In this document: positions 1-41,828 of the stretch, piece after piece
How positions within the stretch are numbered: position 1 is the first letter of the stretch
How the letters are laid out: each line of letters begins with the position of its first letter
IMG/VR virus record: IMGVR_UViG_2541047798_000006
Source of the DNA: a virus
Taxonomy: Duplodnaviria > Heunggongvirae > Uroviricota > Caudoviricetes
Reading direction: 5' to 3' (one strand)
DNA: 41,828 bases
Program-made: the position numbers and the translations under genes
Notes under the pieces: generated by a model
Databases searched by the model: none
What the model was told of the DNA's origin: nothing
The model's input: only the letters and a program-made list of their open reading frames with translations

Positions 1-9
1 TTGTCTCCC

Positions 10-291
10 TCACATCCAGCCACGAAGTTGATGTTCAACTACAACCGCGTATTCATCGAATATTGACGATTTTTTTGCATCATTAATGATGCGCACGTTT
101 ACAAAATATCCATCTTCCTTAACACATACCGGTTCGCCATCTTCAGTCAGTTCTCCGGTTTCTTTGTACACGTTACCTATCACGTCAATAAGAATATCAT
201 CCTGCATCGACTCGTCATCATAATAGCCAATGCTATCCATAAAGGCCGAAAAGTCGGCCCTGTCTGCAAATTTGAGTGTTAAATCTTTCAT
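10..291 (-). CDS. hypothetical protein immediately downstream of side tail fibre gene (tfa position, not Tfa-like)
   Basis: 93-aa ORF; its start overlaps the stf stop at 291; acidic, no recognisable Tfa motifs. Confidence 0.45.
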   Translation of the reverse strand: MKDLTLKFADRADFSAFMDSIGYYDDESMQDDILIDVIGNVYKETGELTEDGEPVCVKEDGYFVNVRIINDAKKSSIFDEYAVVVEHQLRGWM

Positions 292-2663
292 TAGATTGAC
301 TCCCCCATCTGAGCATCAGTCAATGCCTTGTGCCATATTCTGAAATTCCTGACATGACCAAATAAATGACGCAACCCGGCTGTAGTCTGGCCTCCAATAC
401 GGATAATTGCGGAGTTCTGAATATAGGACCATGTGGCTTTCTTTTCGCTGGATATACGCCCGTTACTTACTGAGCACGTAGACTGATCTGACTTTACACG
501 CATCCCCATAACCATTTTTTCAAGCGATGCGTTTTCGTTTACCCGTCTGTTAGCCAAACCTATATCACAATAAGGAAATCCGTCGTAATCTGTTGAACGA
601 CCGAAGCCAAGAATAATAGCCGCTCCGGTTTGATGACCGCCGGTATCAAAAACACGCGGTGCTGCATTTGGCGTTTTATACCAGTTCTTATGTACCTCAC
701 AAAGAACCGTAAAAGGAAGATTATAAAGATTATTCTTAATTGGAACTGTAACTATATCGCTTGCGCGGGTCGCCGCCGTCGCTCCTGATATAATAAAAGA
801 TGATACACAAGGCCCATCTTCTACTTGTGGGGTGGCCAGATAAATATAGTCACCAGATACGGTTGCCCCGCTCTGCTTAGGAGAATACTGTATCTGAGAG
901 CCTATTTTTAACTCCCCATCAATTGCCTGAATTGTTGCCTCTGCAAAAATCCATCCGGTAGCTTCGTCCTTTCTGACTCTCGCTGTAATTCTTGAGGCAG
1001 CACCGCCTGTCATATTAATTTCAAGCGTTTGTGTATCAATATACGCATCACCAAGAAAAGTTGTTGCGCTACCGTCATATTTATCAAACCGGATACGCAA
1101 CCTTACCTGCAGTTCTGTTTTAAAACGACATGAGGTTGTCACGTGTTTATTATCGCCTGAGACATCAACTGACTTTGTTGCAGCAATTGATGCCATATTA
1201 ATGGCTGAGGTTTGCCCAATCAGAGAATCGTTGCAGACAAACTTTCCATAGGTAAAACCAAAATTATCCGTCCCTGTTTCGGGCACATCCATATTTGACG
1301 ATCGCCCCCAACTGGCAGGGCTTTCCGAATTGAGCATGTAGTTTGTTCTTTGCCCCTCAATAAGCAGGCCATCACGTTCAAATCGTGGCTCGTCAATGGC
1401 AGCCTCTGTCAGCACACCAGATTTGTTAATATAGGTTGCTTTCGATGCACGTTTAAACTTAACAATCTTGTCGCCAGGCATCGTTATTTCATCGTCACCA
1501 ATAACAATTTTTTTATATGATGGCGAAAAGCCCGTAATCATATCCAGCGAATCGTTAAATGGTATCCACACATCAGGCAGCGGCTGTAAGACATATTTAT
1601 ACGGCTCCGCAGCCTGGCTTGCGTACTCTCTGGCTGCATCTTCGCTTGCTTTAGCTGCCGTCTGGCTTGCTGCCGATGCTTTCGCTGAGTTCGCAGCCGC
1701 TGTTTCGCTCACCTTTGCGTTGGTTTCACTGGTTTTTGCTGCTTTTTGACTGTTAGCTGATGCAGTAGCAGAAGCAGCCGCCGCGCTTGCAGAACTGGCT
1801 GCGGCACTCTCGCTTTGGGCCGCTGCATCCTGACTGCTTTTCGCCGCAGTTTCACTGGCTTTGGCATTCGTTTCGCTGGTCTTCGCTGCCGTCTGGCTGG
1901 ACTTTGCGTTAGTTTCACTCGTCTTCGCAGCTTTCTGGCTGTTAGCCGCAGCAGTTGCTGATCCAGCTGCTGAAGTCGCAGAACCGGCTGCCGCGCTCTC
2001 GCTTTGGGCTGCTGCAACCTGGCTGTTTTTTGCCGCAGTTTCACTGGCTTTAGCATTCGTTTCGCTGGTCTTCGCTGCCGTCTGGCTGGACTTTGCGTTG
2101 GTTTCGCTCGTCTTTGCGGCTGTCTCGCTATTTTTCGCGTTGGTTTCTGATTTTTTAGCTGCTGTTGCGGAGTTTGCCGATGCAGTCTGCGAGGCCGCTG
2201 CCGCCTGTGCGCTGTTAGCTGCATTCGTTTCTGAGGTTTTCGCCGCGTTCTTCGATGATGCCGCTGCAGTTTCGGATTTCTTTGCCGCCGCTGCGCTCTG
2301 AGAGGCGGCTTCAGCGTTGCGTGCCGCTTCTTCCACCATCTGCTCAAAGCGGCGCAGTGCCTCCGGTCGGACATCATCCTCCGTCATGGCACCGAGAAAA
2401 TCATTCAGCGTACCTGGTCTGGAACCTTCATAGACGGTAATGGTCCCGGCATGTGAAGGCGGAAAACCTTCAACCAGCAGGGTGACGCTGTACTGACCAT
2501 GCTCAACATCCATGCTGTAACGTCCGGCTTCATCCGGATTTTCAGAGGCCACCGTGTTCACCACCACCGTGCTGCTGGTTCGTCTGGCCTTCAGCACAAT
2601 GGTGCAGTTCTGTACTGGTTTTCCTGTGCCATCTTTAAGCACGCCAGAAATTTTTACTGTCAT
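291..2663 (-). CDS. stf: side tail fibre protein, lambda Stf-like N-terminus with Ala/Ser/Thr-rich repeat shaft and a different C-terminal domain
   Basis: N-terminus MTVKISGVLKDGTGKPVQNCTIVLKA...GFPPSHAGTITVYEG matches lambda Stf from memory; C-terminus ends ...HVRNFRIWHKALTDAQM, a lectin/LamG-like signature. Confidence 0.85.
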   Translation of the reverse strand: MTVKISGVLKDGTGKPVQNCTIVLKARRTSSTVVVNTVASENPDEAGRYSMDVEHGQYSVTLLVEGFPPSHAGTITVYEGSRPGTLNDFLGAMTEDDVRPEALRRFEQMVEEAARNAEAASQSAAAAKKSETAAASSKNAAKTSETNAANSAQAAAASQTASANSATAAKKSETNAKNSETAAKTSETNAKSSQTAAKTSETNAKASETAAKNSQVAAAQSESAAAGSATSAAGSATAAANSQKAAKTSETNAKSSQTAAKTSETNAKASETAAKSSQDAAAQSESAAASSASAAAASATASANSQKAAKTSETNAKVSETAAANSAKASAASQTAAKASEDAAREYASQAAEPYKYVLQPLPDVWIPFNDSLDMITGFSPSYKKIVIGDDEITMPGDKIVKFKRASKATYINKSGVLTEAAIDEPRFERDGLLIEGQRTNYMLNSESPASWGRSSNMDVPETGTDNFGFTYGKFVCNDSLIGQTSAINMASIAATKSVDVSGDNKHVTTSCRFKTELQVRLRIRFDKYDGSATTFLGDAYIDTQTLEINMTGGAASRITARVRKDEATGWIFAEATIQAIDGELKIGSQIQYSPKQSGATVSGDYIYLATPQVEDGPCVSSFIISGATAATRASDIVTVPIKNNLYNLPFTVLCEVHKNWYKTPNAAPRVFDTGGHQTGAAIILGFGRSTDYDGFPYCDIGLANRRVNENASLEKMVMGMRVKSDQSTCSVSNGRISSEKKATWSYIQNSAIIRIGGQTTAGLRHLFGHVRNFRIWHKALTDAQMGESI
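1620..2330. repeat. intragenic tandem repeats in stf shaft (about 189-nt period, with roughly 30-nt sub-repeats)
   Basis: near-identical DNA blocks starting at about 1801 and 1990; protein shows reiterated AKTSETNAKSSQTAAKTSETNAKASETAAK. Confidence 0.7.
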
Positions 2664-2674
2664 ACTTTTCCACC

Positions 2675-2708
2675 AATAAAAAAAGCCCGCAGCAGTGACG
2701 CCACGGGC
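2675..2708 (-). terminator. candidate intrinsic terminator after lom
   Basis: - strand reads gcccg...cgggc stem followed by T8. Confidence 0.5.
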
Positions 2709-2814
2709 TTCAGGACAGTGTAACTTTACGTTTCCTCAAACGCAGTTCACCCCATAAGGTGGATGAACCTGCGTATCATAACAATATTTACAGAAGATAA
2801 ATCGGCGTCTGTTG

Positions 2815-3414
2815 TCAGAAACGGTATCCGATACCAACAATAAATGCATCCGTTCGCCAGTCGCCACTGCCGGAGCCTTCATAAGCAATATCAATGGCCA
2901 CGGATTCGGTCGGGTTAAACTGCACGCCAGCCCCCCACGCCAGAGACGTGTTGCTGTGGCGACCGTCATCACTTCCGGTCAGCACATCGTGCGTTTTCCC
3001 CGTATTGTCGGTCACCTGCAGATAATCCCCGGAGAAAGTCGACACACGGCTGTAAGCCACACCCGCCATCGCATACGCGCTGAACCATTCATTCACGCGC
3101 ACAGACGGCCCCGCCATCACGCTGAACCAGCGGTTACGCACGGAATCTTCATGCCAGCGGGTATCGCTGTAATGCGTTTTTTGCTCATCTTCAGCGTTGG
3201 CATAACTGAATGACGTAATCAGCCCCAGCGTGTCCGTAAACTCATAACGGTATTTCACGTTAATCCCGTTCAGATTATCGCTGCCGGGAGCGTTCGTACG
3301 GGCATGAAGATACCCTGCGCTCAGTGTGGCCTGCTGCTCAGACGCCCATGCAGGCGCACCGGATACGGCCAGACAGATGGCTGCGGACAAAATGGCTGCA
3401 CAAACTTTACGCAT
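2815..3414 (-). CDS. lom: Lom outer membrane protein (Ail/Lom family)
   Basis: 199 aa; signal peptide; ...[24 protein letters not shown]-terminus as in lambda Lom. Confidence 0.9.
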
Positions 3415-3435
3415 AATTACCTCTCGCTTTTCTGC

Positions 3436-3462
3436 AATAAAAAAGGCACCATTTCTGGTGCC
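3436..3462 (-). terminator. candidate intrinsic terminator after J
   Basis: - strand ggcacc-agaaat-ggtgcc followed by T6, between J stop and lom start. Confidence 0.5.
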
Positions 3463-3481
3463 CGTATCTGGGTTATAAAAT

Positions 3482-6400
3482 TCAGCTAATCGTGATGCCT
3501 GTAGTGGCTTTCTTCATCACCACAACCAGCAAATCGCTGATACTTGCTGTGGGATACCAGTTATTTACCAGCCATGCTGACACCGAAAACTCCAGTGTCA
3601 TGTGACCGTGACCGGCAGGCATATCAATAACGCCACTGTAAATCAGCGTATTATCCAGCGCGGTACGGTTATAAATTTCAGCACCGTTTTTCCGCACTAT
3701 CAGACGGCATGAGGAGTAAATATCAGTATGCTCTTTCTCATGTTTAGCGCCGCTGAATGCCACCGCCGGAATAACAATCTGCCGGTCAAACGGCTGATCG
3801 TCATAAACCCTGACGGTAATGGTTCCTGATGGCCACCGCTCCGGTGCACGGGAGTCCCGGGGGAAAGCTTTGCCCACTGTTTTAACGAGATCGCCTTCAA
3901 TCTGGTTCGCGGACAATTTTCCCAGAACCCGACAGTTCTCGTTAATCGTGACGTTGTTGAGCGTCCCGGAGTTCGCATTCACGTTACCGCTGATATCGGC
4001 ATTTTTCGCCGTCAGCCGCCCGTCCGGTGTCAGGGAAAATGCCGGAGGATTACCGCCGCTGGTAATGGTGGGGGCCGTCAGGCGTTTCAGGAACACTTCA
4101 TTCATGAATATCTGATCGCCCTGACCAACAAACATCGGCTTTGTGTTGCCATTCGCAGGATTAATCATCGCAATCCTGTCTGCTGCCAGCAGCACCTGAC
4201 TCTGCATGCCGTCAGGGGTGTTCTCAATACCGGCACCGATACCCGCAATATAAAGGCGTCCGTCCTGCATCTGCTGCAGCTTCACTGCCCACATGCTGTT
4301 CAGGTTATTATTTGTATCAACCTGAACCTTCTGTATCTGCTGGATCGCTGCACTCTGGTCTTCCAGTTTCTTATTGACGGTCTGTGTTATTTCATTGCTG
4401 ACATCCGTTATGGACGTCCTGATTTCAGTCAGGTCAGGCGCAAGCTGACCGTTATCAATCTGCGTCCACAGCTCCTGAGCCAGATGGGTTTTCCCTATCT
4501 CGCCTTTGAAAAAATCCAGATAGCCTGATGCATCATCACTCGGCTGACCGACAGCCTCCACGAATGCCGATTTGCCAACGGTGTTCACACTGCGAACGTA
4601 AAAATAATAATCATGGCCCGGTTTGATATTGATACTGGCGGCTATCCAGTACAGTGCCGTACCAAGATAACGCGCGCTGGTTTCAACCTGCCTGATATCC
4701 GCAATCCGTTTTTCCGAGAACCAGAACTCAAACTGTACCGTCGGATCATAAACCGCAAGATGCGGCGTGGCGGTTATCTGAAAATAGCCCGGCGTCAGCT
4801 CAATCCGCGACGGTGCTGCCGGTGCGGCAATCCGGAATGATACCGACGCCGGATCACCCTGCTGCCCCCAGGCATTTACCGCCCTGACTGTCAGCCTGTA
4901 GTTTCCCAGCGCCAGTTGCCTGAAGCGGTATGTGGTTTCCGTCGTCCGGGCCGTGCTGACCAGCCGCTCACTGCCGTCATCCGCTGCCACGGTCAGGCGA
5001 AGCATAAAGCTCACCCCCTTCACCACCTTCGGCGTATCCCAGCGCGCCAGCACCTGGTATTCCCCGCTGTCTGCGGTGACTTCTGCGGTCAGGTGCTGCA
5101 CTGCTGGCGGCGTGACACCGTTCACCGTTCCGCTCTGGTCGCCGTCAAAGTGCGCCCCGTTATCCACGATGGCTTCTTTCTCCGGCACATGCTGCACGGC
5201 AGTGATGGCATACGTGCCGTCATCGTTCTCACGGATACTCACACAGCGGAACAGGCGCTGGCGCAGCGTCGGCAGCTTCAGCCCCCATACGCTGTATTCG
5301 GCAACACCGTCAGGAACACGGCTCACTTTTACCTTCACGCCGTCGGTGACGGACTGAACCTCCACGCTGACCGGATTGCCACTTCCGTCAACCAGGCTTA
5401 TCAGCGTGGTACCGGAGGATGGCAGCGTGATTTCACGGTCGAGCGTCAGTGTCCGCGTCTGGCTGTTCACCGCCAGCACGCGCCCGCCGATGCTGATACC
5501 CGCATAGTCATCATCACAGATTTCAATGACATCGCCCGGTACATGGCGAAGCCCTTCTGCACCCACGCTGAAGTCCACGGTCTGCGTTTCCAGCAGCTCC
5601 GTTTTAATCAGCCACAGCCCGGCGCGGTGTGCCTGCCCCCGGCTGGTACAGCCAAAGGCATCCATCTTCGTGACGTTACGACCGTAACGGAGAATGGCCT
5701 GCGTATCTTCAACAAGCTCTGTCGCCGTCTCCCAGCCGTTATTCGGGTCAATCCAGTTCACCTCAACGGCATTATGGCGGTCCTTCAGGGCGCTGAAGCT
5801 GTAGCGGAACGGCGCGCCATCATCCGGCATCACCACATTACTGCGGTTATAGGTCCACACCTTATCCGACGGTCGGTCCTGCACGAACGTCAGCGTCTGC
5901 CCGTTCCATACCGGCATACAGCGCATCGCCGAGCAGAAATCACTGAGAACATCCCACGCCTTACGCTGTGTGGTCAGGTAGGCATTACAGGTGATGCGCG
6001 GCTCCGTGCCACCAAAGCCATCCGGCACTGACTGATCGCAATACTGGCCGATGACATACAGCGCCCATTTGTCCACATCCGCCGCACCAAGACGTTTCCC
6101 CATGCCGTAGCGCGGGTGGGTCAGCATATCCCACAGACACCAGGCCATGTTGTTGCTGTATGCCGGTTTAAACGTCCCGTCCCAGATACCGCTGTATTGC
6201 CGCGTCTGCGGGTTATAGTTCGATGGCACCTGCAGAATGCGCCCGCGAAGATGATAATTACGGCTCACCTGCTGGCTGCCGAACTGTTCCGAGTCCACCT
6301 GCACGCCGACCAGTGCCGTGTTCGGGTAGCACTGTTTCACATCGATGATTTCAGTGTATGACGACCAGAGCGTTTTGTTCTGCAGCTGGTCTGTGGTGCT

Positions 6401-6961
6401 GTCCGGCGTCATCCTGCGCATCCGGATATTGAACGGTCGCGGCGGCAGGTTATCCACCACCACCGAGGCCAGATACTGCGACGTGGTTTTGCCCTTAATG
6501 GTGATGTCTTTTTCCGTCACCCAGCCACCGTTACGTTGTATCTGAACCAGCAGGCGGACTTCCGACGGATTCCGGTCACCCTTTGAGGTGGTTTCCACCA
6601 GTGCCTGCACACCGAAGGTAAAGCGCAGACGGTCGATGTTTGCAGACGTGATGGTCCGGGTGATCGGCGTGTCGTATTTCACTTCCGTACCCAGCACCGT
6701 CTCGGAACCGGAGGATTCAAATCCCTCCGGCGGTGTCTGCTCCTGCTCACCTGCCCGGAACACCACCGTGACACCGGAGATGTTGGTATTCCCCTCACTG
6801 TCCAGCACCGGTGTACTGTTCAGCAGCACGCTTTTTAATCCATCCACCGGACCTTCAACCGGCCCTTCGCTGATGGCATCGATCACACTCAGCAACTGCG
6901 TGGACTTCAGGTTGTCCTTCGCTTCGCGCGGGGTATGCCCCTTACTGCTTCCTTTACCCAT
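3482..6961 (-). CDS. J: central tail fibre / host specificity protein J
   Basis: 1159 aa; C-terminus ...[42 protein letters not shown] matches the lambda J LamB-binding end from memory. Confidence 0.95.
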
Positions 6962-7021
6962 TCCTCACGCTCCATAAATGACAAAACCGCCCGCAGGCGG
7001 TTTCACATAAAACATTTTGCA

Positions 7022-7693
7022 TCAGCGACCAATCACCACAACCTGACCACCGTCCCCTTCGTCTGCCGTGCTGATCTCCTGAGAAACCACGCGTGACCCC
7101 ACGCGCATTTCCCCGTACAGAACAGGCAGAACATTGCCCTGGGCAACCATGTTATCCAGTGAGGAGAAATAGGTGTTCTGCTTACCGTTATCCGTTGTCT
7201 GTGTACGGGGAGTTCTGGCTTTCGGTGCCAGCATCTGCGCCACACCACCGAGCACCATACTGGCACCGAGAGAAAACAGGATGCCGGTCATACCACCGGC
7301 CCCAATGGCTGCCCCCCATGCTGCAAGGGTGGCTCCGGCGGTAAAGAATGATCCGGCAATGGCGGCAGCCCCCAGGACAATCTGGAATACGCCACCTGAC
7401 TTGGCCCCGGCGACTCTGGGAACAATATGAATCACAGCGCCATCAGGCAGAGTCTCATGTAACTGCGCCGTTAACCCGGACGTGCTGACGTACCGCCCGG
7501 CAATCCGTACCTGATACCAGCCGTCGCTCAGTTTCTGACGAAACGCAGGGAGCTGTGTGGCCAGCGCCCGGATGGCTTCGGCCCCCGTTTTCACACGAAG
7601 GTCGATGCGGCGGCCAAATCGTTGTAAATCCCCGTAAAGGCAGATGCGTGCCATGCCCGGTGACGCCAGAGGGAGTGTGTGCGTCGCTGCCAT
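7022..7693 (-). CDS. I: tail assembly protein I
   Basis: 223 aa, MAATHTLPLASPGMARICLYGDLQRFG... Confidence 0.9.
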   Translation of the reverse strand: MAATHTLPLASPGMARICLYGDLQRFGRRIDLRVKTGAEAIRALATQLPAFRQKLSDGWYQVRIAGRYVSTSGLTAQLHETLPDGAVIHIVPRVAGAKSGGVFQIVLGAAAIAGSFFTAGATLAAWGAAIGAGGMTGILFSLGASMVLGGVAQMLAPKARTPRTQTTDNGKQNTYFSSLDNMVAQGNVLPVLYGEMRVGSRVVSQEISTADEGDGGQVVVIGR

Positions 7694-8334
7694 TTGTCGG
7701 TATACCTCTCTCGTTTGCTCAGTTGTTCAGGAATATGGTGCAGCAGCTCGCCGTCACCACAGTAAATGGCGGCATGATTCGGCACAGATGAACCAAAACA
7801 GCACAGCAGCACATCGCCCGGCTGCGCCGCTGACAGCGGCACCTGATACAGCCCTGCGGCCTCCAGATTATCCAGATAGAGATTCTGACCGTTACGCCAC
7901 CAGTCATCCTCACGATGAAAATCCGGCATCTCAATCCCCGCCAGATGGTAAGCATCCCGGAACAGCGTGTAACAGTCCGTCACCCCGTGCTCAAAGAGCC
8001 GCCCGGTGAGATGCGGCACACAGCGGAATTTATGAATCGCCCCCCGGCAGACCAGCCACCACGGCAAATCACTCTGCACCTGCAACCGCCGGTCGGCCTC
8101 ACTCAGCCAGGGCAGACCACCGGGATGGCTGTGCACCAGCGCCACAATCTCACCCTGCATTTCTGCCCGCAGCCAGTCCTCCGGCGACATCCGGAAATAC
8201 GCCTCCGGCTCACCGGAGATATTTACGCAGGGAAGATATCTGTCTCCCTCCGGCGTTCTCACCACAAAGCCGCACGACTCCGCTGGCGCACATCGCCGGG
8301 CGTGCGCCAGAATCGCTGATTCTGTCTCTGTCAT
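7591..8334 (-). CDS. K: tail assembly protein K (JAB/MPN plus NlpC/P60-like)
   Basis: 247-aa ORF, HSHPGG motif; 3' end overlaps I by about 100 nt. Confidence 0.85.
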   Translation of the reverse strand: MTETESAILAHARRCAPAESCGFVVRTPEGDRYLPCVNISGEPEAYFRMSPEDWLRAEMQGEIVALVHSHPGGLPWLSEADRRLQVQSDLPWWLVCRGAIHKFRCVPHLTGRLFEHGVTDCYTLFRDAYHLAGIEMPDFHREDDWWRNGQNLYLDNLEAAGLYQVPLSAAQPGDVLLCCFGSSVPNHAAIYCGDGELLHHIPEQLSKRERYTDKWQRRTHSLWRHRAWHASAFTGIYNDLAAASTFV

Positions 8335-8339
8335 GGGAT

Positions 8340-9038
8340 TTACTGCGAAAGTTTGTCAATGGAAAGGAAGCCGCCAAAGTTGCCGACGTTATTGCGAAAC
8401 TTACAGCCACTCAGGCATTTGCTGCATTTATCCTTCGTGATATCGGTTGTCGGCTGGTCATATTCATCCGCGACAGCCGGACCGTGATAACCGCACTCAT
8501 CACCGCGATAGGTCCAGGTGCAGGTGTTGGCCAGCATGATACGTCCCGGAAAAACAGCGCCATCCGTTTCCGTCGGCGTGGACAGTACAAAGGAGGCACT
8601 GACCGCGCTCAGTTCGCTGCACTGCTCGATGCGCCAGCGGCTGATCACCTCCTGCTCCGGATCGGCGTCGCTGTTTCCGTTGACGAAGTTCACCGCATCC
8701 AGAAAACGGGCATAAACCTTACGCCTGACCACCGTTCCGCCGACCAGACTCTGCAGGTCTTCCGCCATCCCGGTGACCATACCGTACAGGTTAGAAACCG
8801 TCAGCGTGGGGCGCGTACTGGTACCTTTGCCATTCAGTTCGAAACCACTCCCCTGAATGGGATACGCCTGATACTGTCGCCCCTGCCAGGTGACCGGCTC
8901 ACCTTTTTCGTTCTGCTCATTACAGAAAAAATAACGTTCTCCACCAACCTCTGTCAGATCGATTTCCCAGAGCACCACGCAGGCAGACTGCTCCGCACGG
9001 GTGCATTCATTCAGTGTTTCCTGTCGGATATCCTGCAT
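8340..9038 (-). CDS. L: tail tip protein L
   Basis: 232 aa, lambda L-like. Confidence 0.9.
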   Translation of the reverse strand: MQDIRQETLNECTRAEQSACVVLWEIDLTEVGGERYFFCNEQNEKGEPVTWQGRQYQAYPIQGSGFELNGKGTSTRPTLTVSNLYGMVTGMAEDLQSLVGGTVVRRKVYARFLDAVNFVNGNSDADPEQEVISRWRIEQCSELSAVSASFVLSTPTETDGAVFPGRIMLANTCTWTYRGDECGYHGPAVADEYDQPTTDITKDKCSKCLSGCKFRNNVGNFGGFLSIDKLSQ

Positions 9039-9367
9039 CAGTTCACCACCTGTTCAAACTCTGCGCTGAACTCAACACGCAACATACTGACCCGCGACGA
9101 CCATTTTGCGCAGGTCACCTTTATCTGCCGCCAGTCATAAGGCGGCGTCCACAGAAAGGCTTTCCAGCCTCCGTGCTCTGCCAGAAACGATTCCAACGCC
9201 GTGGCCTCCCAACGGGGGACAGAAATCGTCACGCTGTACGTTTTCAGGTTGGCATTCAGCCCGGCAGGCGCGCGCTGGGAATAGCCATCACCAAAGCGCA
9301 CCTTCCTGACGGAAGGAGCCGAAGCCACATCCATACCGGGTTTCACTTTCCAGCGGAAGGTTTTCAT
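9038..9367 (-). CDS. M: tail tip protein M
   Basis: 109 aa, lambda M-like. Confidence 0.9.
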   Translation of the reverse strand: MKTFRWKVKPGMDVASAPSVRKVRFGDGYSQRAPAGLNANLKTYSVTISVPRWEATALESFLAEHGGWKAFLWTPPYDWRQIKVTCAKWSSRVSMLRVEFSAEFEQVVN

Positions 9368-11863
9368 CGTCCACCTCCGGAGAACAGACCACCATCACGC
9401 ATCTGCCCGGTCACAACATCCATTGCCGCCTTGCGGGCCATGTCATACACTGCCTTCAGCATCTGTGGACCTGGCAGACCATTCGTGCCGTCGTTATTAA
9501 TCACCACATGGTTATTCTGCTCAAACTTCCCGGACGCCTGCGACCGGCTGTCCGCCAGGCTGCCCGGTGTACCGACATAACCACCGGTGGCATAGCCGCG
9601 CATCAGCCGGTAGAGATTCCCCACGCCAATCCGGCTGGTTGCCTCCTTCGTGAAGACAAATTCACCACGGTGAACAATCCCCGCTGGCTCATATTTGCCG
9701 CCGGTTCCCGTAAATCCCCCTGTCGCAAAATGGAATTTCGCCGCAGCTGCCTGAATGGCTGTACCGCCTGACGCGGATGCGCCGCCACCAACAGCACCGC
9801 CAATGGCGCTGCCGATACTCCCGACAATCCCCACCATTGCCTGCTTAAGCAGAATTTCTGTCATCATGGACAGCACGGATCGGGTGAAGCTGCGCCAGTT
9901 TTGTTCACTGCCGGTCAGCATCGCCGCCATATTCTGTGCAATACCATCAAAGGTCTGCGTGGCTGCACTTTTAACCTGCGACATACTGTCCGTGGCGCTC
10001 TCTTCCCACTCACTCCAGCCTGACTTGAGGCCTGCCATCCAGCTCCCGCGAAGCTGGTCTTCAGCTGCCCAGGTCTTTTTCTGCTCTGACATGACGTTAT
10101 TCAGCGCCAGCGGATTATCGCCATACTGTTCCTTCAGACGCTGTTCCGTGGCGTCCCGCGCTGCCTGCCGGTCAGTCAGCCCCCGGTTTTTCGCATCAAT
10201 GGCTGCCCGTTTTGCCCGTTGTTGCTGTGCGAATTTATCCGCCTGCTGCGCCAGCGCATTCAGGTGCTCCTGATACGTGACCTTATCGCCAAGTGCAGCC
10301 AGCTGGCGTTTGTACTCCAGCGTCTCGTCTTTATGCGCCAGCAGGGATTTCTCCTGTGCGGACAGCTGGCGACGTTGTGCCGCCTCCTCCAGTACCGCGA
10401 ACTGACTTTCTGCCTTCCACAAATCCCGGCGCTGCTGGCTGATTTTCTCATTCGCTGTCTTCCTGACGATCGCCCGCAGACACCTTCACGCCGGACTGTT
10501 TCGGCTTTTTCAGCGTCGCTTCATAATCCTTTTTCGCCGCCGCCATCAGCGTGTTGTAATCTGCCTGCAGGATTTTCCCGTCTTTCAGTGCCTTGTTCAG
10601 TTCTTCCTGACGGGCGGTATATTTCTCCAGCGGCGTCTGCAGCCGTTCGTAAGCCTTCTGCGCCTCTTCGGTATATTTCAGCCGTGACGCTTCGGTATCG
10701 CTCTGCTGCTGCGCATTTTTGTCCTGTTGACTCTGCTGTTCAGCCTTCTTTCGGGCGGCTTCAAGCGCAAGACGGGCCTTTTCACGATCATCCCAGTAAC
10801 GCGCCCGCGCTTCATCGTTAACAAAATAATCATCCTTGCGCAGATTCCAGATGTCGTCCGCTTTCTTAAACGCAGCCTCTGCCTTAATCAGCATCTCCTG
10901 AGCGGTATCAGGACGACCAATATCCAGCACCGCATCCCACATGGATTTGAATGCCCGTGCTGTCCTGTCTGCCCAGGTTTCCAGCGTGCCCATGTTCTCT
11001 TTCAGGCGTCGGGTCTGGTCATCAAACCCTTTCGTTGCGGCCTCGTTCGCCGCCTGCAATGCCCCGGCTTCATCGCCGGAACGCTGCAACTGAGCAACAT
11101 ACGCAATCTGCTCCGCCGTCACGTTATGGAACTGGCGCGCCATCGCCGTCAGCCCCGACGTCGGGTCAGTGGTCAGCTTCCCGAAGGCTTCAGCGACCTT
11201 GTCCACCTCCACACCGGATGCAGAGGAGAAACGCGCCACACTCTGGCTGATGGACGCAATCTGAGCCTCACCGCTTACCCCCGCCTTAACCAGTGCACTG
11301 AGTGACTCGCTGGTCTGGTTAAACGTCAGCCCTGCAGCCTGCCCGGCTCTGGACAGGACCAGCATACGATCTGCCGTCAGTCCCGCCTGATTACCGGAAA
11401 GGACCAGCGTTTTGTTGAAATCGGACAGGGTTGAGTTACCCTGATACCAGGCATACGCCAGCGCACCGGTCGCCACCGCCAGCGAGGTGGCCCCGACCAT
11501 CGGCAGGGTGATCGCACCGGCAAGCCCCCGGAACATGGGGATCATCCCGCCGAAGGAGTCCTTAACCTGACCACCCTGTTGCAGCAGGATCAGCCACGGG
11601 CTTTGCCCGCCTGCAAGCTGCGTGGCCACGTCGGTGAACTGTGCAGGCAGCATACGCATGGCGGCTTTATACTGCCCGACGGAAATCCCCGCTTTCTGTG
11701 CAGCCAGCGCCTGTCGGCTCAGCGACTGTTCAACGACTGCCGCTGTTTTTTTCGCATCACTTTCCGTACCGGAAAAATGACGCCTGACTCTGGCCATCTG
11801 CTCGTCAAATCTGGCCGCATCCAGACTTAAATCAACGACCAGATCGCCTACCGGTTCAGCCAT
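9364..11863 (-). pseudogene. H: tail tape measure protein H, split into two reading frames
   Basis: N-terminal piece 10448..11863 (471 aa, ends TGA at 10448) and C-terminal piece 9364..10422 (352 aa, TTG-initiated in the ORF track) are both lambda-H-like but in different frames; the second frame is open upstream to 10485. Confidence 0.7.
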
Positions 11864-12297
11864 ACCGGACTCCTCCTGCGATCCCTTCTGATACTGTCAT
11901 CAGCATTACGTCATCCTCCGTCATGCCCGCCATATCCGGGGAAGCGGGGATAACTTCATTTCCGTCCGGGTCAAAGCGGACGCCTCCGGTAAGCCCTGCC
12001 GCTTTCTGCATCAGCACATCATCTTCAGGCTCTTCGTCATCCTCACGCCGGTTCAGCAAACTGAAATCCAGCGGATGCATATCCGGATCGCTGAAAAACA
12101 GGCTGAGCACAGTGTACGTCAGCCCGGAAAAGTGCATATCCAGCAGAACATCATGAAAATAATGGGTACTGTAAAAGCGGTGCCAGTCGGCATACTCCGT
12201 GGATGACATCCCGGCAAGCATGGCGCGCCAGTCAGGTCGCCCCATCTCTCGCGCCAGTTTCAGGGCAAAACTCAGCTCACCGTCGAACACTTTCCCG
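11856..12297 (-). CDS. T: T segment of the G-T tail assembly chaperone fusion (made by -1 frameshift from G)
   Basis: -1 frame ORF overlapping the G 3' end; slippery heptamer present. Confidence 0.75.
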
Positions 12298-12694
12298 CAG
12301 AAACAGGCTCTGCAGGCCCGGCGTCCTCTGTCTGGTCAGGGGCATCATTCACCACAAACTCATACATTCCGGACAGCCGGTACACCACGTTTTCAGCATG
12401 AGAAATTGCCTCTGTAGGCCAGGTGGTAAGCACTTCCTGCTCAATCTGTTTAACGGCTTCATTCATGGACGGCATCTGCGTCTTCTTCGGATGGTTATGC
12501 CACAGGGACATCGCCACCACAAAAGCGCCGGTTCTGATGGCGTCTTCCACAGTAAACTTCCGGTTGCTGTCTGACTCCGCCTGTTCTGCCTGCCGTTTCA
12601 TCAGGGCGAGATGCTCAATACGCTGTAGGGCTGACAGTTCAGAAAGCGTGACGGTCACGCCGTTATGTTCAAATGATTCGGTTTTCAGGAACAT
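12272..12694 (-). CDS. G: tail assembly chaperone G
   Basis: 140 aa MFLKTESFEHNGVTVTLSELSALQRIEHL... Confidence 0.9.
   Translation of the reverse strand: MFLKTESFEHNGVTVTLSELSALQRIEHLALMKRQAEQAESDSNRKFTVEDAIRTGAFVVAMSLWHNHPKKTQMPSMNEAVKQIEQEVLTTWPTEAISHAENVVYRLSGMYEFVVNDAPDQTEDAGPAEPVSAGKCSTVS
12291..12297 (-). other. programmed -1 ribosomal frameshift slippery site G GGA AAG
   Basis: + strand ctttccc at 12290-12296, read as GGGAAAG on the - strand near the end of G. Confidence 0.7.
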
Positions 12695-12709
12695 CGCTGA
12701 CTCTCCGGA

Positions 12710-13450
12710 TTAACTGGCGGTGACGGTGATTTCTGCAACCGCAGCAAACTCACCATTACCGGATACGACCGGAATGTTGACCTTGCCTGCAGCAACGCCG
12801 TTCACGGTGATGGTCATACCACTGACCGACACGGTGGCTTTTGTTTTATCCGCAGACACCGCACGGAAGCTCTTGTCGGTTGCGCCTTCCGGCTGGAATG
12901 CCACGGTCAGCGTGGTGCTCTGCCCTTTCACTACGGAAGCACTGGCTGGCGTTACCGTCATGCCGGTGGCCGCCGTCACCGTGCTGCGATCTTCTGCCAT
13001 CGACGGGCGTCCCACATTGGTGACCTTCACCGTGCGGGTAATCACTTCCTTCGCCGTCACCGCCTTACCGATACTGCTGACCCAGCCACGGAACACATCG
13101 ACCGTGCCGTTCGGGAAGCGGATTTTATAGGCACGGGTATCACCTTCATTAAACCACGCCAGCAGCGCCTGCTGCCCCTGCTCTCCGGGCATCCACGCCA
13201 GCGTGAAGCTGGTATCTCCGGCTGACTTCTGCCCCTGTCCGGTCGCGGTCCAGTCCGCATCTTCATCATCGAGATAACTGTCGTCATAGGACTCAGCGGT
13301 CAGTTCGCCGGGCGTCAGGTCTTTAACTTTAGCCAGACGCGACCAGTCAACGTCTGAAAGCGGGTTCGCATAAGGGTCACCGTTCCCCTTATAAACCCAC
13401 AGTGTGGTCCCGGCACCTTTCACCGGCATTGTTGGATTTGGTACAGGCAT
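12710..13450 (-). CDS. V: major tail tube protein V
   Basis: lambda V-like; start placed at [14 protein letters not shown] rather than the extended ORF start. Confidence 0.9.
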
Positions 13451-13457
13451 AGCGTCC

Positions 13458-13853
13458 TCACATTTCATAGGTAATGACATAAGTCAGATCGGCTGAACTC
13501 CACAGGCCCGCATCATCGTCGCGCCGGTAGTCATAGCCACTGGCCACCATACTGGTGATCAAATCTGACAGTGCCGGGATATCGCTCATCACCGGATAAA
13601 TCCGGGACTCCATCCACGAATCCAGCTCTGAATCCGGCACCTGAGCAGGCAGGAAAACTTCAATATGCAGCTCCGCCTGCCAGGTATCGCTGTCCAGCTC
13701 TTCGCCCGTGTATTCAGCGCCGGTGAGATAAACGGCAATTGCCGGAAAATCCGCCTCATCAAAAACAGCGGGGCGACCATCAAAAAGCGTCGCCCCGGTG
13801 TCATGCTTCTCCAGTGCATCCAGTACGGCTGCACGGAGTTCAGTATGTTTCAT
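13458..13853 (-). CDS. U: tail tube terminator protein U
   Basis: 131 aa lambda U-like. Confidence 0.9.
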
Positions 13854-14428
13854 CGCTTTATTACCATTCTCAGTTGATGCTGCAGCGCATAGCCCAGCTC
13901 TTTCGGAAGACGTTCACGCCGTATCCGTTCAATATTCTGTTTAAACGCCGTGGTAAGCGGCACCGCCATCGGGATTTTCACCACATCAATGGGGTAACGG
14001 TTTTTCCCGGCCACACGCTGCATGACATGCCACCGCCCATTTTTCAGTTGCTGAATAAACGCGCCGGGAATACGACGGTTACCCACCACAAGCACGCTGC
14101 CGCCACCTTTCAGGGATGAACGCTGCCCCTTTTTACGACGCCTGCGGCGGGACAGGACAACCCGCGCATTACCCAGCTTGATTACGGGCAAATCCCCCCG
14201 GTTAACTTTGATTCTGGCCTGCGGATTTTTGACCGTGGCCCTTTTCAGCCTGGCCCTTTCCTTTACCAGTTTCCGGCGTACCTTTGTCTCACGGGCAACC
14301 TGTGACGCAGACTGCGATATCACGGATGAAGCAACGCGGTTAATGGCCATTGCGGCGGCACCAGGCACCGCCGTTTTGCTGATACGGCTGAGGTTTTCAA
14401 CGGCCTGCTCAAGACCTTTTATGGCCAT
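13850..14428 (-). CDS. Z: tail completion protein Z
   Basis: 192 aa lambda Z-like. Confidence 0.9.
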   Translation of the reverse strand: MAIKGLEQAVENLSRISKTAVPGAAAMAINRVASSVISQSASQVARETKVRRKLVKERARLKRATVKNPQARIKVNRGDLPVIKLGNARVVLSRRRRRKKGQRSSLKGGGSVLVVGNRRIPGAFIQQLKNGRWHVMQRVAGKNRYPIDVVKIPMAVPLTTAFKQNIERIRRERLPKELGYALQHQLRMVIKR

Positions 14429-14439
14429 ACATCCCCCTT

Positions 14440-14793
14440 TCAGCGGCGACGGTTAACGGCAGGCGGTACGCCCCGCCCAAGCCAGAGATGACAGCTTCCA
14501 CCATCATCCGGCGAAACCCGGTCTATCCAGAAGTTTTCCTCACCGATGGTCAGCGTGTCTCCACGCCGCAGCTGCCGCACATCATCAGTCCGGACAAACA
14601 GGGACGGGCTGGAGCCTTCAACGCGCACGCCCTGTCCGGCATAGCTGATATTTTCAGGGTCATCAAAAACACCACGTATTACTGCGCCGGACTGCTCACC
14701 GGATGTCATGGTGGCTGACGTTCCCATGTACCCGCGTATCGTTTCATCGGCGCGGACAATGGCAGCATCGAACAGGTTATCGAAATCAGCCAC
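14440..14793 (-). CDS. FII: head-tail joining protein FII
   Basis: 117 aa lambda FII-like. Confidence 0.9.
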   Translation of the reverse strand: MADFDNLFDAAIVRADETIRGYMGTSATMTSGEQSGAVIRGVFDDPENISYAGQGVRVEGSSPSLFVRTDDVRQLRRGDTLTIGEENFWIDRVSPDDGGSCHLWLGRGVPPAVNRRR

Positions 14794-14804
14794 AGCGCCT
14801 CCCG

Positions 14805-15200
14805 TTATTGCATTCTGGCCAGGCCGCGCTCTGTCATTTCGGCTGCCACACCGGCAGAGACACGAAACGCCGTTCCCGGCAGCACAAATGCCACAGGTTC
14901 ATCCCGCGTGGCGTGAAGTGCATCGGTATGCAGCGTCACCAGTGCCACAACCGTGACCAGAACAGCCGTATCAGTCACGGTATCCGTCTGTGCTGATACC
15001 ACCTCATTTTCATGTCCGGTCAGCGCATTTTCCGGGCTGACAGACGTGTCCTGACCGGCTCCGTCATCCTTGTCATCAAGCTCCTCTTCCAGCTCTGCCA
15101 CACGGAGCGCCAGTTCTTCTTTCGTCCCCGTCAGGCTGACATCACGGTTCAGTTGCTCACCCAGCGACCGGAGACGGGCAATCAGTTCATCTTTCGTCAT
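14805..15200 (-). CDS. FI: DNA packaging protein FI
   Basis: MTKDELIARLRSLGEQLNRDV...; start trimmed to the ATG at 15200. Confidence 0.85.
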   Translation of the reverse strand: MTKDELIARLRSLGEQLNRDVSLTGTKEELALRVAELEEELDDKDDGAGQDTSVSPENALTGHENEVVSAQTDTVTDTAVLVTVVALVTLHTDALHATRDEPVAFVLPGTAFRVSAGVAAEMTERGLARMQ

Positions 15201-15241
15201 GGACTCCTCCACAGAGAGAAAATGGCCCCGAAGGGCCATGA

Positions 15242-16267
15242 TTACGCCAGTTGAACGGACACGAACTCATCAGGATCAGCCAGCAGCATCAGCGGTGCTG
15301 ACTGAATCATGGTGAACTCACGCGCCGGATCGCCGCTGGTCACCCAGTTTTTCGGGTAGCGGGCAGAAGCGTTAATACCTTCGCGCTGTGCGTCCGCATC
15401 CTGAATGCAGCCATAGGTGCGCAGACCGCGAGCCTGAGTGTTCCCCAGCACCATCGTGTTGTCCGGCAGAAAGTTCTTTTTGACGCCGTTTTCCACGTAC
15501 TGTCCGGAATACACGACGATGGCCACATCGCCATACATCCCCTTATAGGACACCGCTTTGCCCAGGTCTTTCACCGCTGTCTCCAGCTCGGAATGAGAGC
15601 CGCGACGGGTATCCAGCTTCTCCCTGACGGCTTTGAAGGAACGGAACAGCGCCCAGCCTTTCGGATCAAAAACGATAATATTCACCACACCGCTGGCGTT
15701 CAGCGCGTAGGCTTCGATATCGTCGGTCGGGTCATACGTGGACTTGTCGCGCTTGCTCCACTCCGTGCTGCCGGACTGCGTGATGTTATTCGCTTCACTG
15801 CGACCCATATCCACCTCAACCGGATCGAAGGCTTCACCGGTCATGGTGTATTTGCCCTTAAGCACGGCAGAAACGGCCTGCATCTCTTCGACCTGAGCAA
15901 TGGCCAGCTCTTCGTCTCGCATGTTCTGCATGATGATGCGACGGCGGCGGTAAGCCGGGTCCGCCAGATTCTTCGGATCTTCATCCGGCAGGCGACGCAG
16001 GGTCATCTGCGGATTCACCTCATGCTTGGGCTTGACATATCCCGGTGTAAATTCAGAGGTGGAGCCGCCACGGGAGCGGATAACCTCACCGGAAACAATC
16101 GGCGAAACGTACAGCGCCATGTTTACCAGTCCCGGAATTTGTGAGAGATAGACTTTCTCCGTGGTGAAGGGATAGCTCTCACGGAAAAAGAGACGCAGAA
16201 ACAGCGGATCAAACTTAAATTTCTGCTCATTTGCCGCCAGCAGTTGGGCGGTTGTGTACATCGACAT
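15242..16267 (-). CDS. E: major capsid protein E
   Basis: 341 aa lambda E-like. Confidence 0.95.
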   Translation of the reverse strand: MSMYTTAQLLAANEQKFKFDPLFLRLFFRESYPFTTEKVYLSQIPGLVNMALYVSPIVSGEVIRSRGGSTSEFTPGYVKPKHEVNPQMTLRRLPDEDPKNLADPAYRRRRIIMQNMRDEELAIAQVEEMQAVSAVLKGKYTMTGEAFDPVEVDMGRSEANNITQSGSTEWSKRDKSTYDPTDDIEAYALNASGVVNIIVFDPKGWALFRSFKAVREKLDTRRGSHSELETAVKDLGKAVSYKGMYGDVAIVVYSGQYVENGVKKNFLPDNTMVLGNTQARGLRTYGCIQDADAQREGINASARYPKNWVTSGDPAREFTMIQSAPLMLLADPDEFVSVQLA

Positions 16268-16274
16268 AAAAAAT

Positions 16275-16303
16275 CCCGTAAAAAAAGCCGCACATGCGGC
16301 CTT
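16275..16303 (-). terminator. stem-loop plus T-run between D and E (possible attenuator)
   Basis: - strand gccgca-tg-tgcggc followed by T7. Confidence 0.4.
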
Positions 16304-16321
16304 TAGTGATGAAGGGTCAGG

Positions 16322-16654
16322 TTAAACGATGCTGATTGCCGTTCCGGCAAACGCGGTCCGTTTTTTCGTCTCGTCGCTGGCAGCCTCCGGCCAGAGCACA
16401 TCCTCATAACGGAACGTGCCGGACTTGTAGAACGTCAGCGTGTTGCTGGTCTGGTCAGCAGCAACCGCAAGAATGCCAACGGCAGCACCGTCGGTGGTGC
16501 CATCCCACGCAACCAGCTTACGGGTGGAGGTGTCCAGCATCAGCGGGGTCATTGCAGGCGCTTTCGCACTCAATCCGCCGGGCGCGGTTGCGGTATGAGC
16601 CGGGTCACTGTTGCCCAGCGGCTGGTAATGGGTAAAGGTTTCTTTGCTCGTCAT
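16322..16654 (-). CDS. D: capsid decoration protein D
   Basis: [12 protein letters not shown]...; start at second ATG with better SD spacing. Confidence 0.9.
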
Positions 16655-16663
16655 AAACATCCC

Positions 16664-17963
16664 TTACACTGGTGTGTTCAGCAAATCGTTAACGGCATCA
16701 GATGCCGGGTTACCTGCAGCCAGCGGTGCCGGTGCCCCCTGCATCAGACGATCCAGCGCAGTGTCACTGCGCGCCTGTGCACTCTGTGGTGCTGCGGCCA
16801 GAATGCGGCGGGCCGTTTCCACGGTCATACCGGGGATTTCGGCCAGCACGCGGGCCTGTTCTTCGCGTCCGTGAGCCTCCTCACAGTTGAGGATCCCCAT
16901 AATGCGGCTGTTTTCTGCCGCAACCGCAGCGGTGATCTGCGCGTTCACGTCCGGCTGCGCCGCGCTGGCGTTTTCGCCCTCCGTCGCTGGCACCACGTCA
17001 GTAACGTCAGCCTGCGAAGCAGTGGCTGAAACAGTTGTTGATTGAGTCTCTTTGGTCATTCGCCCTCCTGAGAGACGGGATTTACGTGCATCCAGTGCAT
17101 CACGCATAACGGTGATCGCATCGGTGCTGTTGACAAGTTCATCAGCCAGTCCGGCATCAATGGCCTCCTGACCGCTGTACACTGCAGCCTCGGTATCCAG
17201 CACAGCCTGCACGGACAGGCCGATATATGCCGACACCTTCTGCGCAAACATCTGGCGGGTTGCATCCATCCGGGACTGCAGTGTCTCCCGGACGTCATCC
17301 GGAAGATGGCTGTAGGGGTTGCCATCCACCTTATGGCTGCCGCTGTAAATCAGCGTGATTTCCACGCCCTGTTTCTCCAGCGCAGCACCGTAATTACTGT
17401 GAGCCATCATGACGCCGATGGAGCCTGTCCGGGCGGTCTGCGTGACCAGACGCCGGGAGGCGGCGCTGGCAAGCAGCTGCCCTGCACTGCAGTTCATGTC
17501 ATTGGCCAGCGCCCATACCGGCTTTATGTCACGCACACGGGCGATGATGTCAGCGCAGTCAAATGCCCCTGCCACCATCCCGCCTGGCGTATCCATATCG
17601 AGCAGAATGCCGTCCACCATCGGGTCGCTGGCAGCCTGTTGCAGACGGGCGATAATGCCGTTGTAACCGGTCATCCCCGAATACGGCTGCAGCGCTCGCG
17701 TCCGGCTGACCAGCGTACCGGACACCGGCAGCACGGCGATGCCGTTCATGACCTGATAATTGCGGGCCTGTCGTGGTCCGTCATCATCACCGGATAACGC
17801 CAGCGCCGCGGGTGCCTCTCCGGCAGTCAGGCTGTCGCCGGACACCGCATCCGTCAGGCGACTGATCCCAAGCTGGCCTGCAAGCGCACAAAAGAAAACC
17901 CGCGCATAGGCGGGTTCAAGCATCAGCGGCTCATTAAAAGCCATGCTGGCAATATGCGGGAGA

Positions 17964-17983
<20 letters not shown>
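16664..17983 (-). CDS. C: capsid assembly protease C (scaffold Nu3 nested in frame)
   Basis: GTG start after GGAGGAG SD; MTAELRNLPHIASMAFNEPLMLEP... Confidence 0.85.
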
Positions 17984-21664
<3,681 letters not shown>

Positions 21665-21690
<26 letters not shown>

Positions 21691-22210
21691 TCAGCAACCC
21701 CGGTATCAGTTCATCCAGCGCGGCTGCTTTGTTCATGGCTTTGATGATATCCCGTTTCAGGAAATCAACATGTCGGTTTTCCAGTTCCGGAAAACGCCGC
21801 TGCACCGACAGGGGGATCCCGTCGAGAATACTGGCAATTTCACCTGCGATCCGCGACAGCACGAAAGTACAGAATGCGGTTTCCACCACTTCAGCGGAGT
21901 CTCTGGCATTCTTCAGTTCCTGTGCGTCGGCCTGCGCACGCGTAAGTCGATGGCGTTCGTACTCAATAGTTCCTGGCTGGAGATCTGCCTCGCTGGCCTG
22001 CCGCAGTTCTTCAACCTCCCGGCGCAGCTTTTCGTTCTCAATTTCAGCATCCCTTTCGGCATACCATTTTATGACGGCGGCAGAGTCATAAAGCACCTCA
22101 TTACCCTTGCCACCGCCTCGCAGAACGGGCATTCCCTGTTCCTGCCAGTTCTGAATGGTACGGATACTCGCACCGAAAATGTCAGCCAGCTGCTTTTTGT
22201 TGACTTCCAT
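21665..22210 (-). CDS. nu1: terminase small subunit Nu1
   Basis: 181 aa MEVNKKQLADIFGASIRTIQNWQEQGMPVLRGGGKGNEV... Confidence 0.95.
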
Positions 22211-22432
22211 TGTTCATTCCACGGACAAAAACAGAGAAAGGAAACGACAGAGGCCAAAAAGCTCGCTTTCAGCACCTGTCGTTTCCTTTCTTTTCAGAGG
22301 GTATTTTAAATAAAAACATTAAGTTATGACGAAGAAGAACGGAAACGCCTTAAACCGGGAATTTTTCATAAATAGCGAAAACCCGCGAGGTCGCCGCCCC
22401 GTAACCTGTCGGATCACCGGAAAGGACCCGTA
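22211..22432 (-). other. cos region (cosB, cosN, lambda right-end junction)
   Basis: + strand aggtcgccgccc at 22388-22399 is the reverse complement of the lambda 12-nt cohesive end GGGCGGCGACCT, followed by the reverse complement of the lambda right-end sequence. Confidence 0.85.
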
Positions 22433-22598
22433 AAGCGATAATGATTATCATCTACATATCACAACGTGCGTGGAGGCCATCAAACCACGTCAAATAATCA
22501 ATTATGACGCAGGTATCGTATTAATTGATCTGCATCAACCTAACGTAAAAACAACTTCAGACAATACAAATCAGCGACACTGAATACAGGGCAACCTC

Positions 22599-22832
22599 AT
22601 GTCAACGAAGAACAGAACCCGCAGAACAACAACCCGCAACATCCGCTTTCCTAACCAAATGATTGAACAAATTAACATCGCTCTTGTTCAAAAAGGGTCC
22701 GGGAATTTCTCAGCCTGGGTCATTGAAGCCTGCCGCCGGAGACTGTGCTCAGAAAAAAGAGTTTCGCCTGAAGCAAACAAAGAAAAGAGTGACATTACTG
22801 AATTGCTCAGAAAACAGGTCAGACCAGATTGA
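22599..22832 (+). CDS. small hypothetical protein conserved near cos in lambdoid phages (possibly YlcI/DUF3950-like)
   Basis: 77 aa MSTKNRTRRTTTRNIRFPNQMIEQINIALVQKGSGNFSAWVIEACRRRL; family assignment from memory. Confidence 0.55.
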   Translation: MSTKNRTRRTTTRNIRFPNQMIEQINIALVQKGSGNFSAWVIEACRRRLCSEKRVSPEANKEKSDITELLRKQVRPD

Positions 22833-22889
22833 AGCAATTTAGATAATCGTGCAGACTACGCCCCCTCATATCACATGGAAGGTACTACA

Positions 22890-23300
22890 ATGGCTCAGGT
22901 TGCCATTTTTAAACAAATATTCGATAAAGTGCGAAATAATTTAAACTATCACTGGTTTTATTCTGAACTAAAACGTCACAATGTTTCACATTACATTTAC
23001 TATTTAGCCACAGAGAATATTCATCTTGTTCTTGAAAACGATAATACGGTTTTAATAAAAGGACAGGGTAAGGTTGTAAATGTAAGATTTTCAAAAAATA
23101 AATGCCTTATAGAAGCCACCTTAAAAGGATTCAAATCAGGAGAGTTATCATTTTACGAATACAGGAAAAATCTTGCTACAGCAGGGGTTTTCAGATGGAT
23201 TACAAATATCCACGAAAACAAAAGGTATTACTATACCTTTGATAATTCATTACTCTTTACTGAGAACATTCAGAACACTACACAAATATTTCCGCACTAA
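22890..23300 (+). CDS. hypothetical protein (possibly YbcV/DUF1398-like)
   Basis: AT-rich ORF; start placed at [11 protein letters not shown] after a GGAAGG SD; family assignment from memory. Confidence 0.55.
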
Positions 23301-23607
23301 ATCATAACGTCCGGTTTCTTCCGTGCCAGAACCGGACTCGCTGGCATGATGAAATATGTGTACCCGGTAACCCCGGTGTGCATCGTTTTTGATTATTCCC
23401 CCACACTTGTGCAGAAGGAGTTCCCCGTCAGGCTACAGTCATAATTAATGCAAGAGTACAGCGACGATACAGCGCACAGAAATAAATCAGGTATCCATTG
23501 ACTTCACAAAGACGGTGCATAGCATCGACAGGAGTAATTGCGTAAATTGAACTCTTGGCACACTTTAGCCACCGGCGAATCTTCAGCGGATTATCCTTGG
23601 CCGGTTT

Positions 23608-24072
23608 TTATCTGAGGCATTGCTCTCGAATGTATAGCTGTGCCCCTTCAAGTTGTTTTTGCATTATTATCAGTCGCGCTCTGAGGGTGAAATAATCCCG
23701 TTCAGCGGTGTCTGCCAGTCGGGGGGAGGCTGCATTATCCACGCCGGAGGCGGTGGTGGCTTCACGCACTGACTGACAGACTGCTTTGATGTGCAACCGA
23801 CGACGACCAGCGGCAACATCATCACGCAGAGCATCATTTTCAGCTTTCGCATCAGCTAACTCCTTCGTGTATTTTGCATCGAGCGCAGCAACATCACGCT
23901 GACGCATCTGCATGTCAGTAATTGCCGCGTTCGCCAGCTTCAGTTCTCTGACATTTTTGTCGCGCTGGGCTTTGTAGGTAATGGCGTTATCACGGTAATG
24001 ATTCAGCCACAGACTAAGCGCACCACAGGCCACCAGCAGGGCAATGATGACCACGCACAGTACGCGGTTCAT
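23608..24072 (-). CDS. Rz: i-spanin Rz
   Basis: 154 aa ...[45 protein letters not shown]... Confidence 0.95.
23670..23852 (-). CDS. Rz1: o-spanin Rz1 lipoprotein, embedded in Rz
   Basis: 60 aa, lipobox VVGC, proline-rich. Confidence 0.85.
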
Positions 24073-24073
24073 T

Positions 24074-24172
24074 TCACCACCAGCGTATCTGACCGATGAA
24101 ATAACCGGAGGCCATAATCACAAACACCAGCCAGATAAGAATGAACTTCCAGGTGGATAATTTTTCAGCCAT
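24074..24172 (-). CDS. candidate 32-aa single-pass membrane peptide translationally coupled to Rz
   Basis: ATG at 24172 preceded by GGGAG SD; [32 protein letters not shown]; TGA one nt before the Rz ATG; not in the ORF track (<60 aa). Confidence 0.3.
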
Positions 24173-24247
24173 CACTCGAATCTCCCGAATCAGTTTGCTA
24201 AAATCAAACACACTTTCTCCTTTGACTTTTCCGGAGTCAGGAAACAC

Positions 24248-24280
24248 AAAACCCCGCTTGGTGCCAACAAACGGGGTTTT
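24248..24280. other. strong stem-loop in R–Rz spacer
   Basis: aaaaccccg ... cggggtttt 9-bp perfect stem, 15-nt loop. Confidence 0.5.
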
Positions 24281-24370
24281 TACTTTTATTCACTTACGTT
24301 TCGCCACTTCGCAGGATTTCATGTTATCCGCCCGCGTGGCCATGCCTTATTTTTCAGCAAAATATTCTGC

Positions 24371-24904
24371 TTATCTGTCGATACCCCAGCACGCCAGCGC
24401 GCTCTCCTGGTCACGACGGGATACCTGACCGTAGCAGTTGTTTGAACGAATACGGCAGTCTCTGCCACCGTCCTTAATCCACCAGCGAATCGCCTCACAC
24501 GCTCCCCTGCGATCACCTGCATTAATTCGTTTGTAAAACGTCGACGGGAAACACTTACCGGGACCAATGTTGTACGGACAGAATGACGCGATCCCCGCTT
24601 TCTGGGGTTCGCTCAATGGCACTTTGATGTTTTTCTCCACCCATGCCAGCGCCTTATCACGCTCAATGGCGTTGACCTGGTCGCATTTTTCCTTCGACAG
24701 TTTCATACCGGGAAAAACGGGTTTTCCATCCACCATCGTGGCCCCCCGACAGATGGTCCAGTTGCCGGAACCATCGCGGTATGCCGTTGTGTGGTTACCC
24801 TCTTTTTCGTCCAGAAACTGGTCAAGTATCTGAGGAGCAGACGCGCCTGCAGCAATCAGCGCCAGAACAGCAGCTGACAGGCCGTATTTGATTTTTACGC
24901 TCAT
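24371..24904 (-). CDS. R: phage lysozyme (GH24, T4-lysozyme fold) with N-terminal signal/SAR-like hydrophobic segment
   Basis: E-x8-D-x5-T catalytic spacing in EGNHTTAYRDGSGNWTI; N-terminal YGLSAAVLALIAAGASAP. Confidence 0.85.
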   Translation of the reverse strand: MSVKIKYGLSAAVLALIAAGASAPQILDQFLDEKEGNHTTAYRDGSGNWTICRGATMVDGKPVFPGMKLSKEKCDQVNAIERDKALAWVEKNIKVPLSEPQKAGIASFCPYNIGPGKCFPSTFYKRINAGDRRGACEAIRWWIKDGGRDCRIRSNNCYGQVSRRDQESALACWGIDR

Positions 24905-24997
24905 GGATATTTATCAGGATGCTACCAATGAAAGATACTGGAAAGCCAACTGCAAAAAGCTAACAACCTGTAATCGAGTTATCAGAACTGTTAATTT

Positions 24998-25258
24998 TTA
25001 TGGTATACCGCGCCTCTGAACAGGGGCGCGTTTCTGGCAACAGCTCGTCCCCTTCACATAACCCGGCAGCAACATCCAGGAAGACCTGGCTGCTGCCTCA
25101 TAAAACTCCAGCGCGGCACCTTCAACACGGTCCAGCGAGATGTCCAGGTCAAAAATTTCACCGTCAAAGCGTTTTTTGTCCCGTAACGCTAAAGTTACCG
25201 TAACTTTATTCTCAAAATTGCGGATCCCTTTCACAATCAGTTCATAGTTTTGAGTCAT
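24998..25258 (-). CDS. small protein between holin and endolysin (possibly YdfR/DUF1327-like, maybe C-terminally altered)
   Basis: 86 aa MTQNYELIVKGIRNFENKVTVTLALRDKKRFDGEIFDLD...; GGAG SD directly after the S stop; family from memory. Confidence 0.45.
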   Translation of the reverse strand: MTQNYELIVKGIRNFENKVTVTLALRDKKRFDGEIFDLDISLDRVEGAALEFYEAAARSSWMLLPGYVKGTSCCQKRAPVQRRGIP

Positions 25259-25262
25259 TGAA

Positions 25263-25478
25263 TTACTCTCCCCGTGCCGCCTTACGACGGTCCTCTCTGA
25301 TTTTGAAATACAGGTTAGTCAGATATGTCAGCAGCCCAAACAGCAGACTCCCCAGCACGCCTATTGCCGCCCACTGAGACGGGGAAACCCTGTCCAGCAA
25401 CTGCAGGAACCAGTAGCCCGTTCCCACCGCTGACGTAGTGTATGACACACCTGTTGTGATTTTTTCCATCTGGTCCAT
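25263..25478 (-). CDS. S: pinholin, phage 21 S-type, dual-start
   Basis: 71 aa [71 protein letters not shown]; two Met codons at positions 1 and 4; GGGAG SD. Confidence 0.85.
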
Positions 25479-25785
25479 ACCCCGTCTCCCGTTATCCGGA
25501 AGCTGACAACAATAAAAAAGCCACCAGTTAACTACTGATGGCTCTGATAACTCATGCAAGCGTCTCAGACGATCCACTGACACTATCGGTGAGTTTAACG
25601 ATACCTTCCATTTGACTGGCTCACTTTTTATGATGATGCCGGTGCATTTATCTCCAGCACCAGACTTTCTATCTCAACGCCATACGTTGCATTTTTGGTA
25701 ATATCCGTCAGCGTCAGTGCATTTAGTCCCACTGCCAGACTGTCTTTTATGGCCTGGAATGCCGGGCCAGTACGATGACGTAGTA

Positions 25786-25989
25786 TCACTCCGGCTCAGT
25801 TGCACCGCTGACCACCACATCACCTTCTGCTGCAATCGCCTGCATCAGGGTATAAGGGGTTATGGCCACCGGACTACCAAACGGCTGCCAGCCCTCTTTC
25901 AGTTTATGTGTCAGCTTTTCCGCAAGATCTGACGGCGGCGCCGCCCTGACAACATCATAGTGTTTAAATGCCATGGTTCTTTCCACCAT
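25786..25989 (-). CDS. small hypothetical protein upstream of lysis cassette (possibly DUF1737-like)
   Basis: 67-aa ORF ...MAFKHYDVVRAAPPSDLAEKLTHKLKEGWQPFGSPVAITPYTLMQAIAAEG... Confidence 0.45.
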   Translation of the reverse strand: MVERTMAFKHYDVVRAAPPSDLAEKLTHKLKEGWQPFGSPVAITPYTLMQAIAAEGDVVVSGATEPE

Positions 25990-26234
25990 CTGAAAAATAA
26001 TTCTTTAAAATGCCTGACATGTAATACAGAAAAAAACACAAAACCATACCTTAAATAAAAACCTGATTATCAAGCAGATATGCATGGATAAACTACAAGA
26101 CGAGATATAAACCACCCTGTATTTAAATAAACAATAAACAACATCAGAAAAATAATTCTGCTCTATGGTTTAATTCAAAAATATCATTTATACTTTTCAG
26201 AACATCACCAGCAAGGCATAAACAAGGAAAGTAA

Positions 26235-26570
26235 ATGAAGTGGATTGTGATTGATACAGTTATCCAGCCATCATGCGGAATATCTTTTTCAGTCATATGG
26301 AGTAAAATAAAATTAATAATCTGGTATCAATCGGATGCTTTCTTACCTCCTGAAAGTATATTTACACTGACTCACACAGGCATCATGCTCAATAACAAAG
26401 TGCTGCCTGTAACCATTTACAACGTAGTACCATTCAATAAAACATTCTGGAATTTAATCAAAAACAGCCAGGAATGCCCTACAAATACAGATAACGTATT
26501 GAATGAATGCTTTAATAACCGTTGCACTCTGCAAATATGTCCTTATGGACTAAAACAACAAAGTCCATAA
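26235..26570 (+). CDS. hypothetical AT-rich cargo protein, Cys-rich C-terminus
   Basis: 111 aa, AAGGAAAG SD 4 nt upstream of the ATG; opposite strand to late transcription; very low GC. Confidence 0.5.
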
Positions 26571-26604
26571 GGAGTTTACTCACATCTGACAAAATCAATA
26601 TAAA

Positions 26605-26626
26605 CAGCCCCTCCGGAGAGGGGCTG
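26605..26626. terminator. candidate bidirectional terminator hairpin between convergent cargo ORFs
   Basis: cagcccctc-cgga-gaggggctg 9-bp perfect stem. Confidence 0.45.
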
Positions 26627-27017
26627 GAGAGTGGCGCTATGTGCCATTGCATGGTGCCGGGTGCCTCCCGGTGAATTCAGTACCAGCACCTGAATCCGCG
26701 ATTATCCCATATACCTACTCGCTGATTGCCCCACCGCACAGGGGGATTCACCATGCCAGTTTCTTTTAACAAACTCCCCGCAAACCAGACAACAGTCAAC
26801 CGCCTGAATTGTGAAGTATTTAAAAATTTCTCCCGCTAACTGATACCCGGCTAACAGTCTGGCGTTTTCTTTTTCAGCAACGGGAAAGCAACAACCACCA
26901 CACCCGCCACCAGCACACCGTCAGCCAGCACTGACATTATCCGGCTGCTGCAATGCCATTCACAAAAACAGTAAGCAATCACTTTTTACCGTAACAGGTG
27001 ATAATCCAGATATGTAT

Positions 27018-27371
27018 CTACCCCAGATGAGTAATCCGAAGTTCATCCATACCACAGGTCCTGGCTATTCTGTTGTACTCCTGAACAAGAGCAAATAATT
27101 CTGAATTAGCAACCATGAACTCATCGCAAACCCTCTGTATAGCATCACTATTCAGAATAATAACGTCTCTTCCCGAAAGACGATCAGGAGTACAGAACAA
27201 AACTGTCAAACGGCTGAAGGCCTTTGCTCGTGCTGCATTGACTATATCAATACGCTGCCTAAGGATGAAACACCCCGACGCCTCATCAATATTCACTCTA
27301 CCCACACCATATGAATGATAAATATTTAATGCTGAAAAAACCATTAGACCGTATAACAAATATTCAATCAA
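27018..27371 (-). CDS. hypothetical AT-rich cargo protein
   Basis: 117-aa ORF (TTG in ORF track; in-frame ATG at 27344 gives 108 aa); no recognisable family. Confidence 0.4.
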   Translation of the reverse strand: MIEYLLYGLMVFSALNIYHSYGVGRVNIDEASGCFILRQRIDIVNAARAKAFSRLTVLFCTPDRLSGRDVIILNSDAIQRVCDEFMVANSELFALVQEYNRIARTCGMDELRITHLG

Positions 27372-27481
27372 TACTTAACAGAACTTTTATTTTTGACAAA
27401 CATATAATATTTTCAACAATATCCTGAGCCAGGTATATTTCAGTATAAGGCTCTGCCGGAAGGAATCTGGAAGAATGAATA

Positions 27482-27558
27482 TGGCGCGCTGTACTGGATT
27501 CGAACCAGTGACCGATTGCTTAGAAGGCAATTGCTCTGTCCGGCTGAGCTAACAACGC
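27482..27558 (-). tRNA. tRNA-Arg (anticodon UCU)
   Basis: 77 nt; acceptor GCGTTGT/ACAGCGC, T-loop GGTTCGAATCC, anticodon loop CTTCTAA, 3' GCCA. Confidence 0.85.
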
Positions 27559-27571
27559 TGAATACCGATAA

Positions 27572-27652
27572 TGGACCGCCATCGGGGACCCGCCCCCCGC
27601 ACCAACAACCCTGTTATCGTGTCGTCTGCTCTTCCTGATAAGCTAATGGCGG
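27572..27652 (-). other. degenerate tRNA-like element between the two tRNAs
   Basis: acceptor CCGCCAT/ATGGCGG with T-CCA tail, D-stem GCTT/GAGC, T-stem CGGGG/CCCCG, but non-canonical T-loop GGCGGGT and no foldable anticodon arm. Confidence 0.3.
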
Positions 27653-27659
27653 TTTGTGA

Positions 27660-27735
27660 TGGTGGCCCTTGCTGGATTTGAACCAGCGACCTGGCGATTA
27701 TGAGTCGCTCGCTCTCACCACTGAGCTAAAGGGCC
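27660..27735 (-). tRNA. tRNA-Ile2-like (anticodon CAU; could be read as Met)
   Basis: 76 nt; closely resembles E. coli ileX from memory; anticodon loop CTCATAA. Confidence 0.85.
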
Positions 27736-27771
27736 GGGAGCAGAATAATAACGGTCCATAATTAATTCCGC

Positions 27772-27800
27772 AATAAAAAACCCGCTCGGCGGCGGGTTGT
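27772..27800 (-). terminator. tR'-like intrinsic terminator downstream of the late promoter
   Basis: - strand cccgc-cgccga-gcggg followed by TTTTTTATT. Confidence 0.6.
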
Positions 27801-27845
27801 AGAAACTCTTCTAACGTCAGGCATAAAACGCCCATCATTATGACG

Positions 27846-27873
27846 AATTTACCACAGATTCCGGAAAAATCAA
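27846..27873 (-). promoter_or_regulatory. candidate late promoter pR' (qut region) directly after Q
   Basis: - strand TTGATT, 16-nt spacer, TAAATT; position matches lambdoid late-operon architecture. Confidence 0.4.
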
Positions 27874-27878
27874 CCTTG

Positions 27879-28700
27879 TTACCTAGTTACCTTTTTTAAC
27901 TGCCGCTCAGCCCATGCTTCTTCAATATCAAACCGGGTCACCAGCGCATCATAGAATTTCTTAACTGTTTTTTCCCATGACGCGCGTGTTATCTGGTTTG
28001 TCACCTCGCATATAGCATTAAATGCCTCCGTTGATGGTAGTCTTTCATAGCCACGACCACCACAACGCTGGCAGTCTCTGATAACAGGCATACCACGTTT
28101 TACCGACTCTTCACGATGAATGGCGACACCACGCCCACGGCAATCCTTACAGGCGGTGGAAACCTCACCCTTTCCGCCACACTCCGGACAGGCAACTTTT
28201 ACCACCTCCCTGACTTTTTTCCATTCTTCCCAGTAAGACGGATACACACCTTTCGTACACTTTGCCCATACCGGCGGCTTACCATCCGGATACTGGACCT
28301 TGTTTGTAAAAACTACGCTTTCAATAAATTTTTCCCCATAGCAACAAGGGCACTGCTTTTTACTCGCTGCGCTGCGGGCATAATCCTCAAAAGCGTACGA
28401 AGCCATAATGCGCATCACTAACGGTTTTATTTCTGCCGGAAGTTTTCTCAACGCCGCCACACGATCGCACCGACTGAGTGCATAATCTGCCAGTAATTCT
28501 GTTGCCCGCGCCCTGTCATTCATACTGATGCCCATTTTCCCCAGGAACGCAGAAAACCCCATCTCAGCCCGATTCTGTGTCATGCCCTGCGCGGCCATCA
28601 CATCAGTGATACTCAGCGCATCTTTTGACGTTGAGGCCGATACATCGGTCAGGCCAGGGGATTTTGGGGAGTAGTATTTCGGTAAATCTTCCAGTTTCAT
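27879..28700 (-). CDS. Q: antitermination protein Q (zinc-finger, phage 82/QuuQ-like)
   Basis: 273 aa with CPECGGKG, CKDCRGRG, CQRCGGRG motifs; sits upstream of pR'/tRNAs/lysis genes. Confidence 0.75.
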   Translation of the reverse strand: MKLEDLPKYYSPKSPGLTDVSASTSKDALSITDVMAAQGMTQNRAEMGFSAFLGKMGISMNDRARATELLADYALSRCDRVAALRKLPAEIKPLVMRIMASYAFEDYARSAASKKQCPCCYGEKFIESVVFTNKVQYPDGKPPVWAKCTKGVYPSYWEEWKKVREVVKVACPECGGKGEVSTACKDCRGRGVAIHREESVKRGMPVIRDCQRCGGRGYERLPSTEAFNAICEVTNQITRASWEKTVKKFYDALVTRFDIEEAWAERQLKKVTR

Positions 28701-29071
28701 TTTTTGACCTGCTCTTCATGCATTATGGGGTAAATCTTCACCCCCATACGTCCACCAGATACTGGCTGACCACGAACGATATTGATTTCATCAAACTGCT
28801 CATCGTCCATTAACACTCCCGCATGCGTCAGCGCATCCAGCGGTGCTTTCAGGATATTGTCCAGGTCGCGACGACGCTTATCCGGTGGCTCTGCAATCAC
28901 CTTTATCGCCAGCCTTCCGGACAGGCTTAATTTCAGCCGCTGCTGGCGAACAATAAGCGCCACAGCCCGGCGATAACGCTTTCCCTCCTCCGAGATAAAA
29001 TATGTGCTGCCACGGCGTCGCCAGTAAGTGTTCACCGTCGGCGGGTAAGGTAAAACCAAATCTATGAGCAT
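28697..29071 (-). CDS. rusA: Holliday junction resolvase RusA
   Basis: 124 aa ...LPYPPTVNTYWRRRG...PDKRRRDLDNILKAPLDALTHAGVLMDDEQ. Confidence 0.85.
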   Translation of the reverse strand: MLIDLVLPYPPTVNTYWRRRGSTYFISEEGKRYRRAVALIVRQQRLKLSLSGRLAIKVIAEPPDKRRRDLDNILKAPLDALTHAGVLMDDEQFDEINIVRGQPVSGGRMGVKIYPIMHEEQVKK

Positions 29072-29083
29072 CAGTCACCTCTT

Positions 29084-30133
29084 TTACCCAAGCACGCCAG
29101 TTGCAAAGGCGTGATCAAGAAAACGAAAAATTAAATCAACCTGAGAACCATGCTTTTGTTCGAACGCCAGAGGATCCGCATGAAGCTCGTTGTGATGCTC
29201 CCGACACAGCGGTAGCGTGAAAATATCGTGAGATTTTGTCCCCATTCCGCCCTGACCATGACCAATCAGGTGATGGGGATCGTCGGCTGGCTTACCACAA
29301 CACGCACACGGCTGTGTCTTCACCCAGCGTGTGTATTTCTCGTTAACCCAGCGGCGACGTTTAGGTCGTTTCATGAAAGATTCCGGAGACTCAGGATCAA
29401 CGGCAATGCTGACCACCGTCTTTTCCTGTGGTGGGTTCTGTTGCTGGTGGGCGTGAGGCAGCGGCGCAATATTTTTTGTGCGCTGTTTCAGTATGCTGGT
29501 GGCGGTCTGCTCTCCCGGTACGATGTCGCTTTCACGGTACATTGAGCGGATTTTTTCCGCACGCAACCCCAGCGAACGACGTAATACCGCTTCCGGTAGC
29601 GCGTCCGCCACCTGATTGCGGACCGCCCACCAGGATAATTCAGCCAAAGATAATTCACGCTCCTGCGTACCGCTTATTGCGTGACCGATGACGTCAATCA
29701 TCCATGCTGACAGGTTTTGATGAGCAAGTTGCCCGAGTGATTCGGATGTCTGGTCACGCAGCTGGTTGTCGCAGTGCCAGCACAACACCATTGCGCCGGT
29801 ACCATAACGGTGAATGACGGTTTCGCTGTGATGATAATCGCCGTGTGGCCACTGGCAGGATTTAATATGGCGCAACAGCCAGTCAGACAATGCACCAGCA
29901 CCACCAGCAGCACGAATTACCCGTGCGTTACTGAAAAACGGCAGCAATGTTTTGTCTTCCACCAGCGGCTGGCGAACGGCAGGAACGACCCCGGACGGCA
30001 GATTACGCATGCTTTTCGGTTCCGGCTCCACCAGTAGCCGGGTATTGTGGAATACCGGCATGGATTCACGGCCCGGCTTAACGATCACCAGCCCGAGTTC
30101 CGGTACCAGAACAGGTCGAAGTAATACCCGCAC
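29084..30133 (-). CDS. DUF968/YdfU-like protein with C-terminal HNH-like Cys/His cluster
   Basis: 349 aa; C-terminus CACCGKPADDPHHLIGHGQGGMGTKSHDIFTLPLCREHHNELH; GTG start. Confidence 0.6.
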   Translation of the reverse strand: MRVLLRPVLVPELGLVIVKPGRESMPVFHNTRLLVEPEPKSMRNLPSGVVPAVRQPLVEDKTLLPFFSNARVIRAAGGAGALSDWLLRHIKSCQWPHGDYHHSETVIHRYGTGAMVLCWHCDNQLRDQTSESLGQLAHQNLSAWMIDVIGHAISGTQERELSLAELSWWAVRNQVADALPEAVLRRSLGLRAEKIRSMYRESDIVPGEQTATSILKQRTKNIAPLPHAHQQQNPPQEKTVVSIAVDPESPESFMKRPKRRRWVNEKYTRWVKTQPCACCGKPADDPHHLIGHGQGGMGTKSHDIFTLPLCREHHNELHADPLAFEQKHGSQVDLIFRFLDHAFATGVLG

Positions 30134-30134
30134 G

Positions 30135-30413
30135 TTACCTCCAGATGCGTTGCTGGAATGTACGGGACGGACGCGGTGGGCGTTCGGAGTAAGGCAATCT
30201 GACTGAGATTATCCAGTGACGGTAGTCGAGACTAAGAGCTTTCTTAACCTCGTATCCGCGCCTGCGGTAACACTGAATTATCCATTCAGCCTGCTCTTCA
30301 GTGCATGGAGGGTGCTGGAACCATTCAGACTTGAATGCGTGAGAATACCGCTCGTGCGTGCAGGCAAGAACGGGCGAATTATCAGAATTGTAATATTTTA
30401 CGTTGCGTGCCAT
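30135..30413 (-). CDS. hypothetical protein translationally coupled to the DUF968 gene
   Basis: 92 aa; stop at 30135-30137 one nt from the downstream start. Confidence 0.45.
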   Translation of the reverse strand: MARNVKYYNSDNSPVLACTHERYSHAFKSEWFQHPPCTEEQAEWIIQCYRRRGYEVKKALSLDYRHWIISVRLPYSERPPRPSRTFQQRIWR

Positions 30414-30479
30414 CGGTTTTCTCCGGTGGCACGGTGTTACTCAGCGGGAGTTCAGCCCCGCGCAAGATTGTAGATGAGT

Positions 30480-30731
30480 TTATTCTTCTGCAAAAGCTGA
30501 AAAGCCTGCTTTTATTCCGATCTCTTTCAGTGCCTGTAATGAAGTGACAAACTCACCTTCGCGCAAGATAAATCCGTCTGTCACTCGACCATCCACAAAA
30601 TTAATTAACGCAGCCCCATTCTTTCGCAAACACATAATGCGGTAATGACTAACAAGATTTCCATTTTCAACGCACACAGCATAGAGGCCATCTTCACAAA
30701 AAATTTTACGCAGTTCTTCGATGTTCATCAT
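30480..30731 (-). CDS. rem: Rem-like small protein
   Basis: 83 aa, placed next to hok as rem is next to hokD in Qin (from memory). Confidence 0.5.
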   Translation of the reverse strand: MMNIEELRKIFCEDGLYAVCVENGNLVSHYRIMCLRKNGAALINFVDGRVTDGFILREGEFVTSLQALKEIGIKAGFSAFAEE

Positions 30732-30846
30732 CAGAATCCTTCCGGATAATTAGCTCTCCCCTTTAAGGGACCATCCCTCTTATCCCTGCGCGCTACTTAA
30801 GTATTTTTGATTCTATTCCGGCACCGTCCAGAACTTCAAACGCGTG

Positions 30847-30878
30847 AAAATAAAAACAAAAACCCGCCGAAGCGGGTT
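30847..30878 (-). terminator. intrinsic terminator at hok mRNA 3' end
   Basis: - strand aacccgcttcggcgggtttttgtttttatttt. Confidence 0.65.
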
Positions 30879-30917
30879 AAGTGCGGGTGCGTTGAGGATA
30901 CCTGCCACATCAGAGGT

Positions 30918-30939
30918 GGCGAGGGATTTCTCCCTCGCC
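30918..30939 (-). other. 9-bp perfect hairpin just after hok stop (hok mRNA 3' structure)
   Basis: ggcgaggga-tttc-tccctcgcc. Confidence 0.6.
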
Positions 30940-30946
30940 GGGTCTC

Positions 30947-31102
30947 TTACTCCTCAGGTTCGTAAGCTGTGAAGACAGCGACCTCCGTCTGGCCGGTTCG
31001 GATTCGTACCTCGCAGAGGTCTTTCCTCGTTACCAGTGCCGTCACTATGACGGTTAAACAGATGACGATCAGGGCGATTAACATCGCCTTTTGCTGCTTC
31101 AT
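30947..31102 (-). CDS. hok: Hok-family type I toxin (HokD/RelF-like)
   Basis: 51 aa MKQQKAMLIALIVICLTVIVTALVTRKDLCEVRIRTGQTEVAVFTAYEPEE. Confidence 0.85.
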   Translation of the reverse strand: MKQQKAMLIALIVICLTVIVTALVTRKDLCEVRIRTGQTEVAVFTAYEPEE

Positions 31103-31650
31103 AGCCTGCTTCTCCTTGCCTTTCGGCACGTAAGAGGCTAACCTACATGTGTCTAGCATGAAATTGGCCTCAGATTAATGTTAAGCGTCTTGCAGGACGC
31201 GTAATGTTAACTGGGGCTTTTCTCTATCTGCCGTTGGTGTTATGCCCGAGGCAGATAGCCTCAAGCACCCGCAGCCATTCTACTTAACTACCGTTACCTC
31301 GCCAATGTGAAATCAGTCAGAAAGGCGATCCATAAGAACAATAGCAAGACAATAAATCGCCATTACAGCCGTAATAGCCAGCGCACATTTGAGAACCAGC
31401 ACCACAACCTCCTGTATTGGACGTACACCAGTCCTGATGAATATGAGGCTGTCTCGTCAGTGATTCAATACAACTATTGGGTATAGTTTCTCTGATTTTT
31501 TCTGTGGAAATGGGGCTCAACCACTAGTCATTTAATACGCAAAGTCCGATACAAGCTAACCTTCTAGTCCGCTTTGAGCGAAAAGCGGACGTTGGAAGTT
31601 TAAAACTCGCGAACTACTCAGCGTCCATTGATGCGTATTGTGTAACGTGA

Positions 31651-32295
31651 TTAACCACAGATGATATTGAAACGTTCTCCGGAAATCTTGACCATAATGT
31701 CAGACAGTTCGCTGACGGCATGGGCTTCAGATGATCCCAGAGCGTCAGGCTGAACAGCTATTACCGAAGCTCCACTTGCCAGCCCTGCTTTTATACCCGC
31801 AGATGCATCCTCAAATACCACGCATTCACCAGGCTCAAGGCCCAAAGCCAAAGCTGCTTTGATGTAACCCTCGGGACTTGGTTTTCCCGTCATTACATCT
31901 TCTGCACACACCATTACTATGGGTAAGGGGAGATTAGCCGCTTTCATCCTGTTTTCTGCAAGCATTCTGCCTGCAGAAGTGACAAGTGCCCAGCTATCCG
32001 GTGGCAGTTTTGATAAGAGTGCAGCGGCCCCTTTTACTTCAGTAACGCCTTCTGTCATGTTGATTTCAACCTCTTCGAGTGAGGCCGCGATTTTATTGGT
32101 TTTCTCACCTGCACCAATAAAATGCGTCAGTGTATCAATCGTTTGCCGCCCGTGTGCGTAAGCAATCACAGCCTGAGTATCAAGACCGTATTCTGCACAA
32201 AAATCTCTCCAGACGCTTTCCACTACGGCTGTTGAATCAACCAGCGTACCGTCCATATCGAATAAAAAACCCTTAGCGTTGAATATCATTGCCAT
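31651..32295 (-). CDS. HAD-superfamily hydrolase (phosphatase-like)
   Basis: 214 aa, DxDGTL-type motif FDMDGTLVDS near the N-terminus. Confidence 0.8.
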   Translation of the reverse strand: MAMIFNAKGFLFDMDGTLVDSTAVVESVWRDFCAEYGLDTQAVIAYAHGRQTIDTLTHFIGAGEKTNKIAASLEEVEINMTEGVTEVKGAAALLSKLPPDSWALVTSAGRMLAENRMKAANLPLPIVMVCAEDVMTGKPSPEGYIKAALALGLEPGECVVFEDASAGIKAGLASGASVIAVQPDALGSSEAHAVSELSDIMVKISGERFNIICG

Positions 32296-32318
32296 TCCTT
32301 AATGGTTGCAGAAGAAAG

Positions 32319-32957
32319 TTAATCAAACCATGTTTTTTCATCACCTTTCGCTACTCTCAGGCTGACAGCAATCTGCTCAGGCACAATTCTTGAAAGCGAC
32401 AATTCAGGCAGGTCGTTGACATCAAAAAAATCAGCATCGAGTGACTCATGGCTGATTGACAGGCTGCCACCTACTTCTTCACAGAGAAAAATCAGCTTGT
32501 AAACATGCCAGGGTAAAGGCGGATGGCCGTGAAGATTACGATCCCAAACTCCCAATAGTTTAGTCACTCTGACTTTTAATCCGGTTTCTTCTTCGACTTC
32601 TCGACGCACAGCTTCAGAAGGTGTATCTCCAACATCTGCCCATCCGCCAGGAAGACTCCATAATCCATCTGCAGCCTCTTTCACCATCAGAATACGATTA
32701 TTACGCAGGATAAACGCACGCACATCTGTTTTGGGCGTCGCGTAACCCGTTTCCGATACATGAAACAAATCATTGCGGCTAATATCAAACTGCGAACTCA
32801 GCAGTCCAGCGGCAATTTCACGCAAGGCTTCATAGCGTTCCTTGTCAAAGACGTCTTTTGAATAGGTCAGGCCTGACTGCGCGAGGGCCTTTAGTCTCTG
32901 GGCAACAAAAATAAGCTTTTCTTGGGTCAACACTTCAGACATGTTTTTCATCTTCAT
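32319..32957 (-). CDS. NUDIX hydrolase with N-terminal extension
   Basis: 212 aa; Nudix box GGWADVGDTPSEAVRREVEEETGL; 23 nt upstream of the HAD gene on the same strand. Confidence 0.8.
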   Translation of the reverse strand: MKMKNMSEVLTQEKLIFVAQRLKALAQSGLTYSKDVFDKERYEALREIAAGLLSSQFDISRNDLFHVSETGYATPKTDVRAFILRNNRILMVKEAADGLWSLPGGWADVGDTPSEAVRREVEEETGLKVRVTKLLGVWDRNLHGHPPLPWHVYKLIFLCEEVGGSLSISHESLDADFFDVNDLPELSLSRIVPEQIAVSLRVAKGDEKTWFD

Positions 32958-33153
32958 TTATGTATTCAGAGTTCCTGTTAAGGATACTGCTCAATTCAAT
33001 GAAGAATAACAAATGCATCTGGCACCTGCTATGTCCGCTTCTGGCACAAAGCGGACAACCACGCCAGATCTACCCTGTGCCATGAAAAATGAGAATGTCA
33101 ATTCACTCCTGAACTAATGCTTTTTAATCTAGTAACGTCTAAAATACCTAACA

Positions 33154-33555
33154 TTATCCCTGATAAAATGCCAGTATGCGCTGCATAACTTCACTCATCC
33201 GGCACTCGCGACAGATTATGTTTAGGCGACTGTCGTAGCGACGTATTTCTCCATCAGGTAACGACCAGATAAGGTCCGGATCAACCACAGCTGTTTTCTT
33301 CACCTTTGCCCTCGATAGTTTTTTGCGGGCGTTTTGCCAGTCCTTACGCGCCTGTTCAGACGGGAATAACCCGTAGCCGGAGTTGTATACATCGCCACTG
33401 GCTACCAGCTCTCTGGCAAGAACGCTCATCAGATATCTAGTCGCACCTGTTTTAGCTTCCAGTTGCCGTAACGTCTCACGACCGCTCTGGCGCACGAGTT
33501 CCACCACCTGCCCTTTAATTTTTTCCCGCTCTTCTTGTGTAAAAACTTTTGCCAC
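33154..33555 (-). CDS. hypothetical protein (basic, CxxC motif)
   Basis: 133-aa ORF downstream of the replication gene. Confidence 0.45.
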   Translation of the reverse strand: MAKVFTQEEREKIKGQVVELVRQSGRETLRQLEAKTGATRYLMSVLARELVASGDVYNSGYGLFPSEQARKDWQNARKKLSRAKVKKTAVVDPDLIWSLPDGEIRRYDSRLNIICRECRMSEVMQRILAFYQG

Positions 33556-33595
33556 AAGTCCCCCTTAAAATTACCTCATGACCTGAAATCAAAAC

Positions 33596-34561
33596 TTATC
33601 CTCTGAAACCAGGCGGAATTTCTGTATCCGGTTCAGAAATATGATTCACACAACGCTGTACAGGTGAACGTCCCAGGCGGATGACCAGTTCGTCCCATTT
33701 TTCGCGGAGTTTTGACGGGCTCATGATGTTTTTTACCCAGAATGGATCCCGCTGTACCCGACCAAACATTTCGCAAATTTGTCTGTGGCTTCTGCCATCC
33801 AGCATCCGCATTGTGCGCACGTCATTGGCCCAGGCTGTCCAGTTAGGCTCTTTTGGTCGCATGATCTCTCCATCGTCGCTGGCAGCCTGTTCGTAAAGGT
33901 TCACGATCCGCCCCCAAATCCACTGCGCACACGCCAAATCCTCCCTGCTACCCCACTGGCGTTTTTTCACACTAAACACAACCGCGTCGGGGTTCCGGGT
34001 TAAAAAATCCTGTTCAGTCGTCTGCGGGTCCGGTTGCGAAGCTTCCGGACGAAAAGTGTTTTTATTCTCTGTAGTAATCTCTGTTGTATTCTCTGTAAGA
34101 TCATCAGGCCATTTTGACCCGATGACATTGGGTCGTTTTGAACCAATGGAGCGTTTCATTTTGACCTCTTCCATCGTGTCATTTTGACCTGATGGAGCGG
34201 CGCATTTTGAACCGATGGATTCGTTCAATTTGCCACCATCTAAAAGCTCGCTCCCATAGTTGATCGTGTAGAAATTGGTCATATCGCGCTTTGATTTATT
34301 GAGCTTTTCACAACGCAAAAGCCCCTGCGTTTTCAGACTTGCAAACGCGCGTTTTAACGTTGACTCTGACCAGAATGGGAACTGTTCCAGCCATTGTTCC
34401 GTTGTGTTATAAATCCAGCGAACACCATCACATTCCATACCGGAGTTGGTATCTCTCAACCAGTAGTGCAGTTGTTGCAAAACAATGGCTTCGTTTAAGC
34501 CGATTTTCATTGCCAGCTGCGTGTTTATAACCAGTGGGCGTTCAGCAAAAAGAAGACTCAT
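33596..34561 (-). CDS. phage replication protein (replisome organiser N-domain, DnaT-like C-domain)
   Basis: N-terminus ...MKIGLNEAIVLQQLHYWL...; start trimmed to the ATG at 34561. Confidence 0.6.
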   Translation of the reverse strand: MSLLFAERPLVINTQLAMKIGLNEAIVLQQLHYWLRDTNSGMECDGVRWIYNTTEQWLEQFPFWSESTLKRAFASLKTQGLLRCEKLNKSKRDMTNFYTINYGSELLDGGKLNESIGSKCAAPSGQNDTMEEVKMKRSIGSKRPNVIGSKWPDDLTENTTEITTENKNTFRPEASQPDPQTTEQDFLTRNPDAVVFSVKKRQWGSREDLACAQWIWGRIVNLYEQAASDDGEIMRPKEPNWTAWANDVRTMRMLDGRSHRQICEMFGRVQRDPFWVKNIMSPSKLREKWDELVIRLGRSPVQRCVNHISEPDTEIPPGFRG

Positions 34562-35051
34562 AATTCCATCCAGCTTTTTGTTGGTATTGCTGTCGATACG
34601 CAAGCTTGAAAGCAATTGCTTTTTCTATAAGTTCGTCAGTTTCACGATCTACAACGGCAGGATCTGCAAAAAGCAGTCCAGATTCCACCACATCGCCATA
34701 TTCTTTATTTAACCCGGCGATCATGTACGTAATACTTTTTTCACGATACAACCTGAAATCACTAATCCGGATAGCCTCCATAATTGCAGGCACTAGCGCT
34801 GTGAACTTTTCACGCTTATCCCTGGTGTCGATAGCCTTCCAGCGTTCGAATATCTTCACTCGATTAACGCTAAGCGCTCGCTGATCAACCGCGCCACCTT
34901 CATATGTGACACGCTGAACATCGATGTTCGGGCGCTCTTTCAAAGCCCAGAATGCTTCAGTGATTAATATCGTCGCCTGCTCCTGTGTCATTCCTGGTCG
35001 ACATATCCAGGCATCCAGAGCCTCACGAGCCTGTTCAGGAGTGATTTTCAT
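34542..35051 (-). CDS. YdaT-like protein (CII-position regulator)
   Basis: 169 aa; WKAIDTRDKREKFTALVPAIMEAI resembles the YdaT segment W..ET..REK...L.PAI (from memory). Confidence 0.45.
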   Translation of the reverse strand: MKITPEQAREALDAWICRPGMTQEQATILITEAFWALKERPNIDVQRVTYEGGAVDQRALSVNRVKIFERWKAIDTRDKREKFTALVPAIMEAIRISDFRLYREKSITYMIAGLNKEYGDVVESGLLFADPAVVDRETDELIEKAIAFKLAYRQQYQQKAGWNYESSFC

Positions 35052-35262
35052 TGTTCAACCGCCCCGTCCGCTTCGTCTTACGATATTCGTCATAAACTTT
35101 GGGATCATACTGAAGCTCCCCGCCAGATGCCTCCTGTAGACGCATCGCGCGACCTTCAGGAACCAGTATCCCCCAGGCAGCAACACTTGCCAGTCTCACT
35201 CCTGCGGCATTGGCAAGCTTTGTTTTGCTGCCAAAAAAAGTAATTGCGTCAACTTTAAGCAT
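35035..35262 (-). CDS. Cro-like HTH regulator (DicC/YdaS-like)
   Basis: MLKVDAITFFGSKTKLANAAGVRLASV...EGRAMRLQEASGGELQYDPKVY; divergent from the repressor; GAGGGGG SD. Confidence 0.7.
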   Translation of the reverse strand: MLKVDAITFFGSKTKLANAAGVRLASVAAWGILVPEGRAMRLQEASGGELQYDPKVYDEYRKTKRTGRLNNENHS

Positions 35263-35275
35263 CAAAGCCCCCTCT

Positions 35276-35293
35276 TGTTAGACTTTTCTAACA
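35276..35293. promoter_or_regulatory. candidate operator palindrome in the repressor/Cro intergenic region
   Basis: TGTTAGActttTCTAACA perfect 7-bp arms; related half-sites at 35786-35805. Confidence 0.5.
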
Positions 35294-35342
35294 TTATTGT
35301 GCGCGGGATACCTAAGTCAAGAAAAATTAGAATTACCTAACT

Positions 35343-35750
35343 ATGGATACAAGAACCCTAGGCCAGCGAGTTCTGGCGCGACGAAAAGAATTACGCTTAA
35401 CACAACGAGAAGCTGCGCGCCTCGCTGGAGTTGCTCACGTCACAATTTCACAATGGGAAAGAGACGAAACCCAGCCAGTCGGAAAACGATTGTTTGCTTT
35501 AGCGGATGCTCTGAAGTGCTCACCTACATGGCTAATGTTTGGTGATGAAGACAAGGCACCAGTGCCTGCACAAGAACTTCATGTGGAAACAGAGCTAACT
35601 CCCAACCACAAAGAATTGATCGAATTATTCGATGCTCTTCCATCTTCCGAGCAGGAAGCCTTGCTGTCTGAAATGCGCGCAAGAGTAGAAAACTTCAACA
35701 AACTCTTCGAAGAAATGCTTAAAGCGCGTAAAAATAAATCAATAAAATAA
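35343..35750 (+). CDS. prophage repressor, DicA-like (HTH-XRE, no S24 peptidase domain)
   Basis: 135 aa ...LTQREAARLAGVAHVTISQWERDETQPVGKRLFALADALKCSPTWLMFGDED...MRARVENFNKLFEEMLKAR. Confidence 0.8.
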   Translation: MDTRTLGQRVLARRKELRLTQREAARLAGVAHVTISQWERDETQPVGKRLFALADALKCSPTWLMFGDEDKAPVPAQELHVETELTPNHKELIELFDALPSSEQEALLSEMRARVENFNKLFEEMLKARKNKSIK

Positions 35751-35785
35751 CATTCTTTTCAAGTGATTAGTTGCGCCCACTCTTT

Positions 35786-35805
35786 TTGTTAGACCAACCT
35801 AACAA
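35786..35805. promoter_or_regulatory. second operator-like palindrome downstream of repressor gene
   Basis: TTGTTAG-accaac-CTAACAA; a third partial copy at about 35823-35838. Confidence 0.4.
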
Positions 35806-35918
35806 AAAACACTTGCCTCTCATGTTAGGTTATTCTAAATTACTTTCCATCAAGACACCGCACGGTGTTCTCAGCAAACAGTTCCGCTACCCCGGCGTTA
35901 AGGGGAAATGAGGTCAGC

Positions 35919-36074
35919 ATGGATACTATCGATCTTGGCAACAACGAATCTCTGGTATGCGGCGTGTTTCCCAACCAAGACGGCACGTTCACCGCGATGA
36001 CGTATACCAAAAGCAAAACGTTTAAAACCGAAGCTGGCGCGCATCGCTGGCTGGAAAGAAATTCAGGTGAGTGA
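35919..36074 (+). CDS. YdfA-like small protein
   Basis: 51 aa MDTIDLGNNESLVCGVFPNQDGTFTAMTYTKSKTFKTEAGAHRWLERNSGE. Confidence 0.6.
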   Translation: MDTIDLGNNESLVCGVFPNQDGTFTAMTYTKSKTFKTEAGAHRWLERNSGE

Positions 36075-36075
36075 T

Positions 36076-36204
36076 ATGGATTTCGACGCAATCATGGAAA
36101 AGGCTTACGAAGAATACTTCGAAGGCCTTGCCGAAGGCGAAGAAGCTCTCAGCTTCAGCGAATTTAAACAGGCGCTTTCCAGTTCGGCAAAAGCTAACAA
36201 CTGA
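36076..36204 (+). CDS. YdfB-like small protein (42 aa, not in ORF track)
   Basis: MDFDAIMEKAYEEYFEGLAEGEEALSFSEFKQALSSSAKANN read directly after the ydfA-like stop. Confidence 0.5.
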   Translation: MDFDAIMEKAYEEYFEGLAEGEEALSFSEFKQALSSSAKANN

Positions 36205-36358
36205 GAGGTTTATGATGGAATTGAGAGTTTGTTTCAAACTCTCAATAAACCAGAGGCAGGTAAGGAGCGTTAAATTATTGCTTGAAAGCAATAAGATCAC
36301 TCAATCTCACCGCTATAGGCATTCCATCTGAGCATGAGGGTACGCCAGAAAATATCGT

Positions 36359-36829
36359 TTATGTGCAAAACACAGTATGGATTTTCGTCGGGAAGGAGTT
36401 GCCCTTCCATGGGGAGCAAAATATTAGCAGATACCAGTTTTTTATATCAGAATCATTGCGTACAGCATGGATCACAGGATAGTTCCTCGATAATGCCGTA
36501 ATAAGAATTTTTTTCTGACCCGCAGTCAAGGAATCGATAACTGCATTGATATGACTGATTGTTTTTTGTTCTCTTGTATTGTTCCGGTGACTTCGCCAGA
36601 CCTTACGAAGAAATAAAGCTAAACGTTGGAGATTTATAGCCAGCACAAAAGAAAAGGCAAAAACGAATACCGGGTAAATATAAGGAATGCTGATTTTGTC
36701 TTGAACATACTCCGGTACAGAATCAGGCATAAAGAGCAATATCAAAACAAAGATAATAAGCATATACATAAGGCGCTCTAAGGGTTCGTTACTGAATAAC
36801 TTGCTCAACAAGCCGAATACATCAGGCAT
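36359..36829 (-). CDS. hypothetical membrane protein, antisense to the early-left operon
   Basis: 156-aa ORF, two N-terminal hydrophobic segments, AT-rich, GAGAG SD-like sequence upstream. Confidence 0.35.
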   Translation of the reverse strand: MPDVFGLLSKLFSNEPLERLMYMLIIFVLILLFMPDSVPEYVQDKISIPYIYPVFVFAFSFVLAINLQRLALFLRKVWRSHRNNTREQKTISHINAVIDSLTAGQKKILITALSRNYPVIHAVRNDSDIKNWYLLIFCSPWKGNSFPTKIHTVFCT

Positions 36830-37140
36830 ATTAATAACTCTCTACTGTAAGGGTATTAAAATGCTATCACAGACTCTCGCTGTAGGGGTATAGCCGAGAC
36901 CACCGAGCCTGAAGTGGTAAAAAGACAGGCACACAACACGAAAGCGCACGGCGAGGCTGTTAGTTCATAAATGGTCTGTCGTTAAATTTTCGTCGACCGT
37001 GCGCTTCCGGTTGTGGCAATCCGCGAAATGGCGCGGCGGTAAGTATGGCGGGGTTATTCCTTCCCCGTTGAGGACACCGGGTTGTCAGGTTGACCATACG
37101 CTTAAGTGACAACCCCGCTGCAGCGCCCTCTGTTATCAAT

Positions 37141-37198
37141 TTTCTGGTGACGTTTGGCGGTATCAGTTTTACTCCGTGACTGCTCTGCCGCCCTTTTT
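37141..37198 (+). ncRNA. dicF: DicF sRNA (ftsZ-targeting)
   Basis: tttctggtgacgtttggcggtatcagttttactccgtgactgctctgccgccctttttaa matches the DicF sequence from memory. Confidence 0.8.
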
Positions 37199-37372
37199 AA
37201 AGTGAATTTTGTGATGCGGTGAATGCGGCTGAGCGCACGCGGAACAGTTAAAACCGAAAACTGTGTTATGGGTGGATTCTCTGTATCCGGCGTTAATTGT
37301 TAACTGGTTAACGTCACCTGGAGGCACCAGGCACCGCATCAACAAAGTTCATTTGTAAAAATGGAGATAATT

Positions 37373-37594
37373 ATGATTGCTCATCACTTCGGAACTGATG
37401 AGATTCCTCGTCAGTGCGTGACTCCCGGTGATTATGTTATTCATAAAGGAAGAACATATATTGCTTCGGTAAACAACATTAAAAAACAACGGCTCTATAT
37501 TCGTGATTTTTCCACACAACACTGTATTAAGGAAACCATGATTAAAGTCTTCCTTGGTCGTGATGGTTTACCTGTAAAAGCAGAGTCATGGTGA
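37373..37594 (+). CDS. hypothetical small protein in the dicB position
   Basis: 73 aa from the ATG at 37373 (GGAGA SD); not similar to DicB as remembered. Confidence 0.5.
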
Positions 37595-37717
37595 GCAGTA
37601 ATAAAATAACTGCCACAATACGACATTCAGCTTAATGAATACATCAGATTTGATTCTTATATGCCAGCAATGGCAGGGATTTGTTCACCCTTAAATCTGT
37701 AATGAGGTTAAAACAAA

Positions 37718-40192
37718 ATGAGTAAAGTCTTTATTTGCGCCGCCATTCCTGACGAACAGGCAATTAAGGAAGAAGGTGCAGTTGCTGTAGCCACTGCCAT
37801 CGAAGCTGGTGACGAACGCCGCGCCCGAGCCAAATTTACCTGGCAATTCCTGGAGCAATATCCGGCTGCTCAGGACTGTGCTTATAAATTTCTTGTCTGC
37901 GAGGATAAACCCGGCATGGCCCGCCCTGCCCTTGATTCCTGGGATACCGAATATATGCAGGAAAACCGCTGGGATGAGGGATCGTCTTCCTTTGTCCCGG
38001 TCGAACCAGAGCCGAATACAGAAATTGTTAACTTTAATCAGTTATCCGACGACAAACAGGCCGCTGTTCTCGTTAAGTTTGGCGCACATGAAAACGTCAC
38101 CGTGGATATGGTCATCAACGCAAGCGGGCTTCTTGGCGATGACGACATGATGACCTTTGACGGACACCTCGCAGAGGCAATTATCCGGACTAAAGAAATT
38201 AACGCCATGTATCCGGAACGTCAGATTGAATACATCAACGATGCCAGACGTGATTTAAAACCAACCGCCAAATGGCCCGACGTTCAGGCATATTTTCTCG
38301 ACCGTAAAAAACGCATGGAAAAGGAGCGCAAAGAAGGTGGTGCATATGCTTCTGTTGTTGATCTTGCCCGTGCCAGCGTCAACCGGCAGAACACTGAAAA
38401 CTCAGTAGCAAAAATCAACCCTGTCACTACTGCCATTCGTCGCGAATACAAGCAGACATGGAAAACACTGGATGATGAACTGGCCTATGCTCTGTGGCCT
38501 GGGGACATTGATGCCGGAAACATTGACGGCAGCATCCATCGCTGGGCAAAAAATGAAGTTATCGACAACGACCGCGAAGACTGGAAGCGTATCTCGGCAT
38601 CAATGCGCAAACAGCCTGATGCCCTTCGCTACGACCGCCAGACTATTTTTGGCCTTGTCCGTGAACGTCCGATCGACATTCACAAAGACCCTGTGGCACT
38701 GAACAAATACATTACTGAATACCTGACTACAAAGGGCGTGTTTGAAGATGAAGGAAGAAATCAGAGCGCAACTGATACTCTCTCGTCGCCAGTACCAGAA
38801 ACTGATGCAGTGGAAACGGCAATTCCGGACAACGAAAAAACCGAATGCAAAGTGGAAATCGAACCATCTGTAGAGCGTGAGGGGCCGTTCTACTTCCTCT
38901 TCACCGACAAGGATGGCGAAAAATACGGTCGCGCAAACAAACTTTCTGGTCTGGATAAGGCACTGGCTGCCGGGGCTACTGAAATCACGAAAGAAGAATA
39001 TTTCGCCCGCAAAAACGGTACATACTCAGGTTCACAACAAAATACTGGTGCATCTGACACGACCGCACAACCAGAGCCGGTAAAAGTTACCGCTGACGAA
39101 GTAAACAAAATTATGCAGGCAGCCAATATCAGCCAGCCTGACGCCAATCAGCTGCTTGCAGTATCACGTGGTGAATTTGTTGCAGGGATTAGCGACCCGA
39201 ACGATCCGAAATGGGTGAAGGGGATTGAAACCCGCGATTCTGTGAACCAGAACCAGCAAGAAACGGAACAGAACGACCAGAAAGCGGAACAAAACAGCCC
39301 AAATGCGTTACAAAACGAGCCAGAAACGAAACAACCTGAGCCAGTAGCGCAACAGGAAGCGGAAAAAGTCTGCACCGCCTGTGGTCAGACCGGCGGCGGC
39401 AACTGCCCTGATTGTGGTGCGGTGATGGGCGACGCAACATACCAGGAAACATTCGATGAAGAGAATCAGGCTGAAGTTCAGGAAAATGATCCGGAGGAAA
39501 TGGAAGGCGCTGAACATCCACACAAGGAGAATGCTGGCAGCGCTCAGGACCACGCCAGCGATAATGAAACTGGCGAGACGGCAGATTCCTTAATTGCGGT
39601 GAACGGTCATCACGTTATCACATCCACCAGCAGAGTGTGGCACCATCTGATGATCGACCTTGAAACGATGGGAACAAATCCTGATGCGCCAATCAACTCT
39701 ATTGGCGGTAAATTCTTTGATCCCGAAACCGGAGAGATGGGGCCGGAATTTAGCAAGACCATCGATCTGGATACTGCTGGCGGAGTCATTGATCGTGACG
39801 TCATTAAATGGTGGCTTAAGCAATCACGCGAGGCGCAATCTGCCATTCTGACCGATGAAATCCCGTTAGATGATGCACTACTGCAATTGCGGGAATTTAT
39901 CGACGAAAACTCCGGTGAATTTTTTGTTCAGGTCTGGGGAAATGGAGCCAACTTCGACAACGTGATTTTACGCCGTTCATACGAACGGCAGGGGATCCCC
40001 TGCCCGTGGCGTTATTGCAACGATCGCGATGTGCGCACAATCGTTGAGCTGGGAAAAACCCTGAACTTCGATGCCAGAACGGATATTCCATTCGACGGTG
40101 AGCGCCACAATGCACTTGATGACGCCCGTTACCAGGCAAAATACGTTTCAGCTATCTGGCAAAAACTGATCCCGAGTCAGGCTGATTTTTAA
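37718..40192 (+). CDS. large early-region protein with C-terminal DEDDh (DnaQ-like) 3'-5' exonuclease domain
   Basis: 824 aa; motifs MIDLETMG, WGNGANFDNVILR, HNALDDARYQ; central CTACGQTGGGNCPDCG zinc ribbon; acidic/Gln-rich linker. Confidence 0.7.
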   Translation: MSKVFICAAIPDEQAIKEEGAVAVATAIEAGDERRARAKFTWQFLEQYPAAQDCAYKFLVCEDKPGMARPALDSWDTEYMQENRWDEGSSSFVPVEPEPNTEIVNFNQLSDDKQAAVLVKFGAHENVTVDMVINASGLLGDDDMMTFDGHLAEAIIRTKEINAMYPERQIEYINDARRDLKPTAKWPDVQAYFLDRKKRMEKERKEGGAYASVVDLARASVNRQNTENSVAKINPVTTAIRREYKQTWKTLDDELAYALWPGDIDAGNIDGSIHRWAKNEVIDNDREDWKRISASMRKQPDALRYDRQTIFGLVRERPIDIHKDPVALNKYITEYLTTKGVFEDEGRNQSATDTLSSPVPETDAVETAIPDNEKTECKVEIEPSVEREGPFYFLFTDKDGEKYGRANKLSGLDKALAAGATEITKEEYFARKNGTYSGSQQNTGASDTTAQPEPVKVTADEVNKIMQAANISQPDANQLLAVSRGEFVAGISDPNDPKWVKGIETRDSVNQNQQETEQNDQKAEQNSPNALQNEPETKQPEPVAQQEAEKVCTACGQTGGGNCPDCGAVMGDATYQETFDEENQAEVQENDPEEMEGAEHPHKENAGSAQDHASDNETGETADSLIAVNGHHVITSTSRVWHHLMIDLETMGTNPDAPINSIGGKFFDPETGEMGPEFSKTIDLDTAGGVIDRDVIKWWLKQSREAQSAILTDEIPLDDALLQLREFIDENSGEFFVQVWGNGANFDNVILRRSYERQGIPCPWRYCNDRDVRTIVELGKTLNFDARTDIPFDGERHNALDDARYQAKYVSAIWQKLIPSQADF

Positions 40193-40261
40193 TGTTCAAC
40201 CATCGCCGGTTGTAACTGGTATTCTGCAACCGGCGCTCATCTGAAGTAAGAGATAAAAGCA

Positions 40262-40513
40262 ATGAGCGAAGTAGTCATGATTGTCTCTCCCGGTAAATGG
40301 GTATCCGAAGAACAGCTAATTGCACTGAAAGGAATAAAAAAGGGAACGCTAAAAAAAGCCAGGGAAAAATCGTTTATGGAAGGAAGAGAGTATAAGCATG
40401 TCGCCCATGACTGTATGCCATGGGATAACAGCCCATGCTTTTACAACCTGGAAGAAATTGACCGCTGGATTGAGCGCCAGGCATTAGCAAGACCAAGACG
40501 CCATCTTACTTGA
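40262..40513 (+). CDS. xis: excisionase-like small protein
   Basis: 83-aa ORF immediately upstream of the integrase. Confidence 0.45.
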   Translation: MSEVVMIVSPGKWVSEEQLIALKGIKKGTLKKAREKSFMEGREYKHVAHDCMPWDNSPCFYNLEEIDRWIERQALARPRRHLT

Positions 40514-40547
40514 CTAAAAGCCACACTAACCAATGAGAGAAGCTGAA

Positions 40548-41828
40548 ATGAAATATCCGACAGGCGTGGAAAACCATGGAGGGAAATTGCGTATCTGGTT
40601 TGTTTATAAAGGTGTAAGAGTCAGAGAAAATCTGGGGGTTCCTGACACGGCAAAAAACAGGCGCATTGCAGGTGAGCTGCGCGCCTCTGTTTGTTACGCA
40701 ATAAAAACTGGTGTTTTCGACTATGCAAAACAGTTTCCCTCCTCACACAATCTGGAAAAATTTGGTGAGGCCCGACAAGATTTAACCATAAAGGAACTGG
40801 CTGAAAAATTTCTGGCACTGAAAGAAACGGAAGTCGCAAAAACGTCACTCAACACGTACCGTGCCGTCATCAAAAATATTCTGAGCATAATCGGTGAAAA
40901 AAATCTTGCATCGTCGATTAATAAAGAAAAATTGCTGGCGGTACGTAAAGAGTTACTTACTGGATACCAGATCCCCAAAAGTAATTATATTGTTACGCAA
41001 CCGGGGAGATCGGCTGTCACCGTAAATAATTACATGACAAATCTTTACGCCGTGTTCCAGTTTGGTGTTGATAACGGTTACCTGGCAGATAATCCGTTTA
41101 AGGGGATCTCGCCATTAAAGGAATCAAGAACCATTCCTGATCCTCTTTCACGGGAGGAATTTATCCGTCTTATCGACGCCTGCAGGAATCAGCAGGCCAA
41201 AAATTTATGGTGCGTTTCTGTTTATACAGGCATTCGCCCTGGTGAGCTGTGCGCGCTTGGCTGGGAGGACATAGATCTGAAAAATGGAACAATGATGATC
41301 AGAAGAAATTTAGCAAAAGATCGTTTTACGGTACCGAAAACACAGGCTGGTACCAATCGGGTAATTCACCTTATCAAGCCTGCAATCGACGCTCTCAGGA
41401 ATCAGATGACACTAACGAGGCTGAGCAAAGAGCATATTATTGACGTTCACCTCAGAGAGTTTGGCAGAACAGAAAAACAAAAATGCACCTTTGTTTTTCA
41501 ACCTGAAGTGTCAGCGAGAGTAAAAAATTATGGTGACCATTTTACCGTTGACTCAATAAGGCAGATGTGGGACGCAGCGATAAAGCGCGCTGGCCTCCGC
41601 CACCGCAAATCATATCAGTCGAGACATACTTATGCCTGCTGGTCGCTGACAGCCGGTGCCAACCCGGCATTCATAGCAAACCAGATGGGACATGCAGATG
41701 CGCAAATGGTGTTTCAGGTATACGGGAAATGGATGTCTGAAAACAATAATGCACAGGTAGCCCTGTTAAATACACAGCTAAGCGAGTTTGCCCCAACCAT
41801 GCCCCAAAACAAGGCGACGCAAAATTAA
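40548..41828 (+). CDS. int: tyrosine site-specific integrase
   Basis: C-terminal catalytic region ...HRKSYQSRHTYACWSLTAGANPAFIANQMGHADAQMVFQVYGKW...; ends at the window edge. Confidence 0.9.
   Translation: MKYPTGVENHGGKLRIWFVYKGVRVRENLGVPDTAKNRRIAGELRASVCYAIKTGVFDYAKQFPSSHNLEKFGEARQDLTIKELAEKFLALKETEVAKTSLNTYRAVIKNILSIIGEKNLASSINKEKLLAVRKELLTGYQIPKSNYIVTQPGRSAVTVNNYMTNLYAVFQFGVDNGYLADNPFKGISPLKESRTIPDPLSREEFIRLIDACRNQQAKNLWCVSVYTGIRPGELCALGWEDIDLKNGTMMIRRNLAKDRFTVPKTQAGTNRVIHLIKPAIDALRNQMTLTRLSKEHIIDVHLREFGRTEKQKCTFVFQPEVSARVKNYGDHFTVDSIRQMWDAAIKRAGLRHRKSYQSRHTYACWSLTAGANPAFIANQMGHADAQMVFQVYGKWMSENNNAQVALLNTQLSEFAPTMPQNKATQN

What the first reader, a model, noticed from the sequence alone, without database searches (positions are those of the whole stretch)
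31567..33056. HAD phosphatase + NUDIX hydrolase cargo pair bracketed by two related hairpins
A two-gene operon (NUDIX then HAD, 23-nt spacer) is embedded between the replication genes and hok. It is flanked by perfect palindromes with the same arms: GTCCGCTTT-gagcga-AAAGCGGAC at 31567-31590 and GTCCGCTT-ctggcaca-AAGCGGAC at 33033-33056. Neither is followed by a T-run, so they are not canonical terminators; they may mark cassette boundaries or act as mRNA structures. A speculative role for a phage NUDIX/phosphatase pair is hydrolysis of nucleotide or ADP-ribose-derived immune signals.
Basis: partly seen in the sequence, partly recalled or inferred. Interest (0 to 1): 0.6.

Follow-up and report, generated by a model that had tools for sequence, protein, structure and literature searches.

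The report
Hairpin-bounded swappable prophage gene cassette
Two matching 24-base DNA hairpins mark the exact ends of a two-enzyme gene cassette that has recently moved between unrelated phages, and the same hairpins bracket many different anti-phage defence genes, which hints at how such genes get swapped.

Summary
Perfect hairpins sit at 31567-31590 (type A, loop core GAGCGA) and 33033-33056 (type B, loop core TGGCAC). They share the arms GTCCGCTT/AAGCGGAC and bracket a NUDIX-HAD operon between hok and the replication genes of an E. coli lambdoid prophage.

The cassette-boundary idea is strongly supported. The hairpin-to-hairpin segment is 99.3-99.8% identical in diverged lambdoid backbones (flanks 86-92%) and in P2-like phages (Z/fun slot), where homology starts and stops within the hairpins.

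The same A...B pairs bracket other cargos, mostly defence systems (PD-T7-1, PDC-S39, DarTG, SIR2+deaminase, GmrSD+HEPN). They occur at several phage hotspots, in tandem arrays, and on plasmids with non-defence cargo.

In E. coli the hairpins are low-copy (median 1 per genome). In Alphaproteobacteria the same palindrome is a dense REP-like intergenic repeat. ISEsa2-type IS110 elements insert precisely into it.

The hairpins are not canonical terminators, integron attC sites or dif sites.

Most likely they are REP-like portable joints at which recombination swaps cassettes. The enzyme pathway is inferred, not shown.

The cargo's role is unresolved. The NUDIX has solitary chromosomal homologues, and the pairing with HAD is cassette-specific.

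I found no description of this boundary motif in recent hotspot papers. Nilsson 2004 could not be read.

The parts
31567..31590 (.). Type A boundary hairpin: arms GTCCGCTT(T)/(A)AAGCGGAC, loop core GAGCGA. The left (hok-side) end of the cassette.
   Evidence: Left-flank homology in about 2400 E. coli genomes ends at window 31581-31595. A-type hairpins with the same outer flank but different cargo.
33033..33056 (.). Type B boundary hairpin: arms GTCCGCTT/AAGCGGAC, loop core TGGCAC. The right (replication-side) end of the cassette. Its reverse complement is identical to the hairpin split by an ISEsa2-like IS on plasmid pLH13-d-A.
   Evidence: Right-flank homology starts at window 33031-33047..
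31566..33056 (-). The mobile unit: hairpin A, HAD, NUDIX, hairpin B. GC 0.459 against 0.515 for the window.
   Evidence: 99.3% identical to Peduovirus P2_4C9 and phage 10W exactly over these coordinates. Interior 99.4-99.8% identical in lambdoid backbones whose flanks are 86-92% identical. GC.
32319..32957 (-). NUDIX hydrolase with Nudix_N domain (212 aa). The REx2EE catalytic core of the Nudix box is present.
   Evidence: Pfam PF12535 + PF00293. PDB 3Q1P 7e-50 and 3O8S ADP-ribose pyrophosphatase 4e-42. Homologues.
31651..32295 (-). HAD-IA phosphatase (214 aa) with the DMDGT motif; a YfbT/HxpA-like sugar-phosphatase paralogue.
   Evidence: Pfam HAD_2 2e-22. NF008610 188 bits, below its cut-off of 282. 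PDB 2QLT glycerol-3-phosphatase 2e-22.
33006..33032 (-). Second, weaker stem-loop with a T-rich tail immediately inside hairpin B and upstream of NUDIX. It is part of the mobile unit and may act as an insulator or terminator.
   Evidence: Terminator-like call on the minus strand. It lies inside the region shared with P2_4C9.
30947..31270 (-). hok toxin ORF and sok antisense RNA: the backbone left of the slot.
   Evidence: Pfam HOK_GEF 3e-23. Rfam sok 118 bits.
33154..34615 (-). DUF977 (LygF-like) and O-like replication gene: the backbone right of the slot.
   Evidence: Annotated as LygF / primosomal protein I in mEp460.

Best explanation
The two hairpins belong to a family of about 24-nt REP-like palindromes. 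All share the arms GTCCGCTT/AAGCGGAC and have 8-nt loops with a conserved hexamer core: GAGCGA in type A and TGGCAC in type B. These palindromes form the ends of exchangeable accessory-gene cassettes in hotspots of enterobacterial temperate phages and on plasmids. The NUDIX-HAD operon is one such cassette, recently spread among lambdoid prophages and P2-like phages.

Shown: the cassette's homology to unrelated backbones begins and ends in the hairpins. The same hairpins bracket many other cargos, mostly defence systems. Cassettes occur singly and in tandem arrays joined by B-spacer-A doublets.

Inferred: exchange happens by recombination within the conserved hairpin. The outer arm plus loop core stays with the backbone, and the inner arm travels with the cargo. 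The most likely route is short-homology double crossover, driven by phage Red/RecET-type annealing or RecA, between co-resident elements. This replaces one cargo by another, so the slot is almost never empty.

On this view the hairpins are portable universal adapters that give unrelated mobile elements a few tens of bases of shared homology. The cargo itself probably performs a two-step hydrolysis: nucleoside-diphosphate-X to NMP plus X-phosphate (NUDIX), then X plus phosphate (HAD). Its biological target is unknown.
For: Boundaries: megablast to phages matches window 31566-33056 only, at 99.3%, in the P2 G-FI (Z/fun) slot. A second P2 context, L252, matches q202-1690, again hairpin to hairpin. 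In diverged lambdoid backbones the flanks are 86-92% identical, the interior 99.4-99.8% and both hairpins 100%; the nearest flank differences lie 15 nt before A and 9 nt after B. In about 2400 E. coli genomes the flank homology stops at the hairpins, and only 19 genomes carry this cargo.

Other cargos between A and B: PD-T7-1 in the same lambdoid slot; PDC-S39, adenosine deaminase+SIR2, GmrSD/NsnA+HEPN and DarG; an OLD-like ATPase, a dCMP deaminase and a GIY-YIG protein.

Several backbone positions: beside the portal gene, beside a P2 A nickase, after tail-fibre assembly genes, beside an integrase. Phage P2's own Z/fun is bracketed by a B' hairpin and a decayed A' hairpin.

Tandem arrays and 14 B-A doublets.

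With one backbone, positions 1-15 of A and 10-24 of B are constant, while the inner arm and adjacent loop base vary with the cargo.

Slot occupancy: 0 of 3284 E. coli genomes have both lambdoid flanks within about 700 bp. Only 3 of 118 P2-type phage records are empty, and the one read (phage P37) has no hairpin at all.

Plasmid units (LysR-SDR-DUF1471; a NUDIX-only unit) have the same boundaries.

No recombinase travels with the cassettes. The 2026 NAR study found almost no transposable elements in P2 hotspots and calls the mechanism unresolved.
Against: No experiment was done, and no recombination intermediate was seen. Twenty-four bases is at the lower limit for RecA and Red recombination (my own background knowledge). 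Homology alone does not explain three things: why the joints are palindromes, why two loop cores are conserved even where the arms have decayed, or why the same arms and B-like loops are conserved in Alphaproteobacteria and Xanthomonadales. These features suggest recognition by a protein.

The crossover position cannot be fixed, because the shared 15 nt are invariant. Arm covariation is almost absent (2 compensatory pairs among about 50 distinct hairpins), so folding is not demonstrated. B-spacer-A doublets with unrelated spacers are not produced by simple replacement.
Confidence: 0.55

Rival explanations
1. The hairpins are true site-specific recombination sites, functionally like integron attC or pdif sites. 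An unidentified host or phage enzyme recognises them, perhaps in extruded or single-stranded form, and cuts at a fixed position. It excises cassettes as circles and inserts them at other hairpins.
For: The geometry is arms of 8-9 bp around a 6-8 nt spacer, like a recombinase core site. The loop cores GAGCGA and TGGCAC are invariant while neighbouring bases vary. There are tandem cassette arrays. The breakpoints are sharp and symmetric. The same palindrome is conserved across Proteobacteria with a sharp consensus. An IS110-family element targets it, as IS1111-attC elements target attC (the comparison is from my own background knowledge). A single-gene NUDIX unit is flanked by two same-orientation B' hairpins.
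Against: No recombinase is linked to the cassettes. No collapsed A-B site exists in 2.9 million viral contigs, and no hybrid loops were seen. The lambdoid slot is never empty. The A and B spacers differ, which is unusual for tyrosine recombinase partner sites. Cargo lies in either orientation, and hairpin orientation relative to the backbone is not fixed.
Confidence: 0.2
2. The hairpins are primarily RNA-level or transcriptional elements that belong to each transcription unit: REP-like 3'-end stabilisers or insulators. They coincide with homology breakpoints only because they are the ends of the units that selection keeps intact.
For: In Alphaproteobacteria they sit in intergenic clusters between ordinary genes, like REP/BIME elements. 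The stems are stable. G.T mismatches outnumber A.C 32 to 16 on the A-to-B strand. They lie outside ORFs at gene ends. A second terminator-like stem sits next to hairpin B.
Against: There is no U-tract. The same hairpin types flank cargo of either orientation, and they occur in either orientation relative to backbone transcription. An RNA role does not explain why homology between unrelated backbones ends within the hairpin rather than at variable distances, nor why outer and inner arms segregate with backbone and cargo. There is no Rfam match.
Confidence: 0.15
3. ISEsa2-type IS110 elements use the hairpin as their insertion target and mobilise the DNA between two occupied hairpins. After precise IS excision, a cassette flanked by hybrid hairpins is left behind.
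For: The IS splits hairpins precisely at the junction of loop and right arm: a B' hairpin on K. pneumoniae pLH13-d-A and an A hairpin on a Citrobacter plasmid. Copies only 83% identical, on many plasmids, align exactly from one hairpin edge to the other. The predicted products (outer arm from the target, inner arm from the donor) resemble what is observed.
Against: The IS is present in only 28 of 5426 E. coli genomes, mostly on plasmids. None was seen in the phage loci examined. Transposable elements are almost absent from P2 hotspots. The inferred junction is offset by one base from the IS insertion point. The A and B loop types at the two ends would require inverted IS copies, which cannot co-excise.
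Confidence: 0.05
4. Two similar hairpins arose by chance, or are ordinary terminators unrelated to the cargo.
For: Short GC-rich stems are common in intergenic DNA.
Against: 0 of 100 shuffles gave even two matches. The recurrence with the same loops in hundreds of loci and the exact coincidence with homology boundaries exclude chance. There is no T-run.
Confidence: 0.01

Closest known systems
REP/BIME elements (repetitive extragenic palindromes; REPINs and their RAYT transposases)
   Same: Short palindromes of 24-30 nt in intergenic DNA. They cluster in groups of 2-3 units with different loop types. Copy number is high in some genomes: Pseudolabrys, Xanthobacteraceae and Hyphomicrobiales have up to 17 copies per 8 kb. 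They are targeted by an IS110-family element, as several REP families are (my own background knowledge). REPs are documented join-points of recombination (my own background knowledge).
   Different: The sequence is unrelated to the E. coli REP consensus. In E. coli the hairpins are low-copy (median 1 per genome) and confined to prophages and plasmids. They delimit horizontally exchanged cassettes. No RAYT association was tested.
Integron gene cassettes and attC sites (including IS1111-attC insertion sequences)
   Same: Promoter-poor single- or few-gene cassettes are bounded by palindromic sites, can be arrayed in tandem, often carry defence genes, and have sites targeted by IS110/IS1111-family elements.
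   Different: There are no RYYYAAC/GTTRRRY core sites. The hairpins are 24-nt perfect stems rather than 57-141-nt imperfect ones. Each cassette has two sites of two loop types. Cargo lies in either orientation. No intI or attI platform is present, and the hairpins sit inside phage genomes at several positions.
pdif modules of Acinetobacter plasmids (gene modules flanked by XerC/XerD sites)
   Same: Accessory modules on unrelated replicons are flanked by short inverted-repeat sites with a 6-8 nt centre, and homology ends at the sites. They include toxin-antitoxin and resistance-type cargo. The relBE and LysR-SDR modules here are comparable.
   Different: The arms do not resemble XerC/XerD binding sequences (comparison with the E. 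coli dif sequence from my own memory). The sites are 24 nt, not 28. No evidence of Xer involvement was found.
Phage morons and the 'linker/boundary sequence' idea of modular phage evolution (Susskind-Botstein; Hendrix; Clark et al. 2001; from my own background knowledge)
   Same: An accessory transcription unit of lower GC (0.459 against 0.515) is inserted between functional modules of a lambdoid prophage. Short conserved sequences at module borders are proposed to guide recombination.
   Different: Here the border sequences form a defined palindrome family shared by lambdoid phages, P2-like phages and plasmids. No canonical promoter or terminator pair was detected.
P2 Z/fun and lambdoid defence hotspots (Rousset 2022, PMC9122126; Moura de Sousa 2026, PMC13586616)
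   Same: The same loci: in P2_4C9 the cassette lies between G and FI. Cargos are known defence systems. The hotspots are never empty.
   Different: Those papers do not mention hairpins, palindromes or boundary motifs, and they state that the swapping mechanism is unknown.
Nudix_N-type NUDIX hydrolases (PDB 3Q1P/3Q4I; 3O8S ADP-ribose pyrophosphatase) and YfbT/HxpA-type HAD sugar phosphatases
   Same: Full-length match to 3Q1P (7e-50), including the N-terminal domain. HAD-IA fold with the DxDGT motif and a best equivalog model of 'sugar phosphatase'.
   Different: The substrate is unknown. The pairing of the two genes is not seen at chromosomal homologues. My identification of 3Q1P as the B. cereus CDP-choline pyrophosphatase is from memory, not from a tool.

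Membership tests
Intrinsic (Rho-independent) terminator | GC-rich stem-loop | tested here: met
   8-9 bp stems, -9 to -10 kcal/mol as DNA.
Intrinsic (Rho-independent) terminator | U/T-tract immediately 3' of the stem | tested here: not met
   No T-run on either strand. Neither hairpin is called by the terminator scan.
Integron attC | R''/R' core sites RYYYAAC ... GTTRRRY and an imperfect 57-141 nt palindrome with extrahelical bases | tested here: not met
   24-nt perfect stems with no GTTRRRY/RYYYAAC at the ends.
Integron attC | Adjacent intI integrase/attI platform and uniform cassette orientation | tested here: not met
   Cargo lies on either strand. The sites lie between phage structural or replication genes. 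intI itself was not specifically searched for.
REP/BIME | Short palindromic unit, extragenic, in clusters of alternating types | tested here: met
   Doublets and triplets with different loops in Alphaproteobacteria and B-A doublets in phages.
REP/BIME | High copy number dispersed over the host chromosome | tested here: inconclusive
   Met in Pseudolabrys/Xanthobacteraceae-type genomes. Not met in E. coli: median 1, maximum 5-7 copies per genome.
REP/BIME | Cognate RAYT (TnpA_REP) transposase | not tested
   No RAYT search was done. None was seen in the ORFs that were annotated.
pdif / Xer site modules | XerC and XerD binding arms (11 nt each) around a 6-nt centre, similar to dif | tested here: not met
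   The arms GTCCGCTTT/AAAGCGGAC bear no similarity to dif (GGTGCGCATAA/TTATGTTAAAT, from my own memory). Total length is 24 nt.
IS200/IS605-type element or PATE | Subterminal hairpins with element ends extending beyond them; TnpA Y1 transposase | tested here: not met
   Homology between contexts ends at the hairpin foot or inside it, with no extension. There is no transposase in the cassettes.
TIR transposon / MITE | Terminal inverted repeats plus target-site duplication | tested here: not met
   The ends are 24-nt near-inverted repeats (A against the reverse complement of B: 21/24). However, the flanking bases show no direct duplication (cta|...|aac in the window; inverted tctgaca|...|tgtcaga in P2_4C9).
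Phage defence hotspot cargo (P2 Z/fun; lambdoid replication-nin region) | Located in a variable slot between conserved phage genes that holds known defence systems in relatives | tested here: met
Known anti-phage defence system (PADLOC) | Significant match of the cargo proteins to a defence-system model | tested here: inconclusive
   The NUDIX hits only candidate PDC-S07 at 6.6e-10 over the generic NUDIX fold; the HAD has no hit.
NUDIX hydrolase superfamily | Pfam NUDIX above the gathering score, with the REx2EE catalytic core of the Nudix box | tested here: met
   68.4 bits against a cut-off of 21.1. The sequence ...GGWADVGDTPSEAVRREVEEETGL... has D in place of the first box glutamate, at the position where the aligned 3Q1P sequence has Y.
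HAD-IA phosphatase; YfbT/HxpA equivalog | HAD motif I DxDGT; score above the NF008610 cut-off | tested here: not met
   The motif FDMDGT is present and HAD_2 scores 80.5 bits. NF008610 scores 188 bits, below its cut-off of 282. It is a family member but not the housekeeping orthologue.

The most novel reading that the evidence does not exclude
The GTCCGCTT-N8-AAGCGGAC palindromes are the att-like sites of a previously unrecognised, integron-independent cassette system. An as-yet unidentified enzyme, or structure-directed process, acts on the hairpin and makes single genes or small operons mobile between lambdoid phages, P2-like phages and conjugative plasmids. These cargos include defence systems, toxin-antitoxins and metabolic genes. 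The system derives from, or is still the same as, the REP-like system that brackets almost every gene in parts of some alphaproteobacterial chromosomes. The NUDIX-HAD pair would then be a new two-enzyme defence or counter-defence module assembled within this system.
Probability: 0.22. Interest if true: 0.9.

Novelty: new variant of a known kind. Interest (0 to 1): 0.72.

Why it matters
Defence systems are known to be swapped very rapidly in phage and satellite hotspots. [quoted passage not shown]

A defined 24-nt palindrome sits exactly at the homology breakpoints. It is shared by unrelated phages and plasmids and is recognised by an IS110-family element. This gives a concrete, testable handle on that question. 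It predicts where cassettes will break and join, and it offers a sequence tag for finding new cargo, including uncharacterised ones such as NUDIX-HAD. It also links hotspot turnover to REP-like repeats.

If a dedicated enzyme exists, it would be a new cassette-exchange system. If not, the hairpins are natural universal homology arms, which explains exchange between elements that otherwise lack homology.

Tried and rejected
(1) Canonical terminators: rejected, because there is no T-tract and no terminator call.

(2) Known RNA families: Rfam found only sok and weak chance hits near the slot, and nothing on multi-copy alphaproteobacterial loci.

(3) Sigma-54 promoter reading of the B loop (TGGCAC): the -12 element is absent by inspection, so this was dropped.

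(4) A crossover at a central GC dinucleotide giving hybrid loops or a collapsed A-B site: no hybrid loops in 137 hairpins, and 0 hits for a collapsed site in viral contigs.

(5) Empty lambdoid slot: none in 3284 genomes. Empty P2 slot: found only in Yersinia phages P37 and GMS190; the one read (P37) has no hairpin.

(6) Structure covariation: too little arm variation.

(7) Literature: the string search for the arms returned only primer coincidences. Nilsson 2004 (MBE 21:1) and Odegrip 2006 are not held, and the papers citing them give no boundary details. There is nothing on ISEsa2 target choice, no NUDIX+HAD defence report, and NARP3 is unrelated.

(8) P2 tin/old region: no hairpins.

(9) Other GTCCGCTT octamers in the window: isolated half-sites with no hairpin partner, taken as chance.

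(10) IS110 as the main mobiliser: the IS is too rare in E. coli.

Full report
OBSERVATION. The sequence shows GTCCGCTTT-GAGCGA-AAAGCGGAC at 31567-31590 and GTCCGCTT-CTGGCACA-AAGCGGAC at 33033-33056. These are the only two matches to GTCCGCTT-N4..12-AAGCGGAC in the window, against none in 100 shuffles. Relaxed scans add no others, and the remaining GTCCGCTT octamers are isolated half-sites with no hairpin partner. Both hairpins fold stably as single strands (-9.6 and -9.7 kcal/mol, z about -4.5 to -5.8). Between them, on the minus strand, lie a 212-aa NUDIX protein with a Nudix_N domain (32957..32319), a 23-nt spacer and a 214-aa HAD-IA phosphatase (32295..31651). The left backbone is hok/sok (Pfam and Rfam). 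The right backbone is DUF977 plus an O-like replication gene. Neither hairpin has a T-tract, and neither is called as a terminator. The window is 100% identical to the E. coli AR_0017 chromosome.

THE UNIT MOVES AS HAIRPIN-TO-HAIRPIN. Megablast against phage genomes matched window 31566-33056 and nothing more. The identity was 99.3%, in Peduovirus P2_4C9 and phage 10W, where the unit lies between tail-fibre assembly gene G and sheath gene FI. That is the classical P2 Z/fun slot. A further P2-type contig (L252) matches from base 2 of hairpin A to the last base of hairpin B. Among lambdoid contexts with diverged backbones, the 600-nt flanks are 86-92% identical. The cassette interior is 99.4-99.8% identical and both hairpins are 100% identical. 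The nearest flank differences lie 15 nt before A and 9 nt after B. In the P2 contexts the only junction differences lie in the outer arms. All 12 NUDIX copies in the viral collection are identical at the protein level, which indicates recent spread. Phage 11W carries a decayed copy in the same P2 slot.

THE SLOT IS A HOTSPOT AND THE HAIRPINS ARE ITS EDGES. About 2400 of 5426 complete E. coli genomes match the flanks. Left-flank alignments end at window about 31581-31595 and right-flank alignments begin at about 33031-33047. Only 19 genomes contain the NUDIX-HAD cargo. With the cassette removed from the query, none of 3284 genomes had both flanks within about 700 bp, so the slot is never empty. 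This agrees with the published finding that P2's main hotspots are never empty. In phage mEp460 the same flanks and hairpins enclose PD-T7-1 on the opposite strand.

A HAIRPIN FAMILY WITH TWO LOOP TYPES. A scan of IMG/VR for the arms returned at least 120 contigs. Two loop classes dominate in enterobacterial-type contigs: A (N-GAGCGA-N) and B (N-TGGCAC-N). The recurrent architecture is A, then cargo, then B, with many spacings from 565 to 3489 bp. Cargos include PDC-S39/DUF4209, adenosine deaminase + SIR2, GmrSD/NsnA + HEPN and DarG, and further an OLD-like ATPase, a dCMP deaminase, a GIY-YIG protein and DUF6650.

Backbones include the lambdoid hok-DUF977 slot, the P2 G-FI slot, and positions beside a portal gene, a P2 A-type nickase, tail-fibre genes, a Y-family polymerase and an integrase. 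The orientation of A and B relative to backbone transcription is not fixed. Phage P2 itself has a B' hairpin at the G end and a decayed A' hairpin at the FI end of Z/fun, but none in its tin/old region.

Cassettes also occur in tandem, separated by B-(15-20 nt)-A doublets. Fourteen contigs carry exact doublets. L270 has at least three successive cassettes, and L263 has two in the P2 G-FI slot.

For one backbone, positions 1-15 of A and 10-24 of B are constant. The inner arm and the adjacent loop base vary with the cargo. A resembles the reverse complement of B (21 of 24 bases), so the cassette ends are imperfect inverted repeats. There is no target-site duplication.

NOT A GENOME-WIDE REPEAT IN E. 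COLI, BUT REP-LIKE ELSEWHERE. B-type hairpins occur in 3588 of 5426 E. coli genomes (median 1 copy, maximum 7). A-type hairpins occur in 2563 genomes (median 1, maximum 5). K-12's Qin prophage has a decayed B copy just upstream of relBE-hokD.

A scan of one genome per species found the motif abundantly in Alphaproteobacteria (Pseudolabrys, Xanthobacteraceae, Hyphomicrobiales, Sphingomonas, Rhizobium) and in Xanthomonadales. The consensus there is sharp: AT-GTCCGCTT-WTGACCCA-AAGCGGAC-AT. In those genomes, clusters of two or three hairpins with different loops separate ordinary single genes, at up to 17 hairpins per 8 kb. The genes include a P-type ATPase, an ABC binding protein, a glyoxalase and DoxX. 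That is REP/BIME-like behaviour. Rfam has no matching family.

PLASMIDS AND AN IS110 TARGET. An 84%-identical NUDIX homologue (L273/L274) is a single-gene unit flanked by two B' hairpins, between GST and LysR genes. The hairpin and the hairpin-to-gene spacer are homologous to the window, while sequence outside the hairpin is not. The neighbouring LysR-SDR-DUF1471 segment, bounded by B' and A' hairpins, is present at 93-99% identity on large Klebsiella, Leclercia and E. coli plasmids, with match ends at the hairpins.

On pLH13-d-A an IS110-family element splits a B' hairpin as GTCCGCTT-TGTGCCAG^IS^AAGCGGAC. On a Citrobacter IncHI2 plasmid, ISEsa2 splits an A hairpin at the same position. Copies only 83% identical, on many plasmids, align exactly from one hairpin edge to the other. 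The hairpin is therefore a specific target of this IS lineage. The IS is rare in E. coli, occurring in 28 genomes.

EMPTY P2 SITE. Only 3 of 118 P2-type phage records have G and FI adjacent. The one read, Yersinia phage P37, has no A/B hairpin there. The hairpins are therefore not needed by the backbone and belong to the variable unit.

MECHANISM. It is shown that homology between otherwise unrelated or diverged elements begins and ends in these hairpins, and that many cargos share them. It is inferred that recombination within the conserved hairpin swaps cargos.

I favour short-homology double crossover by phage annealing recombinases or RecA, at about 0.55, for these reasons:
- Slots are replaced rather than emptied.
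- No recombinase travels with the cassettes.
- Orientation is free.
- Transposable elements are nearly absent from these hotspots.

Several features argue that homology is not the whole story and keep a dedicated site-specific mechanism alive, at about 0.2:
- The joints are palindromes.
- The loop cores are invariant.
- The same palindrome is conserved across Proteobacteria.
- Tandem arrays exist.
- An IS targets the site.

An RNA-level role as stabiliser or insulator is possible but does not explain the boundary behaviour (about 0.15). IS110-mediated mobilisation is unlikely to be the main route (about 0.05). Arm covariation is too sparse to prove folding.

CARGO. The NUDIX matches PDB 3Q1P over its full length (7e-50) and the ADP-ribose pyrophosphatase 3O8S. 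All NCBIfam equivalogs score far below their cut-offs. The HAD is a YfbT-like sugar-phosphatase paralogue (188 bits against a cut-off of 282) and resembles glycerol-3-phosphatase and beta-PGM-family enzymes. PADLOC gives only a weak generic hit to candidate PDC-S07.

Chromosomal NUDIX homologues (66-74% identical; Cedecea, Leclercia, Pseudescherichia, Pantoea) are solitary and lack hairpins. The NUDIX therefore looks like a captured housekeeping-type enzyme, and its pairing with HAD is cassette-specific. A two-step hydrolysis of a nucleoside-diphosphate-alcohol or -sugar is the most economical chemistry. Whether it serves defence, counter-defence or metabolism cannot be decided here. The company it keeps in these slots makes a phage-conflict role plausible.

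COMPARISON AND NOVELTY. The element works like a cassette boundary, as integron attC and pdif sites do, and it looks like a REP. It fails the defining tests for terminators, attC, dif sites, IS200/IS605 ends and TIR transposons (see the membership table). Recent hotspot studies do not mention boundary palindromes and call the mechanism unresolved. [quoted passage not shown] It may already describe related border sequences, so I rate this as a new variant of a known kind rather than categorically new.

Noticed in passing
L200, L139, L178, L235, L153 (genome-contig loci; e.g. L200:104-7847): In Pseudolabrys/Xanthobacteraceae/Hyphomicrobiales contigs the same palindrome forms clusters of 2-3 hairpins (loops TGGGTCAA / TACCCCCGA / TGGGCCAA, with about 21-nt spacers). 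The clusters sit between almost every gene, at up to 17 copies in 8 kb. This is a REP/BIME-like family with consensus AT-GTCCGCTT-WTGACCCA-AAGCGGAC-AT that matches no Rfam family.
   Followed up: partly
L278:5489-7010 (K. pneumoniae pLH13-d-A); L279:3002-4519 (Citrobacter farmeri plasmid): ISEsa2-type IS110-family elements insert precisely between the loop and the right arm of these hairpins, in both A and B' types. Copies only 83% identical, on many plasmids, align exactly from one hairpin edge to the other. This implies a target specificity that I could not find described.
   Followed up: partly
L259:3503-3526 (E. coli K-12 RP437, Qin prophage); L279:6785-6808: The relBE(-hokD) toxin-antitoxin module carries a B hairpin just upstream of relB. 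The hairpin is intact on IncHI2/IncF plasmids and decayed (GGCTGCTC-CTGGCACA-AAGCGGAC, annotated inside 'ydfV') in K-12 Qin. The relB-proximal 46 nt are 100% identical between the plasmid and K-12.
   Followed up: partly
L273:3889-4769 and L274: A NUDIX-only version of the cargo (84% identical protein) is flanked by two same-orientation B' hairpins on a plasmid-like metagenomic contig. The next unit (LysR-SDR-DUF1471, bounded by B' and A') is shared with many plasmids.
   Followed up: partly
L280:460-592 (Yersinia phage P37): A rare empty P2 G-FI slot. The intergenic region holds only the pF promoter region and a terminator-like stem, with no A/B hairpin and no TGTCAGATT inverted repeat.
   Followed up: yes
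L001:2990-3001 and 4492-4503; L051; L114: In P2-type backbones the sequences just outside the hairpins are themselves inverted repeats (AATCTGACA | A ... B | TGTCAGATT). This extends the potential stem to about 17 bp across the whole cassette.
   Followed up: no
L002:3001-4341 (phage 11W): A decayed, pseudogenised copy of the NUDIX-HAD cassette sits in the P2 slot (70-89% identical fragments; annotated only as 'similar to hypothetical protein'), with the hairpins still recognisable. This is notable because defence pseudogenes are reported to be rare in P2 hotspots.
   Followed up: no
window 33006-33032 (minus strand): A terminator-like stem (11 pairs including G-T, with a T-rich tail) lies immediately inside hairpin B and upstream of NUDIX, within the mobile unit.
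   Followed up: no
window 30857-30943 (minus strand): A strong intrinsic terminator (AACCCGC-TTCG-GCGGGTT plus a T-run at 30878-30861) lies downstream of hok and overlaps weak sub-threshold Rfam hits (isrK 26 bits, rsmX 22 bits). These hits are probably just the terminator.
   Followed up: no
L262:1641-2072; L266:5250-7367; L057:2653-5026: Hairpin-bounded cargos that may be uncharacterised or variant defence modules: a 143-aa cytidine/dCMP deaminase cassette, an OLD-like AAA_15+TOPRIM protein with a 366-aa partner, and an adenosine deaminase + SIR2 operon.
   Followed up: no

Follow-up and report, generated by a model that had tools for sequence, protein, structure and literature searches.

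The closest described relative of the locus analysed here is the immunity switch of the Qin prophage of Escherichia coli K-12 (Bejar and Bouche as cited in PMC10448788; Yun et al. 2012, PMC3441716; Ragunathan et al. 2023, PMC10448788). For this DicA/DicC/Rem switch the architecture, the operator sequence, the missing autocleavage and the antirepressor have all been published. We analysed a 41,828-nucleotide stretch of DNA, hereafter the window (IMG/VR record IMGVR_UViG_2541047798_000006), and we are confident that its positions 35035-35840 constitute a Qin-type dicC/dicA immunity switch of a lambdoid prophage with a P22/lambda-like build, a non-autocleaving DicA and Rem-type antirepression. 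The likeness to K-12 Qin extends to the ydfJ site, the ydaT/ydfX-dicC-dicA-ydfA-ydfB gene order continuing to DicF, the 135-aa repressor architecture, the TGTTAG/CTAACA half-sites at the same four positions, and a rem gene in the same relative place whose product is 96% identical. The repressor itself is far more divergent: it shares 75 of 135 residues (56%) with K-12 DicA, whereas its neighbors are 85-97% identical to their K-12 counterparts. The operator upstream of the leftward -35 hexamer is a perfect palindrome in the window but degenerate in K-12, and ydaT is full-length in the window but truncated (ydfX) in K-12. In place of ydfC the opposite strand carries sieB, a kil gene accompanies a truncated dicB, and the replication, lysis and virion genes lost from Qin have been retained.

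More distant relatives share parts of this arrangement. The immC region of phage P22 has 18-bp palindromic operators flanking divergent promoters, DicC falls into the P22_Cro family, and the N-terminal domain of DicA (residues 1-71) resembles that of the P22 C2 repressor (E=1.3e-18, about 45-50% identity). However, C2 is a RecA-inducible repressor of 216 aa that has an S24 autocleavage domain, whereas DicA has about 50 helical residues instead. The P22 operator half-site, ATTTAAG, differs from that of the window. The Gifsy-1, -2 and -3 repressors GfoR, GtgR and GfhR (Lemire et al. 2011, PMC3121763) are short (~136 aa) and non-cleavable, and are inactivated by a small antirepressor encoded away from the immunity region; the counterparts in the window are DicA and rem, and DicA has been explicitly grouped with the Gifsy-type repressors (PMC3121763). 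The Gifsy antirepressor operons possess LexA boxes and are SOS-induced, in contrast to the window prophage, which has no LexA box, including upstream of rem. The RacR/YdaS/YdaT module of Rac and the cI/cro/cII-like module of CP-933P likewise consist of a short repressor gene, with a leaderless mRNA, divergent from a Cro-like gene that is followed by ydaT in the cII position; RacR belongs to a different repressor family.

The window prophage is inserted in a truncated ydfJ, the Qin site of the E. coli chromosome, and the window is 100% identical to parts of E. coli genomes annotated by PGAP, where its products are named Cro/CI family or DicC, HTH protein, YdaT family, YdfB, DicB fragment, Kil and Rem. 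The order dicC-dicA-ydfA-ydfB and onward to DicF is that of K-12 Qin, and ydfA and ydfB are the first genes of the operon under the downstream operators (Table 1). The prophage has genes for integrase, excisionase, replication, Q, lysis, terminase, head and tail. It is possible, though unlikely in our estimation, that the prophage has become a domesticated host module, as has been proposed for K-12 Qin, in which the switch would exert tight conditional control of DicF, Kil, SieB, hok/sok and sitABCD, and no virions would be made. Consistent with domestication, the annotation records a frameshift in the tail tape-measure gene, dicB is reduced to 28 codons, a further two genes are partial, and the K-12 Qin switch still functions in a cryptic prophage. 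However, the prophage otherwise looks complete, a sequencing artefact or a programmed shift may account for the frameshift, and mEp460_ev081, a functional phage, shares the architecture and carries an identical Rem. Domestication concerns what the switch controls rather than how it works and is compatible with the reading of the locus as a Qin-type immunity switch.

Table 1. Features of the dicC/dicA region and of rem in the window
Feature	Position	Strand	Description
rem	30480-30731	-	Putative DicA antirepressor by homology, 83 aa; 80/83 identical to K-12 Rem, 83/83 to mEp460_ev081 Rem
Promoter-like site upstream of rem	30810-30839	-	TTGAAG-18-TAGAAT, just after hokD terminator (30878-30861)
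ydaT-like gene	34542-35051	-	169 aa, lambda cII position; full-length version of truncated K-12 ydfX
dicC	35035-35262 or 35035-35265	-	Cro-like regulator, P22_Cro; 75 aa (ATG 35262) or 76 aa (TTG 35265)
Operator Oc	35276-35293		Perfect palindrome TGTTAGActttTCTAACA, TGTTAG-N6-CTAACA
dicC promoter, PR equivalent (predicted)	35293-35320	-	-35 TTGACT (35320-35315), 16-nt spacer, -10 AATAAT (35298-35293)
Possible weak middle operator, Om-like	35300-35317		TGCGCG-ggatac-CTAAGT; half-site at best; overlaps dicC -35
Operator Oa	35325-35342		AATTAGaattacCTAACT, AATTAG-aattac-CTAACT; ends 1 nt before dicA ATG
dicA	35343-35750	+	DicA-type repressor, 135 aa; HTH residues 6-66, Pro-rich linker, helical C-terminal domain 87-132
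Operator 5' of PL-like -35	35787-35804		TGTTAGaccaacCTAACA, perfect half-sites TGTTAG-accaac-CTAACA
dicB-type promoter, PL equivalent (predicted)	35813-35841	+	-35 TTGCCT (35813-35818), 17-nt spacer, -10 TAAATT (35836-35841)
Operator between PL-like -35 and -10	35823-35840		TGTTAGgttattCTAAAT, TGTTAG-gttatt-CTAAAT
Early-left operon leader	35847-35918	+	CCAUC, hairpin 1, CUCAG, GUUCCG, hairpin 2 with loop (G)GCGWYAA
ydfA	35919-36074	+	48/51 identical to K-12 YdfA; Pfam DUF1391 in ydfA/ydfB region
ydfB	36076-36204	+	39/42 identical to K-12 YdfB
DicF small RNA gene	37142-37193	+	Rfam RF00039, 76.7 bits, full length; same operon, further down

An earlier note on this DNA had proposed an immunity switch in which a DicA-like repressor gene diverges from a Cro-like gene followed by a YdaT-like gene, and this layout, which is that of K-12 Qin, is borne out. 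DicC matches Pfam P22_Cro (E=5.2e-12), is identical to K-12 DicC at 64 of 75 positions and is labeled by PGAP as Cro/CI family or, in identical genomes, as DicC. The YdaT-like protein matches both Pfam YdaT_toxin (E=1.9e-6) and PHROG 163, "CII-like transcriptional activator" (E=5.5e-39), with 91 of 96 residues identical to K-12 YdfX. The two genes occupy the cro and cII positions ahead of replication gene O. It is very improbable that the three genes form a toxin-antitoxin-like module with the HTH protein as antitoxin or regulator. Weak Pfam matches to YdaS_toxin (E=0.0012) and MqsA_antitoxin (E=0.002), both below cut-off, and the YdaT_toxin match would suit such a module, but the scores as P22_Cro and CII-like proteins are far better, the gene positions are those of cro and cII, and YdaS and YdaT have been reinterpreted as Cro and CII equivalents (PMC5917428, PMC8630535, PMC9986795), YdaT being a functional CII equivalent (PMC9986795). 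The CP-933P YdaT operator, TTGATT-N6-AATCAA, was also sought in the window and is not enriched (19 matches vs 21.5 expected).

All Pfam matches of the window DicA protein are to HTH families (HTH_3, E=1.5e-14), with none to Peptidase_S24. Of its 226 homologs, the 120 listed are ~133-150 aa long and have no S24 domain. Its likeness to P22 c2 in tblastn stops at residue 80. An AlphaFold model (pLDDT 85.6) is all-helical with zero strands, and its N-terminal part is superimposed by Foldseek on the P22 c2 N-terminal domain with a TM score of 0.97 and an rmsd of 0.7 A. According to the model, the C-terminus would be a short helical oligomerization domain in place of the S24 peptidase. The top full-length analogs in Foldseek, SinR/SinI of B. 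subtilis and the phi106 repressor/AimX, are repressors inactivated by small proteins, with an HTH_3 domain and a short helical oligomerization domain that is targeted by the small protein antagonist. They have no detectable sequence homology to DicA outside the HTH, and the full-length rmsd is about 10 A; they may offer an analogy for how Rem acts, with no implication of family membership.

RecA-mediated self-cleavage of a repressor lacking an S24 autocleavage domain is unlikely, as the earlier note had concluded from the 135-aa HTH protein, and this conclusion agrees with published data: mitomycin C fails to induce K-12 dicBp, where switching does not depend on recA (Qin literature including PMC10448788). 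Less credible even than the toxin-antitoxin reading is that DicA carries a cryptic cleavage site, such as Ala28-Gly29, and is induced through RecA in the manner of lambda. This is the sole Ala-Gly dipeptide of the protein, and it is located within the HTH and varies across the family; the linker at residues 67-86 (GDEDKAPVPAQELHVETELT) contains no Ala-Gly or Cys-Gly site, and the 65 residues C-terminal to the HTH, devoid of beta structure, leave no room for an S24 domain. The dicA ATG is not preceded by a Shine-Dalgarno sequence, and a -10-like TAGAAT (35328-35333) stands 9 nt upstream of it, consistent with a leaderless mRNA such as that of dicA in K-12 (PMC4681348, Fig. 2A).

The sequence GTTAG-N6-CTAA occurs exactly at four loci in the window, against 0.108 expected, each of them within one of the two regulatory regions of the switch; none of 2000 dinucleotide shuffles reached four or more exact sites. 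An unbiased repeat finder returned the same palindromes as one family. The half-sites are identical to those of K-12 Oc (TTGTTAGTCATAACTAACAA), to which DicA binds in vivo and where a single base change abolishes the binding (PMC3441716), and 35787-35804 aligns with the K-12 site TGTTAGctatagCATACA. In Escherichia, Citrobacter and Buttiauxella the four positions are kept while the spacers are free to vary, Oc being conserved with a variable spacer in seven loci and Oa in all Enterobacterales loci examined; the half-site becomes CTTAG in Enterobacter, Pantoea and Erwinia. The footprint left out loci L011-L013, which are apparently frameshifted or poorly assembled, and Campylobacter matches L014-L025, where a 34-residue stretch alone matched. 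Identity with the K-12 Oc half-sites and the phylogenetic footprint support the TGTTAG repeats as probable DicA operators. The least credible alternative, that the palindromes are chance products of AT-rich intergenic DNA, accords with the bare TGTTAG hexamer, which is not enriched (16 in the whole window vs 13.8 expected), but is already refuted by the excess of paired sites, their cross-genus positions with varying spacers and their identity to a mutation-validated operator. No further operators were found elsewhere in the prophage, including near rem, Q and sieB; matches with one mismatch are at chance level (4 outside the switch vs 4.5 expected).

The positions of the operators refine what the earlier note had described. 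It had correctly seen a perfect palindrome ahead of the Cro-like gene but had placed it over the Shine-Dalgarno sequence, whereas Oc adjoins the dicC Shine-Dalgarno sequence (GAGGGGG, ~35267-35273) and spans the last base of the predicted dicC -10 to about +11, including the predicted start site. The predicted dicC promoter has 10 of 12 consensus matches in the promoter scan, and a promoter is underlined at the same position in K-12 (PMC3441716, Fig. 5B). The two TGTTAG palindromes reported at 35786-35840 exist, but they are not merely downstream of the repressor gene; they bracket the -35 hexamer of the next promoter. That leftward promoter is 8/12 to consensus, below the scan threshold, and was placed by reading and by alignment with K-12 TTGACC-17-TAATCT, its position being inferred from the K-12 dicBp literature. 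A fourth site, Oa, had been missed. Oa is an exact GTTAG-N6-CTAA match on the minus strand, contains the -10-like TAGAAT and is 89% complementary over 18 nt to the site at 35824-35841. In K-12 the Om and Oa sequences alone did not bind DicA (PMC3441716), and Oa may be bound by DicC, act cooperatively or be promoter sequence for the most part. The Om-like site has 7 of 12 half-site matches at 24-25 bp from Oc and Oa, and its conservation is confounded by the -35 hexamer. A candidate third strong operator upstream of the leftward promoter (35765-35782, GATTAG...CCACTC) has 6 of 12 half-site matches and was rejected.

Downstream of the PL-like promoter there is a conserved two-hairpin leader that has not been described. 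A MAFFT/RNAalifold consensus of the leader contains seven pairs, two with compensatory changes; as a single sequence it folds no better than shuffles (z=-0.37), it has no Rfam match even at E<=10, and the Escherichia version has no boxA. Homology to HK022 putL/putR was rejected for lack of any sequence resemblance. A loose leader pattern matched at least 120 stretches in viral contigs, with seven genuine leaders among the matches listed.

A phage with a short repressor may still be SOS-inducible: the UV-induced phage phiES15 combines a DicA-type repressor with a LexA box (19/20) ahead of a small ORF. With phiES15 as the positive control, no LexA-like box (CTG-N10-CAG) scoring at least 13/20 was found in the window, including near rem and the switch, and at the left end of the prophage the only such site, 13/20, is inside sitC. 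A perfect CTGT-N8-ACAG inside the tape-measure gene is irrelevant. The prophage is therefore not expected to be SOS-induced, either directly or indirectly through a factor of its own, although a LexA-controlled antirepressor may act in trans from another prophage of the same genome (cf. PMC3121763). Since DicA would be unable to autocleave and the prophage has no LexA box, the switch would be flipped not by RecA but by Rem, by intrinsic instability of DicA (heat, urea, noise), or by both.

We propose a working model for the switch. DicA would be a dimeric HTH repressor equivalent to CI and C2 that binds the 18-bp TGTTAG-N6-CTAACA operators. At Oc it would cover the -10 and +1 of the rightward promoter, keeping dicC (Cro), ydaT (the CII equivalent), O and the genes downstream off, and, by analogy with K-12, it would stimulate its own leaderless transcript. 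At the two sites around the leftward -35 it would shut off the ydfA-ydfB-DicF-kil-exonuclease-xis-int operon. DicC is expected to act on the same operator set, with a preference for Oa over the dicA start, and to turn dicA off, and the switch would therefore be bistable. The binding of DicA to Oc, the repression of dicC and of the dicB-type promoter, autoactivation, the leaderless dicA mRNA, antirepression by Rem and DicC-dependent bistability are K-12 results carried over by homology. All of the experiments were performed with K-12 DicA, from which the window repressor has diverged considerably, so DNA binding and sensitivity to Rem are predictions from sequence.

Identical Rem proteins (83/83) accompany heteroimmune DicA alleles in other phages. 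The DicA of mEp460_ev081 is 50% identical to that of the window, and its operators are TTGAG-N4-CTCAA rather than TGTTAG-N6-CTAACA. Neither a LexA box nor a DicA operator was found near the promoter-like site upstream of rem. K-12 Rem derepresses dicBp 165-fold (PMC10448788), which means that a Rem 96% identical to that of the window acts on K-12 DicA. Among the window, mEp460_ev081 and K-12 alleles of DicA, the DNA-recognition helices are 44-47% identical, helices 4-5 60-76% and the C-terminal domain 61-70%. We suggest tentatively, rating it a little below an even chance, that Rem is a "master key" that recognizes the conserved non-DNA-binding part of DicA, helices 4-5 and the C-terminal domain, and so inactivates heteroimmune DicA alleles.

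The window represents a near-complete Qin at the Qin attachment site, with a full-length ydaT, replication, lysis and virion genes and sitABCD cargo. Its value is comparative, for it presents a divergent DicA allele together with the K-12 half-sites. DicA-type loci are present in 4775 of 5426 complete genomes, with a median of 2 loci per E. coli genome and a maximum of 10. The prophage provides a natural system for asking which signal triggers Rem and whether a large class of E. coli prophages is under the control of non-SOS induction. If Rem does recognize the conserved part of DicA, a single non-SOS Rem-inducing signal would co-induce several independent DicA-type prophages in one E. coli genome.

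The switch region, read directly with every ORF between 34300 and 37000 listed, contains a repressor gene divergent from a Cro-like gene that is followed by a YdaT-like gene, an arrangement that the earlier note had described and with which the family matches agree (HTH_3, P22_Cro and YdaT_toxin). Beyond the 3' end of the repressor gene lie ydfA (DUF1391), ydfB, sieB on the opposite strand, the DicF RNA (Rfam match, 76.7 bits), a dicB fragment, kil, a large exonuclease gene, xis and int. Most products are close to those of Qin, the cryptic prophage of E. coli K-12: 64/75 identical residues for the Cro-like DicC, 91/96 for the N-terminal part of YdaT (against YdfX), 48/51 for YdfA, 39/42 for YdfB and 80/83 for Rem, the small antirepressor of DicA. 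The repressor DicA itself is far more divergent (75/135). The region thus belongs to the Qin-type dicC/dicA immunity loci but has had its repressor allele exchanged, as is typical of lambdoid mosaics. In the functional phage mEp460_ev081, Rem (83/83) and the leftward leader are identical and YdaT matches at 165/173 residues, whereas the DicA is only 50% identical and the operators differ (TTGAG-N4-CTCAA). The mosaicism of the immunity cassette is seen by comparing mEp460_ev081 6748-7460 and 1704-1955 with window 35035-35750 and 30480-30731; the recombination boundaries lie inside dicC and at the leftward promoter's -10.

Several E. coli chromosomes are 100% identical to the window. In one of them, NZ_CP082774.1, the prophage sits in a truncated ydfJ adjoining ydfI-ydfZ-rspR-ydfG-dcp, which is the attachment site of K-12 Qin, and sitABCD, an iron/manganese transporter, is carried as cargo past the tail-fibre genes at the left end, before window position 1 (2434000-2447500). 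On the basis of this site and this cargo the prophage is a near-complete Qin. The frameshifted tape-measure gene and two partial late genes mean that it may be defective, though complete in appearance. The switch may now be a host-domesticated controller rather than true phage immunity, as the frameshift and the truncated dicB would favor; domestication would leave the switch mechanism unchanged. The HAD-family and NUDIX hydrolase genes, in whose place K-12 Qin has relBE, ydfV and flxA, look like putative cargo. A reading of the switch as a toxin-antitoxin module, prompted by Pfam names, is very unlikely in the light of the stronger Cro/CII family matches, the gene context and recent literature.

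Features of the switch and the surrounding prophage (window coordinates unless a comparison locus, L, is named)
Feature	Position	Strand	Remarks
Tape-measure gene	9364-11863	-	Annotated frameshifted
Partial small late-region genes	25079-25258; 25789-25974	-
STnc100 sRNA homologue (130 bits), tRNA-Arg/tRNA-Ile genes	26596-26785; 27482-27735	-	Between Q and lysis genes
rem	30480-30731		Rightward (nin-region) orientation; behind hokD terminator; own promoter-like site
hokD/sok	30947-31270	-	Type I toxin-antitoxin locus; directly upstream of rem
HAD-family and NUDIX hydrolase genes	31651-32957	-	Rightward operon, between replication genes and hokD
ydaT-like ORF	34542-35051	-	YdaT_toxin; far stronger, PHROG 163 "CII-like transcriptional activator", E=5.5e-39
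dicC, 75 aa	35035-35262	-	P22_Cro, E=5.2e-12; divergent from dicA
Oc	35276-35293		TGTTAGacttttCTAACA
dicC promoter	35320-35293	-	TTGACT-16-AATAAT, good sigma-70 match
Oa	35325-35342		AATTAGaattacCTAACT
dicA, 135 aa	35343-35750	+	Only HTH families (HTH_3, E=1.5e-14)
Leftward site 1	35787-35804		TGTTAGaccaacCTAACA
Leftward site 2	35823-35840		TGTTAGgttattCTAAAT
Conserved leader, ~70 nt	35847-35918	+	Directly after PL-like promoter, to ydfA
sieB (superinfection exclusion)	36359-36829	-	Replaces K-12 ydfC; antisense to leftward operon
dicB fragment, 28 codons	37263-37346	+	Unlike K-12
Rac-type kil	37373-37594	+	After dicB fragment; DicF intact
Leader copies	L002 7437-7508; L005 8495-8572; L007 1113-1185; L008 8556-8630; L009 8568-8640
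Leader copies, viral loci	L061, L084, L089, L103, L111, L119, L142

The repressor is, as claimed earlier, without an autocleavage domain. Its match to the DNA-binding domain of P22 C2 covers residues 1-71 (E=1.3e-18), and similarity to full-length P22 c2 ends at residue 80 (tblastn). Among the matches listed (120 of 226 homologues across Enterobacterales), proteins are ~133-150 aa with HTH the only Pfam domains; in the alignment the HTH and a ~45-residue C-terminal segment are conserved around a variable Pro-rich linker. The S24 fold is all-beta; the AlphaFold model of DicA (pLDDT 85.6) is all-helical, with an HTH bundle at 6-66 and helices at 87-97 and 101-132. Foldseek matched the model to the P22 c2 N-domain (TM 0.97) and, as whole-chain analogues, to SinR/SinI and phi106 repressor/AimX, in which small proteins inactivate the repressor. 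A cryptic cleavage site is excluded, the single Ala-Gly (28-29) lying within the HTH and being unconserved, and autocleavage apparatus being absent.

The TGTTAG hexamer by itself is not enriched in the window (16 versus 13.8 expected), whereas the paired 18-bp form is: 0.108 exact matches to GTTAG-N6-CTAA are expected and four loci have one, a number not reached in any of 2000 dinucleotide shuffles. An unbiased repeat search recovered the same sites as one family. The three palindromes previously listed are borne out and a fourth, Oa, had been overlooked. The half-sites of Oc are identical to those of K-12 Oc, TTGTTAGTCATAACTAACAA, to which DicA bound when assayed in vivo unless a single A had been changed to C (PMC3441716). 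Footprint comparison of 11 Enterobacterales loci retrieved with the DicA protein placed all four sites at the same positions; Escherichia, Citrobacter and Buttiauxella keep the half-sites with freely variable 6-bp spacers, and Enterobacter, Pantoea and Erwinia have a half-site changed to CTTAG. This is the pattern that would be expected of real operators, and chance is excluded by the counts and by positional conservation across genera.

The predicted dicC promoter places Oc at about -7 to +11, which would be classic promoter occlusion; Oc lies directly next to the dicC Shine-Dalgarno and does not, as first described, overlap it. Oa includes TAGAAT and ends 1 nt ahead of the dicA ATG, upstream of which no Shine-Dalgarno was found; K-12 dicA mRNA is leaderless, as is lambda cI from PRM (PMC4681348). 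A spacing of 24-25 bp, as in lambda OR, separates Oc from a degenerate middle site and that site from Oa. The leftward sites lie on either side of the -35 of TTGCCT-17-TAAATT, the predicted PL-equivalent promoter, dicBp; its counterpart in the alignment with K-12 is TTGACC-17-TAATCT, which precedes ydfA. Oa and the promoter-proximal leftward operator (35324-35341, 35824-35841) are almost the same sequence in inverted orientation, with 89% complementarity across 18 nt; on the strand that reads towards dicA, each includes TTTAGAAT. A second pair is made up of Oc and 35787-35805. The pairing suggests that there are two classes of operator, of which one may comprise perfect palindromes preferred by DicA and the other sites that DicC prefers or that are embedded in promoters.

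The leader is nearly invariant within Escherichia and consists of CCAUC, hairpin 1, CUCAG, an A-rich spacer, GUUCCG and hairpin 2 with the loop (G)GCGWYAA. In five genera and seven viral contigs, which between them give 12 distinct variants, the two hairpins are retained with stems of differing sequence, and the single-stranded motifs and the loop are kept whatever the downstream gene. Its position is that of lambda nutL and HK022 putL but it resembles neither and is not HK022 put; it has no Rfam match and we found no paper describing it. Covariation is modest (two compensatory pairs, in hairpin 2; single-sequence fold z=-0.37), and statistical support for a structured RNA is still weak.

In K-12, dicBp is repressed 22-fold by DicA, derepressed 165-fold by Rem and not induced by mitomycin C; spontaneous switching, seen in ~1% of cells, depends on DicC but on neither recA nor rem, and heat and urea also flip the switch (PMC10448788). 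DicA had been placed earlier alongside the Gifsy repressors, which are short and non-cleavable (PMC3121763). A short repressor alone does not exclude SOS induction: Cronobacter phage phiES15, which UV induces, combines a DicA-type repressor (134 aa) with a 19/20 LexA box, TACTGTATCTATATACAGTA, at its genome end (39118-39726). The box precedes gp51, a hypothetical ORF of 79 aa, and a UmuD-like gene; on the Gifsy paradigm gp51 is a candidate for an antirepressor under LexA control. An unannotated DicC-like cro ORF lies at phiES15 7341-7535. No site in the whole window reached 13/20 in a LexA-box search, and the prophage left end outside it has a single 13/20 site, inside sitC. The proposal that this prophage is unlikely to be SOS-inducible through RecA-mediated autocleavage consequently holds, unless another part of the genome encodes an antirepressor that acts in trans. 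DicA alleles paired with identical Rem are heteroimmune, and conservation is highest outside the DNA-recognition helices, which suggests that Rem may target the conserved C-terminal part of DicA.

The initial observation is confirmed and its interpretation supported. The system is already known; what is described here is a copy with an uncharacterised DicA allele, in a prophage that resembles Qin but is much more complete.

Follow-up and report, generated by a model that had tools for sequence, protein, structure and literature searches.

The minus-strand open reading frame (ORF) between ydfB and DicF is very probably a sieB superinfection exclusion gene, standing in the canonical antisense slot of a mosaic Rac/Qin prophage, and the copy found here is a decaying one that is probably nonfunctional or crippled. 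The window (the whole stretch of DNA analyzed, 41,828 nucleotides) is an almost complete lambdoid prophage comprising tail, head, lysis, Q-type antiterminator, replication, immunity, early-left, xis, and int segments, and it is identical to positions 891309 to 933136 of the chromosome of Escherichia coli AR_0017. SieB has been on record since the early 1990s, as has the antisense position of its gene within the early-left operon of lambdoid phages. Neither the gene itself nor its family, orientation, or regulation goes beyond the textbook, and the window protein is already annotated; what is added here is limited to the diagnosis of a frameshift and to conserved features of the sas and Esc type.

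Identity and placement of the sieB gene

The genes of the region follow one another in the order dicA-like repressor, ydfA (DUF1391), ydfB, sieB on the opposite strand, DicF, kil, exonuclease, xis, and int. The features that define the locus are these:

35919..36204, plus strand: ydfA (DUF1391) and ydfB, upstream of the cassette (Pfam DUF1391, E = 1.9e-29; RefSeq)
36205..36919, unstranded: cassette in place of K-12 Qin ydfC and downstream DNA, bounded by blastn breakpoints; 39.7% G+C
36359..36829, minus strand: truncated sieB ORF, 156 amino acids (131 authentic SieB codons and 25 out-of-frame codons)
37142..37193, plus strand: DicF small RNA (Rfam RF00039, 76.7 bits against a cutoff of 48, E = 2.8e-16, full length, 1 to 52)
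37373..37594, plus strand: kil, encoding an FtsZ inhibitor of the Rac KilR type (NCBIfam NF008465, 140 bits against a cutoff of 92; phrog_294)

In the ORF listing of the window, the frame at 36359..36829 begins with ATG and encodes 156 amino acids, as had been claimed in a preliminary description of this DNA. The product matched the Pfam SieB profile PF14163 over residues 21 to 121 (50.2 bits, gathering score 26) and the PHROGs profile phrog_6399, “SieB superinfection exclusion,” over residues 3 to 117 (E = 1.3e-31); phrog_1301, the profile of P22 SieB, was matched as well. PF14163 was present in all 15 of its 15 database homologues. Identity to the SieB protein of lambda (NP_597779.1) was 42% over residues 3 to 119, and protein identity to the SieB of the K-12 Rac prophage was 38%. 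The identical protein is entered in RefSeq as WP_021538001.1, “super-infection exclusion protein B,” and the exact 156-residue sequence occurs, annotated as SieB, on 209 public contigs. None of the NCBIfam and PADLOC models matched the ORF, and a PDB sequence search with the SieB family profile returned no meaningful match.

The ORF is AT-rich and opens with two hydrophobic segments, two points on which the preliminary description proved right: the sieB span (36297 to 36829) has 39.6% G+C, compared with 51.5% for the window, and Kyte-Doolittle averages over 19-residue windows (at least 1.6) placed hydrophobic stretches at residues ~15 to 42 and ~45 to 74. The protein thus shares with the SieB family a profile score above threshold, a small size, and N-terminal membrane-spanning segments. 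It lacks the full-length form with a conserved C-terminal domain, which makes the window copy a truncated or pseudogene member of the family.

Breakpoints were placed by blastn comparison of the window with the K-12 Qin prophage, Ecol_545, Rac, and EC261. Homology to Qin (84%) stops exactly at the ydfB stop codon, 36204, and restarts at 36920 (95%), continuing through DicF to 37353. Positions 35881 to 36948 are 97.5% identical to the Rac-like prophage of EC261, and positions 37188 to 37609 resemble Rac kilR (82%). Alignment of the ydfB-dicF interval with Qin had been suggested as a check on whether extra DNA is present; the interval is not collinear with Qin, leaving a gap at 36205 to 36919. 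The accompanying expectation that ydfC should lie here was centered on K-12 Qin, and no YdfC-like plus-strand ORF was found between 36205 and 36919.

The same-strand ORFs between ydfB and DicF are indeed short, as the preliminary description had it, comprising only one of 39 amino acids, which starts at 36212 rather than 36213, and a TTG-initiated one of 66 amino acids (36282..36482). Neither matched a family in Pfam or PHROGs. They overlap a hairpin and lie antisense to sieB, and we treated them as spurious. A remnant of ydfC was considered and rejected, given that the 39-residue ORF yielded no BLASTP alignment to K-12 YdfC and that Qin DNA homology ends at the ydfB stop.

The reverse orientation of the gene is not odd, since an antisense slot in the early-left operon is standard for the sieB genes of lambda, P22, and Rac. 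The window gene shows this trait of the lambdoid sieB module, lying beyond the repressor on the strand opposite to the early-left operon that encloses it. Likewise, sieB is the only reverse gene of the early-left operon in EC261 and in prophages of Yersinia, Citrobacter, and Hafnia, and in those of the last three genera it, too, lies past the repressor. The earlier suggestion of an inserted exclusion or abortive-infection-type gene was therefore correct as to the exclusion gene, which has both the SieB family match and the RefSeq name; it went astray in the notion of an odd insertion, the position being the standard one for sieB.

The mosaic continues downstream of the cassette. A dicB fragment at 37263 to 37346, annotated as a pseudogene without its C terminus, is directly followed by the Rac-type kil gene, and this juxtaposition implies a Qin/Rac recombination junction just downstream of DicF. 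DicF occupies the slot held by the kilS small RNA in the Rac prophage of K-12, and Rac homology to the window begins only in the last ~10 nucleotides of kilS and continues into kilR. Between DicF and kil, positions 37195 to 37380 gave a subthreshold match to the Rfam family STnc100 (39.2 bits against 47).

Frameshift and decay of the allele

The loss of the C terminus can be traced to a single homopolymer run, which divides the gene as follows:

36438..36443, minus strand: frameshift site, a run of A6 (T6 on the plus strand) where intact alleles have A7; A_AAA_AAC in the mRNA
36297..36437, minus strand: rest of the sieB frame, out of frame, comprising the C-terminal 46 codons of the 177-residue protein and the stop codon

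The closest relatives of the window protein are 177 amino acids long, and in alignment the window protein departs from them after residue 131. When one A was put into the A6 run, the frame was restored to a protein of 177 residues that ends at 36297; its last residues are RWNAYSGEIE, and it matches both the database cluster P0002 and the EC261 allele to the last residue. The -1 frameshift leaves 131 of the 177 codons authentic, and a separate minus-strand ORF of 40 amino acids (36297..36419) encodes the lost SieB C terminus (...LLPMEGQLLPDENPYCVLHINDIFWRTLMLRWNAYSGEIE). Intact alleles span 562 bases compared with the 561-base query, and the EC261 sieB gene is 534 nucleotides long, or 177 amino acids. 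One further relative of 179 amino acids (P0003), from a short metagenome contig, was left out as an apparent artifact of a gene call with TGA read as Trp. To judge from the alignment and the repair, the truncated 156-residue RefSeq “SieB” is the frameshift product of a 177-residue gene.

This allele is carried by 13 of 5,426 complete E. coli genomes. Nine of the carriers have the A6 run and are 100% identical to the window, three (EC261, ETEC4088, and 2017.18.04CC) are intact A7 carriers with one more base and an annotated gene of 534 nucleotides, and in the remaining one, MS 119-7, sieB is split by an IS3 element. Other truncated forms of sieB are also found in public data. The survey of 13 genomes, together with these further truncated forms, identifies A6 as a genuine, inherited mutation rather than an error of assembly, and the sieB allele shows repeated decay.

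An AlphaFold model of the intact 177-residue allele had a mean pLDDT of 82.7, rising to ~90 in the C-terminal half, with modeled helices at residues 15 to 33 and then a long one at 51 to 99. The shift, at codon 131/132, falls within a predicted winged-helix-like cytoplasmic domain and would halve it, and the near-invariant residues W162, R168, W169, and G174, which lambda and Rac SieB also retain, are lost through the frameshift. With the predicted domain halved, exclusion activity is probably lost or crippled, and we consider the function of the window SieB to be probably lost or severely impaired. Going by the reading frame, both products of the window gene, SieB and Esc, are truncated in this copy.

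There is almost no chance, in our view, that the ORF is a spurious antisense frame, an alternative left standing by the preliminary description, or that the frameshift is a homopolymer sequencing error. AT richness in the region and the frequency of homopolymer indels in assemblies would lend themselves to such a reading, but they are outweighed by the strong SieB family matches, by homologues across genera in the same context, and by the recurrence of A6 in identical form in nine independently assembled complete genomes and of the exact protein on the 209 contigs; the check on conservation that had been suggested likewise found the antisense ORF to be conserved. A more serious alternative, although an unlikely one, is that the truncated SieB of 156 residues is still active, its activity residing in the N-terminal membrane part and its C-terminal domain being dispensable or regulatory. 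This copy keeps intact its promoter-homologous region and start codon, along with both hydrophobic stretches and 131 authentic residues. The Rac SieB is itself shorter, at 162 amino acids, and the occurrence of the exact sequence on 209 contigs, with its 5′ region intact, would allow the membrane part some residual activity, or an altered one. Against this, the part that was lost holds the near-invariant residues, which are kept in lambda and Rac, and a domain predicted with confidence is broken off at its midpoint. Moreover, the allele has been destroyed independently by other truncations and, in MS 119-7, by IS3, a pattern that agrees with decay rather than with selection, and the nine A6 genomes are 100% identical over the gene, such that their count may reflect a single clone.

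It is also conceivable, though very improbable, that the frameshift is bypassed at the in-phase A_AAA_AAC heptamer by -1 ribosomal frameshifting or polymerase slippage, yielding some full-length SieB and making the site a switch of expression or phase. In favor of this, the phase of the heptamer is right, and a -1 shift there would give the authentic C terminus with a single K-to-N change. However, no stimulatory structure was detected downstream (z = 0.34 and -0.37 against shuffled sequences), the sole hairpin beginning ~30 nucleotides away, and there is no Shine-Dalgarno-like element upstream of the heptamer. In E. coli, A_AAA_AAC is a weak shifter relative to A_AAA_AAG. Intact relatives carry A7 with the same flanks, and nothing therefore points to an evolved frameshifting device. 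The related proposal that the A6 allele is alive, producing mostly a membrane-only stub and a minority of full-length SieB through a reversible A6-to-A7 or translational switch, strikes us as equally far-fetched; if it were true, the homopolymer switch would tune an otherwise costly abortive-infection gene.

We consequently favor a decaying sieB copy. Beyond correct annotation the finding matters little, and the 156-residue RefSeq “SieB” is best counted as a probable pseudogene in tallies of prophage defense genes. Elsewhere in the window, the identical RefSeq record marks the tail tape measure gene (9364 to 11863, minus strand) as carrying a frameshift, and the two frameshifts together suggest a decaying or defective prophage.

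Putative regulatory elements around sieB and a working model

Several elements in and around the gene resemble parts of the sieB module of P22 or are particular to this E. coli allele:

36845..36890, minus strand: region homologous to the P22 sieB promoter and RNA start (alignments with EC261, Rac, lambda, P22, Yersinia, and Hafnia)
36761..36763, minus strand: Met23 codon, counterpart of the P22 esc start in the alignment of the P22 and window proteins
36840..36933, plus strand: sas-like stretch, 80% identical to nucleotides 23 to 113 of P22 sas (PMC13397905, Table 2)
36220..36246, unstranded: hairpin with a perfect 12-bp stem (36220-36231/36235-36246), a 3-nucleotide loop, and no U-tract
36275..36294, unstranded: hairpin with a 9-bp stem (36275-36283/36286-36294), immediately 3′ of the stop codon of the intact sieB frame

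About 100 nucleotides upstream of the sieB ATG could be aligned with the corresponding sequences of EC261, Rac, lambda, P22, Yersinia, and Hafnia, and the promoter-homologous region has 16 bases that are invariant across the aligned loci. In this multilocus alignment, the invariant TACCCCTACAGCGAGA lies upstream of sieB at 36890 to 36875 on the minus strand, TGATAGCAT, at 36869 to 36861 on the same strand, is aligned with the P22 -10 region, and a second copy of TACCCTTACAG stands at 36855 to 36845, again on the minus strand upstream of sieB. The P22 record places the sieB promoter at 29690 to 29720, the RNA start at 29727, sieB at 29758..30336, and esc at 29830..30336. By alignment with P22, transcription of sieB would start near 36854, and from this homology we infer promoter activity upstream of the window gene. 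A generic scan for sigma-70 promoters did not flag the region at 36845 to 36890. The direct repeat TACCCYTACAG (36845 to 36855 and 36880 to 36890, minus strand) is followed by GAGAG-like bases, and both of its copies are found in P22, lambda, and Rac; it may serve as a promoter element, as part of the sas structure, or as a binding site.

What is said here of Esc and sas draws on the annotation of P22 in GenBank and on secondary papers. In P22, esc has its start codon within the sieB frame, 24 codons in. Met21 is invariant and Met23 nearly invariant among SieB relatives, and at the level of the sequence the window gene appears to share with the lambdoid module an in-frame internal start of the Esc type, at Met23. 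The sas-like stretch is kept in seven of eight loci and contains a conserved hairpin, ACCAC...GTGGT; no covariation was found within this hairpin, its pairs being all either invariant or changed on one side. The conservation of the sas-like element and of the Esc start in lambda, P22, Rac, and this E. coli lineage suggests a general SieB/Esc/sas circuit, and homology would extend Esc and sas function to the window copy.

The two hairpins occupy a convergent spacer of 92 nucleotides that separates the stop codon of ydfB (36204) from that of intact-length sieB (36297 to 36299). The 12-bp hairpin has a folding energy of -16 kcal/mol (z of about -5 against shuffled sequences) and is the longest true stem-loop of the entire 41.8-kb window. 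It corresponds to the hairpin that the preliminary description had reported as a 9-bp stem just upstream of the ORF; the hairpin is real, with a stem of 12 bp, and it lies 3′, or downstream, of the minus-strand gene. Both hairpins are also present in EC261. No hairpins were found 3′ of sieB in the Yersinia, Hafnia, and Citrobacter loci, so that they characterize this E. coli allele rather than the SieB family. Because neither has a U-tract, neither was called an intrinsic terminator, and a generic terminator scan flagged neither of them. They may be stabilizers of transcript ends, RNase sites, or weak bidirectional terminators, and the one at 36275 to 36294 is a possible weak terminator of sieB.

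In published accounts, SieB is described as halting macromolecular synthesis when superinfecting phages of the P22 type are midway through their lytic cycle (PMC10883804), Esc, in frame within sieB, as inhibiting SieB (PMC3224144), and sas as switching translation between SieB and Esc (PMC12197685, PMC7067206). A working model for the window can be proposed by homology with these accounts. During lysogeny, the plus-strand operon would be kept silent by the DicA-like repressor, and sieB would be transcribed from its own promoter. The intact product would be a small protein of the inner membrane, with two transmembrane helices at its N terminus followed by a long stalk helix and, in the cytoplasm, a winged-helix-like domain. 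It would cut short the lytic development of lambdoid phages that superinfect the lysogen, by stopping macromolecular synthesis midway. Esc, the N-terminally shortened product initiated at the internal Met, would block SieB, while antisense sas RNA from the operon strand would turn translation from SieB to Esc, so that the resident phage does not kill itself. Upon derepression, plus-strand transcription would run antisense across sieB, producing first the sas-like RNA, followed by DicF and kil. In the immunity region, a palindrome of the form TGTTAG-N6-CTAACA occurs at 35276 to 35293, between the cro-like and dicA-like genes, and again at 35787 to 35804, between the dicA-like gene and ydfA; the two look like repressor operators flanking the immunity gene.

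A variable slot and comparison with known sieB loci

What lies between ydfB and dicF varies among Qin- and Rac-like prophages, and this slot is often filled by unrelated small genes in reverse orientation. Flanks of the slot (ydfB and dicF/kil) were matched in 4,597 of 5,426 E. coli genomes, 13 of which had sieB as the filling. Other fillings were ydfC only, as in K-12, ydfC together with a reverse gene of 134 amino acids, and nothing annotated; O157:H7 has a forward gene of 129 and a reverse gene of 61 amino acids, and O111 a reverse gene of 66 amino acids. The small reverse genes of O157:H7 and O111 were considered as remnants of sieB and rejected, as they have no similarity to SieB. The reverse gene of 134 amino acids, exemplified by E. 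coli Ecol_545 (locus L002, 3689..4093, minus strand), belongs to phrog_1244, whose function is unannotated, and occupies the sieB position in many prophages of the ydfC type. It gave weak SLATT-like matches (NCBIfam SLATT_5, E = 0.002; PADLOC RTasSLATT, E = 0.006) and may, on that resemblance, be another membrane defense effector. The Ecol_545 locus retains the sas-like hairpin beside this gene.

The nearest known relative of the window gene is the sieB gene of EC261 (WP_050483990.1, 177 amino acids; cluster P0002/P0024), with 99.1% DNA identity over the gene. EC261 and the window share the ydfA-like and ydfB-like flanks, both hairpins, the conserved upstream region, and the placement of sieB at the same point of a Rac-like prophage. 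EC261 differs in having the A7 run and the full 177-residue SieB, and its prophage differs in encoding a LexA-type CI repressor, in lacking the DicF segment, and in continuing with kilR-ydaE-racC-recE. The Rac prophage of K-12, in which sieB is b1353, has the order racR, ydaG, ydaF (DUF1391), sieB on the other strand, kilS small RNA, and kilR, and its layout is thus like that of the window, with a repressor, a DUF1391 gene, an antisense sieB, a small RNA (kilS in Rac and DicF in the window), and a kilR-type gene. At the DNA level the two are 78% identical over the 5′ end of sieB and the upstream region. In Rac, however, the 3′ end of the 162-residue gene overlaps ydaF and leaves no convergent spacer.

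The Qin locus of K-12, dicA-ydfABC-dicF-dicB, is 84 to 95% homologous to the window in the repressor, ydfA, ydfB, and DicF region. Qin has ydfC and no reverse gene, whereas the window has only a fragment of dicB and then the Rac-type kil. Lambda shares with the window the Pfam family, an antisense sieB in the pL operon, and the conserved promoter- and sas-like sequence upstream. Its order is N (minus), sieB (plus), and orf28/ral (minus), and its sieB, 184 amino acids as annotated, abuts N and ral without intergenic hairpins, whereas the window gene is frameshifted and flanked by ydfB and DicF. In the Salmonella phage P22, sieB (plus) lies between gene 24 (minus) and ral (minus); the protein identity between P22 and window SieB is only about 25%, and in the window the sieB frame is broken.

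Follow-up and report, generated by a model that had tools for sequence, protein, structure and literature searches.

Knowledge of DicF goes back to the late 1980s, and the literature covers its targets, how it is processed and how it is regulated. The reference gene in E. coli K-12 MG1655 is b1574 (NC_000913.3, 1649382-1649434), annotated as "small regulatory RNA DicF" and located in the Qin prophage, within the canonical dicBF operon ydfABC-dicF-dicB-ydfDE. This operon is transcribed from dicBp, the analogue of lambda PL, which is repressed by DicA and induced 165-fold by the Qin antirepressor Rem (PMC10448788). DicF is processed from a polycistronic dicBp transcript that starts upstream of ydfA, no internal promoter having been found; K-12 makes transcripts of 1,146 nt, ending at dicF, and of 1,608 nt, reading through, and the 53-nt DicF requires RNase E while a 190-nt form requires RNase III (PMC10448788). 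The 3' end of the 53-nt species results from Rho-independent termination, and RNase III cleavage of read-through transcripts yields a 72-nt DicF (PMC5069750). Expressed in trans, DicF represses ftsZ, xylR and pykA via direct pairing: its 3' part pairs with the ribosome-binding region of ftsZ with the help of Hfq, as proved by the compensatory pair DicF23/ftsZcomp23, its 5' part targets xylR, and pykA is another target (PMC5069750). Published work further indicates that DicF toxicity does not arise solely from ftsZ repression.

The window analyzed here is the whole stretch of 41,828 nt, which matches the chromosome of E. coli O16:H6 CU37RT-2 at 100% identity (NZ_CP082774.1, where a position equals the window position + 2,447,150), as well as that of a few other human isolates. 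According to the RefSeq annotation, it represents a near-complete lambdoid prophage of about 43 kb between sitD and rspB, with genes for tail, head, terminase, lysis and the Q antiterminator, two tRNAs, rusA, rem, hokD/sok, HAD and NUDIX hydrolases and replication, followed by an immunity region and a dicF operon that ends with xis and int. The rspB gene adjoins int here and intQ in K-12; given that K-12 Qin ends with intQ beside rspB, the prophage in the window sits at the same site as Qin.

Several accessory features of the prophage were recorded along the way. The tape-measure gene (9364-11863, minus strand; 2456514-2459013 in the record) carries an annotated frameshift; no other gene for head, tail or packaging is marked as a pseudogene, and several small accessory open reading frames are annotated as partial. 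Despite its complete look, the prophage may therefore be unable to form infectious particles. The anti-adapter gene iraM (26235-26570, plus strand) lies on the opposite strand just downstream of a copy of the STnc100 RNA, and two tRNA genes (Arg and Ile by RefSeq; 27485-27735, minus strand) lie downstream of the Q antiterminator gene. The hokD toxin gene and a full-scoring Rfam sok antitoxin RNA (118 bits) constitute a type I toxin-antitoxin pair at 30947-31270 (minus strand). Between hokD/sok and the replication genes are the HAD-family and NUDIX hydrolase genes (31651-32957, minus strand); they have the appearance of cargo ("moron") genes of the early-right region.

The dicF gene, its precursor and the downstream leader

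The first-pass annotation had taken positions 37141-37198 for DicF with its terminator T-run, and had named a search with the Rfam DicF model as the check, a score below threshold speaking against the assignment. When this search was run with RF00039, it returned window positions 37142-37193 (plus strand) with a score of 76.7 bits, far exceeding the gathering score of 48. The match was full-length (model positions 1-52 of 52) with E = 2.4e-15 in a whole-window search; no non-canonical pairs were flagged in the alignment, and a permissive local scan gave the same outcome. Comparison with the characterized K-12 RNA was equally clear: window positions 37141-37193 are identical at 53/53 positions, which covers both the 3' region that pairs with ftsZ and pykA and the 5' region that pairs with xylR. 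The proposed start, 37141, is exactly the annotated 5' end of K-12 dicF. The 58-nt string occurs as a single copy in the window, at 37141-37198 (plus strand) with 0 mismatches, and 0 of 100 shuffled windows contained any match to it with up to three mismatches.

The terminator was confirmed as well. The 53-nt gene (37141-37193, plus strand) is followed by five T residues at 37194-37198 (plus strand), which form the T-run of the Rho-independent terminator after a hairpin at 37156-37192 and are the same in K-12. Folded as RNA, the 58-nt sequence forms the 3' hairpin with UUUUU directly after it; the energy is -15.9 kcal/mol (z = -2.3), which 2 of 200 shuffles equaled or bettered, and the DicF hairpin appears in both the minimum free energy (MFE) and the centroid structure. 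A promoter/terminator scan left this terminator unflagged because its loop exceeds 8 nt. Degenerate DicF-like hairpins do exist in related prophages, that of Rac scoring 39.1 bits, and the locus might in principle be only a decayed remnant of that sort, or a chance resemblance; this is refuted by the full-length match at 76.7 bits, the zero differences from K-12 and the lack of any shuffle match, and its probability is close to nil. All DicF features that could be tested (model score, identity, terminator, operon context, processing context and target) were found at this locus. We are highly confident that window positions 37141-37193 are a bona fide dicF gene that would act through the four-step mechanism set out below.

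The flanks of dicF are also conserved. Over 36990-37345, they are about 98% identical to K-12, with eight differing positions in total, 37020 and 37123 upstream of dicF and 37217, 37256, 37262, 37335, 37341 and 37347 downstream. The precursor of the 190-nt DicF species would span 37004-37140 (plus strand), with two differences from K-12; its 5' end was placed by homology only, by counting back from the terminator. Neither the 190-nt precursor (37004-37198; z = -1.8) nor a 301-nt stretch around DicF (z = -0.8) folded significantly better than shuffled sequence. Between dicF and kil lies a 179-nt structured leader (37194-37372, plus strand) with an MFE of -66 kcal/mol (z = -6.1; none of 200 shuffles folded as well), in which 37194-37221 pairs with 37332-37361 to form a closing helix of about 28 bp. 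The pairing of this helix persists in the window, Rac and K-12, positions 37217 and 37335 showing exchanges of a wobble for a Watson-Crick pair. Position 37212, inside the helix, is where RNase III would be expected to cut to yield the 72-nt DicF. The context for RNase E and RNase III processing of DicF is thus present, cleavage being predicted from the roughly 98% K-12-like flanks and the conserved helix.

This arrangement bears on whether DicF acts mainly in cis, as an internal terminator and processing hub (a tL-like attenuator) that limits kil, exo, xis and int and releases the RNA as a by-product. The hairpin and U-run fall exactly between ydfAB and kil, K-12 shows both the terminated 1,146-nt and the read-through 1,608-nt transcripts (PMC10448788), and the strongly folded RNase III helix lies directly 3' of DicF. 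A role in cis is nevertheless compatible with, and not exclusive of, the main explanation, and the same RNA acts in trans (PMC5069750). Moreover, Rac keeps the hairpin and U-run while its DicF 5' and loop sequences have decayed, whereas full DicF is intact here and in most E. coli genomes. Since the Rac terminator was kept despite the decay of DicF, a terminator alone needs no full DicF and cannot explain the perfect conservation at this locus. A mainly cis-acting DicF is possible but somewhat unlikely; a cis role in attenuation or processing alongside the trans role is probably also true.

The leader shows a further resemblance. It scores 39.2 bits against the Rfam STnc100 model, below the gathering score of 47, and the equivalent Rac sequence scores 35.5 bits. 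A full-scoring STnc100 copy (130.5 bits) resides in the same prophage at 26596-26785 (minus strand), downstream of Q and the tRNAs, and shares with the leader the motif GGUGAAU and a UCACC-NGGAGGCACCN-GGCACC hairpin core. That the leader is a diverged paralogue of the uncharacterized STnc100, and a conserved prophage RNA module with a function of its own beyond that of a spacer, is an unlikely proposal. If true, the leader could act, for instance, as a switch gated by RNase III and tying terminator read-through to the translation or stability of the inhibitor that follows, dicB in Qin and kil in Rac and here; DicF, leader and inhibitor would then form a portable cassette in which dicB and kil have been swapped exactly at the start codon.

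A Qin/Rac mosaic operon and its immunity region

On the plus strand, the genes follow the order DicA-type gene, promoter, ydfA, ydfB, dicF, kil, exo, xis and int. The placement of DicF in the early-left operon, as first proposed, is borne out by a divergent pair of Cro-like and DicA-like genes, with dicF downstream on the DicA strand. The DicA-type repressor, a cI analogue, is encoded at 35343-35750 (plus strand; HTH_3 E = 1.5e-14) and is 57% identical to K-12 DicA, both proteins being 135 aa long. Divergent from it is a Cro/DicC-type regulator gene (35035-35265, minus strand; Pfam P22_Cro E = 5.2e-12; "Cro/CI family" in RefSeq). Between these two genes are operator palindromes of the form TGTTAG-N6-CTAA(CA) at 35276-35293 and 35327-35342 (no strand assigned), which align to the K-12 dicA/dicC operator region, and further palindromes are found just 5' of ydfA at 35787-35804 and 35823-35838. 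The TGTTAG-N6-CTAA pattern has 7 matches in the window, where 1.45 are expected; none of 100 shuffles had as many, and the immunity region contains 6 of them. The same pattern with N7 spacing (TGTTAG-N7-CTAA) was tried and gave no matches, the clustered sites being those with N6 spacing.

The palindromes 5' of ydfA overlap a candidate promoter at 35787-35841 (plus strand), with TTGCCT at 35813-35818, a 17-nt spacer and TAAATT at 35836-35841; the palindrome at 35823-35838 falls between the putative hexamers. By alignment position these hexamers match the K-12 TTGACC-17-TAATCT, and we infer that they form a dicBp-equivalent promoter that is likewise active. A generic promoter scan did not flag them, their score of 8 of 12 being below its threshold. 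No terminator-like site was predicted on the plus strand between this promoter and dicF, which is weak evidence given that the scan also missed the DicF terminator. The rem gene (30480-30731, minus strand; "protein Rem" in RefSeq) is a homologue of the Qin antirepressor gene. A LexA-box search found no site near rem, including the upstream interval 30732-30900, and the count over the whole window was unenriched; Gifsy antirepressors, by contrast, are LexA-controlled. With a DicA-type repressor this diverged, its control by the Rem of this prophage is putative.

The body of the operon is assembled from two sources. Near-identity to K-12 begins just 3' of the dicBp-like promoter and spans the first two operon genes, ydfA (35919-36074, plus strand) and ydfB (36076-36204, plus strand), which were identified by Pfam DUF1391 (E = 1.9e-29) and RefSeq. 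The position of K-12 ydfC is then occupied by the superinfection exclusion gene sieB (36359-36829, minus strand; Pfam SieB E = 2.6e-13). From about 36935 on, the sequence is again of Qin type and comprises the DicF precursor region, DicF itself and the leader that follows. This homology to Qin ends exactly at the dicB start codon and the sequence is Rac-like from there, the dicB position being taken by kil (37373-37594, plus strand; "kil" in RefSeq), which encodes a 73-aa FtsZ inhibitor of the Rac KilR type that is 82% identical to Rac KilR. The operon continues with an 824-aa exonuclease (37718-40192, plus strand; Pfam Rv2179c-like), an excisionase (40262-40513, plus strand; Pfam DUF1233) and an integrase (40533-41828, plus strand; Pfam Phage_integrase), with rspB adjacent by RefSeq.

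Two hallmarks of the canonical dicBF operon, dicB downstream of dicF and ydfC between ydfB and dicF, were not found. A tblastn search with K-12 DicB gave no match anywhere in the window at E <= 10, and no significant match to YdfC was detected in the window, the best (E = 0.17) being at another place in it. The locus is a Qin/Rac mosaic of the kind expected for lambdoid phages. PGAP places a pseudogene labeled "DicB, missing C-terminus" at 37263-37346 (plus strand). We rejected this as a true truncated dicB: it aligns to the K-12 spacer 5' of the dicB ATG. In K-12 that spacer, between dicF and dicB, forms an open frame continuous with the dicB ATG, which probably explains the label.

An additional feature of the layout, shared by Rac, is that sieB lies antisense within the early-left operon. 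Given this orientation, the DicF precursor must be transcribed against sieB, in convergent fashion, and transcriptional interference through collision or antisense effects may arise, which counts as a point against simply transferring the K-12 scheme.

Targeting of ftsZ, proposed mechanism and prevalence

The first-pass annotation had further claimed that the prophage can inhibit host cell division through ftsZ mRNA when the operon is derepressed. Published genetics on the identical RNA supports this claim, as does the host ftsZ leader (-100 to +60), which is identical to that of K-12 at 160/160 positions and at least 99% identical in 5,389 of 5,425 E. coli genomes. Given that the host leader is the same as in K-12, the published compensatory-mutation proof of pairing should transfer. 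A crude duplex energy for DicF and the ftsZ leader was -38.5 kcal/mol versus -32.9 +/- 4.2 for mononucleotide shuffles, 48 of 500 of which were as good. Since this energy is not clearly better than that of the shuffles, we base the ftsZ claim on published genetics and on RNA and target both being identical to those of K-12. From the K-12 work, we infer that DicF would be expressed from the mosaic operon and would exert this effect in CU37RT-2.

We propose that the mechanism would proceed in four steps, in which processing, pairing and repression are carried over from the K-12 literature. First, transcription would start at the DicA-repressed PL-like promoter at about 35813-35841, 5' of ydfA, once the DicA-type repressor is lost, with the Rem antirepressor or spontaneous switching as possible triggers; RNA polymerase would traverse ydfA, ydfB and the antisense strand of sieB, with much of the transcription ending at the DicF hairpin and U-run (37156-37198). 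Second, an RNase E cut at the 5' end would release the 53-nt RNA and RNase III would give the 190-nt form, while in read-through RNA the latter enzyme would cleave the long helix near 37212, leaving the 72-nt form. Third, assisted by Hfq, the 3' half of DicF would pair with the ftsZ ribosome-binding region, blocking FtsZ synthesis and causing filamentation, with the 5' half targeting xylR. Fourth, read-through past the terminator would express kil, a protein FtsZ inhibitor, and then exo, xis and int.

Alternatively, dicF could be an intact yet silent passenger, retained through linkage in a repressed and possibly defective prophage and without effect on the host. The operon does sit behind a repressor with operators over its promoter, the tape-measure gene is frameshifted, rem has no LexA box nearby, and K-12 dicBp is not induced by mitomycin C (PMC10448788). 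On the other hand, DicF accumulates in stationary phase in K-12, and dicBp switches on spontaneously in a subpopulation, about 1% in a reporter strain (PMC10448788). The distribution of dicF also speaks against a passenger: 4,370 of 5,426 complete E. coli genomes carry the dicF block, at a median of two places and at nine at the most, and in most of the carriers, often multicopy, dicF is conserved at 95% identity or more (nearly all matches reach at least this level), which argues for selection. We consider a silent dicF quite unlikely and favor a functional gene that would be expressed upon derepression.

The dicF block was also found in 30 sequenced phage records as a 95-99% match. The arrangement seen here is much rarer than dicF itself. 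With a query designed so that only a true dicF+kil junction reaches 80% coverage, the junction was detected in 135 of 5,426 complete E. coli genomes. The exact 2.5-kb arrangement including sieB was present in 10 genomes; besides CU37RT-2, eight genomes carry this region with an identity of at least 99%. The dicF gene is annotated in K-12, but RefSeq/PGAP places no feature over it in the non-K-12 RefSeq genomes listed or sampled, even though dicF exceeds the Rfam threshold. Automated annotation of this locus is therefore misleading, leaving dicF unmarked and calling an untranslated spacer a DicB pseudogene. Beyond correct annotation our findings matter little; what is mildly new consists of these annotation issues and the structured leader after DicF.

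Comparison with Qin, Rac and other dicF-carrying phages

The closest relative is Qin of K-12 MG1655, which shares with the window the identical 53-nt RNA and T-run, as well as a 137-nt upstream precursor and a downstream RNase III helix that are about 98% identical. Both prophages use the same integration site beside rspB and show the same upstream order of DicC-like gene, DicA-like gene, ydfA and ydfB. They differ in completeness, Qin being a 20-kb remnant while the prophage in the window is near-complete at about 43 kb, with head, tail, lysis, Q, replication, int and xis, and thereby offers a view of a less-decayed Qin relative. Immunity is of a different specificity too, with a repressor that shares 57% identity with DicA and with operator spacers unlike those of Qin. 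Finally, whereas Qin has ydfC, dicB and ydfD, the window has antisense sieB, kil and the exonuclease gene instead.

Rac (sieB/kilR/ydaE/racC/recE) provides the other half of the comparison. Its layout is the same, with sieB on the minus strand, a gap of about 440-540 nt and kil on the plus strand; KilR is 82% identical, and the leader 5' of kil, with its long closing helix, shows about 83% identity. In an E. coli B derivative, the sieB-kilR gap of Rac contains a degenerate DicF-like hairpin and U-run (positions 1451-1506 of locus L004), whose 39.1 bits fall below the 48-bit threshold, and Rac is without the DicF precursor region of about 140 nt present in Qin and the window. Conversely, the window is without the ydaE and racC genes of Rac, and its exonuclease has an Rv2179c-like 3'-5' exonuclease domain.

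Beyond Qin and Rac, the same RNA is found in the early region of lambdoid phages that are functional or nearly so, among them the lambdoid and Stx prophages of EHEC O157:H7 and the phages mEp460 and PPompW. In EHEC, Melson and Kendall (2019) reportedly linked DicF to virulence through oxygen-dependent activation of pchA, an effect said to depend on the LEE and pch genes; CU37RT-2 is an O16:H6 strain of commensal type. Several dicF copies are present in Sakai and EDL933 (PMC5069750), and the genes flanking the EHEC and phage copies vary from prophage to prophage. The element described here is thus already known, is very common in E. coli and is identical to the reference gene; the local peculiarity is the mosaic operon, in which DicF is paired with KilR and not DicB, placing one RNA and one protein inhibitor of FtsZ in one operon.

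Follow-up and report, generated by a model that had tools for sequence, protein, structure and literature searches.

A kilR-family gene in the dicB position behind DicF in a Qin-site lambdoid prophage

The closest described relatives of the locus analyzed here are the division inhibitors KilR and DicB, encoded by the Rac and Qin prophages of Escherichia coli K-12, respectively, and the Kil protein of phage lambda. KilR (b1352, 73 aa) is an experimentally characterized inhibitor of FtsZ and, at a higher dose, of MreB (PMC12482147, PMC5793797). A low dose leads to filamentation and Z-ring loss and a high dose to cell rounding and MreB mislocalization, and deletion analysis indicated that the last 12 residues are essential for toxicity (PMC12482147); the introduction of the same article states that the toxicity is fully suppressed by raised FtsZ levels. 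In K-12, kilR is silenced by Rho/NusG and is freed when OxyS represses nusG (PMC5793797, PMC10798246). DicB (62 aa), encoded after DicF and a structured leader in the DicA-controlled operon of Qin, has the same broad outcome as KilR in the literature, namely blocked Z-ring function, but is described in PMC11879457 as acting through MinC and ZipA, whereas KilR toxicity is relieved by extra FtsZ and involves perturbation of MreB. Lambda Kil (47 aa), a small FtsZ inhibitor of the PL operon, requires ZipA, in contrast to KilR, which stays toxic even in ftsA* delta-zipA cells (PMC12482147).

The window, that is, the whole 41,828-nucleotide stretch of viral DNA analyzed (IMG/VR record IMGVR_UViG_2541047798_000006), differs by one base from positions 2447151-2488978 of NZ_CP082774.1 (E. 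coli O16:H6 CU37RT-2), and a megablast search revealed identical DNA in several complete E. coli strains, in which RefSeq annotates kil. The identical record, as annotated by RefSeq, shows a near-complete lambdoid prophage adjoining rspB/rspA, the Qin site of K-12. Its minus strand bears the genes for tail, head, and lysis together with Q, tRNAs, hokD/sok, rem, O, a gene of the YdaT family, and a regulator of the Cro type. In this record, the tape-measure gene has an annotated frameshift (window 9364..11863, minus strand), and two small late genes, DUF1327 and DUF1737, are annotated as partial (25079..25258 and 25789..25974, both minus strand); for this reason, the prophage is perhaps defective, or the frameshift is a sequencing error. 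The plus strand carries, in this order, a dicA-type repressor gene, ydfA, ydfB, (sieB in antisense), DicF, kil, an 824-aa exonuclease gene, xis, and int (Table 1).

Table 1. Features of the prophage that bear on the kil locus (positions in the window)
Feature	Position	Strand	Evidence or remark
Strong STnc100 copy, late region	26596..26785	-	Rfam, 130.5 bits
rem antirepressor gene	30480..30731		Present as in Qin
hokD/sok type I toxin-antitoxin	31097..31270 and 30947..31102	-	Rfam sok, 118 bits; as in Qin
DicA-type repressor	35343..35750	+	NCBIfam NF007257 DicA, 224.7 bits (cutoff 101)
ydfA (DUF1391) and ydfB	35919..36204	+	Pfam PF07151, RefSeq; first genes of dicBp-type operon
sieB superinfection-exclusion gene	36359..36829	-	Pfam PF14163, E 2.6e-13; RefSeq
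DicF sRNA with intrinsic terminator hairpin	37142..37193	+	Rfam RF00039
Structured leader RNA, diverged STnc100 family	37194..37358	+	Between DicF and kil
PGAP "DicB pseudogene" (partial "cell division inhibition protein DicB")	37263..37346	+	Really leader
kil cassette, 279 bp, without Qin homology	37354..37632	+	blastn against Qin
Shine-Dalgarno GGAG	37363..37366	+	Read from the sequence; 6 nt 5' of ATG 37373
kil, kilR-family gene, 73 aa	37373..37594	+	NF008465, phrog_294, identity to K-12 KilR, RefSeq "kil"
824-aa exonuclease, next gene of the operon	37718..40192	+	phrog_2082 over full length; homology to Qin ydfE

The DicA homologue of the early operon shares 57% identity with K-12 DicA. 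The promoter region can be aligned to the intergenic stretch between dicA and ydfA of Qin, including the reported dicBp site, while the operator sequences differ. The DicA-type repressor is presumed to control the operon promoter between its own gene and ydfA, and the differing operator, together with the 57% identity of the repressor, suggests an immunity specificity other than that of Qin. The operator region (35751..35930) holds a perfect palindrome, TTGTTAG-N7-CTAACAA. The ydfA/ydfB region is 84% identical to Qin at the nucleotide level, and sieB lies antisense upstream of DicF, an arrangement as in Rac and lambda. The 824-aa exonuclease behind kil is the intact counterpart of the K-12 Qin ydfE pseudogene, which is disrupted by IS2; its middle part is similar to RecE (exonuclease VIII), and residues 642-814 match the Rv2179c-like 3'-5' exoribonuclease domain (Pfam PF16473, E 2e-63).

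The open reading frame between the leader and this exonuclease gene had been singled out, in the original prediction, as an unrelated small protein with a good ribosome-binding site in the dicB position, about 175 nt downstream of DicF. Direct reading of the sequence confirmed the Shine-Dalgarno motif in front of the 73-aa frame, and the segment containing it is identical to that of Rac kilR in the alignment. An alternative in-frame ATG at 37361 (77 aa) was rejected, as it lacks a Shine-Dalgarno motif and the homologues and the NCBIfam model all begin MIAHHF. The gap between the DicF end and the ATG measured 179 nt, which matches the 174 nt between dicF and dicB in K-12 Qin, so that the frame indeed occupies the dicB position. 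The product ends in VKAESW. A comparison with K-12 kilR gave a dN of 0.11, a dS of 0.72, and a dN/dS of 0.155, which indicates that the frame is under purifying selection; this ratio and the existence of 52 homologous protein clusters identify it as a real gene rather than a chance frame.

The kil protein belongs to the KilR family. It scored 140 bits against the NCBIfam model NF008465, "FtsZ inhibitor protein", whose curated cutoff is 92 bits, with residues 1-73 on model positions 1-73, and it matched phrog_294, "Kil protein for bacterial septation inhibition", with an E value of 8e-33. KilR of K-12 Rac, which has the same length and belongs to the same NCBIfam family, is identical at 59 of 73 residues (81%; 92% positives, ungapped, E 2e-47). 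Residues 1-22 and 57-73, and with them the C-terminal 12 residues, are identical between the two proteins, and the 14 substitutions cluster in the beta core (residues 23-55); L66, P67, and W73 do not vary among the 19 family members compared. When 5.8 billion proteins were searched, only 52 homologous clusters were returned, all at least 64% identical and all tagged PF27398; their sources call them KilR or "FtsZ", and they come from Escherichia, Shigella, Salmonella, or Raoultella only. The protein is thus conserved. A local Pfam-A search with the kil protein gave no match, an outcome explained by an older library rather than by an orphan protein, because the precomputed tags of the homologues carry PF27398. 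RefSeq lists the gene as WP_000560212.1 with the note "Rac prophage Kil protein". In RefSeq, the product is called "cell division protein FtsZ", a name that has spread over many records and is a misnomer for an FtsZ inhibitor.

Solved structures of relatives were looked for and none was found. The best model of the kil protein (pLDDT 87) has six strands over residues 7-61 and flexible ends; of the five AlphaFold models, this was the single confident one, and four had a pLDDT of 51-67. The C-terminal tail has low confidence in the best model, consistent with flexibility, and a beta core with short flexible termini fits the published AF3 description of KilR (PMC12482147).

The neighborhood of kil also has much in common with that of Rac kilR, including the antisense sieB upstream, a DicF-type sRNA, a structured leader, the identical Shine-Dalgarno region, and recombination/exonuclease genes downstream. 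The two loci differ in several respects: a canonical DicF (76.7 bits) precedes kil in the window, whereas Rac has kilS, which is diverged and scores 39.1 bits with the DicF model; neither ydaE nor racC follows kil, unlike in Rac; and the window prophage lies at the Qin site (rspB side) and has a DicA-type repressor, whereas Rac lies at ttcA and has RacR. The suggestion that the frame may encode an alternative division inhibitor is supported, as the protein falls in a family whose K-12 member is such an inhibitor. The idea of a new factor is not sustained: kil was already known, named, and annotated, and it lies in a mosaic Qin-site prophage.

The RNA elements in front of kil were compared with those of Qin and Rac. 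DicF in the window covers model positions 1-52 of 52 in RF00039 (gathering score, 48). Rac kilS (b4833; 6906..7003 of L004, minus strand) also spans the full DicF model, with an E value of 4e-7 and a score under the same gathering score; it looks like a diverged DicF paralogue in the same position relative to kilR. A literature search for kilS found no paper. The leader between the sRNA and the protein gene is common to Qin (before dicB), Rac (before kilR), and the window, as revealed by a three-way alignment. It matched Rfam RF02076 (STnc100) over 37195..37380 at 39.2 bits (E 7e-7), under the gathering score of 47, and folds much better than shuffled sequence (minimum free energy z-score, -4.8). 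The consensus fold of 19 diverse copies is a conserved multi-hairpin structure with 44 pairs, of which 11 have compensatory changes, and its closing helix of about 21 bp ends just 5' of the Shine-Dalgarno motif. The leader may act as a target of RNase III or may mask the ribosome-binding site. A 2026 preprint ties STnc100 to PasD and makes no mention of DicF, dicB, or kilR. Scanning for consensus promoters and terminators gave nothing above chance near kil, and no promoter-like site was seen on the plus strand between DicF and kil, a result that is weakly consistent with expression of kil from the operon.

Part of this leader is annotated by PGAP as a DicB pseudogene. We rejected a dicB remnant at this place because Rac has the same leader, because the leader lengths (170-196 nt) vary by non-multiples of 3, and because the annotated stretch sits inside the conserved base-paired structure. 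In Qin, the leader read from a GTG upstream happens to continue, without a change of frame, into dicB, and this continuity explains why N-terminally extended DicB models align to the leader.

The exchange of the dicB slot was delineated by comparison with both K-12 prophages. Against Qin, blastn gave 95.2% identity over 36920-37353 (DicF and leader), no match over 37354-37632, and 76.9% identity over 37633-38489, running into the ydfE pseudogene. Since Qin homology flanks the 279-bp kil cassette on both sides, this cassette replaces dicB and ydfD, which occupy 402 bp in Qin. Against Rac, window positions 37188-37609, spanning the sRNA terminator, the leader, and kilR, were 82% identical, and the three-way alignment placed the switch from Qin-like to Rac-like sequence within the last ~25 nt of the leader, in its 3' arm (about 37330-37353).

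The distribution of the locus and of the occupants of the slot was surveyed. Window positions 37100-37720, which run from DicF through the leader and kil into the exonuclease gene, were at least 80% covered in 111 of 5,426 complete E. coli genomes. A viral contig collection probed with the leader hairpin GTCACCTGGAGGCACCAG yielded at least 120 loci (L006-L125). Among the matches listed, the first open reading frame behind the leader was of the DicB type in 81 of the 120 loci and of the KilR type in 21, with a Rha-family regulator in 7, a 94-aa YdaE-like zinc protein in 4, and a 77-aa predicted membrane protein (MEFLLSDFRYRWLWKK...) in 1; the remaining 6 were not callable or lay on a truncated contig. 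The KilR-type loci among the matches listed mostly follow a kilS-type sRNA, two of them (L044 and L103) encode a KilR identical to the protein of the window, and one locus combines a kilS-type sRNA with DicB. All four combinations of sRNA and protein are present in these contigs. An example of a locus with neither DicB nor KilR behind the leader is L090:7462-7627 (minus strand), and such other occupants are candidates for other host-takeover functions. From the occupants of the viral loci listed, we conclude that the slot is a recombination hot spot with interchangeable cargo; among these matches, DicF with KilR belongs to the less frequent combinations but is not remarkable.

Several alternative explanations of the frame were weighed against a functional KilR orthologue. 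Its position behind DicF (179 nt, compared with 174 nt in Qin), the same leader in front, and its place as the first open reading frame downstream of DicF in an operon with a DicA-type repressor, as for DicB, could be taken to mean a homologue of DicB that has diverged strongly, or a functional analogue acting via MinC and ZipA. The slot after DicF alone, however, does not define the DicB family. The kil protein gave no BLASTP alignment at E<=100 to the K-12 DicB sequence (62 aa, taken from NC_000913), in line with the original impression that the two do not resemble each other, and no DicB family match in the Pfam search; it belongs instead to another family, as its 81% identity to K-12 KilR indicates. 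Work by Conter et al. in 1996 reportedly found KilR to act independently of MinCD. The full suppression of KilR toxicity by extra FtsZ (introduction of PMC12482147) also argues against a DicB-like mode of action, and a DicB relationship, which is already refuted at the sequence level, retains next to no credibility. Likewise, the kil protein gave no BLASTP alignment at E<=100 to lambda Kil, in agreement with the literature, although both genes map to a comparable place, with sieB/N on one side and the recombination genes on the other.

A chance open frame or an unexpressed, decayed remnant would be conceivable downstream of the intrinsic terminator of DicF, in a prophage with some pseudogenes, including the frameshifted tape-measure gene. 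Such a frame could hardly be expected to remain intact at full length with a canonical Shine-Dalgarno motif, a dN/dS of 0.155, and a full-length family-model match, nor the 621-nt locus to be at least 80% covered in 111 complete E. coli genomes, and we consider this explanation practically negligible. A somewhat less remote, but still very improbable, explanation is that the gene is a KilR homologue by descent with a diverged function, for example, one that has lost FtsZ inhibition or acts mainly on MreB or another host target, leaving DicF alone to block division. The 14 of 73 substitutions concentrated in residues 23-55 and the dependence of the two separable KilR activities on small sequence features (PMC12482147) would allow for it, whereas the strong purifying selection, the identity of the essential C-terminal tail and of the first 22 residues to K-12 KilR, and an NF008465 score well over the curated cutoff speak for a retained function. 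With the substitutions clustering in the beta core, the potency or target balance of the window protein could nevertheless differ, and its activity against FtsZ and MreB is expected by analogy with the K-12 work.

Very probably, then, the locus carries a functional KilR orthologue within a lambdoid prophage at the Qin site, in whose early-left operon DicF and kil stand together as the result of a cassette swap. The assignment to the KilR family, the purifying selection on the gene, the order of the genes, and the breakpoints of the mosaic are observed directly on this DNA. The Qin operon logic (PMC10448788) is, by homology, the best model for the expression of kil, and, as in K-12, DicA/Rem control and co-transcription of kil with DicF would be expected. 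In the stable lysogen, the DicA-type repressor would keep the operon promoter off. Derepression, for example, by prophage induction or by the prophage's own Rem antirepressor, would then give one transcript with two products: DicF, which would be processed out of the transcript to block ftsZ translation, and Kil, predicted to be a small beta-barrel with a flexible C-terminal tail, which would disrupt Z-rings and, at a higher dose, MreB localization. Through the action of both, cell division would stop. Relative to Qin, kil has taken the place of dicB and ydfD as the protein half of this two-part inhibitor, very probably via recombination in the common leader sequence. One point against this scheme is that the intrinsic terminator of DicF precedes kil, which bears on how much transcription reaches kil; another is the Rho/NusG silencing of kilR in Rac. 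Regulation by Rem or by stress is an extrapolation, because the DicA homologue is only 57% identical and the operator differs.

A broader and rather doubtful possibility is that the DicF-type sRNA, the STnc100-like leader, and a small protein form a conserved, exchangeable host-takeover cassette, in which the leader serves both as the recombination joint and as RNA-level control. If this were true, the leader would control the toxic protein behind it by processing or by occlusion of the Shine-Dalgarno motif; DicF with KilR and the 94-aa and 77-aa occupants would be selected alternatives and no accidents of mosaicism; and some occupants could be new division or shape inhibitors.

As a discovery, the kil gene itself carries little weight, being a named and experimentally studied prophage toxin already annotated on identical DNA. 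The comparison explains two annotation problems, as the PGAP "DicB pseudogene" is leader RNA and "cell division protein FtsZ" is a misnomer, and the variant, at 81% identity to K-12 KilR, supplies naturally occurring core substitutions of use for structure-function studies of KilR. In place of the textbook pairs, DicF with DicB in Qin and kilS with KilR in Rac, the ftsZ-silencing DicF is here paired with the FtsZ- and MreB-inhibiting KilR. The window thus illustrates how the protein half of a division-blocking module is exchanged at a common leader RNA.

Follow-up and report, generated by a model that had tools for sequence, protein, structure and literature searches.

A predicted DEDDh 3'-5' exonuclease head on a RecE-type scaffold in the recombination slot of a lambda-like Escherichia coli prophage

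An exonuclease gene that stands in the recombination region of a lambdoid prophage without an annealase gene beside it raises the question of what its product does, whether as half of a two-component system such as lambda Red or RecET, as a stand-alone nuclease, or as a helper of host enzymes. Such a gene is located at positions 37718..40192 (plus strand) of the window, the term used here for the whole 41,828-nucleotide stretch of phage DNA that was analysed (IMG/VR record IMGVR_UViG_2541047798_000006). The open reading frame begins with ATG, is complete and encodes 824 amino acids, with a GAGG ribosome-binding site approximately 10 nt 5' of the start codon. The product is identical to RefSeq WP_021538002.1, named 'exonuclease', and is matched over its full length by PHROG 2082, while the DNA of the gene has a 100% match in E. 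coli CU37RT-2, the annotation of which was compared. The gene is already catalogued, and the finding is not new, since lambdoid phages rich in Chi sites were reported in 2025 to have such a nuclease-only arrangement; a literature search found no study of this 824-aa protein.

The surroundings of the gene are those of an early-left operon. The FtsZ inhibitor gene kil (37373..37594, plus strand; PGAP, PHROG 294) is immediately upstream, together with a truncated dicB, and the DicF sRNA (37142..37193, plus strand; Rfam RF00039, 76.7 bits against a gathering score of 48) lies 0.5 kb upstream within the same dicB/kil transcription unit. As the earlier sequence-only reading had stated, the next genes are xis (40262..40513, plus strand), directly 3' with no gene between, and the tyrosine integrase gene int (40533..41828, plus strand), whose stop codon forms the end of the window; both are given by the open reading frame listing and by PGAP. 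The prophage insertion adjoins rspB, and the data show that this lambda-like E. coli prophage, at the Qin/rspB site, carries no recombination-module gene other than the exonuclease gene. Its place is the canonical Rec-module slot as described in PMC12315714, in agreement with the earlier claim that it sits where recombination exonucleases are encoded. A promoter and terminator scan around the gene returned fewer promoter-like sites than shuffled sequence and about equal numbers of terminator-like sites, and with counts not above chance there is no sign of its independent expression. According to the annotation, the tape-measure gene of the prophage is frameshifted and several other genes are truncated; the frameshift makes this prophage copy probably defective, and its exonuclease may never act.

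Domain architecture of the 824-aa protein

Residues 642-814 (39641..40159, plus strand) constitute the C-terminal head, which matches the Rv2179c/DexA family PF16473 (Rv2179c-like 3'-5' exoribonuclease domain; Pfam) with E=2.2e-63 and 213.6 bits against a cut-off of 27, the alignment spanning profile positions 1-177 of 177. The DnaQ-like motifs reported earlier, namely DLET (647-650), WGNGANFD (740-747) and HNALDDA (797-803), are all present, and D647, E649, D747, H797 and D802 align with D7, E9, D119, H186 and D191 of T4 DexA, which is also the PDB sequence match of the head (8kel_A). These five DEDDh catalytic residues are invariant in six sequences comprising stand-alone phage homologues and T4 DexA, and dN/dS is 0.23-0.25 for the head and approximately 0.3 for the whole gene when compared with four relatives. 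BLASTP against RecE leaves the C-termini unaligned, and the PD-(D/E)XK family PF12684 is absent from the 824-aa protein in Pfam, whereas the K-12 RecE control matches it at 615-850. Judged from its sequence, the head is a predicted DEDDh 3'-5' exonuclease with an intact active site, and not a domain of the lambda-Exo/RecE fold, as the earlier reading had proposed.

Within PF16473, the head shares its DEDDh fold family and the five catalytic residues with T4 DexA (PDB 8KEL) and Mycobacterium tuberculosis Rv2179c, although both of these are small stand-alone enzymes, whereas the head is the C-terminal domain of a much longer protein. Identity with DexA is only about 24%, and the extra loops and the W152/D169 pair of DexA are missing. 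The founding member of the family, Rv2179c, is described in Pfam as a genuine 3'-5' exoribonuclease. Proteins of the present type are often called '3'-5' exoribonuclease' by PGAP.

The scaffold that precedes the head is composed of several modules, and an AF2 model of it covers residues 1-480. Module A, a YdfE-type N-terminal region (aa 1-257; 37718..38488, plus strand), matches the K-12 YdfE remnant and is modelled as an alpha/beta domain at about 1-100 followed by a helical domain at about 105-222. The helical core of Module B (aa 245-340; 38450..38737, plus strand; pLDDT about 88-93) is common to RecE (about 278-340) by BLASTP. It is followed by d4 (aa 385-440; 38870..39037, plus strand), a small conserved domain with a beta-beta-alpha-beta-alpha fold, the motif GPFY..GRANK..EI[ST].EE[YH].ARK.G, 19 invariant columns among 11 diverse relatives, a dN/dS of 0.05-0.10 and a pLDDT of about 86-90. 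Fold searches with the N-terminal scaffold gave no match. Module C, a RecE-like linker (aa 479-627; 39152..39598, plus strand), contains a C4 zinc ribbon, C552xxC555...C563xxC566 (aa 552-566; 39371-39415, plus strand), whose CxxC pairs were read in the sequence, and an acidic tract (aa 567-627), with the stretch 561-600 being 33% acidic and containing zero basic residues. A zinc ribbon and an acidic linker before the head had been described previously, and both are found.

The earlier reading needs correction in that the protein is related to RecE outside its head: the central 365 residues correspond to the non-catalytic region and linker of RecE. Residues 263-627 align to residues 278-592 of Rac RecE, its non-catalytic part, with E=2e-61 (BLASTP), and linker residues 480-627 are about 80% identical to RecE 458-592 at the protein level. 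DNA identity with K-12 recE is 78% and is confined to window positions 39153-39594, and the similarity to RecE ends at the head boundary. The NCBIfam match (PRK09709; RecE equivalog NF007259) is confined to residues 241-626 and falls below the equivalog cut-off (275 bits vs 1269). The Exonuc_VIII N-terminal family PF06630, present in K-12 RecE at 2-178, is absent here (Pfam). By these comparisons the protein is a RecE-family chimera in which the PD-(D/E)XK 5'-3' nuclease has been replaced by a DexA/Rv2179c-type DEDDh head, so that lambdoid phages would have exchanged nuclease polarity on an otherwise conserved RecE scaffold.

When compared with the Rac RecE/RecT system, the likeness includes the same early-left slot between kil and xis, the general layout, in which a nuclease head lies C-terminal to a long scaffold, a homologous non-catalytic region and a nearly identical zinc-ribbon/acidic linker. 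The differences are the head (PD-(D/E)XK 5'-3' in RecE, DEDDh 3'-5' here), the N-terminus (PF06630 in RecE, YdfE-type here), the d4 domain, to which nothing in K-12 RecE corresponds by BLASTP alignment, and the absence of recT, ralR and rcbA 3' of the exonuclease gene. According to a 2023 review (PMC11611040), the N-terminal region of RecE itself (560 residues) is still without an assigned function. The label 'exodeoxyribonuclease VIII' that is attached to DEDDh-headed proteins is wrong for their catalytic domain.

Annealase search, Chi sites and the Tritos-type class

Two-component systems such as lambda Red and RecET carry a cognate annealing-protein gene in or beside the module, and none was found across the whole prophage. 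The PGAP annotation of the entire prophage lists no gene of the RecT, Bet, Erf, Rad52 or Sak4 type, and a PHROG scan of the early-region open reading frames of unclear function yielded no annealase, which bears out the earlier statement that no RecT/Bet-like gene is present; the two observations named as capable of overturning the sequence-only reading, an alignment of the C-terminus to RecE/lambda-Exo and a nearby annealase gene, were both lacking. Neither annotation nor PHROG revealed a recognisable anti-RecBCD/Gam gene, although the small DUF1391 and YdfB genes could be novel inhibitors. Nine intact DEDDh-headed loci were inspected (Tritos, mEp460_ev081, vB_EcoS-689R5, E. albertii, E. ruysiae, Shigella and three further E. 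coli), and all have the invariant order dicB-ydfD/kil, exonuclease, xis-int with no annealase found; the isolated phages Tritos and mEp460_ev081 are among them. One further Shigella locus is degraded, with a fragmented exonuclease copy. For stand-alone homologues of the head in the N15-like phage YDC107_1, Redjac and Enc34, no Pfam-recognisable adjacent annealase was seen in regions that are mostly unannotated.

Chi sites were located relative to cos. A single exact match to the lambda-type cohesive-end sequence GGGCGGCGACCT (22388..22399, minus strand), with the small terminase subunit gene nohD just below it, marks cos, and its position fixes the right end of the virion DNA and makes the phage top strand the minus strand of the window. 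Nine Chi sites are found in the prophage against 1.43 expected, a number reached by 0 of 100 shuffles; given that the E. coli chromosome averages roughly 1 Chi per 4.6 kb, nine in 41.8 kb is close to the chromosomal average, and the signal lies in clustering and orientation rather than in the count. Seven sites are on the top strand and two, at 29443 and 29495, on the bottom strand of the phage. The seven are oriented so as to be read by RecBCD that enters from the right cos end. Six of them (24030, 24077, 24479, 26907, 29901 and 29959; 24030..29966, minus strand) form a cluster 1.6-7.6 kb from that end, with positions taken by 5-kb bin; for at least 6 of 7 sites to fall within 18% of the length, the binomial probability is about 2e-4. 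The remaining active-orientation site, GCTGGTGG, is inside the exonuclease gene (39624..39631, minus strand), at codon 636 of the linker/head junction, and is kept at the equivalent codon in 6/6 relatives compared.

Tritos is given as the prototype of a nuclease-only, Chi-rich class with no annealase and no anti-RecBCD gene (class B in Table 1 of Zheng et al., Genome Res 2025, PMC12315714). The Tritos protein is 823 aa long, is 80.4% identical over its full length and has PF16473 at 642-813. The two phages share the order of exonuclease, xis and int after dicB, the DEDDh head as the only recombination function, and membership of a class characterized by many right-end top-strand Chi sites without an annealase or anti-RecBCD gene; they differ in that Tritos has dicB-ydfD upstream, whereas kil and a truncated dicB are found here, in a probably defective prophage. 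A further comparison is offered by gene 34 of phage LLS, labelled a DnaQ-like exonuclease by its authors, which is a stand-alone homologue of the head immediately 5' of xis and is entirely without the scaffold. With an early-left nuclease gene, clustered Chi sites and no annealase, SSB or anti-RecBCD gene, the prophage fits the Tritos-type class, and this favours cooperation with host RecBCD/RecA over isolated activity. The DEDDh nuclease and RecBCD dependence are linked by association. The DEDDh-headed gene is a concrete candidate for a component of the strategy by which, as described recently, LLS and its relatives grow in dependence on RecBCD and Chi (PMC12315714).

Heads carried by the scaffold in other phages

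The scaffold is not restricted to DEDDh proteins. In a survey of 61 long cluster representatives with the scaffold, a Rad52-like head was assigned to 18, a PD-(D/E)XK head to 15, a DEDDh head to 8 and a RecT head to 1, with 10 having a tail without an assigned family and 9 having no detected head. The Rad52 assignment is based on PF04098 matches in 15 of 28 stand-alone relatives, on an AF2 model with a pLDDT of 90.7, and on a fold search in which the top 14 PDB matches are all human RAD52 (E=3e-8); sequence searches against the PDB gave no match for this head. At the one PD-(D/E)XK-headed locus examined, RecT is encoded next (PF03837, E=3e-44), while a Gam-like/Gp157 gene comes after the Rad52-headed genes; the locus search with a narrow d4 alignment comprised 9 loci, so the link between head type and neighbour is drawn from a small sample. 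Phage ZF40 gp07 and its relatives (PHROG 2489) share the A/B/d4 scaffold and the same early-left operon place, but their head is a Rad52-fold annealase and a Gam-like/Gp157 gene follows. This group probably represents the 'RecE-2' proteins of PMC12315714. The 'exonuclease' label on the Rad52-headed PHROG 2489/7838 and ZF40 gp07 hides an annealase.

Since the scaffold is also fused to Rad52-fold and RecT annealases, the DEDDh protein belongs to the world of phage recombination modules. The earlier suggestion of a stand-alone nuclease is accordingly sustained in one respect, in that no annealase is found here or in the relatives inspected, and weakened in another, in that the scaffold is tied to recombination heads. 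A broader reading, which we regard as possible but doubtful, is that the RecE-type scaffold (A or RecE_N, B, d4 and linker) is a general delivery module, of which the DEDDh version is a RecBCD helper. Such a module would tether swappable heads to a common target, which may be DNA ends, the replisome, SSB or RecBCD. Phages with the DEDDh version would have dispensed with an annealase and a Gam of their own; the helper would prepare 3' ends, and Chi-dependent recombination would then drive concatemer formation. If this reading holds, it would account for the N-terminal two-thirds of RecE, which have long lacked an explanation.

Candidate roles of the gene product

The likeliest role of the protein, to which we assign about an even chance, is that of an accessory that processes 3' ends of DNA in phages dependent on the RecBCD/RecA of their host. 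Upon induction or infection, the repressor-controlled early-left operon would be expressed, with the gene on the same transcript as dicF/kil, and the scaffold would place the DEDDh head at ends of the phage DNA or at recombination intermediates. The head would there remove 3'-ended single strands, either trimming 3' tails or flaps or blunting 3' overhangs for RecBCD loading, with strand exchange left to host RecBCD-Chi-RecA. The protein would thereby act as an end-processing accessory and not as half of an exonuclease/annealase pair, analogous to T4 DexA in double-strand-break repair during intron homing. Such a helper role is not self-evident, because 3'-5' ssDNA exonucleases usually inhibit RecA-dependent recombination, according to the authors of PMC12315714.

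Alternatively, 3'-5' resection by the head could be one half of a two-component recombination of reverse polarity, with an annealase (RecT, Bet or Erf) provided in trans by a prophage, or with a host factor. E. coli strains carry several lambdoid prophages, with head DNA up to 7 times per genome; epsilon34-like phages pack a DnaQ-like nuclease tightly with annealase genes (PMC12315714; the label is that of the paper and does not imply PF16473); and relatives fuse the scaffold directly to Rad52-fold and RecT annealases. This arrangement is nevertheless rather unlikely, as the inspected DEDDh-headed scaffold genes have no adjacent annealase in an invariant context, the virion-isolated Tritos and mEp460_ev081 cannot depend on a resident prophage, and exonuclease/annealase pairs of the lambda type need specific protein contacts (review PMC11611040). 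Exclusion of superinfecting phages has also been considered, in which the protein, like EcD of the HREX type, would degrade the 5hmC DNA of T-even phages and protect the lysogen. Like the head, which is in one Pfam family with DexA, EcD is a homologue of DexA that is carried by E. coli and keeps its catalytic residues. EcD is reported to degrade T4 DNA while sparing DNA without modification, and its plasmid-borne expression is reported to shield cells against T4 (PMC12153337). The 5hmC-recognition residues conserved in EcD (PMC12153337) are, however, replaced here, with DexA W152 aligned to Cys and D169 to Thr at 24% identity, the W152 column being anchored by invariant P148, D156 and R158 and the D169 column being less certain. 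Moreover, EcD is a stand-alone protein with Ala at the DexA D90 position, whereas the head retains Asp at this residue, whose loss defines the EcD-like state. By these residue criteria in the DexA alignment the defence reading was rated unlikely, and quite so when it is further considered that the gene is in a repressed early-left operon with a promoter signal not above chance, that the fusion to a RecE scaffold is left unexplained, and that the PADLOC defence models gave no meaningful match, only marginal DEDDh matches (E-values of at least 5e-4) with no system assigned.

An RNA substrate is suggested by the family itself, given that Rv2179c is a 3'-5' exoribonuclease in the Pfam description, by the PGAP name '3'-5' exoribonuclease', and by the presence of DicF 0.5 kb upstream in the same operon; the head would in that case act on the DicF-containing early-left transcript or on host RNAs, in host take-over or sRNA maturation. 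We consider this quite improbable, because DexA, the closest characterised phage relative, is a DNA exonuclease, the other heads on the scaffold (PD-(D/E)XK, Rad52 and RecT) all belong to DNA recombination, and the gene occupies the canonical Rec-module slot (PMC12315714). It would be more surprising still if the gene were a functionless, decaying recE remnant that had lost recT and its nuclease domain, a prospect we hold to be extremely improbable even though a frameshift in the tape-measure gene and the truncation of several other genes mark the prophage, the copy in K-12, ydfE, is a pseudogene disrupted by IS2, and one Shigella copy is fragmented. Against decay stand a dN/dS of about 0.3 with every catalytic residue kept, the occurrence of the gene in isolated phages, and the best 120 protein clusters listed, which are almost all full-length (799-828 aa). 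The prevalence of the head DNA also speaks against decay and in favour of the importance of the gene, with this DNA present in 4050 of 5426 complete E. coli genomes (about 75%), often in several copies and in up to 7 per genome.

Architecture of the exonuclease and its relation to RecE

The ORF at 37718-40192 (+) encodes an 824-aa protein, exactly as proposed in the sequence-only reading; it has an ATG start and a GAGG ribosome-binding site and is named "exonuclease" or "3'-5' exonuclease" in RefSeq. The DnaQ-like catalytic domain expected there was recovered as a DEDDh domain of the Rv2179c-like type covering aa 642-814 (Pfam, E=2.2e-63), in which D647, E649, D747, H797, and D802 align with the five catalytic residues of T4 DexA (PDB 8KEL) and show no variation in stand-alone phage homologues. 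The zinc ribbon and acidic stretch described N-terminal to this domain are likewise present, the ribbon being of the C4 type (C552/C555/C563/C566) and the stretch strongly acidic. AlphaFold2 modeling of residues 1-480 (mean pLDDT 75) gave four confident folded units (about 1-100, about 105-222, about 245-340, and about 388-435), with disordered linkers between them.

Judged from its sequence, the protein is a RecE-family mosaic belonging within recombination-module evolution. Residues 1-257 share 68% identity with the IS2-truncated ydfE pseudogene of the K-12 Qin prophage; residues 263-627 and RecE 278-592 are homologous, identity rising to about 80% over the ribbon and linker. The NCBIfam RecE equivalog model matches aa 241-626 only, with a score of 275 bits (cut-off 1269), and the RecE domains PF06630 and PF12684 are absent from the protein in Pfam searches. 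DNA likeness to recE is limited to 39153-39594 and stops 15 codons before the DEDDh domain. The view that the nuclease does not have the RecE fold is borne out. The suggestion of a stand-alone nuclease holds in part: the DEDDh head without an annealase agrees with it, but the protein is not unrelated to recombination systems, being a RecE-family chimera. Where linker and head meet there is a Chi site (39624-39631, minus strand, codon 636), and the six relatives compared, one of them with another type of N-terminus, all keep it at the corresponding codon; it may be a side effect of the conserved TSTS peptide or be tied to the head swap.

Interchangeable heads on a shared scaffold

Residues 1-630 were searched against 1.84 billion cluster representatives, yielding 237 relatives, and modules were mapped by phmmer/hmmsearch on 61 representatives of at least 450 aa. 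The scaffold N-terminus occurs in two alternatives, YdfE-type or PF06630, and the C-terminal head is PD-(D/E)XK in 15 of the 61, DEDDh in 8, RecT in 1, a third type without a Pfam match in the fusions first scanned in 18, and a fourth tail in 10, with no head detected in the remaining 9. The third head was tested for Rad52 because we took its motif to be Rad52-like: PF04098 is matched by 15 of 28 stand-alone relatives (best 28.4 bits, cut-off 20.3), one phage homologue carries the annotation of a RAD52-like annealing protein, and the top 14 PDB matches of its AlphaFold2 model (pLDDT 90.7) are human RAD52 (E=3e-8, probability 1.0). These sequence and model comparisons demonstrate a scaffold bearing predicted nucleases of opposite polarity as well as putative Rad52 and RecT annealases, which would make the "exonucleases" of the phage ZF40 type scaffold-annealase fusions.

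Rad52-headed proteins annotated "exonuclease" (PHROG 2489/7838) include ZF40 gp07 (L009:2714-4879), those of the related loci L016-L019, and the representatives P0141, P0144, P0147, and P0162; a Gam-like/Gp157 gene comes next after such genes. In its classification of 325 lambdoid phages, the survey of Zheng et al. (Genome Res 2025; PMC12315714) enters ZF40 as lacking an annealase and gives "RecE-2" proteins as of unknown role; the Rad52-headed ZF40-type proteins are probably these. The fourth tail (P0127 aa about 455-702 and nine other representatives; PHROG 26058) has no Pfam match. In the 703-aa P0198, the N-terminal domain and linker of RecE run straight into a RecT domain (PF03837, E=1e-42); this natural fusion is either a recE-recT deletion variant or a further head type. 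Precomputed Pfam assignments of the 824-aa protein in a large protein database are PF27430.1 and PF27432.1, which presumably cover scaffold modules; PF27430.1 is also assigned to some Rad52-headed relatives.

Among nine genome loci retrieved through the conserved motif of the small d4 domain (aa 385-440), xis-int comes directly after DEDDh-headed genes; a RecT gene (PF03837, E=3e-44), then ralR and rcbA, come after the single PD-(D/E)XK-headed gene, and a Gam-like/Gp157 gene comes after the four Rad52-headed genes, as in ZF40. The exonuclease-xis-int order also occurs at three more E. coli loci with different attachment sites and in phages Tritos, mEp460_ev081, and vB_EcoS-689R5.

Prophage layout, Chi sites, and the Tritos class

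The window, a lambda-like prophage of E. coli, matches part of strain CU37RT-2 at 100% identity and sits between sitD and rspB, where Qin lies in K-12. On the plus strand, the order is a dicA-like repressor gene, DUF1391, ydfB, sieB (opposite strand), DicF sRNA, a dicB remnant, kil, the exonuclease gene, and, as anticipated, xis and int. The predicted lack of a partner annealase was confirmed, none being annotated across the prophage or found by PHROG among early-region ORFs of unclear function. DicF is intact (37142-37193; Rfam, 76.7 bits) and is followed only by a truncated dicB remnant (37264-37347), and kil rather than dicB-ydfD precedes the exonuclease gene, giving a Rac/Qin hybrid layout of the division-inhibitor region. 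The exonuclease stop codon and the xis start are 69 bp apart; in this gap is a 9-bp inverted repeat, CGCCGGTTG ... CAACCGGCG, with a 14-nt loop (40204-40235) and no T-run after it. The tail tape-measure gene (9364-11863, minus) is in two ORFs and labeled "frameshifted" by PGAP; because of this split and the truncated dicB, DUF1327, and DUF1737 genes, the prophage appears to be defective although the exonuclease gene is intact. Adjoining NUDIX and HAD-family hydrolase genes (31651-32957, minus), between a Ren-like/DUF977 gene and hokD, are cargo in the replication/nin region; the early-left operon of phage LLS also has a putative dNMP phosphatase.

The cos sequence GGGCGGCGACCT lies at 22388-22399 (minus strand). 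The window holds nine Chi sites against 1.43 expected from composition, a number reached in none of 100 shuffles. Their overall density is no more than roughly the chromosomal level of E. coli; the Chi signal is one of clustering and orientation, not of total density. Seven of the nine are on the strand read by RecBCD entering at the right cos end, six of these 1.6-7.6 kb from that end. Eight lie at 24030-29966, in the lysis/Q/DUF968 region beside cos, and the 22 kb that encode head and tail proteins are free of Chi. About 50 bp separate the members of two pairs (24030/24077 and 29901/29959), and another pair (29443/29495) is oppositely oriented.

The prophage fits the Tritos functional type, which the survey defines by a nuclease only, without annealase, SSB, or anti-RecBCD gene, and for which it lists four phages; many top-strand Chi sites occur in all four, clustered at the right end in three (PMC12315714). 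Tritos carries the same nuclease, an 823-aa protein of 80% identity with a PF16473 head and the same neighbours. LLS, which the survey studied experimentally, describes as growing better with RecBCD, and classes as without a Rec module (PMC12315714), has a stand-alone homologue of the DEDDh head (57% identity, labeled "DnaQ-like exonuclease") directly upstream of xis. Novelty is low because this kind of element is already catalogued (RefSeq, PHROG 2082, and PF27430/PF27432 on the scaffold) and was described as a class in 2025; what is added here is an explicit proposed module map of the RecE-type scaffold, its predicted association with opposite-polarity nucleases and Rad52 and RecT annealases, and a residue-level argument against an exclusion role.

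Possible role and maintenance of the gene

An intact DEDDh head occupies a RecE-type scaffold in the Rec-module position, without annealase or Gam, beside correctly oriented, right-end-clustered Chi sites; the gene is under purifying selection, and the scaffold is elsewhere fused to annealases. On this basis, we give about an even chance to 3'-end processing coupled to strand exchange by the host. Promoter and terminator signals near the gene are not above chance, so expression would be with the early-left operon after induction. The head may trim 3' tails or flaps, or blunt 3' overhangs and thereby permit loading of RecBCD, which requires blunt or nearly blunt ends, and strand exchange would be handed to RecBCD-Chi-RecA. 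DexA contributes to intron-homing repair (PMC12153337); against a helper role, the survey notes that 3'-5' ssDNA exonucleases generally depress RecA-dependent recombination (PMC12315714). That an annealase is instead supplied in trans to this prophage, which has none of its own, seems rather unlikely.

A further objection to a DNA-end role is that the sequence does not tell whether DNA or RNA is the substrate; a role directed at RNA is improbable. Equally improbable is an exclusion nuclease of the HREX type. That reading draws on a claim of the study that solved T4 DexA, namely that EcD, an E. coli homologue of the stand-alone kind, attacks 5hmC DNA selectively and guards cells against T4 (PMC12153337). 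Several findings weaken it: Cys and Thr stand at the positions of DexA W152 and D169 in the 824-aa protein (D90 being retained), the gene lies within a repressed operon, and PADLOC finds nothing. A dead remnant is very hard to credit: comparison with four relatives at 80-85% identity puts dN/dS at about 0.3 for the whole gene, 0.23-0.25 for the DEDDh head, and 0.05-0.10 for d4, and almost all of the 120 closest protein clusters among the matches listed are full-length (799-828 aa). The gene is maintained and is not a relic; 4050 of the 5426 complete E. coli genomes contain head DNA, at up to 7 copies per genome, and the collinear kil-exonuclease-xis-int block occurs in 1901 genomes. Single copies have decayed, as in K-12 ydfE and one Shigella locus.
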